NCBI GenBank assembly: GCA_046757025.1
Contig: JBHHXN010000050.1
Coordinates: 1 to 31,512 of the forward strand
DNA length: 31,512 nucleotides
Direction: 5' to 3'
Source of the DNA: a bacterium
GTDB taxonomy: Bacteria; Zhuqueibacterota; Zhuqueibacteria; Oceanimicrobiales; Oceanimicrobiaceae
Shown here: positions 1 to 31,512 of the stretch, one piece after another
How positions within the stretch are numbered: position 1 is the stretch's first letter
How the letters are laid out: each line of letters starts with the position of its first letter
Made by a program: the position numbers and the translations under genes
Notes under the pieces: model-generated
The model's database searches: none
What the model saw: the letters and a program-made list of their open reading frames with translations, nothing else
What the model was told of the DNA's origin: nothing

Positions 1-69
1 AAGTACATTCATTTCATATTGTCAGCAAGCTCAAATATCTTCTGCGAAACTTGAGATTTTAATAGCAAT

Positions 70-1611
70 TCAAGGTATTTTAAGAAGAATTATCGTCCCA
101 TGTTTTGTTTCGATACTATCCACGGCCATTCCGGTTTTCAGGCTCGTCGTTTGCAACTGGTCAAAGAGACCTCGATGCAGGTACAATTCATTTGACCGCG
201 AAATCAAGTTGCGATTCCGTATTTCAGGTGAAATTGAAAAACACTCAAAATGTTCCCATAAGAAAGGAAGTCGGCTGATCACCACTACCTGCTCGGGCAA
301 CGATCTTGACCAATTCTGAATTTGGGCATGTTCAAGCGCCGGACTGGTGTTCTGTTCATTAAATTGATTCCACACTTCCTCTCGATTTGGTAGCAAAATG
401 AAATAACCGGCCAAAACAGCCGTCATCATCCGAACACGAAAGCAGTTTGGTGATATTTTTGAAAGAAGAACTGCAGCCATCACCGACAAGCCGGCCATTT
501 GAAGCAAGAAAAACCGGCTACCGCCGGCGACATCGTACCGGCCGACTGAGTAAAATAATAGCAAAACAAAGTGTGAAACTGGAATCAACATCCAGGCTAT
601 CCAAGCGGTGATAACATTCGATGGTTTTTCATTTCCACGTTGCCATTTAATATAAATCAAAAAAGCGATAGCAGCAAACAAAAGCATGGGCCAGGGGCTG
701 TATTTAATCATAAATTTTAAATTGCTCATTAAATTGGAGGGGAAATAGGTCATAGAAAACCGCGATTCGGGTAAATTCATCAGATAGTATTTTTTCAAGG
801 ATAACACATGGATGACAAAACTCAACAGGAGCGCTCCCCCGGTCATCAAAAATAGCGCAACGTGTCGATTTGAAAATTTGATTTGTGATTTTCGAAACAA
901 AATAAATAACGGCAGGGTAACGATGATGTTTTCCAACCGAATGTGCAGAGCGATGAAGCCGGAGATGAAAGCCACAACCATCCAATCGGCGCCATCACCA
1001 TTTTGATTTTGCGACCGGTAATAACTTTCGGTGGCTGCCCAGAAAGATAAAACGAGCATGAGCAAAGCCAACGGTTCAGAGGCTCCTGAGCGGTACCAGC
1101 CGCCAACCACCGGATGCATGCCGTAAAAGATCACAACCGCATGCCCTGCTAAACCATTAGCGGCCAATCTCGCTGTAAGCGCCATCATCAATAAGAGAGT
1201 CAGGGACTCACAAACCTCATTAAAAATCTTTGGCCCCCGTTCCGTCCCAGCCCACGCCACAAACGGCATCATAAAAGCAGGAAAGCCGATGGGCCACTTG
1301 AAAAACCGCACTTGTTTCTGGCTGTCCGCCCACGCTTTCGTCACCGTGCCTCCGTATCCGTGCAGCATATTGAAAGCCATATTCGCATAGACATCTTCAT
1401 CATAATATATGCGATGTTGTTTTGGATGCTTGACATGATTCCACCCAACCACCAAACCCCAAACCATAATTGCAGACAAAAAGTATTCCCAGGAGGAAAC
1501 GATTTTTTTTAGTAAATTCCTTTTATAGAAGATCAGGTACAGCAGCCAGATGGTCATGGTCAAAAGAGTCAGGCACAGTACCAGTAGGGTTGCATAATGA
1601 TAAAAATACAA
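70..1611 (-). CDS. Multi-pass membrane glycosyltransferase, GT-C fold (PMT/ArnT-like)
   Basis: 513 aa with many hydrophobic segments. An acidic motif YYDEDVY follows the N-terminal TM helices, as in GT-C enzymes, with SEPL and RLEN loop motifs. TTG start with GGGAG 9 nt upstream. Follows a GT2 gene. Confidence 0.7.
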   Translation of the reverse strand: MYFYHYATLLVLCLTLLTMTIWLLYLIFYKRNLLKKIVSSWEYFLSAIMVWGLVVGWNHVKHPKQHRIYYDEDVYANMAFNMLHGYGGTVTKAWADSQKQVRFFKWPIGFPAFMMPFVAWAGTERGPKIFNEVCESLTLLLMMALTARLAANGLAGHAVVIFYGMHPVVGGWYRSGASEPLALLMLVLSFWAATESYYRSQNQNGDGADWMVVAFISGFIALHIRLENIIVTLPLFILFRKSQIKFSNRHVALFLMTGGALLLSFVIHVLSLKKYYLMNLPESRFSMTYFPSNLMSNLKFMIKYSPWPMLLFAAIAFLIYIKWQRGNEKPSNVITAWIAWMLIPVSHFVLLLFYSVGRYDVAGGSRFFLLQMAGLSVMAAVLLSKISPNCFRVRMMTAVLAGYFILLPNREEVWNQFNEQNTSPALEHAQIQNWSRSLPEQVVVISRLPFLWEHFECFSISPEIRNRNLISRSNELYLHRGLFDQLQTTSLKTGMAVDSIETKHGTIILLKIP

Positions 1612-1730
1612 GTCCGTATTCTCCCGAATTTAAACCGATCAGTCGCCACTTAACTTTTCTTATTTGCTGAAAATGTCGTAACTTGTTTTGTGCTGCATGC
1701 CCGACGAAGCAGATTTCCCAGTAAAAATGC

Positions 1731-2444
1731 TCATTTTGCCAGACTGGTTTGATACGTATATCGCAAGCATTTGAAAAAGAAAGATAAGCCAGATCTAATA
1801 ACATGCATTTTGGACTGATCAGCCCGACGCCGCTGATAAAATAACGGTACTTCATGAAAGGCTAAATTTTTACTGGCAGCGCCGAACATAAGGTCGAAAT
1901 CGCCCCATCGACAATTTGAAGGCGGTAGGTCAAGAAAGTTCACTCTGGAAATGGCCTTGACGCCGCACAAAACATCCGAGATTTTTCGGCCCAGCAATCG
2001 TGACATCCAGAAAGCAAAAAAGAGATTTCCCCAGCGATTCAAACGGGGCATGGCGCCTTTTTCCATTTTATCGGCAAAGCGAGAGCCGAACACAAACCGA
2101 TTCGGGTCTTGTTTGAACAGGGAAACCACCGCGCGGAGACTGGCTGGCGCAATGGTTAGATCGGCGTCGTAGATTACGATGACATCGCATTCGATGCATT
2201 GTGCAGCGAATCGAACAGCCTGATTTTTACCGCCATTTTTTGGAAGAAAGAAAGCTTGCAAGCGGGGTGTAAATCGATTCTGCAATGTCCACAGCAATCT
2301 TCCGGTGCCATCGGTGGATGCGTCATCCACCACGACCACTCGATCAAACAGCTCCAAGGCCAGCAATTCAAAAACACATGCTTCAATGTTTTTAACCTCA
2401 TTGAAGCAGGGAACGATAACTGCAAAAGTAAGCTTCGGTTTCAT
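1731..2444 (-). CDS. Glycosyltransferase family 2 (polyprenol-phosphate glycosyltransferase, DPM1-like)
   Basis: Motifs VIVPCFNE, VVVDDASTDGT, NGGKNQA, DADL (DxD), GSRF, ISDVLCGVKA, EVPL. Confidence 0.9.
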   Translation of the reverse strand: MKPKLTFAVIVPCFNEVKNIEACVFELLALELFDRVVVVDDASTDGTGRLLWTLQNRFTPRLQAFFLPKNGGKNQAVRFAAQCIECDVIVIYDADLTIAPASLRAVVSLFKQDPNRFVFGSRFADKMEKGAMPRLNRWGNLFFAFWMSRLLGRKISDVLCGVKAISRVNFLDLPPSNCRWGDFDLMFGAASKNLAFHEVPLFYQRRRADQSKMHVIRSGLSFFFKCLRYTYQTSLAK

Positions 2445-2643
2445 GACTTAAACCATTTTACCCGGTGGAATAACATTCGAACGATGCAGCGCCGTGGCCA
2501 GGACAAAATCGACAACGGTCGTTGCAATGCTAAGTGACAAAGATGCACGGCCACTCCACATGCAAGCTCAATTGGCAACCTCGAGAGTAGGGGTCACAAA
2601 GCCGGTTCTGATTTCCGGAGACGGCATCGCCGTTCTCAACGCA

Positions 2644-2659
2644 AGCCCCAAAAGGGGCT
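2644..2659 (-). terminator. Short GC-rich hairpin just downstream of precursor A1 (weak terminator or mRNA stabiliser)
   Basis: AGCCCC-AAAA-GGGGCT perfect 6-bp stem, 5 nt after the stop codon, with no strong U-tract. Confidence 0.35.
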
Positions 2660-2664
2660 ATCCA

Positions 2665-3201
2665 CTAATTGGGGTACCAGTAGGAGACCGTTCTTCCGCC
2701 TTCGGTGTCACAGGTACATACCCGGTCGCAGGTGCAAACGGTATCGCAATCACATTGTCTAGTGGGGACGGTATCGCAGGTGCAGACCGTATCGCAGGTA
2801 CAGACGGTTTCGGTGCCAGGATAAGTACGATTTGTGGCAACGCAGTCGCAAAGGCATGTGGCGCCCTTTGGTAAAGGCTGGTCACAGGCAATGGTTTTTA
2901 TGGCTTTGCCCATGCGGCGGTCGGTTTGAGAGATATTTTGGGTATCGTAGCGTCGGGTGCGTTTTGAGCTTGAGCAGCCCGTACTCATGTTGGCCACGGC
3001 GGCTCCGCCAGCCACCGCTGCCGCAGTGGTGGAAAGCATTTTTAAAAATGCCCGCCGGGATTGCGAATCGCTTTCACGCCGGTCAACTATTTTTAGAATT
3101 TTGGCTGGCTCGCGATTTTTTTCTCCTTTGGCCGGTTGGATGAGATGATCGGGTGCTTGGGCAGGGTGAGATCGATCTACTTTTTTTTGTTTATCAATCA
3201 T
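2665..3201 (-). CDS. Cys-rich putative rSAM-modified precursor protein A1 with twin-arginine signal
   Basis: 178 aa, GGAGG RBS. SRRAFLK followed by an Ala/Gly-rich stretch and GC. CLCDC plus five CxCD repeats, 15 Cys, C-terminal SYWYPN. Paralog of 3356..3832 and downstream of four rSAM genes. Confidence 0.85.
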   Translation of the reverse strand: MIDKQKKVDRSHPAQAPDHLIQPAKGEKNREPAKILKIVDRRESDSQSRRAFLKMLSTTAAAVAGGAAVANMSTGCSSSKRTRRYDTQNISQTDRRMGKAIKTIACDQPLPKGATCLCDCVATNRTYPGTETVCTCDTVCTCDTVPTRQCDCDTVCTCDRVCTCDTEGGRTVSYWYPN

Positions 3202-3355
3202 TGTTCCTCCTCACAAAGCAAACACAAAAAATGTTTATCCGCTCGTTTTTATTTTAACAACGTAATAAAGGCCAAATTTGGCAGCCAATATTTAAGAACC
3301 TGATAAACTGTGAGCCTGCACAAATTGCCATTCACCAGTGAATTACAAAACCGCT

Positions 3356-3832
3356 TTAGTTGGGGTACCAGTAACTTCCACCACCGCCACCTTCCGAATC
3401 GCAGGTACAAACCCGGTCGCAGGTACAAACGGTATTGCACGTGCACACCGTGTCACATCTGCATGTTTGATAGGAGTGGCTTGTGGCTACGCAATCACAT
3501 AAACAAACTGCCCCTGCAGGCAAAGGATCGCTACAAGGCATTGATTTCACAGAGCTCCACTGCGATTCTCTTTGCGTATCATACTCACTTTCCATCGGGT
3601 TCGAACAACCCTGGTTGATACCAGAAACCGCCGCGCCACCAGCTAATGCCGCTGCAGTGGTGGACAGCTTTTTCAAAAAGTCCCGACGCGTTTGCGAATC
3701 ACCCTCACTTCTATTAACAATATTTAGAATCTGAGCCGGTTCTTTCGCATTTTTGTCCTCTAATGGTTTGATAGTGTGATCCGGAGGCGACTGTTTTTGC
3801 TGTCGGTGCGATTTGTTGTGTTTTTTTGCCAT
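3356..3832 (-). CDS. Cys-rich putative rSAM-modified precursor protein A2 with twin-arginine signal
   Basis: The ORF track starts at 3844, but the ATG at 3832 (MAKK) has GGAGG 5 nt upstream. TRRDFLK followed by an Ala/Gly-rich stretch and GC. CLCDC plus four CxC(D/N) repeats, 13 Cys, C-terminal GGGGGSYWYPN. Confidence 0.85.
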   Translation of the reverse strand: MAKKHNKSHRQQKQSPPDHTIKPLEDKNAKEPAQILNIVNRSEGDSQTRRDFLKKLSTTAAALAGGAAVSGINQGCSNPMESEYDTQRESQWSSVKSMPCSDPLPAGAVCLCDCVATSHSYQTCRCDTVCTCNTVCTCDRVCTCDSEGGGGGSYWYPN

Positions 3833-3938
3833 TTTTTCCTCCATTATTTAAGGTGTTATGATAAAAACTTGTTCTGTTATTTCGAGGTGTACACTACTGC
3901 TGTAGTTCTTTCAGTAAGAACAGTTATCCTCAAGCGCA

Positions 3939-4031
3939 GTCTTTGCGAGCGATCCAACTGAGCGGGAGAGCGAAGCAATCTCCTTCCCCTGTATCTGGAG
4001 ATTGCATCGTCACTTCGCTCCTCGCAAAGAC
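3939..4031. repeat. Palindromic intergenic repeat element (REP/RPE-like)
   Basis: Terminal IR GTCTTTGCGAG...CTCGCAAAGAC with inner IR GCAATCTCC...GGAGATTGC. Related sequences at about 20305-20370 and 27221-27468. Confidence 0.8.
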
Positions 4032-4049
4032 GGGTTGTACTTAGAAACT

Positions 4050-5477
4050 TTATTCGGTTGTCAGGATCTTCTCCTTCCTGTTCTGGGTCGTTGAAGACAC
4101 CTGACGAGATCGAAACATTTCACTAAACCAGGCCCGGACCGCCAATTTATTCACCTGACACCGGAAGCCTCCCTCTCCTCGGTCATCTGTTTGTAAAAGA
4201 CACACATCCGGACAGTCCCTGGCACAATGGTAAATGTTCACGCAATCGAGGCAGCGCCGGGGGATGCGTGCCGCCTGCTGTCGCAACTGCGCCACACGTG
4301 GATGATTTAGTGCAAAGCCGGGGTCTGGTTGAAAAATTTCTTCCCCGATTTTCATGCTTGGTCCATTTGAGCTGCGGCTGTCCACGGTTAAAAAGCACAC
4401 CGTAGCCGTTCCATCCGGCGTAAGGTGCAGCACATTCCGAAACAGGTGACAGTATGGACCATGAATCTCCTCGGTTCGAACGCCCGACATGCTCAGGTTG
4501 GCGCCCATGGAATGCGCAGTCTTTTGTGCCTCCACAAAAGATTCGACAAACTCCCGGGCCGCTTGTTTCTGAAAACCTTCGGACCTGGAATGGTTCGTCA
4601 AGTAAACCGGCTCGAACCGAATCGTTTTCGCTTTGAATTCACAGCAAAATAACGCGACGATGTCTTTTTGCCGGTGAAAAGAATTCGGCGTGATCGTGGC
4701 TCGGATGGCGAACGGAACGCCTCTTTGAGCAAACAGATTCGCGGTTCGCTTCACAATTTGAAAGGTCGGTTGACCGTTCATCATAGGCCGCTGATCATTT
4801 TGAATATTTGCCGGACCATCGCACGAAAGACCGATGAGATTGAAATGGTCGGCAAGCCATTCGGCTCGGTTTTTCGGTAGAACGCCATGCGTGGCAATGT
4901 ATGCCCACCATTCAAGCCCATATTCGTGGGCGATTTTTCTCGTGCAGGCGACGATAGCTTGCAAGAGCTTCCAATGCAGCGTGGGTTCGCCGCCGCCGTG
5001 CAAAACAAGCGTAAAACGTTTGTTTTTTTTCTGACAGATTTTCGCCACCGCATGCGCGGCAGTTTGAACGGTCTGTTCGTTTATCACCGGCAGTTTTGAA
5101 TCCGCACCGTGGCGAATAGTATTCTGCGAAATACCCTGTTCCCCACAGCGGCCATTTTCATTTGCCGCAAAACAATAGCGGCAGCTCAAGTTACATTTAT
5201 TACTGAGATAGACGGTCAGGCATTCCGGCGTAAACGGCGCACTGGCCAGTTCCTGCCATCGCGATTTTGCTGCGGCAGCCGCCTCGATCAATTGAGACGC
5301 GGCCGCGGGTAATTCTAATCCTGCTGGCGCCGGCAGATGATTCAAATAGCCGGCGAATCGCTCTGCTTCCGCAGGGGAGAGCCATTGCGGACGCCCCGGG
5401 GCGTAGGCCAGATACCAGTATCTTTTTTTAATTAAAAAAATGGGCAGATCACGATGTAGCTTTTTGATTTTCATCAT
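4050..5477 (-). CDS. Radical SAM/SPASM-domain peptide maturase (rSAM-4)
   Basis: CNLSCRYC motif, HGGGEPTL, LSCDGP, and a C-terminal Cys cluster C..C..CLDC-x5-CARDC..C. The likely start is the ATG at 5477, overlapping the upstream TGA (ATGA); the ORF track extends to 5567. Confidence 0.9.
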   Translation of the reverse strand: MMKIKKLHRDLPIFLIKKRYWYLAYAPGRPQWLSPAEAERFAGYLNHLPAPAGLELPAAASQLIEAAAAAKSRWQELASAPFTPECLTVYLSNKCNLSCRYCFAANENGRCGEQGISQNTIRHGADSKLPVINEQTVQTAAHAVAKICQKKNKRFTLVLHGGGEPTLHWKLLQAIVACTRKIAHEYGLEWWAYIATHGVLPKNRAEWLADHFNLIGLSCDGPANIQNDQRPMMNGQPTFQIVKRTANLFAQRGVPFAIRATITPNSFHRQKDIVALFCCEFKAKTIRFEPVYLTNHSRSEGFQKQAAREFVESFVEAQKTAHSMGANLSMSGVRTEEIHGPYCHLFRNVLHLTPDGTATVCFLTVDSRSSNGPSMKIGEEIFQPDPGFALNHPRVAQLRQQAARIPRRCLDCVNIYHCARDCPDVCLLQTDDRGEGGFRCQVNKLAVRAWFSEMFRSRQVSSTTQNRKEKILTTE

Positions 5478-6865
5478 CCAACAATGGCGTTTAATGAAGT
5501 GTCTGCCGTGGCCGCTTTCAGCGTATGAAAGATTTGATCTTTGGTCAGCTCCTGGTTTATGTAACAACGGTCCGGCGCCTGCGGGTAGAGTTGTCCGCCT
5601 TCACGGGCTGATTTGGCAGGGCAATCGCCAGCACAGTGGTATTTGCAAAAACATTTTGAACAAAACGGTTTGTTTTGAACGGTTAATCCGTACAATTTTT
5701 TTCTTCGTTCCTCATCGATAACCATTTTTCTTGCGTTTCGGTCGAAATGGCCGTAAACAAACAGACTCGATAGCGGGTCGTCGAGGTCGAGTACTTCGAA
5801 GCAGCTCGTAATGATGGCGTTCGGGGTCACGGCGCAGGAGTTGCCAGCGGCTTCGCAGAAGATGTTTGACAAGACGCCAAAGCGGGCGCCCGAATAAGAA
5901 AGATTGCGGCCGAAGCGCATGGCAATCTTTCGAGCTTTTCTGAAACAGGTGACAAAATCCCGTGCTGCCGGCGATTTGAGATCGGATTCGATGGCGCGGC
6001 CTTGCGGAAACATCGGCTCGATTTTGATCTGCCTGGCTGCAAACTCTTCACAAAAAAACTGCACGATTTCCTCCAGTCGATGCACGCTTTTTGAGGTGAC
6101 CGTGGTGCGGATGCCGTACTGAAATCCGTTCCGATCAAAATCTTTGAGCGTTTCGAAAACGTGCATGAATGAGCCTCTGCCATTTGGAAGCGGTCGGTGC
6201 AGGTTCTGGATATCTTCGACGCCATCCACCGACACCGTGGCGCTGTCTATATTTTCAACAATCCAGCGGCGCTGTTTTGGATTCAAAATTCCCGCCAGGC
6301 CGATGGCGGTAGTGACTTTGATTTTATGCGGCGAGGTTATTTTGTGAGCATATTCCATGGTGTCTTTCAGCAGATTCCAGGCCGTGGCCACGTCTCCGCC
6401 TCCGTGAAAAATCACCGACAGGCGGCGGCTGCCAGCCTGACGCACATTCCGGCACACTTCATCCAGCACCCCGGTAACAACGTCAAACGGCATTCTGAGG
6501 ATATTTTTACCAGGAGTCAGCTCCCCACCCAGGGCATAACAATATTTGCAGCGCAGCGGACAATCGTTGGTGAGAAACAAGGTGACGCTTTGCGGTGCTA
6601 ACGGCGGTAGCGGGCGCGCGCGCCGCATTCGAGCCCGCTCCTTCCGGCTGTCAAACAACATGTCGATAAATCCTGAATTCACCCCGAGCTCGGCAATGGC
6701 AACTTTGTCGCCCTGTCGGGCACGGTAAAGCAGGTTGACGAAACGGGCGTTGGTTTCCAGCACGATCCCTTTGAGCGGTAAATAAAGGACATAGCGATCA
6801 TCCTTAGAAATACAGAAAACATCTTCAAACAACGACGCTGGTAATTTTTTATTTGCAGAATGCAT
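5474..6865 (-). CDS. Radical SAM/SPASM-domain peptide maturase (rSAM-3)
   Basis: CPLRCKYC, VSVDG, SPASM-type FC..TSC..CSKCFCKYHCAGDC..RC, GAGG RBS. The GGE motif appears as GGGDV. Confidence 0.9.
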   Translation of the reverse strand: MHSANKKLPASLFEDVFCISKDDRYVLYLPLKGIVLETNARFVNLLYRARQGDKVAIAELGVNSGFIDMLFDSRKERARMRRARPLPPLAPQSVTLFLTNDCPLRCKYCYALGGELTPGKNILRMPFDVVTGVLDEVCRNVRQAGSRRLSVIFHGGGDVATAWNLLKDTMEYAHKITSPHKIKVTTAIGLAGILNPKQRRWIVENIDSATVSVDGVEDIQNLHRPLPNGRGSFMHVFETLKDFDRNGFQYGIRTTVTSKSVHRLEEIVQFFCEEFAARQIKIEPMFPQGRAIESDLKSPAARDFVTCFRKARKIAMRFGRNLSYSGARFGVLSNIFCEAAGNSCAVTPNAIITSCFEVLDLDDPLSSLFVYGHFDRNARKMVIDEERRKKLYGLTVQNKPFCSKCFCKYHCAGDCPAKSAREGGQLYPQAPDRCYINQELTKDQIFHTLKAATADTSLNAIVG

Positions 6866-6879
6866 GAATACCTCATTCG

Positions 6880-7887
6880 TTAATTGGCAGTCATTCTGAT
6901 GGTATTTTGTAATTCTCCGGTTGACACGTTAAATTCAATTCGTCGATAACGCCGCATGGAAGCTGCGAGACATCCGCCGCTGCATTTATTTTGTATCATC
7001 CAGGTGCATTCAGCACAGTACTGGTGGAGCCTCACTTGACGATCGTGGGCTTGTTTTCTCGCGTATTGTGTTCGCAGCCACACGGCATTGTGTTTTTCTG
7101 GTAAAGGCAAGTTCACGTGTTTGAACAAGGGATAGCAGGAAATCGTCTGGCCGTTTGCAAGAATATCGATAATTGGGCTGCACGTTAACCCGACCTGACG
7201 CGCACCCATACCCAAATACTCCATCGCGCCTTCCGGGAACATGCAGGGCACCCAGCCGCAGTCGAAATCGATGGAAACGCCTCGCTTCCGGGCACGCACA
7301 GCAAATTCCGTCGCGCGCAGGCCAACTTGCGGGTAATGGTTTGGATGCAGAAATTCATTCCGACTTTCGGGATCCGGGTGAGAAAGACCGAGCCGCACGC
7401 ATTTAATCAATCCGTATTCCTGAATCAGATCGAGGATGAAATCAAGCTCAATCCCCGGACTAAAAATATTGATCCCCGGCATGACACAATTTCCTAGTTG
7501 TTTGCACAGTTCACGCTGTCGGGCATGCTCGGATGGTTTGCCTTCCTGTGGATGAAGAAGATTCAACAGCAGTTTCAGTTTACGGCCTTTCATTTTTTTC
7601 AGTGCATGGAGCACTTTGTTCGGCACCAAGCCGCCGGTAAAAATCAACAGTCGCATCTGGCGCGCCAATGCAATCTGAATCATCTCCAGAAATTGCGGAT
7701 GCAGCGTGGGTTCGCCTCCTAGCAGGCGAACCTCATTTATGCCGGAGCGCTGCAAAAAATGTAAAGCGCGTTCATATTGTGTTAGCGACATGAAACTTTG
7801 CAAATCCGGCAACTTACCTAATTTCTCCATTGCAAAACAGTAAGAGCAGGCGCGATTACATTTCGATGTGATGGAAAGATTAGCCAT
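6880..7887 (-). CDS. Short radical SAM protein with C-terminal SPASM/twitch-type Cys cluster (rSAM-2)
   Basis: CNRACSYC at residue 10, LGGEPTLHP, DCGWVPC, C..C..CAEC-x7-CSGGC. No N-terminal extension; overlaps the upstream RRE gene by 8 nt. Confidence 0.9.
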   Translation of the reverse strand: MANLSITSKCNRACSYCFAMEKLGKLPDLQSFMSLTQYERALHFLQRSGINEVRLLGGEPTLHPQFLEMIQIALARQMRLLIFTGGLVPNKVLHALKKMKGRKLKLLLNLLHPQEGKPSEHARQRELCKQLGNCVMPGINIFSPGIELDFILDLIQEYGLIKCVRLGLSHPDPESRNEFLHPNHYPQVGLRATEFAVRARKRGVSIDFDCGWVPCMFPEGAMEYLGMGARQVGLTCSPIIDILANGQTISCYPLFKHVNLPLPEKHNAVWLRTQYARKQAHDRQVRLHQYCAECTWMIQNKCSGGCLAASMRRYRRIEFNVSTGELQNTIRMTAN

Positions 7888-8164
7888 GGTTTTCCTCCCT
7901 CACTAAAAATCCCATGGCAAACCACTCATGCAAAGACTCCAAAAGCAATCTTTCTGCGTCCGGCTCATCGAGTGTGGCTATGTGAGCCAGCATGCGCACC
8001 GCCACCGGCAGGCGGTAACCACGACTCACCAAGTCCCAAACCGCGGCTTGCGGGTATTCTATGTGCAAGTGTTTTTGCGAACCTTTCACAAGCAGCAATC
8101 CCCGTCTTTCGACAACCCACCGAACTTCGGGCGCCACCTTGAATTTCTCGGGTGAATTCGTCAT
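7880..8164 (-). CDS. Stand-alone PqqD-like RiPP recognition element (RRE)
   Basis: 94 aa with a beta-strand then helix pattern typical of PqqD (AAVWDLV...LAHIA...AERLLLESLHEWFAMGFL); located between rSAM genes. Confidence 0.7.
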   Translation of the reverse strand: MTNSPEKFKVAPEVRWVVERRGLLLVKGSQKHLHIEYPQAAVWDLVSRGYRLPVAVRMLAHIATLDEPDAERLLLESLHEWFAMGFLVREENHG

Positions 8165-8184
8165 TTAAAAGCTCACTTTATCAA

Positions 8185-9639
8185 TTAACCAAAAATGCCG
8201 AAACCCTCTGCAATTAAAGCGCCAGAGGGCTTTTGCTCATTTGAATTTGTGTGTGCGGCTTCTCTGAATGTCTGTCCCATGAGTGAAACGGCATCCCTGT
8301 CATGGAAAGCCAGTTTTCTCATGGCGGTTCGGTTTTGCAAAAGTTCCTGAATCAATTCTTCATAACCAAGTTCGCTCAACAGCAGGCAGGCCGTGATGAT
8401 GCGCGTTTGAATGCAGAAATCGTCGTATTCCAACGAACGATCTGGAAAACTGTGGTGGACATGGCAGCCGCCGGCGCACGTCCACTGGCAAAAACAATCT
8501 TCACACAGCGGCTTTGCCATCGGCAGTTGCCGCACTCGATCGAGGGCGGCGTAATCGATATGTCCTGTGCCGTCAGCGTTGAACTGCCCCACATCCATGT
8601 TCTGTCCGCGCTGCAACCAATCTTCCTGCGGCAAATAACATGCGCTGGCGCGACCGTCCGCCGACACAATCAAAGCGTCGGTTCCCACCGGACAAAAAGA
8701 GATGCGGCTTTTGGCGATGTCCACTGCGGCATTGATGACTTTGATTCCCAGCTTACGGCCAGTTTTGATCGCTCGCATAAAGTTTATCGCAAAGTCGTAC
8801 GGCCTGGGTGGGGTGAGTCCGGCTTTTGTGGAAAGCTCCCCCGGAGTAAGCGGTTCGAAATTCACCACCACCGGATTGAACTCCTGGTACATCCAGCGAA
8901 CGATGGCCTCCAAATCGTGCACCGAATCCTGCGTCACGCAAACGCGCAAACAAAGTTGGACGGGTTTAGTGCTCAAACTGCGAGCCGTTTCCACCACGAG
9001 ATCAAAAGTACCCTGGTTATTCATGGCGGGTCGGTTACGGTTATGCGTATTTTTGAAACCGTCCAGCGACAGCACGATGGCATCGAAATAATCGCCAATA
9101 AAGACGCTTCGGCTTTTACTAAAAACACCGTTGCTGGAAACATCAAAAAAGGGGATCAGGTCGTTCTGGGCGCAGACGTAGCGTGTGCGGTGTACCACGA
9201 TGTCAACCAGCTCGGGGGCAGTGAAGGGCTCCCCACCAAAGAAATGTACACGAAAATATTTTTTACCGCTTTTCTTGAGCCTCTCAGCCATCCAGTCGAT
9301 GGCCGTTATGGCAATCCGAGGATCCATGTTTTCCCGCACCGAGGTGGGTCCGCCGAAATTGCAATAAACGCAATTTATGTTGCATCCTCTCGTGGTGATG
9401 ATGCCGAGAAATGACGGACAGATTTCACCTTTCAAAGGCGAGGGTTTTCGAAGTGGTTTCGTTGCCAGATCACGATATAAATTTGCCAGCTCGGCCGCAC
9501 CCTCAGAAAAATGACCCTGACGAAACTCTGCGGCAGCCGTATTGTTGAGCAGGGCGAAAAGGTCGCAGAGGGGTGCAAAGAGCAGCCACTTGTCCATTAT
9601 CGGAATTAAAAACACCCCATTTTGAGAAGATTTCAGCAT
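8185..9639 (-). CDS. Radical SAM/SPASM-domain peptide maturase (rSAM-1)
   Basis: CNINCVYC, FFGGEP, SSNG, LSLDG, SPASM FCPVG..SAC..CEDCFCQWTCAGGC..FC. Confidence 0.92.
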   Translation of the reverse strand: MLKSSQNGVFLIPIMDKWLLFAPLCDLFALLNNTAAAEFRQGHFSEGAAELANLYRDLATKPLRKPSPLKGEICPSFLGIITTRGCNINCVYCNFGGPTSVRENMDPRIAITAIDWMAERLKKSGKKYFRVHFFGGEPFTAPELVDIVVHRTRYVCAQNDLIPFFDVSSNGVFSKSRSVFIGDYFDAIVLSLDGFKNTHNRNRPAMNNQGTFDLVVETARSLSTKPVQLCLRVCVTQDSVHDLEAIVRWMYQEFNPVVVNFEPLTPGELSTKAGLTPPRPYDFAINFMRAIKTGRKLGIKVINAAVDIAKSRISFCPVGTDALIVSADGRASACYLPQEDWLQRGQNMDVGQFNADGTGHIDYAALDRVRQLPMAKPLCEDCFCQWTCAGGCHVHHSFPDRSLEYDDFCIQTRIITACLLLSELGYEELIQELLQNRTAMRKLAFHDRDAVSLMGQTFREAAHTNSNEQKPSGALIAEGFGIFG

Positions 9640-9650
9640 GCTAATCGGGT

Positions 9651-10118
9651 TTATTCTAATTCTTCAATTTCATTCGCGGGAATACAAATGCGATGTTGAA
9701 TTAGTTTGAAAAACACATTATTAACCTCCCTCCGGGCATTCTCGATATCGATTTGGAAATGGTTAGCCACCTCCTGCGCGGTATTTTCAATAGAAACGGT
9801 TCCTCCAAATCGCGCCAGAATAAACTCGATCACCTCGCTGGCCTCAAACAGATTCACTTCCGTGCCTTTCTCAAGGTGCCGGGCTTTGATCGCGGTGGGC
9901 TCCACGATCAAATTGTATTCCGCCAAGATGGCAGGTTGAATTTTTGCAATAACTTTGTCAGGAAAATTGAAAATCTCTGAAAGTTTCCTCTGGCGAACAC
10001 CCCGCATTTCATCAAACAGAGATGTGGCTTCGGCAAGAAAGGAACGAAAAAATCGACGACGATTGACTTTTTTTTCGATGAGTGACATGGCGCAAGGTGT
10101 TTTTAATCGGGTGCTCAC
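9651..10118 (-). CDS. Protein with C-terminal PqqD/RRE-like domain and N-terminal RRxFF motif
   Basis: The C-terminal EFILARFGGTVSIENTAQEVANHFQIDIENARREVNNVFFKLIQHRIC resembles PqqD helices; the N-terminus has NRRRFFR. The start is either GTG 10118 or ATG 10088 (MSLIEKK). Confidence 0.65.
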   Translation of the reverse strand: MSTRLKTPCAMSLIEKKVNRRRFFRSFLAEATSLFDEMRGVRQRKLSEIFNFPDKVIAKIQPAILAEYNLIVEPTAIKARHLEKGTEVNLFEASEVIEFILARFGGTVSIENTAQEVANHFQIDIENARREVNNVFFKLIQHRICIPANEIEELE

Positions 10119-10130
10119 TCATTTGATCTG

Positions 10131-10210
10131 GTGTGAAAAGTAACCGAAACGGCTCTAAACTCGACCACACATAGATGTCATTCTCTATGTTTGACTTTTC
10201 ACACAGCCTC
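10131..10210. repeat. Inverted-repeat element of the same family as 23372-23552
   Basis: GTGTGAAAAGT...ACTTTTCACAC. The reverse complement of the right arm, GAGGCTGTGTGAAAAGTCAA, matches GAGCCTGTGTGAAAAGTCAA at 23373. Confidence 0.65.
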
Positions 10211-10595
10211 ATTCAGAAAACGGTCTTCGTTACTTCCTGGAACTTTCAGTTGCGCGTCATTCAGCAGAACGAAAAATTCCGTTTAGTAAAATACTTGGAG
10301 TATGCAAAGTTGATTCGCTTTTCTAAAGAGTCCTCCCAAAAGTGAGCCCCAACACAGATCGTCTTTAGCTCGCAAGTACAAATTGAAAATAGTGAATAAA
10401 AAACAGAAATGAATTCGAGAAGCTGCTTTCTGCAACCCTATTTTCGATCCCCGGGCTATTTTCAGAAAGATTCTTGGCTTTATTTATAGTGTTAGAAAAA
10501 CCGATGCTTAAGAGTGAGAGATTTCAGAAAGTACAGGTATCCGCTACTACTCGGAAAAGAAAATACGATTACGTTTTCGCTTTAAACGTTAAATA

Positions 10596-10624
10596 ATTAT
10601 ACTCATTCATTTTCATAAAAGCAA
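10596..10624 (-). promoter_or_regulatory. Sigma70-type promoter facing the rSAM operon
   Basis: Minus strand TTGCTT (10624-10619), 17-nt spacer, TATAAT (10601-10596), AT-rich upstream. Confidence 0.6.
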
Positions 10625-11093
10625 GTAAAAAAATTTGTCTTATCTCAAATTGAACAAGACTTTCATCGTCTACAATGTTTTGAATTTCTAATAACAGTTT
10701 AAAGTTGTTTTTCTGCGTATAGTAAACAGCTACTATTCATCAAAACCGTCATGCAGAGCATCTCACTGAAAGAACCAGTGCAAATCATCTTGTGAACCGG
10801 TTAAGAGATTTTTCGCACATCGGAACCAGTGGAGATGAACAAAGACACCGGAAATTGCGCAGAGAACGACCACCCCGGCTGAAGAGTTACAGTAAGCATT
10901 TAATTTAACTTGAAGTTCCTACATCATGTGGCGTTCCATTCCAAGTCTTTTCGAGAGAATATCAGTGTTATAAAATAGCCCTTAAAAAAGACCGACCGTA
11001 GCAAATCGACCTTCGAAAATATTTTTTGAAATTTTCGGCTGTGAAGAAGACGTTAACCGTTGCACTTTTCGTGATATCCGTTCACGATGAAAA

Positions 11094-11318
11094 TCACTTT
11101 GGTTTTTTCTTTTTAACTCGAATGTAAGTCCTATTTCGAGCAAGAAACTCGATGAGAACGGCTGAAAGACGGCTGTTTGGTAATACCTTTTTTAGGTGGG
11201 GACAGATTCCAGCCAACATGACATCAAGGGATTGTCTTTGAACCTCAGCAAAAGTGATGCACATAAAGAACGCTGCAAGCAACATTTCAATAAACAGAAT
11301 GCGAAATTCTGATTTCAT
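11094..11318 (-). CDS. Small hypothetical ORF or gene remnant with signal-peptide-like N-terminus
   Basis: 74 aa; MKSEFRILFIEMLLAAFFMCITFA looks like a signal peptide, but the remainder is unrecognisable. Confidence 0.2.
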   Translation of the reverse strand: MKSEFRILFIEMLLAAFFMCITFAEVQRQSLDVMLAGICPHLKKVLPNSRLSAVLIEFLARNRTYIRVKKKKPK

Positions 11319-11384
11319 AATGGATGATCATATTGGAAATTTTGTAAGTGGGCTCCTGATCTTAATGGCACGTTAATGATATCA

Positions 11385-11543
11385 TAATGTCTGAACGAAA
11401 ACTCGAAAAATGCACGATTTCTAAACCTGTTCGCGATGGCGTCCCTTCGACATAGCTCAGGACAGGCTCCGCCTAATTAAGCAGGAATACCCCCTCAGCG
11501 TGGAGGCCATCGGGAAGATAGTGTCGTTTTCGTTCAGACACTA
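11385..11543. mobile_element. MITE-like element with terminal inverted repeats
   Basis: Perfect 15-bp IR TGTCTGAACGAAAAC (11388-11402) / GTTTTCGTTCAGACA (11526-11540), extendable with one mismatch to TA at both ends. Internal CCCTTCGACATAGCTCAGGACAGG REP-like motif. Confidence 0.6.
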
Positions 11544-11771
11544 AATACAAATTCATCAGCTTATCTGATATTTTTTGTTAAAATTATTTAAGTGCGAAAC
11601 TTGAGTTATTATTAGTTGATACCTAAATTGAGCGATGGAGCCTTGAATTTATTAAGAAATGAGGGATGGCTTTGGAAGACATGATTCAAGATGATTGTCC
11701 CCATTCCCCGGCACACCGAAATTCGTACTGACGATGAATCACTCAGTTCAGGGTAACGTGAAAACTCAGCT

Positions 11772-12761
11772 TCAAGGAGACACCTCCGTTCCCAAACTTA
11801 GTTTCTCCGCATTCACTAGCGCCTGACTGGCAGCAGCTAAATCCTGTACTGCGTTGCCCACGGATTTAAAAAAAGTGATCTCCGTGTCAGAGGTACGGCC
11901 CGGTTTTGTGCCAGCCGCGATTTCGCCGATTTCCGCATAAACATGATCGGTGTCGATAAGTCCCGCCTGCAGCGGCTGCAGCAAATCGCCGGCTTCGCGC
12001 AAACACGACGGCCGGTGATCGACGATGACTTTCGCCTGCTGCACGGTTTCCACCGGAATCTCGGCCATGTCCGGGCGGTAGGCGCCGATGCCGTTGATGT
12101 GTACGCCTGGCCGCAAATGTTGATGCCAGAAAACCGGCGTCGTGGCGGTGGTTGCGGTACAGATTATATCCGCATGCTTCAGCAAATCCAACTCATTTGG
12201 CACTTCAATTGTGATCGCTAATTTTTTCTGCATCTCCCTGGCAAATCTCACCGCCTTTGAGGGATCGACGTCGAAGACGAAAGCCCTCTCGATGGTTCTG
12301 ACTGCGCACACGGCTTCGAGCTGCGCGCGACCCTGTACGCCGGCGCCAAAGATGGCGGCAACCCGGGCGTCCGAACGTGCCAGCAGATCCGTGGCCAGTC
12401 CGGAGGCGGCACCGGTGCGCAGGGCCGTCAGATATTCGCCATCCATCAATGCCAGCGGTTGGCCGGTGACGGAATCCAAAACCACTATCATGGCATGAAT
12501 CAGCGGCAGCCCATTGGGCGGGTTTTCATCCATGATGGACACAATTTTGACGCCAATCTTGCGATTTTCTTCAAGGTAGGCTGGCATGAACAACACCCGG
12601 CCTTTTTCCTTTGGCACCTCCAGGTTCATCCGAACCGGCACCACGGCCAGCCCGGACGAAAGCTGCACAAAAGCCTCTTTCATCAGGGCGATGGCCTCTT
12701 TCAGGGACAGCGCTTTTTTGACGTCTTCCCTGGAAAGTACGCGAATGGTTTGATTTGTCAT
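11772..12761 (-). CDS. Ornithine cyclodeaminase/mu-crystallin family protein, probable delta1-pyrroline-2-carboxylate reductase
   Basis: [35 protein letters not shown] and [10 protein letters not shown] motifs; clustered with a trans-3-hydroxyproline dehydratase. Confidence 0.85.
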
Positions 12762-12809
12762 TGAACTTTCCTTAAAGAAAAGGGGTGCAGAGAATAAAAT
12801 GATTCACAA

Positions 12810-13320
12810 CGCGACAAAGCCGCAAACAGCAATTGAATCACAGAATTCCAGACGCAGCCTTTTGACACAATAAATAATTAAACCACGGATTGACCCGGAT
12901 ACGCACGGATGAATGCCTATTGTGAAAAATAATAGACGAATTCATAAAGCTAAAAATTTTAAATGTACTTACAACCACATTTATTGAAACTGTGTTTTAT
13001 CCGTTCTACAAACCTGCAATGTTGTGTTTTTTTTACTAAGTTTCTGAGTGGACTCTGGTTGCCAAATATCTGTACAGCGTGAAAGCCATTAACGCAGAGG
13101 CGCGAAGGACGCAGAGGTTCGCAATGATTTTTGATTTTACTTGGATTATTCACAAATCAGGATTTTACGCTCAAAATCGAAAAACTGAGTACGGAGCATT
13201 TTTAAAATAGTCCTGTTTTTTATTTAAATTATTTCTTTTTTCTCTGCGGTCCTCTGCGCCATCGGAGTTTTATGCGTTTAACATTCTGGTCGCGGCTTTA
13301 CAGCGCGGTGCAAATCCGTG
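12810..13320. repeat. Nested palindromic repeat elements in a long intergenic region
   Basis: AAAGCCGCAAACAG (about 12816) pairs with CTGGTCGCGGCTTT (13286). CACGGAT-like repeats at 12881-12910 pair with ATCCGTG at 13314. ACGCAGAG repeats at 13091-13116 pair with CTCTGCG repeats at 13242-13258. Confidence 0.6.
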
Positions 13321-13451
13321 TCTAAAATATTTTAAATAGTTAGTTAGTCAAAACATTGTCATAAAACAATAAACTGCAGATTAGTATTACAGAATTTGGA
13401 TAAAATGTTTTTACTCTTTGGCGACTTCATCCTCATATTTATGATGTTGAA

Positions 13452-14840
13452 TTAGCTTGATGCTAATTCCTCGACCTCGGCAACGGTTTTTGGAATAGGC
13501 TTTCCCAGGATTCGACATCCTGTGTCCGTTACCAGCACGTCCTCTTCGATGCGAATGCCGCCAAACTCTCGGTACTTTTCCACTTCCTCATAATTAATGA
13601 AATCTGTAAATTTCTTTTCCGCCCGCCATCTGTCCATCAATTGCGGAATAAAATAGAGCCCCGGCTCCACGGTGATGACATAGCCCGGCTGGAGTCGTTT
13701 ACCCAGCCGCAAAGAGCGCAGTCCGAACTGCTCGCTGCGTTGGGTTTCCTCGTCGTATCCCACCAGGTCTTCGCCCAGCGCCTCCATGTCGTGCACATCC
13801 AGTCCCATCATGTGCCCGAGCCCGCACTGAAAAAACAGCGCATGCGCCCCCGCTGCCACCGCCTCTTTGACATTGCCTTTCATCAGTTGGTTATCTTTTA
13901 GTCCCTGTGTAAGATGTTCACAAGCCAACAGATGAATGTCTTTGAATTTGGCACCGGGCTTCACCGCGTCGATGGCAAACTGCAGCGCATTGTAAACAAT
14001 TTGATACATGGTTTTCTGCAGATCGGTGAATTGACCGGAGACCGGTATAGTGCGCGTGATGTCGCTGGCATAGTGCCAAGCCGAAGCCGCGCCGCAATCG
14101 TTCACCACCATATCGCCGGCATGCATGGTGTTGCCGTGGTAGTGATTGTGCAAGGTTTCCCCGTGTACGGAAAAGATAATGGGAAATGCCAGCTCACCGC
14201 CCCGGGCATGCGCCAGACCCGCCATCATACCCGCGATCTCTCGTTCGATCATGCCTGGCTGCGTTTGGCGCATGGCGGTGGTGTGCATTTCATAACTGAT
14301 GTCGAGAGCGGCATCGATTTGAGTAATCTCCTCCGACGATTTGACCGAACGCTGATCGACAACGATTTCGACCAGCTCGTGCGATACGGAATGATCGACT
14401 TGCGTGGGAGTCATGCCGGAAATTTGACTGAGTAAAATTAAATTTTCTGCGCGATACAACGGTAAAAAATGTATTTTTCTTCCTTTTTTAAGGGCCTTTT
14501 GTAATTCGATCTCTAACTGCTCGAACGGCGCGCTTTCTGCCACGCCCACTTTTTCGCTTTCTTCGCGCAAAAGCGGCTGCGGACCCGTCCAGACGATCTC
14601 TTCCACGGTCGCATCGTTGCCAAAAAGAACCTGCCGGTTTTCGTCTACATCCATCACCGCGGCGAGTCCCGGCGAATCCAACCCCCAGTAGTACAAGAAG
14701 GAGCTATCCTGCCGAAACGGATAAGCGTTGTCGCGGTAGTTTATAGGGCTTTCCTGGTTTCCCAAAAAGATCAGAATTCCCGAATCAATTTGTCGCATTA
14801 GATTCTGTCTTCGTTCGCTGTAAATTTTAGCATCAAACAT
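13452..14840 (-). CDS. Xaa-Pro aminopeptidase/prolidase (M24B)
   Basis: FRQDSSFLYYWG, LHNH, DCGA..YASDITRT, GHMMGLDVHD, TVEPGLYF, GIRIEED; GGAGG RBS. Confidence 0.92.
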   Translation of the reverse strand: MFDAKIYSERRQNLMRQIDSGILIFLGNQESPINYRDNAYPFRQDSSFLYYWGLDSPGLAAVMDVDENRQVLFGNDATVEEIVWTGPQPLLREESEKVGVAESAPFEQLEIELQKALKKGRKIHFLPLYRAENLILLSQISGMTPTQVDHSVSHELVEIVVDQRSVKSSEEITQIDAALDISYEMHTTAMRQTQPGMIEREIAGMMAGLAHARGGELAFPIIFSVHGETLHNHYHGNTMHAGDMVVNDCGAASAWHYASDITRTIPVSGQFTDLQKTMYQIVYNALQFAIDAVKPGAKFKDIHLLACEHLTQGLKDNQLMKGNVKEAVAAGAHALFFQCGLGHMMGLDVHDMEALGEDLVGYDEETQRSEQFGLRSLRLGKRLQPGYVITVEPGLYFIPQLMDRWRAEKKFTDFINYEEVEKYREFGGIRIEEDVLVTDTGCRILGKPIPKTVAEVEELASS

Positions 14841-14881
14841 GTCGCCTCCGGTTGTCGGTTATTATTGGATTGATTTATACA

Positions 14882-15670
14882 TTAAGCTAGACCGCCGCCG
14901 TCCACCACCAGATGGGCGCCGGTGACCCAACTGGACAATTTACTGGCAAAGAAAAGAACCGCATTGGCCACGTCCTCCGGCTGCCCCACCCGATTGAGCG
15001 GCCGTTTCGCCGCCTCCCGCAAAAACTCATTTTGGTCGATGCCCAGCTGCCGGGCTTCGTTGTGCAGCAATTCGGTTTCCACATCCCCGGGACAAACACA
15101 GTTCACGCGAATTTGGTGTTTACCGTGATCGATGGCCATGGCACGCGTCAGATTGAGCACCCCGCCTTTGGCCGCACAATAGGCAGCAGCCTTAGCGCCG
15201 CCTTTTAACGACCAGCCCGAACCCGTGTTGATGATGCTGCCGCCGCCGTTTTTGATCATGTGTGGAATAATCTGTTTTGATAGCAGATAGATTGATTTCA
15301 GGTCGGTATCCACCACCCGATCCCATTCTTCTTCGGTCAATTCAAGGACGTTATTGCGACGGATAACGCCGGCGTTGTTGAACAGAATGTCTATTTTGTT
15401 GAAGCGGTGAAGGATCTCATCCGTGACTTTTTCACAGTCCGTTTTTGAAATAACATCGCAGAGAAAAAAGTGCGCCCGGCCGCCAACATCTTGAATCTCT
15501 TTTGCAACCTGTTCGCCAGAGCTGACGTTGACGTCTAACAAAGCCACCGTAGCGGCCAATTCTGCAAATCGTATGGCGGTAGCGCGACCAATTCCGGAAG
15601 CGGCGCCAGTCACAACGGCTACTTTGTCTTCTAATGAAATGAGCTGCGTCGCTCGGGTTTGGGTGTTCAT
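14882..15670 (-). CDS. Short-chain dehydrogenase/reductase (SDR)
   Basis: TGAASGIG, NNAG, YCAAK catalytic motif, IRVNCVCPG. Confidence 0.92.
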   Translation of the reverse strand: MNTQTRATQLISLEDKVAVVTGAASGIGRATAIRFAELAATVALLDVNVSSGEQVAKEIQDVGGRAHFFLCDVISKTDCEKVTDEILHRFNKIDILFNNAGVIRRNNVLELTEEEWDRVVDTDLKSIYLLSKQIIPHMIKNGGGSIINTGSGWSLKGGAKAAAYCAAKGGVLNLTRAMAIDHGKHQIRVNCVCPGDVETELLHNEARQLGIDQNEFLREAAKRPLNRVGQPEDVANAVLFFASKLSSWVTGAHLVVDGGGLA

Positions 15671-15709
15671 ATAATTTACTCCAAAAGTTAGTCAGAGTTC
15701 GTAATCCGC

Positions 15710-17035
15710 TCAAAAAATTTTGGCCAGCGCTTTTTCAACAGCCGCCAACGTCACGGCCACATCTTCTGCGGAGTGCGCCAGACTGACGATAGAATGCAAA
15801 ACAGCCGAAGGTGTGGTGTACACCCCCTGCTCAAACAAGGCCAGCACCAGACGCTGGTATTTCGCCCGGTCCACAAACTGGCAGAACTCCCGGTAATCGC
15901 GGATGGCGGGCTTTTCAGTAAACATAATTTGCAGCATGGGCCCGACGTTTTGCACGATAGCCGGAATTTTCTTTTCCTTGAATAGGTTGCGCAAACCGTT
16001 ACAAAGTTTATCTGCGATCTGCCAGATATGTTTGAACGCCGCCCCCTGGTTTTCATTTAACACCTGTAAACAAGCGCGGGTAGCGTGCAGGCCGATTCGT
16101 GAAGCGTTCTGCGTACCGTAGTGCAGCACCCCGCCCCATGTCAGGGCTTGCATAATTTCAGCTCGACCAACCAAACAGGCCACCGGCAAGCCGCATCCCA
16201 GGGCTTTGCCAAAAGTCGAAATGTCCGGCTGCAGATGGTAATATTCCTGGCAGCCGCCGGCCGCCACGCGAAAGCCGGTAACGGTTTCATCCAGAATGAA
16301 AAGAATATTGTTAGAACGAGCCAGCTCCTGTAACGCTTGCAGATAACCCGGGTCGGGTGGAATGACGCCCATGTTGGCCATGACGCCTTCGGTGATGATG
16401 GCCGCGATCTGGCCGCGATCGGTTTCTATGGCCCGCTCTACCGCGGACAGATCGTTCCAGGGCAGGACGATGGTGTCTGCCAACGCATGCCGATTCAAAC
16501 CTGAGCTGTCCGCGATTTTGATGGGATCATGAGGATGCCCCAGAGAAACCACGGGCTGTGGATTGGAGTTGACCAGAAAGTCATCATACCAGCCGTGGTA
16601 GTGTCCTTCAAATTTGATAAATTGTGGTTTGCCGGTGTATCCTCGGGCCAGGCGAATGGCGGCCATGGCGGCTTCGGTGCCCGTGTTTGCAAATCGCACC
16701 CGTTCGGCGCCAGGGATCATCTTTTGTATCAATTCCGCCACTTCGATTTCGATTTCGGTGGCCGCCGCAAAGTGCGCGCCGCTGATAGCCGCTGCGCTCA
16801 AGGCTTGCGCCACCCGCGGATGAGCGTGTCCCAGGGGCAGCGCACCGTAAGCCATCATCCAGTCGAGGTAACGATTGCCATCGACGTCGTAAATGTGCGC
16901 GCCTTCCCCGCGTTCGATGAACAGCGGATACTCGCCGTAATTCACCGGCCCCCTGGAAGCCGAGCTGCCGCCTTCGATCATGACTTTGGTGGCGCGTTTA
17001 AACAGGTTTTTGGATGTTTGGGTTAAATAGGTCAT
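15710..17035 (-). CDS. Class III PLP-dependent aminotransferase (glutamate-1-semialdehyde aminomutase-like)
   Basis: DVDGNRYLD, LGHAHP, NTGTEA, FEGHYHG, ILDETVTGFR, FGKALG. The likely start is ATG 17035; the ORF track uses TTG 17059. Confidence 0.88.
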   Translation of the reverse strand: MTYLTQTSKNLFKRATKVMIEGGSSASRGPVNYGEYPLFIERGEGAHIYDVDGNRYLDWMMAYGALPLGHAHPRVAQALSAAAISGAHFAAATEIEIEVAELIQKMIPGAERVRFANTGTEAAMAAIRLARGYTGKPQFIKFEGHYHGWYDDFLVNSNPQPVVSLGHPHDPIKIADSSGLNRHALADTIVLPWNDLSAVERAIETDRGQIAAIITEGVMANMGVIPPDPGYLQALQELARSNNILFILDETVTGFRVAAGGCQEYYHLQPDISTFGKALGCGLPVACLVGRAEIMQALTWGGVLHYGTQNASRIGLHATRACLQVLNENQGAAFKHIWQIADKLCNGLRNLFKEKKIPAIVQNVGPMLQIMFTEKPAIRDYREFCQFVDRAKYQRLVLALFEQGVYTTPSAVLHSIVSLAHSAEDVAVTLAAVEKALAKIF

Positions 17036-17100
17036 TGGATATTCCAGTTTGAAGTGCAACGAACTGAGAAAATAAATTTATCAAAGCAGTCATTTTTTAC

Positions 17101-17137
17101 TTGATCGATACGTATGTTATCATTATATTTTTACGTA
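17101..17137 (+). promoter_or_regulatory. Sigma70 promoter of the TA operon with two TACGTA palindromes (putative autoregulatory operator)
   Basis: TTGATC (17101-06), 17-nt spacer, TATATT (17124-29). TACGTA at 17109-14 and 17132-37. AGGAGG RBS follows. Confidence 0.6.
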
Positions 17138-17155
17138 TAAATATTTAAGGAGGTA

Positions 17156-17407
17156 ATGATGAATACAAAACTCACGTTAAAACTCGATAAACAAGCCATT
17201 GAGAGCGCAAAAGAATATGCACAGAAAACCAATCAAAGTCTATCTATTTTGGTTCAAAATTTTTTTAATGTCATAGCTGCAAAAGTTGATAATCAAAATG
17301 ATGATATTTCACCACTTGTGCAAGAATTATCTGGCATCATTCATTTAGAAAATAACATTGATCTTAAAGAAGAGTATCATAAACATATCAACGAGAAATA
17401 TTCATAG
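17156..17407 (+). CDS. Antitoxin, ribbon-helix-helix type (DUF6364-like)
   Basis: MNTKLTLKLD..IESAKEYA....SLS.LV pattern; 1-nt overlap with the downstream PIN gene. Confidence 0.8.
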   Translation: MMNTKLTLKLDKQAIESAKEYAQKTNQSLSILVQNFFNVIAAKVDNQNDDISPLVQELSGIIHLENNIDLKEEYHKHINEKYS

Positions 17408-17832
17408 TGCTTAAAATCTTTATTGATTCAGACATAATATTGGATCTACTCGCAAAACGAAATCCACACTATGATTATGCAGCCAGGTTATTTACGTTAG
17501 TCGAGAAAAAGCAAATAAAAGCGTACACTTCACCTCTGGTTTTTGCCAATATTCACTACTTGCTCCGTAAATTAACCTCAAATGAACAAGCGAAACAAAA
17601 CCTACGCAAACTCAGGACTCTGGTTAAAATACTTTCAATAGATAAAAAAGTAATCGATTTATCTTTATTTTCAGAATTCAAAGATTTTGAAGACGCAATT
17701 CAATATCATACTGCAAACAATAACGGTTTAAAATTTTTGATCACCCGTAATAAATCGGATTATAAAAATACTAAAATCACTGTGTGCACGGCTGAGGAAT
17801 GTTTAAAAATGTTTGAAACTTTAAAACAATAG
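17407..17832 (+). CDS. PIN-domain (VapC-like) toxin
   Basis: IFIDSDIILD, DFEDAIQY and LITRNKSDY PIN motifs. Confidence 0.88.
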   Translation: MLKIFIDSDIILDLLAKRNPHYDYAARLFTLVEKKQIKAYTSPLVFANIHYLLRKLTSNEQAKQNLRKLRTLVKILSIDKKVIDLSLFSEFKDFEDAIQYHTANNNGLKFLITRNKSDYKNTKITVCTAEECLKMFETLKQ

Positions 17833-17934
17833 CGATTCAATTTTTTGACTAAATCCAACAATTTCGATTTTGTTAACCTAACACCCAAATGTCCTCAAAA
17901 TGCATGAATTCTATTTGCAAATCATTCAATACCT

Positions 17935-19071
17935 CTAAACTTCCACCCCATACCGTTTCGCATACTCTTTAAAACGTTGAATCAATTCCTGTGCGCGGGT
18001 TTCGGCCTCATCCGGATGAAGCCGTGGACAGTCATACCCCAGGGTGTCGCGCAGAATAGCCGCGGATTCTGCACAAAAAACCACCGTGCCGTCTGCCTCG
18101 ATGCGTTCGACACCATCAAAGCGATGCGAGTGTTCATTGATTGAAATCGCCGTCTCCAGCGGCAAATCGGGAATTTCCGCCACTTCTACTCCGCGGGAGC
18201 TCACCGTCACCGGGTACCCGCCCGGCAAGCCAGCCGGCGCGGGCGTATGCAGAAAAACATCCTCCTCTGAAAACAGCGCCTGAATCAATCTGACGCTGGT
18301 GGCAGCCGTGAGGAAATGGATGGCCCGTCCCGGCGTCAGCGGATACGGTGCAAACAGCCATTTTTCCGCTTCGATTTCGGCGGTGACGTCTTGGCCGCGG
18401 TGCGCAACCCGCAAGAAAAACGGCGGTTTTTTCACAGCTGGTAGCAGCGGCGTTTCACGAAACGTGTATTTTAGCAAAGCATGGTGCGCCACCAGATGAA
18501 CTCGCACTTCGTTCAGCGAAGCGTGCAATCGTTTTGCCGCCAGCCAGTGAATTTTGGGGACCACCTCTGCCACGTTGCCCACGCCGCAGGTAGGCGCCAG
18601 ATTCAGGCGTTTCAAAATTTGATTGATGACGTCGGGATAGGGCGCCGTTAAGACAAAACCCTGGTAATCTGCCCGCCGCACAGCTTCCATGAGTTTCCTG
18701 GTCAGAGTTAAATGTACGGGCAGCCAGACGCCAAATCCCGCCTGATCGAACAAAGCGCTTTGCACCGGCGGCAGCCGGTAGGGAGTCCACCAGCTTTGCA
18801 GTGTCGCCGCACTGAAAATGAGATCGGGATTTTCATTTTGGATGATTTCCGCGGTGCGCTCAGTCTGGTGCAAATCTAGAAGAATGAAACGAATATCGGT
18901 GGAAAATCCCTGGGCGATGGCACCAGATCGCGCTAAATTACAGCGCGCGGCGCCGGCTTTTTCATTGCGGCTGCCAACCACGATGACGCCGATGTGCGCG
19001 CTCCGAGCCAGAAATTCCAGCAATACACTGCCCAGATCTCCCAGTCCGATGAGCATTATTTTGGGGTTCAT
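17935..19071 (-). CDS. NAD(P)-binding Rossmann-fold oxidoreductase (saccharopine dehydrogenase-like), function unknown
   Basis: N-terminal IMLIGLGDLG (GxGxxG); YPDVIN, CGVGN and PAGLPGGYP conserved-looking motifs. Confidence 0.7.
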   Translation of the reverse strand: MNPKIMLIGLGDLGSVLLEFLARSAHIGVIVVGSRNEKAGAARCNLARSGAIAQGFSTDIRFILLDLHQTERTAEIIQNENPDLIFSAATLQSWWTPYRLPPVQSALFDQAGFGVWLPVHLTLTRKLMEAVRRADYQGFVLTAPYPDVINQILKRLNLAPTCGVGNVAEVVPKIHWLAAKRLHASLNEVRVHLVAHHALLKYTFRETPLLPAVKKPPFFLRVAHRGQDVTAEIEAEKWLFAPYPLTPGRAIHFLTAATSVRLIQALFSEEDVFLHTPAPAGLPGGYPVTVSSRGVEVAEIPDLPLETAISINEHSHRFDGVERIEADGTVVFCAESAAILRDTLGYDCPRLHPDEAETRAQELIQRFKEYAKRYGVEV

Positions 19072-19195
19072 TTTTTCCTGGCCCGGACCAGCCGGGGCTT
19101 TATTTAAGTGAAAAGGTTCCTATTTCGCTGTTGGCGGTTGGTTTTTAGCTGTTGGCTTTGAGCTTATTGAGTACCGTCCTTAAAAATTGACAAAT

Positions 19196-20254
19196 TCAAC
19201 GCAGGATAAAACCCTCTTTTAAAGGATCCTCCGGGTCGATCCAGAATTCATTTTTCCCGGTGATAAATGCCCGGCCTTCCACTTCCGGTACCACCGCCGT
19301 ATGCGGACCAAACTGCGTGGTAGCCGCCACTTTGCCAATGAATCTGCTGCCGATAATGCTCTCGATCACAACGGCCTCATCCAGTCCGATTTCACCTCTT
19401 GCGTAGTGTATGGCCATGCGGCCGCTGATGCCCGTGCCCGTGGGCGAGCGATCGACTTCGCCTTCGGCAAAAATGCACACATTGCGGCTGTGGGCCTGCG
19501 GGTTCGTTGGCGCCCCGATGAAAATAGCACCGTAAAGAAAATTCAGATCCGCTTCAAAAGGATGCCCGATTTCGCGGCTCTGTATGACCGCGCGTTTGAT
19601 AGCCATGCCTTTTTCAATCAGCTCCTGGTAATTTGCAGGTGTTAGTGAAATGCCGATGTCTTCAGCCTGTACGTAAGCATAAAACGCCCCGCCAAACGCC
19701 AGGTCGTAAGATACGGAACCCAGACCTGCCACTTCCACCTGCTCATCGAGTGCTAACACAAAGGACGGTACGTTTTGAAAATAGACGCTCTGCACCCGCT
19801 GGTTTTTTATGCGGGCATGCGCCGTGACCAGGCCCGCTGGGGTGTCTATTTTCACCTGCGTGAGCGGGCGGGACATGGGCAACATGCCGGTTTCCAGCAC
19901 CACCGTGGTTACGCCGATGATGCCATGCCCGCACATGGTGCTGAATCCTTCGTTGTGGAAAAACAAAACGCCAAAGTCGGCTTTCGCTGTCACAGCCGGT
20001 GTGAGCAAACAGCCGTACATGTCGGCGTGGCCGCGCGGCTCCCACATCAGCGCGGTACGTAAATGGTCGTGGTTCTCTTTGGCCTGACGTCTCCGTTCAA
20101 TAATGGTTCTGCCCGGCAATTCCGGAAAACCGCTGACGATCACCCGCAACGGCTCGCCTTCGGTGTGGGCGTCCACGGTGACGATTTTCTGCCAATTTTC
20201 TGGAGGCGACCAGTTTTTAATTTTATTCATGCTTTTTTGAAAATCGTTTTTCAT
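19196..20254 (-). CDS. lhpH: Proline racemase family, Cys/Thr type: trans-3-hydroxy-L-proline dehydratase
   Basis: DAHTEGEP, EPRGH, MCGHG and DRSPTGTG (Thr replaces the second catalytic Cys). Start is probably ATG 20254 or 20230; the track start at 20320 lies within a repeat. Confidence 0.85.
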   Translation of the reverse strand: MKNDFQKSMNKIKNWSPPENWQKIVTVDAHTEGEPLRVIVSGFPELPGRTIIERRRQAKENHDHLRTALMWEPRGHADMYGCLLTPAVTAKADFGVLFFHNEGFSTMCGHGIIGVTTVVLETGMLPMSRPLTQVKIDTPAGLVTAHARIKNQRVQSVYFQNVPSFVLALDEQVEVAGLGSVSYDLAFGGAFYAYVQAEDIGISLTPANYQELIEKGMAIKRAVIQSREIGHPFEADLNFLYGAIFIGAPTNPQAHSRNVCIFAEGEVDRSPTGTGISGRMAIHYARGEIGLDEAVVIESIIGSRFIGKVAATTQFGPHTAVVPEVEGRAFITGKNEFWIDPEDPLKEGFILR

Positions 20255-20304
20255 AGTCACGATTGCGATAACTTGGAGCTGTCCAAATTGATCTAATGAG
20301 TGGA

Positions 20305-20370
20305 AAGCGAAGAATCCCAACTAAGGGTGTATGTCAGGAGATTTTTCGTCGCTTTGCTCCTCAGAATGAC
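20305..20370. repeat. Partial palindromic repeat element of the 3939-4031 family
   Basis: AAGCGAAGAATCCC...GGAGATTTTTCGTCGCTTTGCTCCTCAGAATGAC. Confidence 0.6.
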
Positions 20371-20426
20371 ATCAAAAAGTTTCTTTTTGTAAAGCCACAG
20401 AGTTCGATTCAATGAAATGCATTATA

Positions 20427-21179
20427 TCAGCGGCTTGCCAAACCGCCGGCGGTTTCTCCACCGTCAATCACAAAAGTATGACCGGTGATAAAAGGCGCTT
20501 CCTCGGAAGCCAAAAAAGCGAACAGCGCCGCCACCTCTTCCGGCTGCGCATGCCGCTGCAAGGGGATTTTCGCATTGACCGCAGCGATCATCTCCGGCGT
20601 GTATTCCGCTTGTTGCATAGGGGTGAAGACATAACCCGGACACACCGCCACCACGCGCACAGTGGGCGCCAGTTCCAGCGCCATGGAACGCGTGAGCTCG
20701 ATGACGCCGGCTTTGGAGGCATTATAATCCGCATAATTAGGACAGCCCGTCAAACCGTTGGTGGAACCCATGTTGAGGATCACACCGCGGCCAGCCACCA
20801 GCATGCGTTTGGCAGCCTGCTGCGCCACATAAAACACCCCGTTTAAATTGACGTCGATGACCTCTCGCCATGTGTCGGGTGAGATATCCACAAACGGGTG
20901 GCGAACGCTGACGCCGGCGTTGTTGATCAACACATCCAGCGCGGGCAGCTTTTTGTCCAGCTCTGTAAAAGCGCTGGCCACCGCTTGCGGATCCGCGACG
21001 TTGGTAATCAGCGTGTGGCTGATTTCGGGATGGGCTGCCGTTAACCGCTCACAGGCCGCGCGGTCGCGATCCAGTACCGCCACCCTCGCACCTTCTTTTA
21101 GAAATCGTTGAACTGTTGCCGCGCCGATACCGCTGGCCCCGCCGGTGACGAGTACAACTTTATTCTTTAATCCTTTCAT
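20427..21179 (-). CDS. Short-chain dehydrogenase/reductase (SDR)
   Basis: TGGASGIG, NNAG, YNASK, VCPG. Confidence 0.92.
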   Translation of the reverse strand: MKGLKNKVVLVTGGASGIGAATVQRFLKEGARVAVLDRDRAACERLTAAHPEISHTLITNVADPQAVASAFTELDKKLPALDVLINNAGVSVRHPFVDISPDTWREVIDVNLNGVFYVAQQAAKRMLVAGRGVILNMGSTNGLTGCPNYADYNASKAGVIELTRSMALELAPTVRVVAVCPGYVFTPMQQAEYTPEMIAAVNAKIPLQRHAQPEEVAALFAFLASEEAPFITGHTFVIDGGETAGGLASR

Positions 21180-21196
21180 CGTTTACTCTGTGTCTT

Positions 21197-23281
21197 TCAC
21201 TGCCATTTCATGACGCCGACTTTGACCAGGTCTTCGAGATAACGCGCAACCACCGGCAATCCCACCGGTCCGAATTCCGCGCTCAGGGCATCGCGGATAT
21301 CGGATACGGTCATTTTGCCATCGATGAAATTCACCAGCTCGAAACGCACCGCGCCGCTGAAGGTGAAATCCGCGCTGGCGTACCAGGCGGCGTCTTCGGC
21401 ATTGAGACGGCTTACGGGTAGGCTGAAATCCAGAGGCCCGCGGGTGATGCGCACGGGAATCCGATTATCCCGGGCTTCGGTGGATCCAGATAACGAAACC
21501 GTCTGGTTGCTCACCGCCGCCACCGCCGCACGCAGTTCGCTGGTGGAAAACTCATACTGCTGCTTCAAAGCATTCTTAAGCCTGGCCACGGTCTTTTCCA
21601 CCGCGCCATCCCGGTTAAAATACAATACCGAAGCCAGAGCCGCCTTTTCCCGCTGCAAAACCTGATCGAGCACATTTTGCTGTTCCCGCCAAATGGCCAG
21701 CAGGGCGCCGTCGCTGGTTTGGCTCACGTTTTTAATAGATTTGCTGACCGCTTGACCGAACCGGTTCAGGGCCTGACCGTAGCTCAGATAAACTGTTTGT
21801 AAAGCTTGTTCGACGTTGAGATTAGCCAGATACCAGATGGCGCCGGCCGCGATGATTTCACACCTTTCTAACTCCACCGGATCCACCTTGTCCGGCGTGT
21901 CCTCAGACGTGTGGTGAGTGTAATCCGGACTGTGTGAAAACATCATGCCGGGAATTTTGCGGTCGATAAACATCATGTGATCGCTGCCGCCGCTGTAAGG
22001 TGTGATGCGATAGTTAAATTCCGAAAGACTGCCGCGCGGAGTTCGGATGGTCAATTTATCTACCATTTGCGCCATGTTCTCCACCACCTCGTTCACCACC
22101 GACGGCATGGAATCCGGTGTGCGCGTGATCACCAGCTTTGAGTGCAGCAGCTCGATATGTTCGCCTACCATGTCCAGGTTCAAGTTGGCCAGAACTTTGC
22201 CTCCCAGGGCGGGTCCGGCCATTTCCGGATGTTTGTCGATGTACGCCATGGTACCGTACCATTCCGGCACCCAGATGAAACGCAGGGAGCGTTCAGGGAG
22301 CGGCAGCCGTCCGCTCTCAACCAGCGTACTCAAAGCGCGCGCGATGTCCAGCAACGCCGCCGAGCCGCTGGCGTTGTCATTTGCCGATTCTTTGGGATGA
22401 TCCAGGTGCGCGCTAAAAATCAGCGCCTCTTCGGGATATCCTGACCCGCGGATATGCCCCACTACCACGTCCATAAAAAACGGCTCCAGTCCGACGCCTT
22501 TCACCTGGCCTTTTAGAACCACCTTTTTGCCGGCCTCCAAAAGATTTCGCAATTTCTCACCTTGGCGGTTGGTGATGTTGAAGCCAAAGGTGACGTGCGG
22601 CAACTCTTCGGTTTTCGGCCATATACCAGTGTATGCCAGCATGTCCGGGTACTCTTTGGCGCGTTCATCATCGAGATAACAGACCACGGCTTTGGCGCCA
22701 TATTTCAATACTGCCAAGCGGTGTACCGCGCCGCCGTAACCCGTGGCCAGCACGATTTTGTCTTTGACCTTTTTGCCTGCGTAGTCGGAATCGTTGGCAC
22801 CGCTTCCCACCCAGACCAGCTCTGCGGTAACTTCACCAGCGTTGGAATAGGTCATCACACTCATGGCGATTTCCGGGTAGCCGACGATTCTTTCTTCGTA
22901 AGGTTCGAGCATGCGCAGCTCGCCCCATTCGATGTCCCATCCGGAAGGCGATTGCCAGGTCTGGTAATGAATTTTGCCATCAGATTGGAACGATTCGATA
23001 TAAGCATCCTGCTCCGAAAAACCGAATTGCCGCAGCCGCTGCAAAACATATTGCGCGGCGCCGCGATATCCACGCGAGCCCTGAATGCGGTGATGGCGGG
23101 TAATTTGAATCACATGCTCTTTAGCCAATTCGCCGCTGAGCTCTTCGTGCAGAAGGTCTCGTACATCGGCCGCCAGCAAATCTTGCTGCGTTTGCGCCGC
23201 AGTACGGCCCGGGCAAATATTCCAAATGGAAACCAACAAACAGGCCGCCGTGAGATATCTGGATGGATTACGCCATTTCAT
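21197..23281 (-). CDS. Secreted M28-family Zn aminopeptidase with PA-like insert
   Basis: SAHLDH, ANDNASG, PEWYG, NLDMVG, GGSDH, HHTSEDT. The likely start is ATG 23281, giving signal peptide MKWRNPSRYLTAACLLVSIW...TAA; the track starts at 23350. Confidence 0.82.
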   Translation of the reverse strand: MKWRNPSRYLTAACLLVSIWNICPGRTAAQTQQDLLAADVRDLLHEELSGELAKEHVIQITRHHRIQGSRGYRGAAQYVLQRLRQFGFSEQDAYIESFQSDGKIHYQTWQSPSGWDIEWGELRMLEPYEERIVGYPEIAMSVMTYSNAGEVTAELVWVGSGANDSDYAGKKVKDKIVLATGYGGAVHRLAVLKYGAKAVVCYLDDERAKEYPDMLAYTGIWPKTEELPHVTFGFNITNRQGEKLRNLLEAGKKVVLKGQVKGVGLEPFFMDVVVGHIRGSGYPEEALIFSAHLDHPKESANDNASGSAALLDIARALSTLVESGRLPLPERSLRFIWVPEWYGTMAYIDKHPEMAGPALGGKVLANLNLDMVGEHIELLHSKLVITRTPDSMPSVVNEVVENMAQMVDKLTIRTPRGSLSEFNYRITPYSGGSDHMMFIDRKIPGMMFSHSPDYTHHTSEDTPDKVDPVELERCEIIAAGAIWYLANLNVEQALQTVYLSYGQALNRFGQAVSKSIKNVSQTSDGALLAIWREQQNVLDQVLQREKAALASVLYFNRDGAVEKTVARLKNALKQQYEFSTSELRAAVAAVSNQTVSLSGSTEARDNRIPVRITRGPLDFSLPVSRLNAEDAAWYASADFTFSGAVRFELVNFIDGKMTVSDIRDALSAEFGPVGLPVVARYLEDLVKVGVMKWQ

Positions 23282-23371
23282 GTAACCCCGTCGATTTGAA
23301 TTGAATTCATCTCGCATGTTATTTTTCCTGTGAAAATGATAAACAAACATTATTAAGGGTGTTCACGCTTT

Positions 23372-23552
23372 AGAGCCTGTGTGAAAAGTCAACTTCCGGG
23401 CTTTTGTCATTCCCCGCTTTGCGAGACAGGCAGGAGGAATCTTTTTAGTTTTGAAGTATAGTGGTGTTTCTTAAAAAGATCCCGCGGTTACGGGATGACA
23501 ATAATGGCACATCGGATTTTTAGCTGCGATATCACTTTTTCACCCAGTCTCT
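23372..23552. repeat. Composite palindromic element (outer IR plus inner GTCATTCC..GGGATGAC unit)
   Basis: Outer AGAGCCTGTGTGAAAAGT / ACTTTTTCACCCAGTCTCT; inner 23406-23499 GTCATTCC...GGAATCTTTTT...AAAAAGATCCC...GGGATGAC. Confidence 0.7.
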
Positions 23553-23608
23553 TCAGCATGTATTTCTGCACATCTTCCACGCTCGGTCAGGAATCGCACC
23601 ATTCTGGC

Positions 23609-24859
23609 TCAATTAAATCGCTCCACTCTCAAAGCGGTTAAATCCACCTCCGGCGGCCGAGCAAGAATCACATCCGCGACGAGTTTGCCGGTGATCGGCG
23701 CCAACGATATGCCCAGCATGGCATGCCCGGTAGCCACCATGAGGTTTTTGAAATTACGAATCCTTCCTAACAGCGGCAGACCATCGGGTGTACAGGGTCG
23801 CAAACCCGCCCAGATTTTCGCTGGCTCGATAGGTTTTGATTCGAGAGCGGGCAGGTAGTCGGGAAGGATGCGCAGCATGGCTTGCACTCGACGCGGATTA
23901 ACCGACAGGTCGATTCCAGACAATTCCATGGTACCGGCCACGCGCAAACGGTCTTCCAGCGGCGTCACCGCCATCCTGGCTTCGCCCAGCAAAAGCGGAA
24001 TTTCAAACTGACGATTAGGCAATGGAAAATCAACGCTGTAGCCTTTACCGGCTTGCAGAGACAATTTCAGCGACAGATCGCGGACGATGGCCGGCGACCA
24101 GGCGCCGCCCGCTAAAACGAACTCATCGGCGGAGAACGCGCCTTTGTCAGTCAAAACGTTCGAGATGCGGCGGCGGCCTTTTTCCCAACCCTGCACCCCG
24201 GTTTGCGTGTGAATTTGCACGCCATTTTTCTTTAGAAATTCACCCAGATTATTTAACAAAACTTCTGGATTTATATGCGCATCCTGATGAAAATAGATGC
24301 CGCCTGCTACGCTGCGGTGGATGTTCGAAAACCGCTGATGTAATTGCTCCCTATTAAAAATGCTGACGGCCTGTCGCTTTTGCATGGCCATTTCAGCAAG
24401 CTGGAGTCCCTCGGAAAGTCCCCGATCACTTTTGTAAAGCATGATCAGGCCTTTTCTTTTATAACCAAAATCCTGAATTTCTGAATGAGACAAATCGCGG
24501 AAAAGCGCCGCGCTAGCTTGCAGCAGTTGGTTTAACATCGGCACGGATTTTTGCATTTGCGATTCGGAACACGCCCGACGAAAACTCCTGAGCCAGGAAT
24601 AGAACTCCCAATTCAATTGCGGTTTGACGTAGAAAGGGCTTTGCGGATTGAACAGCCATTTCACACCCTTGGCAATGATTCCCGGCGCGGCGAGCGGAAT
24701 GATATGACTGGGCACGATCAGGCCGGCGTTGCGGCTCGAGCAGCCCGCTCCTACCTCGCCTTTTTCAACTACCTCCACCTTGACGCCGTTTTTCCAGAGA
24801 TAGTAAGCCGTGCATAGCCCGATTACGCCACCGCCAATTATGAGTACCGAGGTTGGCAT
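23609..24859 (-). CDS. FAD-dependent D-amino acid dehydrogenase (DadA family), probable D-hydroxyproline dehydrogenase
   Basis: GGGVIG, NAG, GKGYS, WAGLRPCTPDGLP, ATGHAMLG; adjacent to the hydroxyproline epimerase. Confidence 0.85.
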   Translation of the reverse strand: MPTSVLIIGGGVIGLCTAYYLWKNGVKVEVVEKGEVGAGCSSRNAGLIVPSHIIPLAAPGIIAKGVKWLFNPQSPFYVKPQLNWEFYSWLRSFRRACSESQMQKSVPMLNQLLQASAALFRDLSHSEIQDFGYKRKGLIMLYKSDRGLSEGLQLAEMAMQKRQAVSIFNREQLHQRFSNIHRSVAGGIYFHQDAHINPEVLLNNLGEFLKKNGVQIHTQTGVQGWEKGRRRISNVLTDKGAFSADEFVLAGGAWSPAIVRDLSLKLSLQAGKGYSVDFPLPNRQFEIPLLLGEARMAVTPLEDRLRVAGTMELSGIDLSVNPRRVQAMLRILPDYLPALESKPIEPAKIWAGLRPCTPDGLPLLGRIRNFKNLMVATGHAMLGISLAPITGKLVADVILARPPEVDLTALRVERFN

Positions 24860-25005
24860 TTCAAGTCCTAAATGCTAAAAAGAAGATCATGACTCCAAAT
24901 TGAATTTCCATTTCATGCTGGTCCTTCACTGAGCGATTCAATTCCGCCGTACCGCCGCTGTCCAATCTTTCGAGATTGCCTGCAGACACCTGATTCTTCG
25001 GCTCT

Positions 25006-25094
25006 GTCATTCCGTAGGAATCTTTTTAGAATTTACGTAAAGTGCTGTTTATTAAAAAGTTTCTTACAGCCTGTCCCGCAAGGCGGGGAATGAC
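25006..25094. repeat. Palindromic element, inverted copy of 23406-23499
   Basis: Reverse complement GTCATTCCCCGCCTTGCGGGACAGGC matches GTCATTCCCCGCTTTGCGAGACAGGC at 23406. Confidence 0.7.
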
Positions 25095-25256
25095 AACAAA
25101 GTTGTTCTTGGTGTTTAGTTGAGATTCTGTTTTTTTTACAGACTCGAAATCGTGAACAACCCTATTCAACCACCAATCTTATTCATTGTAATTTAAAGAT
25201 GCAATCTCTCAATTCAGGATCAACTTTGTCCATAAATTTTTTAATACCACTCTGTT

Positions 25257-26258
25257 TTACAACACTTGAAAGCCGTGGGCGAAAGGATCGTCTTCATCGA
25301 TAAACAGCGTGTTCAGGCCGGTGACTCGCGCCCAGCCCTCGATACTGGGAACGATGGCGTCTTTTTTTCCGATTTTTGTTTTCGATTCCACGCGCCCGCG
25401 AAACAGGCTGCCGATGATGCTCTCATGCACAAATTCATCGCCCGTGTTCAATTTGCCTTGTGCTGCCCACTGTGCCATTCTCGCCGAAGTGCCGGTACCG
25501 CAAGGCGAACGGTCGATGGCTTTGTCGCCATAGAACACCGCATTGCGCCCGTGCGCTTCGGAATTTTGCGGGCGGCCGGTCCACAAAATATGACTGAGCC
25601 CCTTGATGCTTTCATCCAGGGGATGAACAAAAGAATGTTTCTCATTTAGCTTTTTGCGTACGATGGGACTCATTCGGATCAAGTCCAAAGCGGTAAAATC
25701 CTGCAGGCCGGAATAGTTTTTTTGCGGGTCGATGATGGCATAAAAATTCCCTCCGTAGGCCGCGTCCACCGTTAGGGTACCGAGCTCGGGGCAATCCACC
25801 TCGATGGCGCTAGCCTCGAGAAAGGCTGGCACGTTTACGATTCTGACCGATTGCACGCGATTGCCGTGCCGCGAATAATGGGCTTCCACCAGCCCTGCCG
25901 GCGTGTCCAGGCGAAGTTTGCCGGGCGTACGCGGACGCACCAGCCCGTGCTCCAGCGCTGCGGTCACCGTCCCGATGGTACCGTGACCACACATGGGCAG
26001 ACAGCCGCTGGTTTCGATGAACAAGATGCCCAGGTCGCAATCCTCGCGCGTGGCCGGATAGAGAATGCTGCCGGACATCAAATCGTGTCCGCGCGGTTCA
26101 AACATCAGGCCGGTGCGAATCCAGTCAAACTCCGCCATAAAATGCCGACGTTTTTCACTCATGCTCTCACCTTTCAAAGGCGGTCCGCCGCCGGTAACCA
26201 CCCTTACAGGATTGCCACAGGTGTGGGCGTCGATACAAAAAAACGTGTGTCGGGACAA
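25257..26258 (-). CDS. lhpA: 4-hydroxyproline 2-epimerase (proline racemase family, Cys/Cys type)
   Basis: IDAHTCGNPVR, EPRGHDLMSG, LPMCGHG, DRSPCGTG; TTG start with AGGA RBS. Confidence 0.9.
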   Translation of the reverse strand: MSRHTFFCIDAHTCGNPVRVVTGGGPPLKGESMSEKRRHFMAEFDWIRTGLMFEPRGHDLMSGSILYPATREDCDLGILFIETSGCLPMCGHGTIGTVTAALEHGLVRPRTPGKLRLDTPAGLVEAHYSRHGNRVQSVRIVNVPAFLEASAIEVDCPELGTLTVDAAYGGNFYAIIDPQKNYSGLQDFTALDLIRMSPIVRKKLNEKHSFVHPLDESIKGLSHILWTGRPQNSEAHGRNAVFYGDKAIDRSPCGTGTSARMAQWAAQGKLNTGDEFVHESIIGSLFRGRVESKTKIGKKDAIVPSIEGWARVTGLNTLFIDEDDPFAHGFQVL

Positions 26259-26362
26259 GGGTCAATTTCCTGAATTGTGACAGTCATCATATTAATTTAT
26301 GTGGTCAATGAGTCCTAACGCAGCCGGAAGCTGCAAACAAACTCGAAAGAGACAAAGAATAT

Positions 26363-26477
26363 AGCCACTGATACACCCTGATGCAACACGGATAATATGA
26401 GATTAGAATATGATGACGTTACCGACGTGCTTTATCTATTTGCTAAATCCGTGTTTCATCCGTGTCAATCCGTGGCT
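26363..26477. repeat. Inverted-repeat element (CACGGAT/ATCCGTG family, as at 12881)
   Basis: Left arm AGCCACTGATACACCCTGATGCAACACGGAT; right arm ATCCGTGTTTCATCCGTGTCAATCCGTGGCT. Confidence 0.7.
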
Positions 26478-26501
26478 GATTACCTTTTCAAATTTTGTTA
26501 A
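26397..26501 (+). pseudogene. Remnant resembling the N-terminus of DUF2283-type small proteins
   Basis: Reads MRLEYDDVTDVLYLF (cf. MxIxYDxxxDxLYI), then runs into the repeat arm and stops after 34 codons. Confidence 0.35.
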
Positions 26502-26534
26502 AAAAGCAAAGTTTTTCTGAGTAATAGAATACTA

Positions 26535-27182
26535 TTAAAAAAGTTCCAGCGCGGCTCGGGTAAATTGTTCAAGATAATCCATAAGCTGATCGGAAGCATT
26601 TGCCGCAGCCGATTCGTCTTTCACCACCACCGCTTTCATCACTGCGGCGTGCAGCTTTGCCGACTGGCTCAAGTCGCCATTTTCCTGATACAGGTACCAG
26701 AACCGGCGGCAATGAGCATGCAACGGTGCGCAAGCGCGCGCGGCAAAAATATTGCGCGAAGCCGTTTCGACGATTTGATCGAATTGCTGGTCCCGGCACA
26801 TAAATTCCGCGACGTCCCCGGTGGCAGCGGCCTGCAGAATTTCGCGGGCGCAGCTTTTCAACTCCTGACGCTGGTCTGGGTTGGCCCGACGAGCCGCCCG
26901 CGAAACCACCAGACGATCCAGCACCCGGCGGGTTTCCAGCAGCGCCAGATGCTCAGCGATATTGACCTCGCTGACGATAATCCCCCGCCTCGGCAGGGAG
27001 GCCACCAGACGATGGTCTGCCAGTTTTTGCAGCGCCTGGCGTAGTGGCGTACGGCCGATGTTGATTTTTTGACTCAAATCCGCTTCGGAATACGCGCTGC
27101 CCGGCGGCAACTCCAGGGTAACGATCATTTCTTCAAGAATGCGATACGCCTGATCTGCCAAGGTTAAATTAGTCTGGTTCAC
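26535..27182 (-). CDS. GntR family transcriptional regulator (FCD domain)
   Basis: LADQAYRILEEMIVTLELPPG..SEADLS....IGRTPLRQAL wHTH and a C-terminal FCD-like domain. Confidence 0.92.
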   Translation of the reverse strand: MNQTNLTLADQAYRILEEMIVTLELPPGSAYSEADLSQKINIGRTPLRQALQKLADHRLVASLPRRGIIVSEVNIAEHLALLETRRVLDRLVVSRAARRANPDQRQELKSCAREILQAAATGDVAEFMCRDQQFDQIVETASRNIFAARACAPLHAHCRRFWYLYQENGDLSQSAKLHAAVMKAVVVKDESAAANASDQLMDYLEQFTRAALELF

Positions 27183-27220
27183 TTTTTTGCGACTCGTTTT
27201 TCATGCTAAAAGGATACCTT

Positions 27221-27468
27221 GTCATTCTGAGCGATTCCGCTCAGCGGAGAAACAAAGAATCTCATACCAATAAACTTGGAGAGAGAATAAAAGATAGTGG
27301 TCAAAGATTCTTCAATTGCCCGCTCAGCAAAAACACGTCAACCATAATTTGACAGGTCGTAAATCCTGATAAATCGGGATCTATGACCTGTCAAGAATAA
27401 GGACTTACAGGATATGTCTAAAACGTCAGGATGACACCAATTCGCTCATCAGGATCTCTCAGAATGAT
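27221..27468. repeat. Palindromic element with nested hairpin
   Basis: GTCATTCTGAG...CTCAGAATGAT termini; internal TTGACAGGTC (27349-58) / GACCTGTCAA (27385-94) stem. Confidence 0.65.
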
Positions 27469-27521
27469 ATTTTTTGAGTTAATTAGCTGACCGTTTTTCC
27501 AAAAATGTAAAGGCTTGCTTT

Positions 27522-28958
27522 TCATGCTGCCACATAGCAGGTTTTTACTGTGGTATAAAATTCCACGGCGTACCGACCCTGCTCTTTGCTGCCGTAACTG
27601 GAGCCTTTGCGTCCGCCAAACGGCACATGGTAGTCCACGCCTGCGGTGGGCAGGTTCACCATTACCATGCCGGCCTGGCAGTTTTGTTTAAAATCGCTGG
27701 CGTATTTCAACGAAGAGGTGCAGATACCGGCAGACAACCCGAAAGCGGTATTGTTGGCCACGGCCAGCGCTTGGTCGTAATCTTTCACGCGAATCAGACC
27801 CGCCACCGGGCCAAACACTTCTTCGCGATTCAGGCGCATATCGTTGGTGGTTTCGGTAAACAAAGCCGGCGACATGTAAAATCCTTCTTTTTCTCGCCGC
27901 AGCCGCTCGCCGCCATAAACCAGCTTGCCGCCTTCTTTTTTCCCGATTTCGATATATTCCAGATCTTTTTGAAGTTGATTTTTATCTACCACCGGCCCGA
28001 TGTCCGTGCTTTCGGCGAGGGCATCATCCACCGTGAGCTGCGACAGTTTCTCGATCATGGCAGCAACAAAACGATCATGGATTTTCTCGGTGACGATGAG
28101 CCGGCTGGACGCTGTACAACGCTGGCCGGTGGAAAAATAGGCGCCATTGATGGCCGCGTTAGCAGCCACCTCGAGGTCGGCGTCGTCCAGCACCACCAGC
28201 GGATTTTTCCCTCCCATTTCCAATTGCACTTTCGCCAATCGCTTCGCACAGTTCAATGCTAACTGCTGTCCGATTTCCACGGAACCAGTAAAGCTGACAC
28301 CGACGACATCGGGGTGAGCCACCAAAGCCTGACCCACTTTGGCGCCTTTACCCATGATCAGGTTAAACACGCCGGCGGGCAAGCCGGAGCGGGAAAGAAT
28401 TTCTGCCAGCGCCCAGGCACAACCCGGCACCAGCTCGGCCGGCTTAAAGACCACCGCGTTGCCAAACGCCAGGGCCGGCGCAATCTTCCAGGCCGGAATG
28501 GCCATGGGAAAGTTCCAGGGCGTGATCAACCCTACCACGCCGATGGGTTCGCGCGCGACGTCGATGGTAATGCCCGGCCGAACAGATGGGATGTGTTCAC
28601 CCGCCATGCGTAAGGCTTCTCCGGCAAAATATTTAAAAATCTGGCCGGCGCGCCCCACTTCGCCGATCCCCTCCAGCAGAGTTTTGCCTTCCTCTCTGGC
28701 CAGAAGCCGACCCAGCTCTTGTTTGCGCACGAGAATCTCACTGCCCACAAAATCCAGCACATCGAAACGCTGCTGCGGCGTGCTGTTCGCCCAACCAGCC
28801 GAGGCTGATTTGGCCGCCGATACCGCTAAATCGACTTGTTTGGTATCTGCTTGTGTGTACACGCCTACCACATCGCTCACATCGGAAGGATTGATGTTTT
28901 CTTTTGCCTCAGCCGAGTCAATCCACTCCCCGGCAATAAAATTGTTTTGTTGATCCAT
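27522..28958 (-). CDS. NAD(P)-dependent aldehyde dehydrogenase, probable 2-oxoglutarate semialdehyde dehydrogenase
   Basis: ITPWNFP, FTGS, LEMGGKNP, GQRCTA, EEVFGP; located in the hydroxyproline cluster. Confidence 0.88.
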   Translation of the reverse strand: MDQQNNFIAGEWIDSAEAKENINPSDVSDVVGVYTQADTKQVDLAVSAAKSASAGWANSTPQQRFDVLDFVGSEILVRKQELGRLLAREEGKTLLEGIGEVGRAGQIFKYFAGEALRMAGEHIPSVRPGITIDVAREPIGVVGLITPWNFPMAIPAWKIAPALAFGNAVVFKPAELVPGCAWALAEILSRSGLPAGVFNLIMGKGAKVGQALVAHPDVVGVSFTGSVEIGQQLALNCAKRLAKVQLEMGGKNPLVVLDDADLEVAANAAINGAYFSTGQRCTASSRLIVTEKIHDRFVAAMIEKLSQLTVDDALAESTDIGPVVDKNQLQKDLEYIEIGKKEGGKLVYGGERLRREKEGFYMSPALFTETTNDMRLNREEVFGPVAGLIRVKDYDQALAVANNTAFGLSAGICTSSLKYASDFKQNCQAGMVMVNLPTAGVDYHVPFGGRKGSSYGSKEQGRYAVEFYTTVKTCYVAA

Positions 28959-29011
28959 TCTTTTTATCCAATTGTTTAAATATTTTCAACTACTTGATTT
29001 TCGATGCTTTC

Positions 29012-29917
29012 CTAAATCTCTGGCAATTCCGGCCGGGTGGCAAGAGCCGAAGAAATGATTTCTTCAACGCGCGCCCGTTCTTCACCAGTGAGGGGCAACC
29101 TGGGTGCGCGTACGTGCTCGGTACCCAAGCCCGCCATGGCTTCCGCCAGTTTGATATTTTGCACTAATTTCGTTGAAACATCTAAATGCAGCAACGGCAT
29201 GAACCAGCGGTAAATTTTTCTGGCCTCTTCGATTCGGCCCGCCTGCACAAGCTGGTAGATGGCCACGGTTTCTCTGGGAAAAGCACACACCAGTCCCGCC
29301 AGCCAACCCACCGCGCCCAGCAGCAAACCTTCCAGCGCCAGATCATCCACCCCGATGAAAATTTGATAGCGGTCGCCCGTGCGGTTGATGATATCGGTGA
29401 TGCGGCGCACATCGTCGGAGGATTCTTTCACAGCCACAAATTTCGGCTCGTCTGCCAGCACCATAAACATTTCTGGAGTCACATCCACGCCGTACGCCAC
29501 CGGGTTGTTGTAAATCATGATCGGCAAATCGGAGGCCGAGGCAATTGTTCTCAGATAGTGTTCGGCTTCCCGACGGTCCGCTACATACCGCATGGGCGGT
29601 AAAACCATGAAGCCATCGGCGCCATTGGCCGCGCCTTTTTTCACGAATTCACAGGCGGCGGCGGTGGTAGATTCGGCCACACACGCTAAAACCGGCACAC
29701 GCCCGGCGCTGGTTTGCACAGCCGATTTCAACACCGCTTGTTTTTCCGCAGCGCTCAAAACGCCGTTTTCACCCAATGAACCGACCACCACCAGTCCGTG
29801 CACACCAGCCTCGATCATGGCGGCGTGATGTCTTTCCATGGCCGCAAAGTCCAGATTTTGATCTTTATTGAATTTTGTGGTTACAGCGGGAAAGACGCCT
29901 GACCAATTCGTGCCCAT
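29012..29917 (-). CDS. DapA/NAL family protein, probable delta1-pyrroline-4-hydroxy-2-carboxylate deaminase
   Basis: GVFPAVTT, GSLGE, IYNNP, KESS, GVDDL. The likely start is ATG 29917 with GGAGAG RBS; the track uses TTG 29929. Confidence 0.85.
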   Translation of the reverse strand: MGTNWSGVFPAVTTKFNKDQNLDFAAMERHHAAMIEAGVHGLVVVGSLGENGVLSAAEKQAVLKSAVQTSAGRVPVLACVAESTTAAACEFVKKGAANGADGFMVLPPMRYVADRREAEHYLRTIASASDLPIMIYNNPVAYGVDVTPEMFMVLADEPKFVAVKESSDDVRRITDIINRTGDRYQIFIGVDDLALEGLLLGAVGWLAGLVCAFPRETVAIYQLVQAGRIEEARKIYRWFMPLLHLDVSTKLVQNIKLAEAMAGLGTEHVRAPRLPLTGEERARVEEIISSALATRPELPEI

Positions 29918-29946
29918 TGTGCTCTCCAAATTATTTTCGACTGCGG

Positions 29947-29994
29947 TATATCAAAGTATATCGTTAATATATCAACCATATACAAACTTGTCAA
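29947..29994 (-). promoter_or_regulatory. Sigma70 promoter of the hydroxyproline operon overlapped by phased TATATC repeats
   Basis: Minus strand TTGACA (29994-89), 17-nt spacer, TATATT (29971-66). Plus strand TATATC at 29947, 29957 and 29968. Confidence 0.7.
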
Positions 29995-30222
29995 TAAAAA
30001 TTATTCGGTTTGAATATTTTTGGAATGAGTGAAGGGTTAAAAATGTAGTGATTCCAATGATTTTAGTCAAAATCAGATTCAAGACCGTTTGGCCAGAAAA
30101 AATTCTCGAGCTAATACGGAGCGTCGGAATGATTTCGATTGCGAATCTAAAATTAATTCCTTAAACTGTGCGCAACTTAATTTAAAAACATACTCCTGGA
30201 TTTCTGGAAAAAGTTTTACCAA

Positions 30223-31116
30223 ATGGGTTTACATCTTTTTGTGTGGTTGTTGTTGAGTGCCATTTGGGGCTCCACTTGGCTGTTCATCAAAATCGGTCTG
30301 GCCGATCTGCCGCCTTTTACTTTTGCCGGCATTCGTTTCGTCATCGCCGTCATTCCGCTGCTTATTTTATATTTCGCACGCAAACCGACGCTTCCAAAAT
30401 CCACCAGAGAGGTCGGTCTCATCTTGTTCACGGGTTTTCTGACTTTCAGTCTGAATTACGGCCTGGTTTTTTGGGGGGAAACTTTCATTTCGTCCGGACT
30501 TACCGCCATCATTTACACCAGCCTGCCGCTATTTGGCTTGATGCTGGCGCACGTTCATTTGCCCGCGGAGCCCATGACCGTGGTTAAAACCACCGGCGTT
30601 TTACTGGGCATCGCCGGCGTAACGCTGATTTTTTCAAACCAGATCCGCCTGGAAAATAAGTACGCATTCTGGGGCGCTCTGGCCATCGTGGCCGCAGCGC
30701 TAGTGACCGCCTACGCCGGCATTCTCATCAAAGCCCACGGCAGTCAGTTGGATCCCCTGGTTCTTACCATCGGCCAAATGTTAGTTGGATTCATGCCTCT
30801 GCTTGCCGCCGGCTTGATACTCGAAGGCAACCCGCTTGCGCACAACTGGACCCTAAAGGCGTGGTTGTCGCTCAGCTATCTCGCTTTGATCGGTTCCTCA
30901 CTCACTTTTGTCTTGCTCTACTGGCTCATGCAAAAAATGGCGGTCACAAAAACGCAATTGATTCCCTTAGCTAGCACGTTGTTAGCGGTTATTTTGGGTA
31001 ACATCATTCTCAATGAGGCATTGAACTGGCGAACCACGCTTGGCGGATTGGGTATTTTATCCGGGCTGGCGTTGACGAGCTGGGGGTACAAACGGGCACA
31101 TGAGTCAAAGAAGTGA
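30223..31116 (+). CDS. EamA/DMT family transporter
   Basis: IWGSTW, PPFTFAGIRF, about 10 TM segments, YLALIGS, ILNE. Confidence 0.9.
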   Translation: MGLHLFVWLLLSAIWGSTWLFIKIGLADLPPFTFAGIRFVIAVIPLLILYFARKPTLPKSTREVGLILFTGFLTFSLNYGLVFWGETFISSGLTAIIYTSLPLFGLMLAHVHLPAEPMTVVKTTGVLLGIAGVTLIFSNQIRLENKYAFWGALAIVAAALVTAYAGILIKAHGSQLDPLVLTIGQMLVGFMPLLAAGLILEGNPLAHNWTLKAWLSLSYLALIGSSLTFVLLYWLMQKMAVTKTQLIPLASTLLAVILGNIILNEALNWRTTLGGLGILSGLALTSWGYKRAHESKK

Positions 31117-31259
31117 CACACTCGCCGTAAAAGTCACGGTTTAAATCACCGATGTGGATTTTGGATGGCGGAATTGTAATCAAATTACTTCGCTCTGCAA
31201 TCCGCAATCGCATCATTCGTATCGCAACGCTTCATCCCGATGCTCGGGATCTGATTATC

Positions 31260-31391
31260 TTATTCATATTTTAAGGAGTCGACCGGATTCGCCAGCGCCA
31301 CCCGAATCGCCTGCGCGCTCACCGTCAATTGCGCGATCACCAGCGCCAGCCCACCCGCCAGCGCAAACACCCACCAGCCGATGTCAATGCG
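31260..31391 (-). pseudogene. C-terminal remnant of a MacB/FtsX-type ABC transporter permease
   Basis: Minus strand reads RIDIGWWVFALAGGLALVIAQLTVSAQAIRVALANPVDSLKYE*, with an in-frame stop upstream at 31410-12 and no start codon. Confidence 0.75.
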
Positions 31392-31512
31392 GAAGAAGAA
31401 ATCGATACCTTATAAAATAATTTTGTCAACTTTTACTTGCGCTTTTACAAAAATTTATTATATTAACCATAGTCACATATTAATAGTCATAAATTGAATT
31501 GAGATGTAAAGT

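Follow-up and report, generated by a model that had tools for sequence, protein, structure and literature searches.

The minus strand of the window (the whole stretch of DNA analysed, 31,512 nucleotides) carries at positions 70-10118 a cluster of ten genes: four code for rSAM enzymes, two for proteins with an RRE fold, two for Cys-rich precursors with Tat signals, and one each for a GT2 and a GT-C glycosyltransferase. The gene set is real and widespread, and it appears to be undescribed. It was found at 61 genome loci in 14 named phyla, mostly in uncultured bacteria, and the literature searched held no description of the gene set or module. On balance, it is likely that the conserved rSAM/RRE set modifies the two precursors in the cytoplasm, with Tat export and lipid anchoring in the envelope predicted to follow. 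The system probably hides new protein chemistry.

Gene cluster organization

As listed in Table 1, all ten genes lie in one orientation, where the original prediction had placed them. The span given there, 70..10624, was right in position but too long, as the cluster genes end at 10118 and none falls within 10119-10624. The enzyme block is as tight as described, with gaps of 11, 20, -8 and 14 nt, plus -4 nt between rS3 and rS4 if rS4 starts at ATG 5477 (-94 nt for its longest TTG frame). The glycosyltransferase genes lie 119-220 nt from their neighbours. When 113,076 stop-to-stop frames of the genome were screened, three proteins with both a Cys ladder and an aromatic tail were recovered. Because all three sit beside rSAM genes, the cluster in the window is not a product of chance.

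Table 1. Genes and precursor segments of the cluster.
Feature	Positions	Strand	Description
RRE155	9651..10118	-	Stand-alone RRE; probable start ATG 10088
rS1	8185..9639	-	rSAM (PF04055), 7-Cys SPASM pattern
RRE94	7880..8164	-	Stand-alone RRE; overlaps rS2 start
rS2	6880..7887	-	Short rSAM, passes Pfam Radical_SAM; eight further conserved Cys
rS3	5474..6865	-	rSAM, 7-Cys SPASM pattern
rS4	4050..5567	-	rSAM/SPASM paralogue of rS3; probable start ATG 5477
Precursor B	3356..3844	-	Probable start 3832, 158 aa; leader, Tat signal, conserved Cys, ladder, Gly linker, SYWYPN tail
Precursor A	2665..3201	-	178 aa; same plan: leader, Tat signal, Cys, ladder, tail
Precursor A, residues 17-76	2974..3153	-	Predicted RRE leader and Tat signal (TIGR01409, sequence, family statistics)
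Precursor A, residues 106-164	2710..2886	-	Cys ladder, 14 Cys, hexad C-[TS]-C-[DNH]-x-V
Precursor A, YWYPN tail	2668..2682	-	C-terminal end; conserved among homologues
GT2	1731..2444	-	PF00535; predicted polyprenyl-phosphate sugar synthase
GT-C	70..1611	-	GT-C-type membrane glycosyltransferase; rare family, 7 clusters in protein database

All four proteins proposed as CxxxCxxC enzymes with C-terminal Cys clusters passed Pfam Radical_SAM, and every family conserves a C-terminal Cys set. The rS1 and rS4 families each form one clade (support 100 and 99, respectively). N-terminal extensions are carried by rS1, rS3 and rS4. The short enzyme rS2 is without one, and elsewhere it is often fused to a U32-like domain. 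Many loci contain further rSAM genes, a HemN-like gene and a sixth rSAM; in the source genome both are on contig C209, outside the window.

The description of two proteins as PqqD-like stood at the level of structure, since their predicted models match lasso-peptide B1 RREs, but neither protein itself exceeds the Pfam PqqD cut-off. The model of RRE155 (pLDDT 83) reached a Foldseek TM(target) of 0.77 against TfuB1/TbiB1, and that of RRE94 (pLDDT 91) a TM of 0.79 to TbiB1, which the RRE94 family profile also matches (E 6e-6). RRE155 begins with an RRxFF helix that is probably not a Tat signal because it lacks a hydrophobic region; such a region occurs in 2 of 57 family rows.

Precursors and export

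The two Cys-rich proteins are paralogues as proposed, with 15 and 13 Cys, 52% identity and TIGR01409 TAT-signal matches in both. The predicted leader of precursor A, EPAKIL, is a variant of the family motif ExPx[IV][FY]; both window precursors have Ala where the family has Pro. Twin Arg follows 16 residues later, then a hydrophobic region and Cys76 at the lipobox position. Across homologues of 100-680 residues, the plan comprises a predicted RRE leader inside the Tat signal, optional cargo, a (CxC[D/N]xV)n ladder and an (H)YWYPN tail. The cargo includes WD40, SH3 and Ig domains, and the folded parts that the module flanks can reach about 500 residues. The window precursors are the short form of a portable module. 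The expectation of four maturases acting on substrates of 160-180 aa was therefore correct about exported Cys-rich precursors but captured only the short form of a wider module, many loci of which encode six rSAM domains and a U32-family protein; the source genome has no cluster-type U32. Among 206 tail-bearing homologues, which were selected on the YWYPN motif itself, the tail residues were conserved in 205 (Y), 189 (W), 206 (P) and 160 (N).

The precursors have the features of Tat substrates, namely twin Arg with an uncharged hydrophobic region, and TatC is encoded in 31 of 33 cluster genomes and in the source genome. A twin-Arg motif is present in 178 of 204 full-length homologues, and the leader-to-RR spacing is exactly 16 in 109 of 167. 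A lipobox-like Cys occurs in 132 of the 204, and in only 40 of 74 long homologues. This Cys is conserved in the window precursors, but the -3 residue is non-canonical (STGC, NQGC); the source genome has an Lgt gene. In two Clostridia loci (L051 and L053) tatA-tatC-tatC lies directly upstream of the operon, and L050 has two tatC.

Where the precursor has no Tat signal, the signal appears to shift to the RRE. Tat-signal RREs were found in 24 locus rows (20 unique), and every one of these rows also has a precursor without the signal; there was none in the 53 loci in which all precursors have one. No Tat-signal RRE accompanied 16 of the 40 loci flagged with a non-Tat precursor, most of which seem on inspection to be explained by fragments, misplaced starts or Ala-rich signals that went unrecognized. 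One locus, L024, looks like a real exception. Neither a peptidase nor an ABC exporter was evident among neighbour families present in at least three loci, as read from N-termini with some checked against Pfam.

Distribution and co-conservation

A cluster-type SPASM orthologue was present in 55 of 61 precursor-anchored loci. Metagenome loci anchored on rS1 held a tail precursor in 15 of 15 cases of at least 15 kb, 22 of 25 of at least 12 kb, and 35 of 80 overall. Homologous rSAM clusters retain Cys-rich precursor genes, which was the outcome sought by the neighbourhood analysis that the original prediction had recommended.

Only rS3 is retained in every subtype; it occurs in all 17 tail-less loci and in 32 of the 43 that have a tail. 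All other families of the enzyme block were confined to tail-bearing loci: rS1 (28/43), rS2 (27/43), rS4 (27/43), RRE155 (26/43) and RRE94 (25/43), each with 0/17 among tail-less loci. At least one of the five rSAM types other than rS3 occurred in 37 of 43 tail-bearing loci, and these types were absent from all 17 tail-less loci. Searching the 17 tail-less whole genomes returned no rS1-level match (best 133 bits) and no rS4 match of at least 175 bits. Matches to rS1 of 300-411 bits were found in 5 of 10 tail-bearing genomes; the remaining five had none, these genomes being incomplete. We predict that rS3 is the ladder thioether synthase, and consider rS1 and rS4 candidate tail-modifying enzymes.

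On the rS3 tree, tail and extra enzymes underwent four changes, two of them forced by well-supported branches. Two independent pairs were available for the correlation, usually both concordant and never discordant (sign test p about 0.5). Hence, the tail-enzyme correlation rests on only 2-4 independent events. One tail-bearing locus (L056) has rS3 as its only enzyme. Orthologues of rS1 also occur at L089 and L130, two NHLP/Nif11-type clusters without ladder precursors.

The glycosyltransferases are a rare accessory rather than part of the core. GT2 passes PF00535 (best NCBIfam model AglJ, 80 bits vs 325). GT-C has no Pfam match itself, but one homologue passes PMT_2 and one is named GT39 by NCBI; its family is absent from 166 other genomes of the phylum. 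As GT2 occurs in 0 of 141 other loci, and GT-C family members lie inside or adjoin 3 of 141 (L017, L098 and L032), glycosylation is a lineage accessory at most, and the proposal of a glycosylated product is weakened.

Proposed pathway and alternatives

In the proposed pathway, the RREs would bind the leader strand in the n-region of the Tat signal. The enzyme rS3 would then probably join ladder Cys to nearby side chains, possibly D/N at i+3 or T/V, as ranthionine-type thioethers, creating a rigid, reduction-proof stalk. Enzymes with seven SPASM Cys and thioether products include QhpD, CteB and CrpC, according to excerpts of PMC10352776 and PMC13692751. At motif landmarks, the catalytic-proximity residues of rS3 are Y,H,A/G,S,Y,E vs F,F,T,S,H,Q in CteB; thioether chemistry is unconfirmed by this test because only Ser is shared. 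The corresponding residues are D/G,F,S/T,S,Y,L in rS1, Y/F,H,A,S,F,K/L in rS4 and F,L,F,N,Y,P in rS2. There is a good chance that rS1, rS2 and rS4, with the HemN-like and sixth rSAM enzymes of contig C209, turn the aromatic tail into a cross-linked or methylated head, for which cyclophane-forming rSAM RiPPs are the likely model. Export would very likely use Tat, either through the precursor's own signal, as in the window, or, in other subtypes, with the precursor riding on an RRE that bears the Tat signal. If the leader is lost together with the Tat signal, a dedicated protease or ABC exporter would be unnecessary. A lipid attached to the conserved Cys would then likely tether the product to the cell envelope, and in a few lineages GT2/GT-C would glycosylate it outside the membrane. 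The weakest step, put forward tentatively, is that the head may be an envelope-displayed binding element with propeller, SH3, Ig, TPR or barrel-like partners as scaffolds.

It is unlikely, by our estimate, that the tail serves for recognition or sorting rather than as a substrate, with all four SPASM enzymes working on ladder Cys and each serving a different Cys or acceptor. The enzymes rS1, rS3 and rS4 are paralogous, each with a 7-Cys SPASM pattern, rS3 and rS4 have similar proximity residues, and the hexad offers two Cys with several possible acceptors, all of which would suit such a division. However, full ladders persist in tail-less precursors with rS3 alone, and one locus (L080) keeps the tail and all four enzymes with its ladder shrunk to a single CxC. 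The CxC repeats could also suggest a periplasmic metal chelator, possibly with Cys heterocycles instead of thioethers, a reading we hold to be distinctly unlikely. YcaO genes occur in seven loci; bufferins likewise carry signal peptides, in some cases of the lipoprotein type, and can be fused to other domains (excerpts of PMC12452194), and metal binding has been suggested for CrpA (excerpts of PMC13692751). Nevertheless, recurring neighbours showed no evident metal transporter, regulator or MNIO family, and thioethers would consume the thiol ligands.

Cross-linked RiPP antibiotics typically have an aromatic core. Many homologues have a Gly-rich spacer ahead of the tail, which would allow a small antibiotic or signal peptide to be cut from a carrier. 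We judge this quite improbable, as no recurring peptidase family was evident among neighbours, the spacer is missing from several homologues, whose last Cys lies 4-9 residues before the end, and a 400-residue propeller would be costly as a disposable carrier. Least probable is an oxygen-independent conversion of the tail to a protein-derived redox cofactor (CTQ/TTQ-like) with a propeller as catalytic partner. Many loci have a fused or adjacent propeller, and a U32-like protein, from a family that includes O2-independent hydroxylases, is present in 15 of 43 tail-bearing loci. There is also a sub-threshold Atlas lead (0.86) to methylamine dehydrogenase light chain, and according to excerpts of PMC7876137 the small subunit used by QHNDH is stapled by an rSAM enzyme and has a cofactor derived from Trp. 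Yet the WD40 cargo follows a generic repeat consensus without evident catalytic positions, cargo is exchangeable or absent, and recurring neighbours included no evident cytochrome or electron-transfer partner. Moreover, another U32 subfamily accompanies Trp-less precursors, and the source genome has no cluster-type U32 at all.

Returning to the pathway of thioether stalk and modified tail, it could perhaps be generalized, with some doubt, to portable protein tagging. A domain placed between a Tat-embedded RRE leader and a ladder-plus-HYWYPN tail would gain a thioether stalk and a new aromatic structure or cofactor from up to six rSAM enzymes, including HemN-like and archaeal-type DUF8061 enzymes, before Tat export, in some lineages via a Tat-signal RRE and dedicated translocon. 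Five or six unassigned rSAM orthogroups with a predicted substrate and predicted division of labour span at least 14 phyla, making new cross-linking chemistry open to direct co-expression tests. If true, the system would break two working rules of RiPP mining: that a short peptide has its leader next to its core, and that maturation ends with a protease and an exporter of its own. Peptide maturation and protein export would also be connected in new ways, by a Tat signal that serves as leader as well and by an RRE that takes its client along the Tat route. A module accepting 400-residue inserts would be a natural tool for placing cross-links on folded proteins.

Comparison with known systems

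The view of the cluster as a RiPP-like system of uncharacterised type, with Cys-rich exported proteins as its substrates, is supported, as no curated family fits and related clusters retain precursors; in the HMM searches that had been advised, no enzyme exceeded a curated NCBIfam maturase cut-off. The cluster shares with ranthipeptides (CteB/CteA, Tte1186, PapB/PapA) its rSAM enzymes with a 7-Cys SPASM pattern, its RREs (here two, stand-alone) and a Cys-rich core. Among solved structures, CteB comes closest to the rS3 (E 6e-49) and rS1 families, and PapB is the best NCBIfam model for both. Unlike ranthipeptide maturases, the window enzymes score a third of the cut-offs or less (PapB NF047865, best 113 of 340 bits, by rS1; SCIFF TIGR03974, 92 of 425) and differ from CteB in proximity residues. 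The present system also has four to six rSAM per precursor, and precursors of greater length with Tat signals, cargo domains and aromatic tails. Sactipeptide models (StsB, RumMC, SkfB) were far below cut-off, and proximity residues were unlike those of StsB (Y,T,I,S,K,L).

Triceptide, darobactin and dynobactin systems similarly place an aromatic-rich core beside SPASM enzymes, but differ in having one maturase that acts on a short peptide. All window enzymes were far below the cut-offs of the cyclophane-synthase models YhhB, AmcB, GrrM, FxsB and DynA. The CXXX-repeat system (TIGR04115 maturase, tSAM_targ_Cxxx_rpt), to which Atlas pointed weakly (0.87, with the family on 11% of members), also has a repetitive Cys precursor adjoining an rSAM gene, but with period 4 rather than period 6 with paired CxC. 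Its maturase model gave at most 52 bits vs 350, and 0 of 33 precursors matched a CXXX-repeat target model.

In excerpts of PMC13692751, CrpA/CrpC of Methanococcus voltae (TIGR04463) combines a 7-Cys SPASM enzyme, two paralogous precursors and a repeated Cys motif (CxxQ/D) cross-linked in a protein-sized substrate. In contrast, CrpC is a single enzyme, the repeat is 17 residues, and those excerpts describe neither a Tat signal nor an aromatic tail. The present motif is absent from the supplements of PMC13692751, and TIGR04463 scores were 46 (rS1), 31 (rS4) and 93 bits (C209 copy) vs 525. QhpC/QhpD is similar in that rSAM-made Cys-Asp/Glu thioethers lie in a small exported protein whose Trp is modified as well, but there QhpE cuts the leader and the ABC transporter QhpF exports (excerpts of PMC7876137), in place of a Tat signal. 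None of qhpA/B/E/F/G is in the window, recurring neighbours gave no sign of a heme subunit, a protease, an ABC exporter or a flavoprotein, and the TIGR03906 maturase model reached at most 70 bits vs 453. Finally, bufferins and oxazolins (MNIO RiPPs) have signal-peptide precursors, some of them lipoproteins, with repeats, domain fusions and modification before export. In the excerpts of PMC12452194 these use a Sec signal and MNIO chemistry, whereas the present system has a Tat signal, an RRE leader and rSAM enzymes.

The cluster and its enzymes

All ten genes claimed by the original prediction are present on a single strand, transcribed in the order RRE155, rS1, RRE94, rS2, rS3, rS4, precursor B, precursor A, GT2 and GT-C. 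In the HMM searches it had called for, the four rSAM enzymes (rS1 to rS4) all passed the Pfam Radical_SAM model, while no NCBIfam cut-off was passed by any of them, the best being PapB at 113 versus 340 bits. Three of the enzymes (rS1, rS3 and rS4) are paralogues with 24-29% identity and seven conserved cysteines in the SPASM pattern. The catalytic domain of rS2 begins directly at its N-terminus, and this enzyme has eight other conserved cysteines. The two proteins previously called PqqD-like, RRE94 and RRE155, have predicted RRE folds matching lasso B1 proteins, as anticipated, and resemble each other in a profile comparison (E 1e-4). The RRE94 profile had no match to the rS3 N-terminus. Complex prediction for RRE94 with residues 14-56 of precursor A scored 0.01, a value counted neither for nor against binding. 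Promoter and terminator scans gave signals no higher than shuffled sequence. The stretch is contained in four DNA sequencing runs of one study, three of which are possibly its source, and no RNA runs are listed.

Coordinates of the features in the window, in other host contigs and in homologous loci
Sequence	Positions	Strand	Feature
Window	70-10118	minus	Ten-gene cluster
Window	3926-4045		REP-like palindrome separating rS4 from precursor B; hairpin predicted at -43 kcal/mol; 24 further BLAST matches in the host genome
Window	11385-11543		Intergenic 18-nt inverted repeat, 94% complementary, arms 123 nt apart
Window	11772-29929		Block of amino-acid catabolism genes with no relation to the cluster
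Window	17156-17832	plus	DUF6364 and PIN-domain pair in a 31% GC stretch
G000:C209 (L001)	1-8293		Second cluster in the host genome
G000:C324	2648-3070		C-terminal fragment of an rS2-like protein, located at the contig end
L017	1-10744		Variant cluster: precursor ending YWY, two asparagine-synthase-like genes, GT-C, upstream rSAM
L050	6747-13321		Tail-less CVPVH subtype
L051	601-5674		Tail-less CVPVH subtype
L053	6178-13556		Tail-less CVPVH subtype
L089	202-5383		rS1 orthologue in a different RiPP cluster
L130	541-7041		rS1 orthologue in a different RiPP cluster

A portable precursor module

Searching with precursor A returned 45 proteins, and a profile built from 33 of these matched 366 representatives at 50% identity. 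Of the unique homologues with a tail, 206 in all (204 full length), 167 had the leader motif ExPx[IV][FYL], 178 a twin-arginine motif and 132 a lipobox-like cysteine. The spacing from leader proline to twin arginine was exactly 16 residues in 109 of the 167. The cysteine ladder repeats a hexad, C-[T 67%, S 18%]-C-[D 47%, N 30%, H 12%]-x-[V 84%], and the tail consensus is (H)Y-W-(Y/H/R/F)-P-(N), with tail frequencies biased by the query. The homologues comprise 111 proteins of less than 231 residues and 95 longer ones, in which WD40 propellers, SH3_3 or N_BRCA1_IG domains are inserted between signal and ladder. Because these cargo domains sit between the two ends, the leader-signal and ladder-tail segments behave as a portable module. 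We considered the WD40 cargo as an enzyme and rejected this, given its generic repeat consensus. The precursor profile had no match among solved structures, and all Atlas matches to precursor B fell below 0.9 and serve as leads only.

Precursors and enzymes also occur together. A pattern scan of genome contigs found 61 loci in 14 named phyla plus 5 unassigned, and in 55 of these at least one orthologue of a window SPASM enzyme was present (all four in 19), although contig ends truncate many loci. Conversely, 80 metagenome loci anchored on rS1 contained a tail precursor in 15/15 cases of at least 15 kb (9/15 under a stricter ladder rule, before inspection), 22/25 of at least 12 kb, 27/32 of at least 8 kb and 35/80 overall. 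The co-conservation of YWYPN-type precursors proposed as a check was thus found from both sides. Across phyla, rS1 sequences group in a single clade, as do those of rS4. Within the host phylum the system is patchy, since rS1 orthologues were found in the host genome and only 5 of 166 others. Extra genes that recur encode an rSAM of HemN/HutW-like type, a U32-like domain that is frequently joined to rS2 in one protein, and a sixth rSAM with similarity to archaeal DUF8061 proteins. We take as assumptions the roles of U32 proteins, methyl transfer by HemN-like enzymes and signal peptidase cleavage.

A predicted division of labour between ladder and tail

To compare gene content, we used 60 loci with an intact precursor, having dropped L059, where no intact precursor frame was detected. 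The aromatic tail was present in 43 loci and absent from 17. Among tail-bearing loci, rS1 occurred in 28, rS2 in 27, rS4 in 27, the HemN-like enzyme in 22, the sixth rSAM in 15, RRE94 in 25 and RRE155 in 26, all of which were absent (0/17) from tail-less loci. The B12-type rSAM showed the opposite distribution (0/43 and 11/17). Given that rS3 occurred in 32/43 tail-bearing loci and was kept in 17/17 tail-less ones, from which the other enzymes were missing, gene content points to rS3 acting on the ladder and the others on the tail. Whole genomes of the 17 tail-less loci contained no matches at the level of rS1 or rS4, and of 10 tail-bearing genomes with no rS1 at the locus, 5 had it elsewhere.

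Fisher p-values for these counts were given no weight because kin share gene content. On a quick rS3 tree, omitting four second-cluster copies, the tail changed only 4 times, and the 2 independent pairs are too few for significance. One locus (L056) is an exception to the pattern. As a further caveat, rS1 also serves two NHLP/Nif11 clusters with a precursor that ends in CCW. In these clusters (L089 and L130) the precursors are NHLP- and Nif11-like, MNCCW being the end of one of them, and further rSAM genes are present; they apparently represent another undescribed system.

Predicted export by two Tat routes

Precursors A and B both pass the TAT signal model, TatC and Lgt are encoded in the host genome, and TatC was found in 31 of 33 cluster genomes tested. 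Two clostridial operons open with tatA-tatC-tatC, and a third locus has two tatC genes. In these and related loci the precursor lacks a Tat signal and an RRE has one, which in 23 of 27 rows comprises twin arginine and an uncharged hydrophobic stretch. All 24 locus rows (20 unique) with this Tat-signal RRE also had a precursor lacking a signal, and the RRE was found in none of the 53 loci in which every precursor has its own. We infer that signal-less precursors would be exported as hitch-hikers on the Tat-signal RRE, whereas those of the window would be exported directly on their own signals. RRE155 itself carries RRxFF in 51/57 rows, but we rejected it as a Tat substrate because a hydrophobic stretch was present in just 2/57; one guess is that the motif holds back premature export.

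The CVPVH subtype, from Clostridia and Coriobacteriia, comprises tatA-tatC-tatC (Clostridia), the Tat-signal RRE, rS3, precursor, a TPR protein, a B12 rSAM and a U32 protein.

Accessory genes and genomic surroundings

The original prediction included both glycosyltransferases in the system, but neither qualifies as a core gene. GT2 had no counterpart in 141 other loci (61 genome, 80 metagenome). GT-C was found in 0/166 other genomes of the host phylum, 1/401 of a second phylum sample and 1/50 cluster genomes. Both of these single matches come from one genome, where GT-C sits within a cluster of the window type (L017). Its family has 7 clusters in the protein database, where genomic context was seen for 1 of 6 homologues, and more distant members lie inside or adjoining clusters L098 and L032, the latter from a Desulfococcaceae isolate. 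GT-C is a genuine accessory, but a rare one. The other accessories comprise YcaO, inside seven clusters (L030, L087, L091, L103, L105, L108 and L111), a secreted barrel-like protein without a Pfam match (8 loci), NHL (7) and PQQ-like (6) propellers, and a TPR protein (7).

The second host cluster, on contig C209, encodes a HemN-like enzyme fused with the sixth rSAM, two rS3-like genes (one broken by a TAA codon in frame), a secreted PQQ-like propeller, a Tat-signal RRE of 146 aa and a third precursor, which lacks a signal and ends in HYWHPN. Similar loci with paired rS3 genes occur in several genomes of the phylum (L160-L165). Cluster-type U32 was not found in the host genome. The rS2-like fragment on contig C324 may point to a third, unassembled locus.

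Elsewhere in the window, the catabolism block encodes two proline-racemase-family proteins, ornithine cyclodeaminase-like and DHDPS-like proteins, DAO, an aldehyde dehydrogenase, a GntR regulator and peptidases, which we take to resemble hydroxyproline degradation. The DUF6364/PIN pair is likely a toxin-antitoxin module.

Relation to known families

Among solved structures, CteB lies closest to both the rS3 and rS1 families. QhpD, CteB and CrpC are seven-Cys SPASM enzymes that form non-alpha thioethers (PMC10352776, PMC8326336, PMC13692751). By analogy, rS3 likely forms thioethers; we stop at likely because, despite this closeness and the shared seven cysteines, none of the four enzymes matched CteB or StsB at the six catalytic-proximity positions (as defined in PMC10288494).

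The view that the cluster belongs to no recognised class held up: membership in the ranthi-, sacti-, CXXX-repeat, cyclophane and QHNDH families was rejected, as the cluster failed tested criteria of each. The full-text searches, which did not extend to the bulk of subscription journals, to RadicalSAM.org or to bioRxiv supplements, found no description of the system, and 'YWYPN' appeared in one unrelated paper only. Because of that scope, the enzyme families may already be in published sequence networks, unnamed. The system is real, conserved and uncharacterised, and we consider it possible, while leaning slightly against it, that it will prove categorically new. For one of its enzymes it resembles the ranthipeptide and QhpD/CrpC systems. 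Beyond the known families, its sequences suggest a leader embedded in a Tat signal, exchangeable cargo, a tail modified by multiple enzymes, and hitch-hiking on an RRE.

Follow-up and report, generated by a model that had tools for sequence, protein, structure and literature searches.

A C-terminal YWYPN tail on ranthipeptide-like precursors travels with extra radical-SAM enzymes across many bacterial groups

Two neighboring genes in the 31,512-nucleotide stretch of bacterial DNA analyzed here (the window, at its full length) encode Cys-repeat precursors that end in the same five residues, YWYPN. Upstream of them, on the same strand and tightly packed, lie genes for x155, R1, x94, R2, R3 and R4, the four R genes encoding radical-SAM enzymes. 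What does the tail do, and why should several such enzymes stand beside one type of substrate? A preliminary description of the locus proposed that the tail is a second modification site, distinct from the Cys repeats, and that this would help explain the multiple maturases.

The precursors and their tail

Features of the two precursors in the window are as follows.

2665..3201 (-): precursor A, 178 aa, with leader, Tat signal, lipobox-like Cys, CxC repeats and tail; TIGR01409 at 21.6 bits, cut-off 16.7
2668..2682 (-): precursor A, YWYPN tail, then stop codon
2710..2802 (-): precursor A, C-[TSD]-C-[DN]-x-V repeats, residues 134-164
2842..2886 (-): precursor A, C-x2-PLPxGAxCxCxC Cys module, present in WD40-type substrates too
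2974..3057 (-): precursor A, twin-arginine motif RRAFL, hydrophobic stretch and lipobox-like Cys76
3085..3111 (-): precursor A, leader motif EPAKILKIV, the likely RRE-binding site
3356..3844 (-): precursor B, 162 aa, architecture as in precursor A; TIGR01409 at 26.9 bits
3359..3373 (-): precursor B, YWYPN tail, then stop codon
3401..3535 (-): precursor B, Cys module and CxC repeats
3605..3742 (-): precursor B, leader motif (3716-3742), RRDFL (3674-3688) and lipobox-like Cys80 (3605-3607)

The tail closes both reading frames at 2668-2682 and 3359-3373, as first described, with precursor A ending in EGGRTVSYWYPN and precursor B in EGGGGGSYWYPN, each followed directly by its stop codon. Precursor B has 158 aa if it is begun at the ATG at 3832, which has a GGAGG site upstream. 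Both proteins run in the same order: leader (EPAKILKIV or EPAQILNIV in the window, E-x-P-x-[IV]-[YF]-x-[IV] as the consensus across the family), Tat signal, lipobox-like Gly-Cys, C-x2-PLPxGAxCxCxC, C-x-C-[DN]-x-V repeats, a short linker and the tail. Their twin-arginine motif, hydrophobic region and lipobox Cys, with TatC and Lgt both encoded in the genome, predict Tat-exported lipoproteins, and a Cys lies 12-40 residues past the RR in 132 of 148 Tat-bearing homologues, mostly preceded by G, S or A. Except for the Tat signal, no NCBIfam or Pfam family covers the precursors; the ESM Atlas gave leads only, all under 0.9, and a scan for promoters and terminators stayed at chance level.

Since A and B are paralogues, with 96 of 182 aligned columns identical, the match between their tails is no independent evidence, and the weight rests on homologues. 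Of the 12,316 frames in the genome that close with a stop codon and reach 100 aa or more, two end in YWYPN (about 0.00015 expected) and three in Y[WY][YH]Px (about 0.02 expected). The pattern search of ORF ends that had been suggested as a check did find a further tail precursor near radical-SAM genes: a Cys-repeat protein on contig C209 that ends in GHYWHPN and has three more radical-SAM genes next to it. This second locus of the family in the same genome (L001, G000:C209, 1772-8293) has a precursor without a Tat signal, two R3-like enzymes (Ra and Rb), a 146-aa protein whose start resembles a Tat signal, and a fusion of HemN-like and radical-SAM parts. The Ra gene (4312-5781, -) contains an in-frame TAA near its 5' end and is either a pseudogene or the product of an assembly error.

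Searching with precursor B gave 24 proteins, and a profile built from these found 281 representatives at E<=0.001; the listing covers the best 150. The motif is conserved among homologues: 143 of the 165 proteins in the homologue set have a tail-like end, 83 of them exactly YWYPN, in a set that is biased toward the tail because its search profile included it. Leader and Tat motif follow in order in 137 of the 165, and 53 are at least 250 aa long. The tail is borne by short precursors and by WD40 proteins of 400-570 aa, and the long homologues that were scanned carry WD40 or PKD cargo. Leader, signal, Cys module and tail therefore form a frame around variable cargo.

At the DNA level, 50 distinct tails draw on each of the four codons for Pro, on both codons for Tyr and on every stop. 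Because synonymous codons and stops vary, selection acts on the tail peptide, and the same free variation rules out a DNA- or RNA-level motif. The tail had been called invariant, which holds, nearly without exception, for its first Tyr and its Pro only, while the other positions vary among 186 pooled tails: position 2 is W in 167, Y in 18 and F in 1; position 3 is Y in 157, H in 17, R in 7 and F in 5; and the last is N in 141, C in 20, T in 11 and S in 7. The EGG described ahead of it shows no conservation, and among homologues 1-35 residues separate the last Cys from the tail.

Eleven homologues end at YWY, YYY or YYV, without Pro-Asn, and a Y-x-x-P-x-[IVM] leader occurs in 10 of these 11 versus 0 of the 154 others, for which a narrower pattern was used. 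This subfamily includes P0059, P0062, P0066, P0068-P0070, P0073, P0077, P0078 and P0080, and we take its leader to resemble the lasso-peptide RRE motif. Its genomic context was not found in 341 genomes. Profile A1 gave no match in 40 relatives; it misses some subtypes, since L194, one of those 40, holds a tail precursor with a different leader.

Enzymes that accompany the tail

The enzyme and RRE genes of the cluster are listed below.

4050..5567 (-): R4, radical-SAM/SPASM enzyme of a tail-associated clade; true start probably near 5470
5474..6865 (-): R3, radical-SAM/SPASM enzyme common to all substrate classes; likely Cys-thioether maturase
6880..7887 (-): R2, short radical-SAM enzyme with its motif at the N-terminus and no RRE; tail-associated
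7880..8164 (-): x94, stand-alone RRE-like protein, tail-associated; overlaps the R2 start by 8 bases
8185..9639 (-): R1, radical-SAM/SPASM enzyme of the most tightly tail-associated clade, with an active site unlike that of R3
9651..10118 (-): x155, PqqD/RRE-like protein with an N-terminal RRxFF motif, tail-associated

R1 to R4 are radical-SAM enzymes that all score below every curated family cut-off. The best PDB matches of the x94 profile are the lasso RREs TbiB1 (E=0.0046) and TfuB1, and the x155 profile matches PqqD 3g2b (E=6e-5).

Elsewhere in the window, a GT2 glycosyltransferase and a 513-aa membrane protein without a family match follow the precursors (70-2444, -); both (1731-2444 and 70-1611) were rejected as parts of the system, as neither has a homologue in the 160 related loci described below. 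A proline/hydroxyproline catabolic region (11772-29929, -) holds two proline racemase-family genes and genes for an ornithine cyclodeaminase, an Xaa-Pro peptidase, a D-amino-acid dehydrogenase, an aldehyde dehydrogenase, a DapA-like protein and a GntR regulator. On the opposite strand, an 83-aa ORF and a PIN-domain gene (17156-17832, +) are probably a toxin-antitoxin pair.

A survey blind to the tail used R3 homologues as bait and gave 160 loci from genomes and metagenomes (the best 80 of 479 and the best 80 of 475 relatives). A Cys-repeat substrate was called in 99 of them: 23 of YWYPN type (T), 27 ending in C[VA]PVH (H) and 49 others (O), the last including three doubtful calls (L073, L115 and L116) that were excluded from the repeat comparison and tree tests. 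R1 occurred in 16/23 T, 0/27 H and 0/49 O loci, R4 in 13/23, 0/27 and 0/49, and R2 in 14/23, 0/27 and 1/49, the R2 call in L058 being a weak partial match. At least one of the three was present in 19/23 T, 0/27 H and 1/49 O loci, counts from which Fisher values overstate the association. Among loci of at least 12 kb the figures were 15/16 T versus 1/52 H and O together, and 0/26 without a called substrate. R1 and R4 each form a supported clade confined to tail loci or loci without a called substrate, and the RRE-like proteins behaved similarly, with x94 in 10 T and x155 in 12 T loci and neither in any H or O locus. R1 was not found in any of 47 assemblies searched (12 H, 23 O and 12 unassigned), most of them incomplete and with at most 32 candidates scored per genome; of three T assemblies checked, one had R1 and two used the paralogue Ra.

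T, H and O substrates resemble one another in the repeat unit, C-[TS]-C-[NDV]-x-V, and the leader motif is found in each class. Because these parts look alike in every class, it is the tail that the extra enzymes track. The tail travels with its own set of extra radical-SAM enzymes across many bacterial groups. The enzyme half of the original proposal, that a second site explains multiple maturases, gains real support from the genomes in that R1, R2 and R4 are nearly confined to tail loci; its other half, that the tail is modified and not just recognized, is probable.

The pattern recurred in a second set of 23 loci from evenly drawn genomes of four groups, for which the R2 profile was rebuilt without two U32 proteins of an earlier alignment. 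All nine T loci (one a duplicate; eight of eight new) carry R1, R2 or R4. Five of six tail-less loci have none of these, and the sixth, ending in QTYWW, has R2 only, as does L064. Among the eight loci without a called substrate, one has a substrate truncated by the contig end, and another has a tail substrate and enzymes on other contigs; in L237 the enzyme set is complete, but neither the 20 kb nor the assembly yielded a substrate. Across 167 genomes of the window's phylum, R1 was seen in five other genomes, three of which have tail substrates; in the other two, which are fragmented, no tail substrate was found.

Tail loci are scattered over the R3 tree, some within tail-less clades, and L062 and L153 are tail loci with R1 and R4 nested in such clades. 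On a careful R3 tree of 113 rows, excluding the duplicates L200, L201 and L228, the tail changes state eight times. Supported branches gave four independent pairs, in which, on average, the enzyme set follows the tail in 3.6-3.8 and opposes it in 0.0 (p=0.125); the same test on quick trees gave p=0.125 and 0.0625. The phylogenetic direction is consistent, and a test of four pairs is underpowered and not significant.

There are exceptions. L105 (21 kb) and L247 have the tail with R3 only, the assembly of L247 lacking R1 and R4. No extra enzyme is universal: R1 is missing genome-wide in L058 and L059, and L027 and L081 have R1 without R2 or R4. Tyr/Trp-rich ends without extra enzymes occur in L053, L070, L118, L120 and L140. 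R2 also occurs with two Tyr/Trp-rich tail-less substrate ends: L064 (11206-18031) and L240 (4065-14476) lack Pro-Asn and have R2 and B12-type enzymes but neither R1 nor R4, which hints that aromatic residues are what R2 follows. Taken together, the evidence that the tail has its own enzymes is strong, though not yet phylogenetically proven.

The C[VA]PVH loci (for example L006, 11304-16507, and L076, 11236-16263) have a cassette of their own. In the 160-locus set, a B12 radical-SAM enzyme occurs in 25/27 H and 0/23 T loci, and a U32 protein in 21/27 H loci and a U32-like protein in 4/23 T loci. The terminal His of C[VA]PVH is a candidate target. A further conserved protein of about 290 aa was seen in 13 H loci. 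Universal U32-dependent hydroxylation of the YWYPN tail was rejected on the T-locus count just given and because no U32-like protein was found in this assembly.

By a crude pattern, a small Tat-signal protein lies adjacent in 36 of 53 loci whose substrate lacks a signal and in 3 of 40 whose substrate has one (examples are L001, 3570-4010; L008, 9463-9957; L053, 9518-9997; and L027, 3188-3715). The one in L008 carries a PqqD domain. These neighbors suggest that the modified peptide may be exported by Tat piggy-back on an RRE carrier.

Relation to known maturases

The nearest relatives of the enzymes make thioethers. PapB (NF047865) is the top NCBIfam match for R1 and R3 and the second for R4, and CteB (PDB 5WGG/5WHY; SCIFF, TIGR03974) is the top PDB match for all three. 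Like those ranthipeptide maturases, R1, R3 and R4 have an N-terminal RRE-like region, a radical-SAM core and the SPASM Cys pattern, and, as in ranthipeptide loci, such an RRE-radical-SAM-SPASM enzyme stands beside a leader and a Cys-rich core. They are nevertheless distant, scoring 67-113 bits (best 112.7) against the PapB cut-off of 340, and no score exceeds the cut-off of NF047865, TIGR03974, TIGR03906, TIGR04463, TIGR04115 or NF038107. Unlike the PapB and CteB systems, this one has four enzymes rather than one, CxC repeats, Tat/lipoprotein substrates of up to 570 aa and a separate aromatic tail with its own enzymes.

Two further systems are also close in logic. In Methanococcus voltae, the SPASM radical-SAM enzyme CrpC makes ranthionine links in the Cys-rich C-terminal repeats of CrpA, and, like the window's substrates, those of CrpC are protein-sized, share an N-terminal leader and include tandem paralogues; that system has a single enzyme and another repeat, and the available text of the source describes no aromatic tail or Tat signal (PMC13692751). 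The window enzymes reach 31-46 bits against the CrpC (TIGR04463) cut-off of 525. For QhpC of quinohemoprotein amine dehydrogenase, the available text of PMC7876137 describes how QhpD adds Cys thioethers, QhpG then modifies a Trp and export follows, a two-tier logic, on a small leader-bearing protein, like that proposed below. The Qhp system differs in that the aromatic residues of interest here sit in a C-terminal tail; among the R3 loci, neither a flavoprotein nor a subtilisin nor an ABC exporter followed that tail, and scores against QhpD (TIGR03906) are 26-70 bits versus 453.

The preliminary description had instead compared the tail with triceptides and darobactin or dynobactin. At the level of the peptide the comparison has some appeal, as triceptide enzymes join an aromatic residue to a C-beta within a three-residue motif, and the tail holds aromatic-X-X triplets that could fit this rule as given in the available text of PMC11499958. 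At the level of the enzymes it finds no support, all four lying far under the cyclophane cut-offs and nearest to PapB and CteB. We compared XncB, GrrM/OscB, YhhB, AmcB, FxsB and ChlB, as well as DarE and the dynobactin maturase: matches are at most 67 bits overall against cut-offs of 310-450, with TIGR04261, TIGR04269, NF041707 and NF041718 at most 52 bits against 310-445, dynobactin NF041298 at 42-67 bits against 450, and no darobactin model among the best 25 matches.

Active sites were read at six catalytic-site positions taken from the available text of PMC10288494, some of them, position 3 in particular, being parsed in part of the rows. R3 has Y/H/A/S/(Y or F)/E in all substrate classes, R4 has Y/H/A/S/F/x, and R1 has (G or D)/F/(S, A or T)/S/Y/L, while at the same positions CteB has F/F/T/S/H/Q and ChlB has Y/H/Q/S at the first four. 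None of the three profiles matches a known one: they differ from that of CteB, and the Tyr/His/Gln/Ser profile of ChlB was not found, its Gln (QTNG) being absent from the residues read in R1, R3 and R4, many rows of which were unparsed. R3 and R4 do share a feature with ChlB, a His before GGGEP where ChlB has one before GGEP (available text of PMC10288494); this is not diagnostic, because R3 enzymes of substrates without an aromatic tail have it too. After CxxxCxxC, R1 has Gly in 9 and Asp in 9 of 24 sequences, and its pocket differs because these small residues replace the Phe of CteB and the Tyr of R3. The clear difference between active sites suggests that R1, whose predicted structure has a pLDDT of 88, may run a different reaction from R3.

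A short aromatic C-terminal motif is modified in at least one known system. Like the tail, the YLYD of ApyA (aminopyruvatide) follows a Gly-containing stretch and has several dedicated enzymes, acquiring a Tyr-Tyr cross-link, B12 radical-SAM beta-methylation and C-terminal cleavage; ApyA uses a P450 and an MNIO, neither present in the window's cluster, and, in the available text of PMC13703928, has no Cys repeats, Tat signal or protein cargo. With ScmE/ScmF of the SynChlorMet cassette, R2 reaches 29-36 bits, below the cut-off of 400. Splicease chemistry acts on Tyr-Gly; it was rejected here, since Tyr-Gly does not occur in the tail and R2 reaches 23 bits where TIGR04103 requires 725.

A description of this family was not found in the literature searched, including the supplements of PMC10288494 and PMC13692751; subscription journals or accession-only supplements could still contain members. 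The tail is thus a conserved feature of a ranthipeptide-like system that was not found in print, with its precursor and enzymes outside curated families.

What the tail may be

We think it probable that the YWYPN tail is a second site, apart from the Cys repeats, and is covalently modified by its own enzymes, with the likelihood divided about evenly between a Y-W-X aromatic-to-C-beta ring, a Cys-to-tail thioether and other radical chemistry. The Y-W-(Y/H/R/F) triplet suits all tails, while Y-P-N fails in the Arg variants (7/186) and W-Y-P in the 11 homologues ending at YWY, YYY or YYV, which together rule out either of the latter as a universal ring.

Maturation might then proceed as follows. 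RRE domains would bind the shared leader E-x-P-x-[IV]-[YF]-x-[IV], and R3, like PapB, CteB, QhpD and CrpC in their substrates, would install thioethers in the C-x-C-[D/N/V]-x-V repeats. As their co-occurrence suggests, R1 and R4 (or the paralogue Ra), aided by R2, x94 and x155, would act on the tail where it ends a flexible Gly/Ser linker, making one or more radical cross-links centered on its Tyr-Trp-(Tyr/His/Arg/Phe) core. The bond could equally well be an aromatic-ring-to-C-beta ring within the tail or a thioether from a Cys sulfur to the tail, which in the latter case would be folded back onto the repeats. The signals seen in the precursors would direct Tat export of the folded product and lipidation at Cys76 or Cys80, with the leader presumably lost along with the signal peptide. 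The end product would be a cross-linked Cys knot that is anchored in the membrane and tipped with modified aromatic residues, either by itself or following a WD40 or PKD domain.

The same co-occurrence would be expected if R1, R4, R2 or the RREs merely gripped the tail as an unmodified follower motif while modifying the Cys repeats or the linker, since co-occurrence reads alike for "modified by" and "recognized by." R1 and R4 are indeed paralogues of R3, closest to the Cys-thioether-forming CteB and PapB, two extra RRE-like proteins accompany the tail, and a docking motif suits a strict, free C-terminal position. However, the repeats are alike in tail and tail-less classes, all classes already have an N-terminal leader, the linker can be a single residue, and the parallel pairing of CVPVH with B12 and U32 enzymes is more simply read as tail chemistry; we therefore regard a follower as unlikely. 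It is more improbable still that the tail stays unmodified and serves the mature protein as a functional epitope, for binding or as a structural cap, having been co-inherited for historical reasons with enzymes that act elsewhere. Such an epitope could account for the retention of the tail with R3 only in L105 and L247 and for the enzymes of L237, for which no substrate was found, and the four well-supported independent pairs, at p=0.125, leave it some room; against it stand the R3 tree, on which the tail changes state eight times and a change the opposite way is practically never seen, the R1- and R4-bearing tail loci L062 and L153 inside tail-less clades, and the recurrence of the pattern in evenly drawn genomes.

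A sorting or secretion tag, whether an outer-membrane, sortase-like or surface-anchoring signal, had been offered as an alternative in the preliminary description, and the tail does lie at the extreme C-terminus of proteins that mostly have Tat and lipobox signals. The distribution contradicts it and makes it very improbable. The tail occurs in monoderm Actinomycetota and Chloroflexota as well as in diderm phyla, seven T substrates lack a Tat signal (L001, L027, L058, L059, L081, L095 and L119), Tat-signal WD40 substrates of the same family lack the tail, and many O substrates have a Tat signal. The tail is thus not tied to export; moreover, no transporter or peptidase family tracked it, whereas radical-SAM enzymes and RREs did.

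Covalent modification of the tail could also be part of something broader, which we put forward tentatively, as possible if doubtful: a modular system in which exchangeable C-terminal tails, each with its own enzyme cassette, are mounted on a common Cys-knot chassis. YWYPN would go with R1, R2 and R4, optionally with HemN-like and U32 proteins, and CVPVH with U32 and the B12 radical-SAM enzyme. For YWYPN, the five residues would be converted by three to five radical enzymes that need no oxygen into a multi-ring structure or a protein-derived Tyr/Trp cofactor, displayed on Tat-exported lipoproteins and beta-propellers as an anaerobic counterpart of CTQ/TTQ-type biogenesis.

If the tail is indeed modified by its own enzymes, three uncharacterized radical-SAM clades would gain a precise five-residue target, and the tail-less substrates served by R3 alone would be natural negative controls. 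The reach of RiPP-style tailoring would then grow beyond small peptides to take in full-size exported proteins, marked with a portable tag, in many uncultured phyla. Protein engineers would have an interest in a combination of leader and tail that accepts anything from zero to several hundred residues of cargo, and co-variation between tail and cassette would serve to predict where other orphan multi-enzyme clusters modify their substrates.

Follow-up and report, generated by a model that had tools for sequence, protein, structure and literature searches.

Predicted Tat lipoproteins with cysteine-repeat tails and an aromatic tip as probable substrates of a multi-enzyme radical SAM cassette

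Thioether stapling of whole proteins has been demonstrated in very few cases, those of QhpC and CrpA. The CrpA/CrpC system of Methanococcus voltae (TIGR04463; PMC13692751) has a 28.8-kDa substrate with paralogs sharing a common N-terminal leader, and with C-terminal Cys repeats of 17 residues that contain C-X-X-Q/D. A single seven-Cys SPASM enzyme, CrpC, with an open AuxI site and a predicted fused RRE, introduces thioethers at CAVD, CAGM, CPLV and PCAGD motifs of this protein. In QhpC, a subunit of quinohemoprotein amine dehydrogenase (as summarized in the same source), the radical SAM enzyme QhpD, with an RRE and a leader, forms three fixed thioethers, of Cys-Asp and Cys-Glu type; the product remains a protein and has no tandem repeat. 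The ranthipeptide systems PapA/PapB (NF047865) and CteA/CteB (the SCIFF system, TIGR03974; the structure 5WGG is CteB according to PMC10878394) follow a similar leader and RRE logic with one SPASM enzyme, but their substrates are short peptides with Cys/Asp-rich cores and a native CX3D spacing; in vitro, PapB accepts Cys-Xn-Asp with n = 0-6 (PMC9413430). Variable-copy Cys repeats adjacent to a SPASM enzyme also characterize the CXXX-repeat system (TIGR04114/TIGR04115), although with a period of four residues and one Cys. Finally, TvgB and TigE iteratively cyclopropanate the conserved Val/Ile of short repeats (TVGG and TIGSVS) that lack Cys, and a GYW motif defines such cyclopropyl synthases (PMC10878394). 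Dynobactin contains Trp-Asn and His-Tyr links (PMC10288494).

The locus described here occupies part of a window (the entire analysed stretch of DNA) of 31,512 nt, given as the forward strand of contig JBHHXN010000050.1 of assembly GCA_046757025.1. Two genes on its minus strand encode the putative substrates A1 (2665..3201; 178 aa) and A2 (3356..3844; 162 aa, or 158 aa from the second Met), which are 59% identical. Both proteins display the same order of elements: a leader motif, a Tat signal with a lipoprotein-type Cys, CxC[DN]xV repeats, a Gly/Ser linker and a C-terminal YWYPN tip (2668..2682 in A1 and 3359..3373 in A2). The leader extension preceding the twin arginines comprises 45-50 residues and includes two motifs, PD[HD]x[IL]KP and ExPx[IV][YF]x[IV]; the segments EPAKILKIV of A1 (3085..3111) and EPAQILNIV of A2 (3716..3742), ahead of the Tat signal, are likely sites of RRE recognition. 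The signals themselves (2974..3060 in A1, ending in Cys76, and 3605..3691 in A2, ending in Cys80) score 21.6 and 26.9 bits, respectively, against the TIGR01409 model (cut-off 16.7). Each of 27 short members of the family has the Cys that follows the hydrophobic stretch; at the -3 position of the lipobox, A1 (STGC) and A2 (NQGC) carry a non-canonical residue. Both proteins are predicted from their sequences to be Tat lipoproteins. Beyond TIGR01409, no NCBIfam or Pfam family, including those of metallothionein type, matched A1 or A2 above its cut-off. A search of PDB sequences with the family profile returned zero matches, and all leads from the ESM Atlas fell below 0.9 and are sub-threshold. 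The structure model of A1, built from an alignment of 27 rows, was too poor for use (pLDDT 53.5, pTM 0.24).

The arrays fit the pattern CxC[DN]x[VE], with five units in A1 (CTCDTV, CTCDTV, a PTRQ insert, CDCDTV, CTCDRV and CTCDTE; 2701..2802) and four in A2 (CRCDTV, CTCNTV, CTCDRV and CTCDSE; 3392..3463). These are the nine units and the insert listed in an earlier note on this DNA, all of them found on the minus strand; the note had placed both arrays correctly, with lower ends that fell 6 nt short. The C-x-x-PLP-x-GA-x-CLCDCVAT block that it had described in both proteins is indeed there (2833..2886 in A1 and 3482..3535 in A2), but as a subfamily feature, carried by only 38 of the 220 listed non-redundant relatives. 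A comparison of the nine 18-nt units gave pS = 0.86 and pN = 0.17 (uncorrected, the synonymous sites being almost saturated). The repeats of A1 share 88% protein identity with those of A2 (pN 0.06), compared to 43% for the leader (pN 0.37). These values, in agreement with the note, indicate that the repeats are selected as protein. As expected for a repeat maintained at that level, TRF detected the period of 18 with only 2.2 copies. A six-frame scan of the 5.96-Mb genome yielded no more than three reading frames with at least two units, namely A1, A2 and a precursor on another contig (C209), and each of them adjoins the same type of enzyme, which argues against a chance occurrence.

This substrate design is present in many bacterial groups. 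Our searches recovered 24 short relatives (one of them A2 itself) and 61 longer ones. The 34 GTDB loci are distributed over Bacteroidota, Chloroflexota, Acidobacteriota, Desulfobacterales, Myxococcales, KSB1 and others. Among the best 150 of 276 representatives at 50% identity (E up to 0.001), at least two repeats were present in 111 of 121 new proteins. With near-duplicates removed, the distinct relatives that share the repeats number at least 220. The occurrence is patchy, with 5 of 167 genomes of the phylum and 0 of 20 other genomes of the same family being positive. The number of repeats per protein varies from 3 to 15, and the dominant distance between the starts of consecutive CxC doublets is six residues. 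As members were found with repeat-containing queries, the family frequencies and position statistics given here are biased towards the consensus.

The earlier note had viewed the repeats as the probable core. Many relatives carry them as the tail of a folded protein, unlike the core of a short peptide that is cleaved off. All 61 longer relatives combine the same type of N-terminal leader and signal region with a Cys-rich tail, and between the two lie folded domains of 300-600 aa, mostly WD40 propellers, otherwise NBR1-type Ig or PKD domains. Members from Chloroflexota can have an SH3 domain. The C-terminal aromatic tip, with the consensus Y-[WY]-[YHRF]-P-[NCSTD], was found in 194 of the 220 listed repeat proteins. 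Of the 204 listed database proteins that contain a repeat and whose start is intact, 191 have RR or RK, and 151 of these also have a lipobox-like Cys (by a loose pattern). The leader Pro motif is present in 182 of the 204, and it precedes RR by 16 residues in 62 of 95 scored cases. The literal YxxP, a recognition motif of lasso RREs (PMC12710340), occurs in 9 of the 182.

Upstream of the substrate genes, on the same strand, are six genes in the order RREb, rS1, RREa, rS2, rS3 and rS4. RREb (9651..10118) has an N-terminal RRxFF helix and was assigned to the RRE fold by its structure model (pLDDT 85.8), for which Foldseek ranked two RREs of lasso systems, TfuB1 and TbiB1, highest (E 2e-4 to 8e-4). 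RREa (7880..8164), which overlaps the start of rS2, is a stand-alone RiPP recognition element; its profile matches TfuB1 (6JX3; E 1e-4) and TbiB1 (5V1U), and 6 of its 16 members match PqqD at E up to 0.05. Both rS1 (8185..9639) and rS3 (5474..6865) encode seven-Cys radical SAM/SPASM enzymes. A radical SAM enzyme with a Cys-rich C-terminal domain and no N-terminal extension is encoded by rS2 (6880..7887), and a radical SAM/SPASM enzyme by rS4 (4050..5567; start codon uncertain). In a quick tree of 77 sequences, rS1, rS3 and rS4 form three separate and stable orthologue groups. At least one cassette radical SAM gene accompanies the substrate in 32 of the 34 GTDB loci, many of which lie on short contigs, and in 32 of 36 metagenome or viral loci of at least 5 kb. 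Individually, the 34 GTDB loci contain rS4 in 24 cases, rS1 in 22, rS2 in 21 and an rS3-type gene in 26 (plus one weak match). A HemN/ChuW-like radical SAM gene was observed in 18 of them; a further radical SAM gene, the sixth, occurs in 15, and 10 have a U32-like gene. The glycosyltransferase genes located downstream in the window were rejected as core parts of the system (matches in 0 of the 34 GTDB loci and 1 of 81 further loci). An inspection of the ORFs common to at least three of the 34 loci (28 ORFs annotated) identified no recurrent peptidase, ABC exporter, immunity or cytochrome/electron-acceptor family.

Loci that have the repeats and lack the tip made it possible to assign a likely target to each enzyme. 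A search of metagenome loci with the A1 alignment found nothing; a DNA pattern that covered the repeat and ignored the tip retrieved 79 loci from metagenomes and 2 from viruses. Together with the 34 GTDB loci these give 115, which merge to 93, of which 28 extend for at least 4 kb on both sides of the substrate. Counting matches of at least 100 bits, the accessory enzymes (rS1, rS2, rS4, the sixth, HemN-like and U32-like) occurred in 21 of the 23 loci whose substrate has an aromatic tip and in 0 of 5 repeat-only loci (Fisher p 2e-4, uncorrected for kinship). On the other hand, rS3 was present in 22 of the 23 and in 4 of the 5, with the fifth repeat-only locus being phage-like. A looser cut gave the accessory enzymes in 38 of 40 tip loci versus 0 of 6 tipless ones. 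In a FastTree phylogeny, the enzymes of repeat-only loci nest inside the rS3 group, five of them in one subclade and two (L032 and L034) elsewhere, corresponding to about three lineages. The repeat-only class is small and its members are not phylogenetically independent.

As tipless loci keep only the rS3 type, rS3 likely acts on the repeats, and rS1, rS2, rS4 and the other accessory enzymes on the tip, as judged from gene content. Several loci depart from this pattern. Two of them (L029 and L089) have the tip and no accessory genes nearby, and in another two (L124 and L052) there are additional radical SAM genes, which belong to other families. Three (L057, L122 and L080) encode phage-like proteins with similar repeats and have no rS3 orthologue; the radical SAM neighbours of phage-like proteins are not of the rS3 type. 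The view that the repeats form the core is thus retained in part. They are likely modified, but are probably not the only core, as the aromatic tip, tracked by three of the four enzymes of the window (rS1, rS2 and rS4, the last with an orthologue group found only with aromatic-tip substrates), is likely a second one.

The sequence of rS3 indicates what its chemistry may be. Two sets of Cys residues, 337/355/415 and 402/405/411/434, are invariant in 31 of 31 members and constitute the seven-Cys SPASM pattern; two additional ones (Cys272 and Cys407), present in 68% of rS3 proteins, could close the AuxI site. The best NCBIfam match of rS3 is PapB (102.3 bits versus a cut-off of 340; 112.7 for rS1, whose best sequence matches are ranthipeptide maturases as well); it scores 91.8 of 425 with the SCIFF maturase model, and its best PDB match, a weak one, is 5WGG. 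By motif-adjacency placement, using the scheme of PMC10288494, the six active-site-proximal residues of rS3 are Y-H-[STL]-S-[YF]-E, compared to F-F-T-S-H-Q in CteB. The two enzymes differ in positions 2, 5 and 6, and His in position 2 and Glu in position 6 of rS3 are invariant (31 of 31). Hence, rS3 does not appear to be a typical ranthisynthase. The corresponding position 2 of rS1 is Phe (22 of 22).

The composition of the repeat was evaluated over 895 inner units of the listed relatives. Position 4 is occupied by D (421), N (307), H (79), V (39), E (26) or Q (17), together 889 of the 895, with a single Gly; position 6 is V (670) or I (77), together 747, with three Gly. Positions 2 and 5 vary more freely than 4 and 6. 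The pattern Cys1-x-Cys3-[DN]4 is present in 728 units. In the last unit of the array, D/N is retained in 134 of 183 cases with Cys absent from the next seven residues. This suggests that the donor Cys lies upstream and makes a linkage of Asn/Asp to a downstream Cys (of the NxxC type) less likely. Given that both Cys residues have a suitable residue at i+3, that Gly is nearly absent there and that the donor is probably upstream, we favor a link from Cys1 to Asp/Asn4, with one from Cys3 to Val6 being less sure.

Overall, the repeats are very probably a radical SAM substrate, and by analogy with the action of CrpC on CrpA we assign a probability of about 0.6 to Cys-to-(i+3) thioethers within them. 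The earlier note had set the CxCD spacing apart from the CX3D of PapB. The distance from the first Cys to Asp/Asn is the i+3 of the C-X-X-Q/D of CrpA, and the broad tolerance of PapB means both that a CxxD spacing is not new in itself and that other pairings are possible. Of the iterative thioether formation with a new ring topology that it had proposed, only an interlocked pair of rings in each unit would be new in kind.

Compared to the described systems, the locus shares with CrpA/CrpC a protein-sized substrate, an N-terminal leader, C-terminal Cys repeats with CxxD, paralogous substrates with a common leader and a seven-Cys SPASM enzyme. The two differ in repeat length and in the number of enzymes, and PMC13692751 does not report a Tat signal or an aromatic tip. 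A fused RRE, which rS3 may still have, was not detected at its N-terminus. The window enzymes score only 31-46 bits against the CrpC model (cut-off 525; rS1 45.6, rS4 31.3), which is not among the 25 best matches of rS3. Of the features of a ranthipeptide type, a seven-Cys SPASM domain in rS3 (with an AuxI site that is open unless the two additional Cys close it), two stand-alone RREs and a conserved leader are present, and CteB-like active-site-proximal residues are not. PapA and CteA have no Tat signal, cargo domain or second core, and the window enzymes are below the cut-offs of both ranthipeptide models. For the QhpD model (TIGR03906) rS3 reached 48.6 of 453 bits. The QhpC system has a quinone cofactor and partner subunits, counterparts of which are lacking at the A1/A2 locus. 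A cluster named for the CXXX repeat appeared as a sub-threshold language-model lead (0.87), but A1 and A2 have a period of six with two Cys residues and no match to TIGR04114 at E up to 0.1, and rS3 scores 51.7 of 350 with TIGR04115. Models of the dynobactin and triceptide maturases (DynA, YhhB, GrrM and AmcB) were not passed either, the best score being 66.6 of 450 (DynA). The A1/A2-type system would work like CrpA/CrpC and QhpC/QhpD but fails the family model of each named system.

The design appears undescribed. No description of the repeat/tip system was found in open-access papers, the literature covered here. Motif searches of the supplements of PMC10288494 (one file), PMC12710340, PMC13692751 and PMC9062424 gave none.

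Combining these observations, we propose that the RREs would bind the leader at ExPx[IV][YF], ahead of the Tat signal, and that rS3 would then connect repeat Cys residues to a side-chain carbon three residues downstream by non-alpha thioethers, as CrpC does. Links from Cys1 to Asp/Asn4 and, probably, from Cys3 to Val6 would generate two interlocked rings per unit, and the linked repeats a rigid, protease-resistant stalk of variable length. The YWYPN tip would be reworked by rS1, rS2 and rS4, with or without the HemN-like and sixth radical SAM enzymes and the U32-like protein. Tat export and cleavage by signal peptidase II would remove the leader and leave a membrane-anchored lipoprotein, which would make a dedicated protease or ABC exporter needless. 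The stalk might hold the modified tip out in the envelope, a display suggested by the binding or scaffold folds of the cargo domains, where the tip would be a ligand for binding a metal or a receptor; this weakest step is doubtful. In its most general form, which we put forward tentatively, the proposal is that of a portable two-part address, composed of an RRE leader before a Tat signal and a C-terminal tag, that would have been attached to exported proteins of unrelated kinds. A single radical SAM enzyme would make an interlocked thioether ladder, and up to five more Fe-S radical enzymes, together with an O2-independent hydroxylase, would convert the last five residues into a new aromatic cross-linked ligand or cofactor, exposed at the envelope of anaerobes of many phyla.

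The most substantial alternative is that the repeats are unmodified and that the enzymes have their targets in the tip alone or elsewhere. The CxC doublets could bind metal (as in metallothioneins, or with each chain of a trimeric fibre contributing one doublet) or give rise to a disulfide ladder upon export. Many metal sites contain CxC, and metal is bound by the HxH doublets of phage fibres. An even Cys count, observed in 24 of 30 short members, fits disulfides, but the same follows from CxC pairs under any model and the count is odd in 6 of 30. Phage-like proteins have related repeats with no rS3, and in one relative (L065) a Peptidase_S74 chaperone domain (E 1.2e-14), of a type found in trimeric fibre proteins, comes directly after the repeats. 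We nevertheless consider unmodified repeats unlikely, since rS3 is kept beside tipless substrates (the 4 of 5 above, and also L032, L052, L061 and L115), these substrates retain the leader, and A1 and A2 match neither metallothioneins nor any other Pfam family. It is rather improbable that rS3 acts on the repeats by other chemistry: through one Cys per unit, through alpha-carbon sactionine links, or by oxidation of Val/Asp (to a cyclopropane, a C-C link or a desaturated residue) with the thiols free. The departure of its proximal residues from those of CteB, including the invariant His and Glu, would allow for this, and the repeat holds a T-V reminiscent of the sequences modified by TvgB and TigE; however, the GYW motif is absent from all four window enzymes and 95 of 96 orthologues (it is present in the remaining one), and the near-absence of Gly at positions 4 and 6 weakly favors side-chain over alpha-carbon linkage.

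Two further possibilities concern the fate of the product. If A1 and A2 were ordinary RiPP precursors, a modified C-terminal peptide, with its tip cyclised as in dynobactin or a triceptide, would be released as an antibiotic or a signal. The tip does hold W-x-x-N and H-x-W spacings, weak matches to DynA and other cyclophane-forming families were obtained, precursors of a non-Tat type exist (C209, L001, L002, L030 and L033), and the patchy distribution would be compatible with such a role. On the other hand, the cyclophane-family matches are all far below cut-off, peptidase, exporter and immunity families do not recur, the Cys ending the signal is invariant, and fusing the tail to a large folded domain, as in every longer relative, would be a costly way of making a peptide. 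In view of this, release is quite improbable. Even further from expectation, and in our assessment highly improbable, is a tail that serves as a protein-derived redox cofactor with a beta-propeller, comparable to thioether-stapled QhpC or the methylamine dehydrogenase light chain. Proteins of the U32 type act as hydroxylases without O2, and a U32-like one is encoded in 10 of the 34 loci; most long members have a propeller cargo, and the methylamine dehydrogenase light chain emerged as a sub-threshold language-model lead (0.86). Yet A1 and A2 lack a propeller, some relatives carry SH3, Ig or PKD domains as cargo instead, 23 of 194 tips have Tyr or Phe in place of Trp, cytochrome or electron-acceptor families are not recurrent, and neither a PDB sequence match nor, with one query, a U32-like gene in the source genome was found. 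A left-handed beta-helix hexapeptide or an insect antifreeze repeat was also considered and rejected, as the register is unsuitable and neither Pfam family matched.

If the thioether reading of the repeats is correct, the family would add a widespread case of whole-protein stapling in which the export route is part of the substrate. Its tag, which has naturally moved between cargo domains, would be a candidate tool for making recombinant proteins more rigid. The gene-loss pattern would split the puzzle of six enzymes into rS3 on the repeats and the remainder on a five-residue tip, and four to six uncharacterised radical SAM families converging on one pentapeptide would probably reveal new chemistry. 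The window is a good starting place, as A1 and A2 are among the smallest substrates. New in the present analysis are the division of labour among the enzymes, with rS3 set apart from the others, the argument for acceptors at i+3, and a second locus in the same genome. The U32-like gene, which the one-query search did not find in the source genome, is present in the four other positive genomes. At the second locus, on contig C209, the HemN-like and sixth radical SAM enzymes, both absent from the window, are fused in one ORF.

The genome to which the window belongs contains a second locus of this kind on another contig (G000:C209, equivalent to L035:1772-8215), which combines two rS3-type radical SAM/SPASM enzymes with a single gene fusing the HemN-like and the sixth radical SAM enzymes. 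Its repeat precursor terminates in GHYWHPN and retains a leader without a Tat signal; a small protein encoded at 3570-4010 has its own RR motif and a hydrophobic stretch. The same pairing of a signal-less precursor with a small RR protein recurs in four other loci (L001, L002, L030 and L033), and therefore the small protein may carry the precursor out through the Tat pathway.

At L065:7892-11350, the repeats of two WD40 proteins run straight into a Peptidase_S74 intramolecular chaperone domain, which replaces the aromatic tip, and the genes adjoin a lone rS3. Among the database relatives of A1 and A2, a subgroup (P0123, P0124, P0129, P0132, P0133, P0135 and P0138) has an SYWY end lacking the final PN and a literal YxxP in the leader; other relatives end in CTCNVVY[SYR]. 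Proteins consisting of, or ending in, CxCxxVCxC repeats are also encoded on four phage-like contigs (L057:7634-19708, L122:7723-17648, L069:254-982 and L080:671-3557), the first two of which match the IMG/VR records L132 and L131. The radical SAM genes of L057, L122 and L080 are not rS3 orthologues, and in L057 and L122 several of them are consecutive.

In the window, A1 is followed on its own strand by two genes (70-1611 and 1731-2444), which between them encode a glycosyltransferase of the GT2 family and a multi-pass membrane protein of 513 aa. The latter has no match in Pfam, and elsewhere its gene follows a substrate only in L073, the contig of the closest relative. N-x-S/T sequons are present in A1. 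Between rS4 and A2 lies a short stretch (3900-4040) with GC-rich inverted repeats (around 3934-4030), which looks like a small repetitive element. A different gene follows the short substrate in three of the 34 GTDB loci (L006:10546-11091, L018:8054-8608 and L023:10066-10788); its small product has a signal peptide and a pattern like that of an outer-membrane barrel, is matched in 11 of the 81 further loci and lacks a Pfam assignment.

At the N-terminus of RREb (9651-10118) is a conserved RRxFF helix, similar to a Tat motif but without a hydrophobic region. Its Arg is kept in 15 of 16 cases, and in L018 the RRE part is present twice, after only one such helix.

The gene cluster at 11772-29929 is unrelated to the repeat-substrate system. 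Judging from the translations, we take it to resemble hydroxyproline/proline catabolism (two proline racemase-like proteins, D-amino acid oxidase-like, DapA-like and ornithine cyclodeaminase-like proteins, an aldehyde dehydrogenase and a GntR regulator); 17156-17832, likewise judged from translations, presumably encodes an antitoxin/PIN pair.

Follow-up and report, generated by a model that had tools for sequence, protein, structure and literature searches.

The two precursors encoded in the window (the whole 31,512-nucleotide stretch of DNA analyzed here, which is an entire contig) belong, judging from sequence, to a multi-phylum family without a name, marked by a cysteine ladder with a YWYPN tail, radical SAM enzymes, and RRE proteins; very likely, these precursors are exported by Tat. 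The precursor layout is conserved across the family, the precursor genes are linked to radical SAM genes, and two associated proteins, X4 and a Tat-signal RRE, have RRE folds. These data point to a variant of the radical-SAM RiPPs with a probable Tat exit.

Precursors and cassette in the window

Both precursors lie on the minus strand and share one layout: a leader, a Tat signal, Cys76, a polar linker, a Cys ladder, and a YWYPN tail. Precursor A (3356–3832; 158 aa) has the ribosome-binding site GGAGG ahead of its ATG at 3832, and precursor B (2665–3201; 178 aa; 52% identity to A) has GAGGAGG. An earlier note on this DNA had reported the twin-arginine motifs SRRAFLK (3060–3040, minus strand) and TRRDFLK (3691–3671, minus strand); both are read at these positions, inside ORFs B and A, respectively, and the run LSTTAAA(L/V)AGGAAV followed by G-C-S is likewise present in both precursors. 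The n-region length of about 48 residues given there also holds, with RR at residues 49–50 and the first Cys at residue 76 in A and B alike. The Tat signal of A (3605–3691) consists of TRRDFLK, a 25-residue uncharged run, and NQG-C76, an atypical lipobox; that of B (2974–3060) consists of SRRAFLK, a 24-residue uncharged run, and STG-C76. Both precursors thus display the features of a Tat substrate, S/T-R-R-x-F-L-K plus an h-region of 24–25 uncharged residues, and both exceed the 16.7-bit cut-off of the TIGR01409 Tat-signal model (26.9 bits for A, 21.6 for B). The placement of RR at residue 49 is unusually deep; the nearest Met lies 2–25 residues upstream in 26 of the 27 other Tat candidates of the genome. 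The ladder of CxC[D/N]xV repeats with its YWYPN tail (3359–3535 in A and 2668–2886 in B, minus strand) is the putative substrate of the radical SAM enzymes.

Residues 16–39 of the n-region carry PDHxIKP...EPAQILNIV in A (3716–3787, minus strand) and PDHLIQP...EPAKILKIV in B (3085–3156, minus strand), which, given their alignment and fixed spacing to RR, are candidate RRE-binding leaders. Across the family, this motif reads P-x-I-(F/Y)-x-(I/V), often preceded by PDxxLKP; its Pro lies 14–17 residues before RR in 115 of 133 cases and exactly 16 in 77, against a 4% chance of meeting the motif in a 30-mer. The motif also persists at the start of precursors that have no signal at all. Because the motif is conserved, holds a fixed distance to RR, and is retained in signal-less precursors, the n-region is likely a RiPP leader set ahead of an export signal.

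Upstream of the precursors on the minus strand lie genes for X4, four radical SAM enzymes, and a 94-aa protein. The enzymes comprise a radical SAM/SPASM protein of family R2 (8185–9639); an R1 radical SAM protein without an N-terminal extension (6880–7887); an R0 radical SAM/SPASM protein (5474–6865) whose top NCBIfam match, below cut-off, is the PapB family and whose best PDB match is 5wgg; and a second R0-type radical SAM/SPASM protein (4050–5477) whose likely start at 5477 overlaps the upstream stop. From PapB/CteB-like enzymes paired with a D/N-dominated ladder, we infer ranthionine-type Cys-to-Asp/Asn thioethers in the ladder. Downstream of the precursors are a GT2 glycosyltransferase (1731–2444, minus strand) and a multi-pass membrane protein (70–1611, minus strand) that clusters with a PMT_2-type (GT-C) protein; a tailoring role was weighed for both and dropped, since neither is a regular cassette member and each recurs in one other locus only. 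When 1041 ORFs were clustered, only radical SAM families, RRE-type proteins, and precursors recurred widely, and it is this grouping of precursors with radical SAM/SPASM enzymes and RRE domains that characterizes radical-SAM RiPPs. Additionally, three Bacteroidales loci contain a YcaO gene inside the cassette (L034:5572–7257, L055:4431–6038, and L062:13655–15337), which suggests additional backbone chemistry at these loci.

X4 (9651–10118, minus strand; 155 aa) carries an N-terminal RRxFF but no hydrophobic h-region. Its model has an RRE fold (pLDDT 84; the best Foldseek match, at E 1.9e-4, is 6jx3, a lasso RRE bound to its leader), and full-length homology links it to the Tat-signal RRE found beside signal-less precursors (hhalign probability 95.8). 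The RRxF motif occurs in 24 of 26 X4 proteins, one of which passes the full Tat test; X4 accompanies signal-bearing precursors in 23 of 26 cases under a strict filter, the remainder being cut or borderline. Retention of RRxF without an h-region implies that RR has another role here besides export, and docking or hold-back at TatC would be one guess. The 94-aa PqqD-like stand-alone protein (7880–8164, minus strand), which aligns with the Tat-RRE profile at an hhalign probability of 80, is a probable RRE for the next enzyme.

Distribution of the family and placement of the Tat signal

A degenerate DNA pattern for the ladder alone was used to scan 185,579 species genomes, so that the signal was not selected for; the pattern demands an exact CT/SC[DN]TVCT/SC[DN] repeat and therefore samples part of the family only. 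The scan identified 76 loci in Chloroflexota, Bacteroidota, Desulfobacterota, Myxococcota, Acidobacteriota, Cloacimonadota, Lentisphaerota, Bacillota, and other phyla, with no precursor ORF at 4 of the 76 and unrelated ladder ORFs at a few (L031, L032, L068). For the locus set, three duplicates were removed, and the window and a second cassette of the host genome (C209) were added. Seventy-eight 5′-closed ladder ORFs, including the two from the window and a few unrelated ones, were scored with a home-made Tat filter (not TatFind or SignalP) that demands R[RK]x followed by two hydrophobic residues, together with an uncharged 13-residue stretch whose mean hydropathy exceeds 0.8. Fifty-eight passed (51 RR, 7 RK), as did 3 of 209 neighboring radical SAM proteins and 3 of 1560 shuffled N-termini used as controls. 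Protein searching returned 41 relatives and profile searching 385 at E 0.001, with 150 of the 385 among the matches listed; a Tat-type signal is present in 142 of 178 protein matches, a set biased by a query that contained the signal. In many members, a WD40 propeller, an SH3 domain, or a Thr/Pro linker stands between signal and ladder. Loss of RR or Cys among homologs had been named in the earlier note as evidence against its Tat reading; both are kept across the family.

Two variations in layout were also observed. In the Chloroflexia loci L021, L028, L040, and L044, the ladder is followed by an extra helical region of ~100 aa in place of the YWYPN tail. In L043, L045, L055, L056, L057, and L062, the short precursor is directly followed by a ~184-aa protein (with a similar gene at L050:350–880) that has a Sec-like signal and no Pfam family, appears outer-membrane barrel-like by eye, and is a possible surface partner.

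The proposal that housekeeping Tat and a signal peptidase serve these precursors is supported by the host genome, which encodes tatC, two tatA/B, lgt, and two lspA genes, and by the lack of any recurring exporter. TatC is found in 47 of the 50 cassette genomes tested (50 of 61). The Cloacimonadota offer further support, as here the cassette brings its own tat genes into a group in which Tat is rare: TatC scores over the cut-off in 6 of 201 genomes, and the precursor profile matches 2 of 201. In both precursor-bearing genomes, tatA(B)C lies inside or heads the cassette and holds the genome's sole TatC match. In L050, tatA-tatB-tatC overlaps the radical SAM start and precedes the precursor; in L090, the order is tatA, tatC, X4, radical SAM genes, precursor. 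No cassette was seen in the flanks examined of the four other Cloacimonadota TatC loci. The TatC proteins of L050 and L090 are mutually closest (46% identity), and this tat linkage may reflect one transfer event. In the L005 genome, tatAC is on a different contig from the cassette.

Where precursors have no signal, the signal is typically found on the Tat-signal RRE, a protein of 135–175 aa that combines RRxF, an h-region, and an RRE-type domain and is encoded directly before the R0 enzyme. Of the 20 scorable loci whose precursors lack a signal, 18 encode it; the exceptions, L064 and L076, both belong to genomes in which no TatC was found, and their RR is degenerate or absent. Among 49 loci in which all precursors bear signals, it was scored once, as a spurious match inside an X4 protein. 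Eleven further signal-less ORFs comprise eight that are 5′-cut, mis-started, or at contig ends, one that is unrelated, and the same two real exceptions. RRxF is kept in 19 of 19 protein relatives of the Tat-signal RRE, and its model is RRE-like (best match TbiB1-leader, E 1e-3). On a quick radical SAM tree with one mislabelled carrier-type row (L098), carrier-type loci fall in about four places and do not represent 18 independent events. Complex prediction for a C209-type Tat-RRE (residues 42–146) with a signal-less leader (residues 1–46) gave a score of 0.01, which, coming without folded controls, is evidence neither way. Since the h-region is found on the precursor in some loci and on the RRE in others, as hitch-hiker export would need, the Tat-signal RRE probably attaches to the leader and takes the signal-less precursor out as a hitch-hiker. 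RREs as export carriers would be a plausible new role for this domain.

Several of these loci have additional features. The C209 cassette (L077:1772–5556) encodes a signal-less 118-aa precursor ending in YWHPN, radical SAM enzymes, a Tat-signal RRE (3570–4010), and, downstream, a PQQ-type propeller protein with a Sec signal. The precursor at L064:3206–3622, from a genome in which no TatC was found, has a single-Arg SRNFL and a clean LNGC lipobox, a possible switch to Sec. Large beta-propeller or TPR surface proteins with Sec signals, some of them with a type IX secretion tail, follow signal-less precursors in L019, L058, L059, L088, L096–L103, L105, L011, and L035, and are possible binding partners of the exported peptide.

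Proteases, exporters, and the predicted signal peptidase site

The earlier note saw no peptidase or ABC transporter in the cluster, and none was detected with Pfam or NCBIfam in the cassette (70–10118), in which three ORFs are without a significant family and to the left of which the contig ends. Two peptidases elsewhere in the window, of families M24 (13452–14840) and M28 (21197–23350), were set aside as members of a hydroxyproline/proline catabolic block (11772–31116), which a 1.65-kb gap without an ORF >74 aa separates from the cassette. This block contains a cyclodeaminase, an Xaa-Pro aminopeptidase, an M28 peptidase, two proline-racemase-family genes, and a D-amino acid dehydrogenase, along with KGSA dehydrogenase, DapA-like, GntR, and EamA genes. 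A 141-aa ORF in a low-GC stretch (0.31) of the window (17407–17832, plus strand) resembles a PIN-domain protein.

Pfam searches of 205 flanking proteins from the 65 loci (120–1700 aa, within the cassette or at most two genes beyond; the set excludes one giant protein and the WD40 cluster) detected neither ABC transporters nor C39 peptidases. Consistent linkage of a dedicated peptidase or exporter would have counted against the Tat proposal, and none recurs among these neighbors; about half of them have no Pfam family at E 1e-8, which leaves room for an unrecognized protease. Single, sporadic neighbors include peptidases of the M50 (in two related Chloroflexota loci), Mx, C11, and S9-like types and MFS transporters, and ABC-type genes lie 2.5–4.7 kb away in L029, L056, and L090. 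An S26 peptidase in L050, adjoining a HemN-like gene and three genes from the tat genes, was read as housekeeping and set aside. The host genome (94.8% completeness) yielded no C39 peptidase match. The missing protease is no evidence by itself, as the available part of one source describes RiPP clusters as often lacking their own and relying on proteases encoded elsewhere (PMC10885120).

Lipobox counts in the ladder set are based on 57 signals (the 58 Tat-type ORFs minus one mis-hit). A Cys lies 18–27 residues past RR in 45 of these, with G, S, or A at −1 in all 45 and mostly L, A, V, or I at −3. The 12 without a lipobox Cys are long forms, mostly propeller proteins, with c-regions that by eye resemble signal peptidase I sites. 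In the protein set, a lipobox Cys is found in 112 of 142 Tat-type members, including 78 of 85 short forms. The WD40, SH3, or Thr/Pro segments that separate signal from ladder indicate that the Cys following the h-region does not belong to the ladder. Lipidation of the family's products is thus quite likely, as predicted from these sites.

The lipid-anchored product suggested in the earlier note is therefore well supported family-wide, but it is the weakest step for the two window copies. Both have Gly at −1, with Ser (B) or Asn (A) at −3. The same note called both lipoboxes non-canonical, which is borne out for NQGC of A, an outlier whose −3 Asn occurs in 1 of 45 ladder-set and 1 of 112 protein-set members, each time copy A itself; STGC of B, however, falls within the family range, with −3 Ser in 2 of 45 and 10 of 112. 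The unusual −3 residues lend some weight to an alternative in which Tat export is real, but A and B are cut by signal peptidase I and freed as soluble periplasmic proteins, leaving Cys76 as a relic or a free thiol. Cys76 is at RR+27, four residues past the family mode of +23, and is preceded within a few residues by AVS/AVA sites potentially fit for signal peptidase I; a lipobox Cys is also missing from the 12 family members noted above. Even so, this soluble outcome is unlikely, as the four nearest sequences share Gly-Cys at this position, all 10 short-subfamily members with complete N-termini have G/S/A-Cys, −3 Ser has precedent among relatives, and other Tat-lipoprotein candidates of the host genome have similarly tolerant boxes (GLGC, SPAC, VFGC). 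Lipidation of the window copies at Cys76 is probable from these comparisons, with copy A falling below that general estimate.

Proposed maturation route and comparison with known systems

In the route proposed here, RREs would recognize the P-x-I-(F/Y)-x-I strand that lies ~16 residues ahead of RR and may shield the signal from TatC for as long as modification is under way, much like the signal-binding maturation chaperones of redox enzymes. Radical SAM enzymes would cross-link the Cys ladder in the cytoplasm, and the product would leave through the housekeeping Tat translocase; lipidation and cleavage at Cys76 would then yield membrane-anchored proteins of 83 (A) and 103 (B) residues. A single Lgt/LspA (or signal peptidase I) cut would take off leader and signal together, so no dedicated protease or exporter would be needed. 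The chain as a whole, from leader and radical SAM cross-linking to housekeeping Tat exit and trimming or lipid anchoring at Cys76, seems reasonably probable. A broader and more tentative possibility is that Tat is the route reserved for peptides and proteins cross-linked by radical SAM enzymes, with two interchangeable designs (signal on the precursor or on a carrier RRE); the leader–RR spacing would then serve as a checkpoint ensuring modification ahead of export, and leader and ladder together as a transferable tag for cross-linking exported proteins. The product might be, as a guess, a rigid, surface-displayed metal- or redox-active knot that WD40 and SH3 proteins also carry as a tail.

CxC repeats are capable of metal binding, and the ladder of an ordinary Tat lipoprotein could instead form a metal-cluster or disulfide domain that the radical SAM enzymes do not alter covalently. 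Within the DNA examined, 8 of 65 loci have no core radical SAM gene nearby, as this would allow; the other 57, however, have radical SAM families beside the ladder gene, the cassettes include RRE-fold proteins, the leader-like motif is kept even without a signal, and the residue after the second Cys is D, N, or H in 492 of the 527 ladder units in the protein set, as expected of acceptor residues, all of which renders an unmodified ladder improbable. Similarly improbable is that the RR-hydrophobic segment is a mere part of a long RiPP leader, with a product that stays internal or is exported by an unlinked transporter and protease: the long n-region, the RRxF of X4 without an h-region, and the unlinked proteases described for many RiPP clusters (in the part of PMC10885120 available) fit such a leader, but tatA(B)C lies within the cassette exactly where Tat is rare, signal and lipobox are kept ahead of unrelated cargo domains, RR is degenerate or absent in both complete loci (L064, L076) of genomes where no TatC was found, and the host genome has no C39 match.

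The proposed cross-linking in the cytoplasm followed by Tat export can be compared with several established systems. The PapB/CteB/SCIFF and CrpAC maturases (PMC13692751), which act on Cys-rich repeats, are the best family and structure matches of three window enzymes. Unlike PapB/SCIFF, the cassettes hold several enzyme families each and a Tat-lipoprotein layout, and all scores are far below the family cut-offs (PapB 102–113 bits vs. 340). The CXXX-repeat system (TIGR04114–04119) also pairs a Cys-ladder precursor with radical SAM enzymes, at a language-model similarity of 0.87 in the ESM Atlas, where all leads stayed under 0.9; however, the ladder here is a period-6 CxC[D/N]xV repeat with a YWYPN tail, TIGR04114 and TIGR04117 had no match, and TIGR04115 scored 52 bits versus a cut-off of 350.

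In QhpC/QhpD, as described in the available portions of two sources, a radical SAM enzyme with an RRE likewise reads the N-terminal leader of a small periplasm-bound protein; QhpD makes Cys-to-Asp/Glu thioethers in QhpC of quinohemoprotein amine dehydrogenase (QHNDH), whose beta-propeller partner recalls the WD40/PQQ-propeller cargo or neighbors here (PMC7876137, PMC13692751). That system, as far as the same portions describe it, relies on the protease QhpE and on ABC transport by QhpF, with a flavoprotein acting in quinone formation (PMC7876137, PMC13692751); none of these has a counterpart in the cassette, and QhpE, QhpF, QhpG, and the haem subunit were found neither there nor among the 205 flanking proteins. 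A quinoprotein (MADH/QHNDH-like) reading, raised by the Trp tail and the propellers, was set aside because no quinone-forming partner recurs, and remains a lead.

The RR motif, h-region, and lipobox resemble those of class II Tat substrates, the Tat lipoproteins, as outlined in the accessible part of one source (PMC13673990). Hitch-hiker export, in which a signal-less subunit leaves bound to a signal-bearing partner, is described in the available section of another (PMC10924467); here, in contrast to known hitch-hikers, a RiPP precursor would travel with an RRE as its carrier, a pairing for which no example was found in the open-access literature. The available part of an RRE survey mentions Sec signals only (PMC12710340), and the open-access literature yielded no account of the YWYPN tail motif, of radical-SAM RiPPs exported by Tat, or of RREs bearing a Tat signal.

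A parallel in export logic is seen in the bufferins and oxazolins, MNIO-modified RiPPs with Sec signal peptides, of which ~16% of Buf2 precursors are predicted lipoproteins according to the available parts of the sources (PMC11626156, PMC12452194). As in bufferins, so far as those parts describe them, a signal peptide on a Cys-rich, protein-sized precursor would stand in for a dedicated exporter and protease; whereas bufferins use Sec and MNIO enzymes, with no separate leader before the signal described there, the family here combines Tat, radical SAM enzymes, and a leader. Pfam and NCBIfam found no MNIO (DUF692) protein in the cassette or among flanking proteins, and the signal is RR-type. 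Macrocyclic peptides are expected to be poor Sec substrates, as stated in the part of the bufferin paper (PNAS) available (PMC11626156, PMC12452194), which is consistent with the use of Tat here. Sec-exported RiPPs, as exemplified by bufferins, were shown only recently; if the present reading is true, a Tat route with one signal-peptidase cut would bring surface lipoproteins within the scope of RiPP logic, and the leader and ladder together would provide an engineering handle for any Tat cargo.
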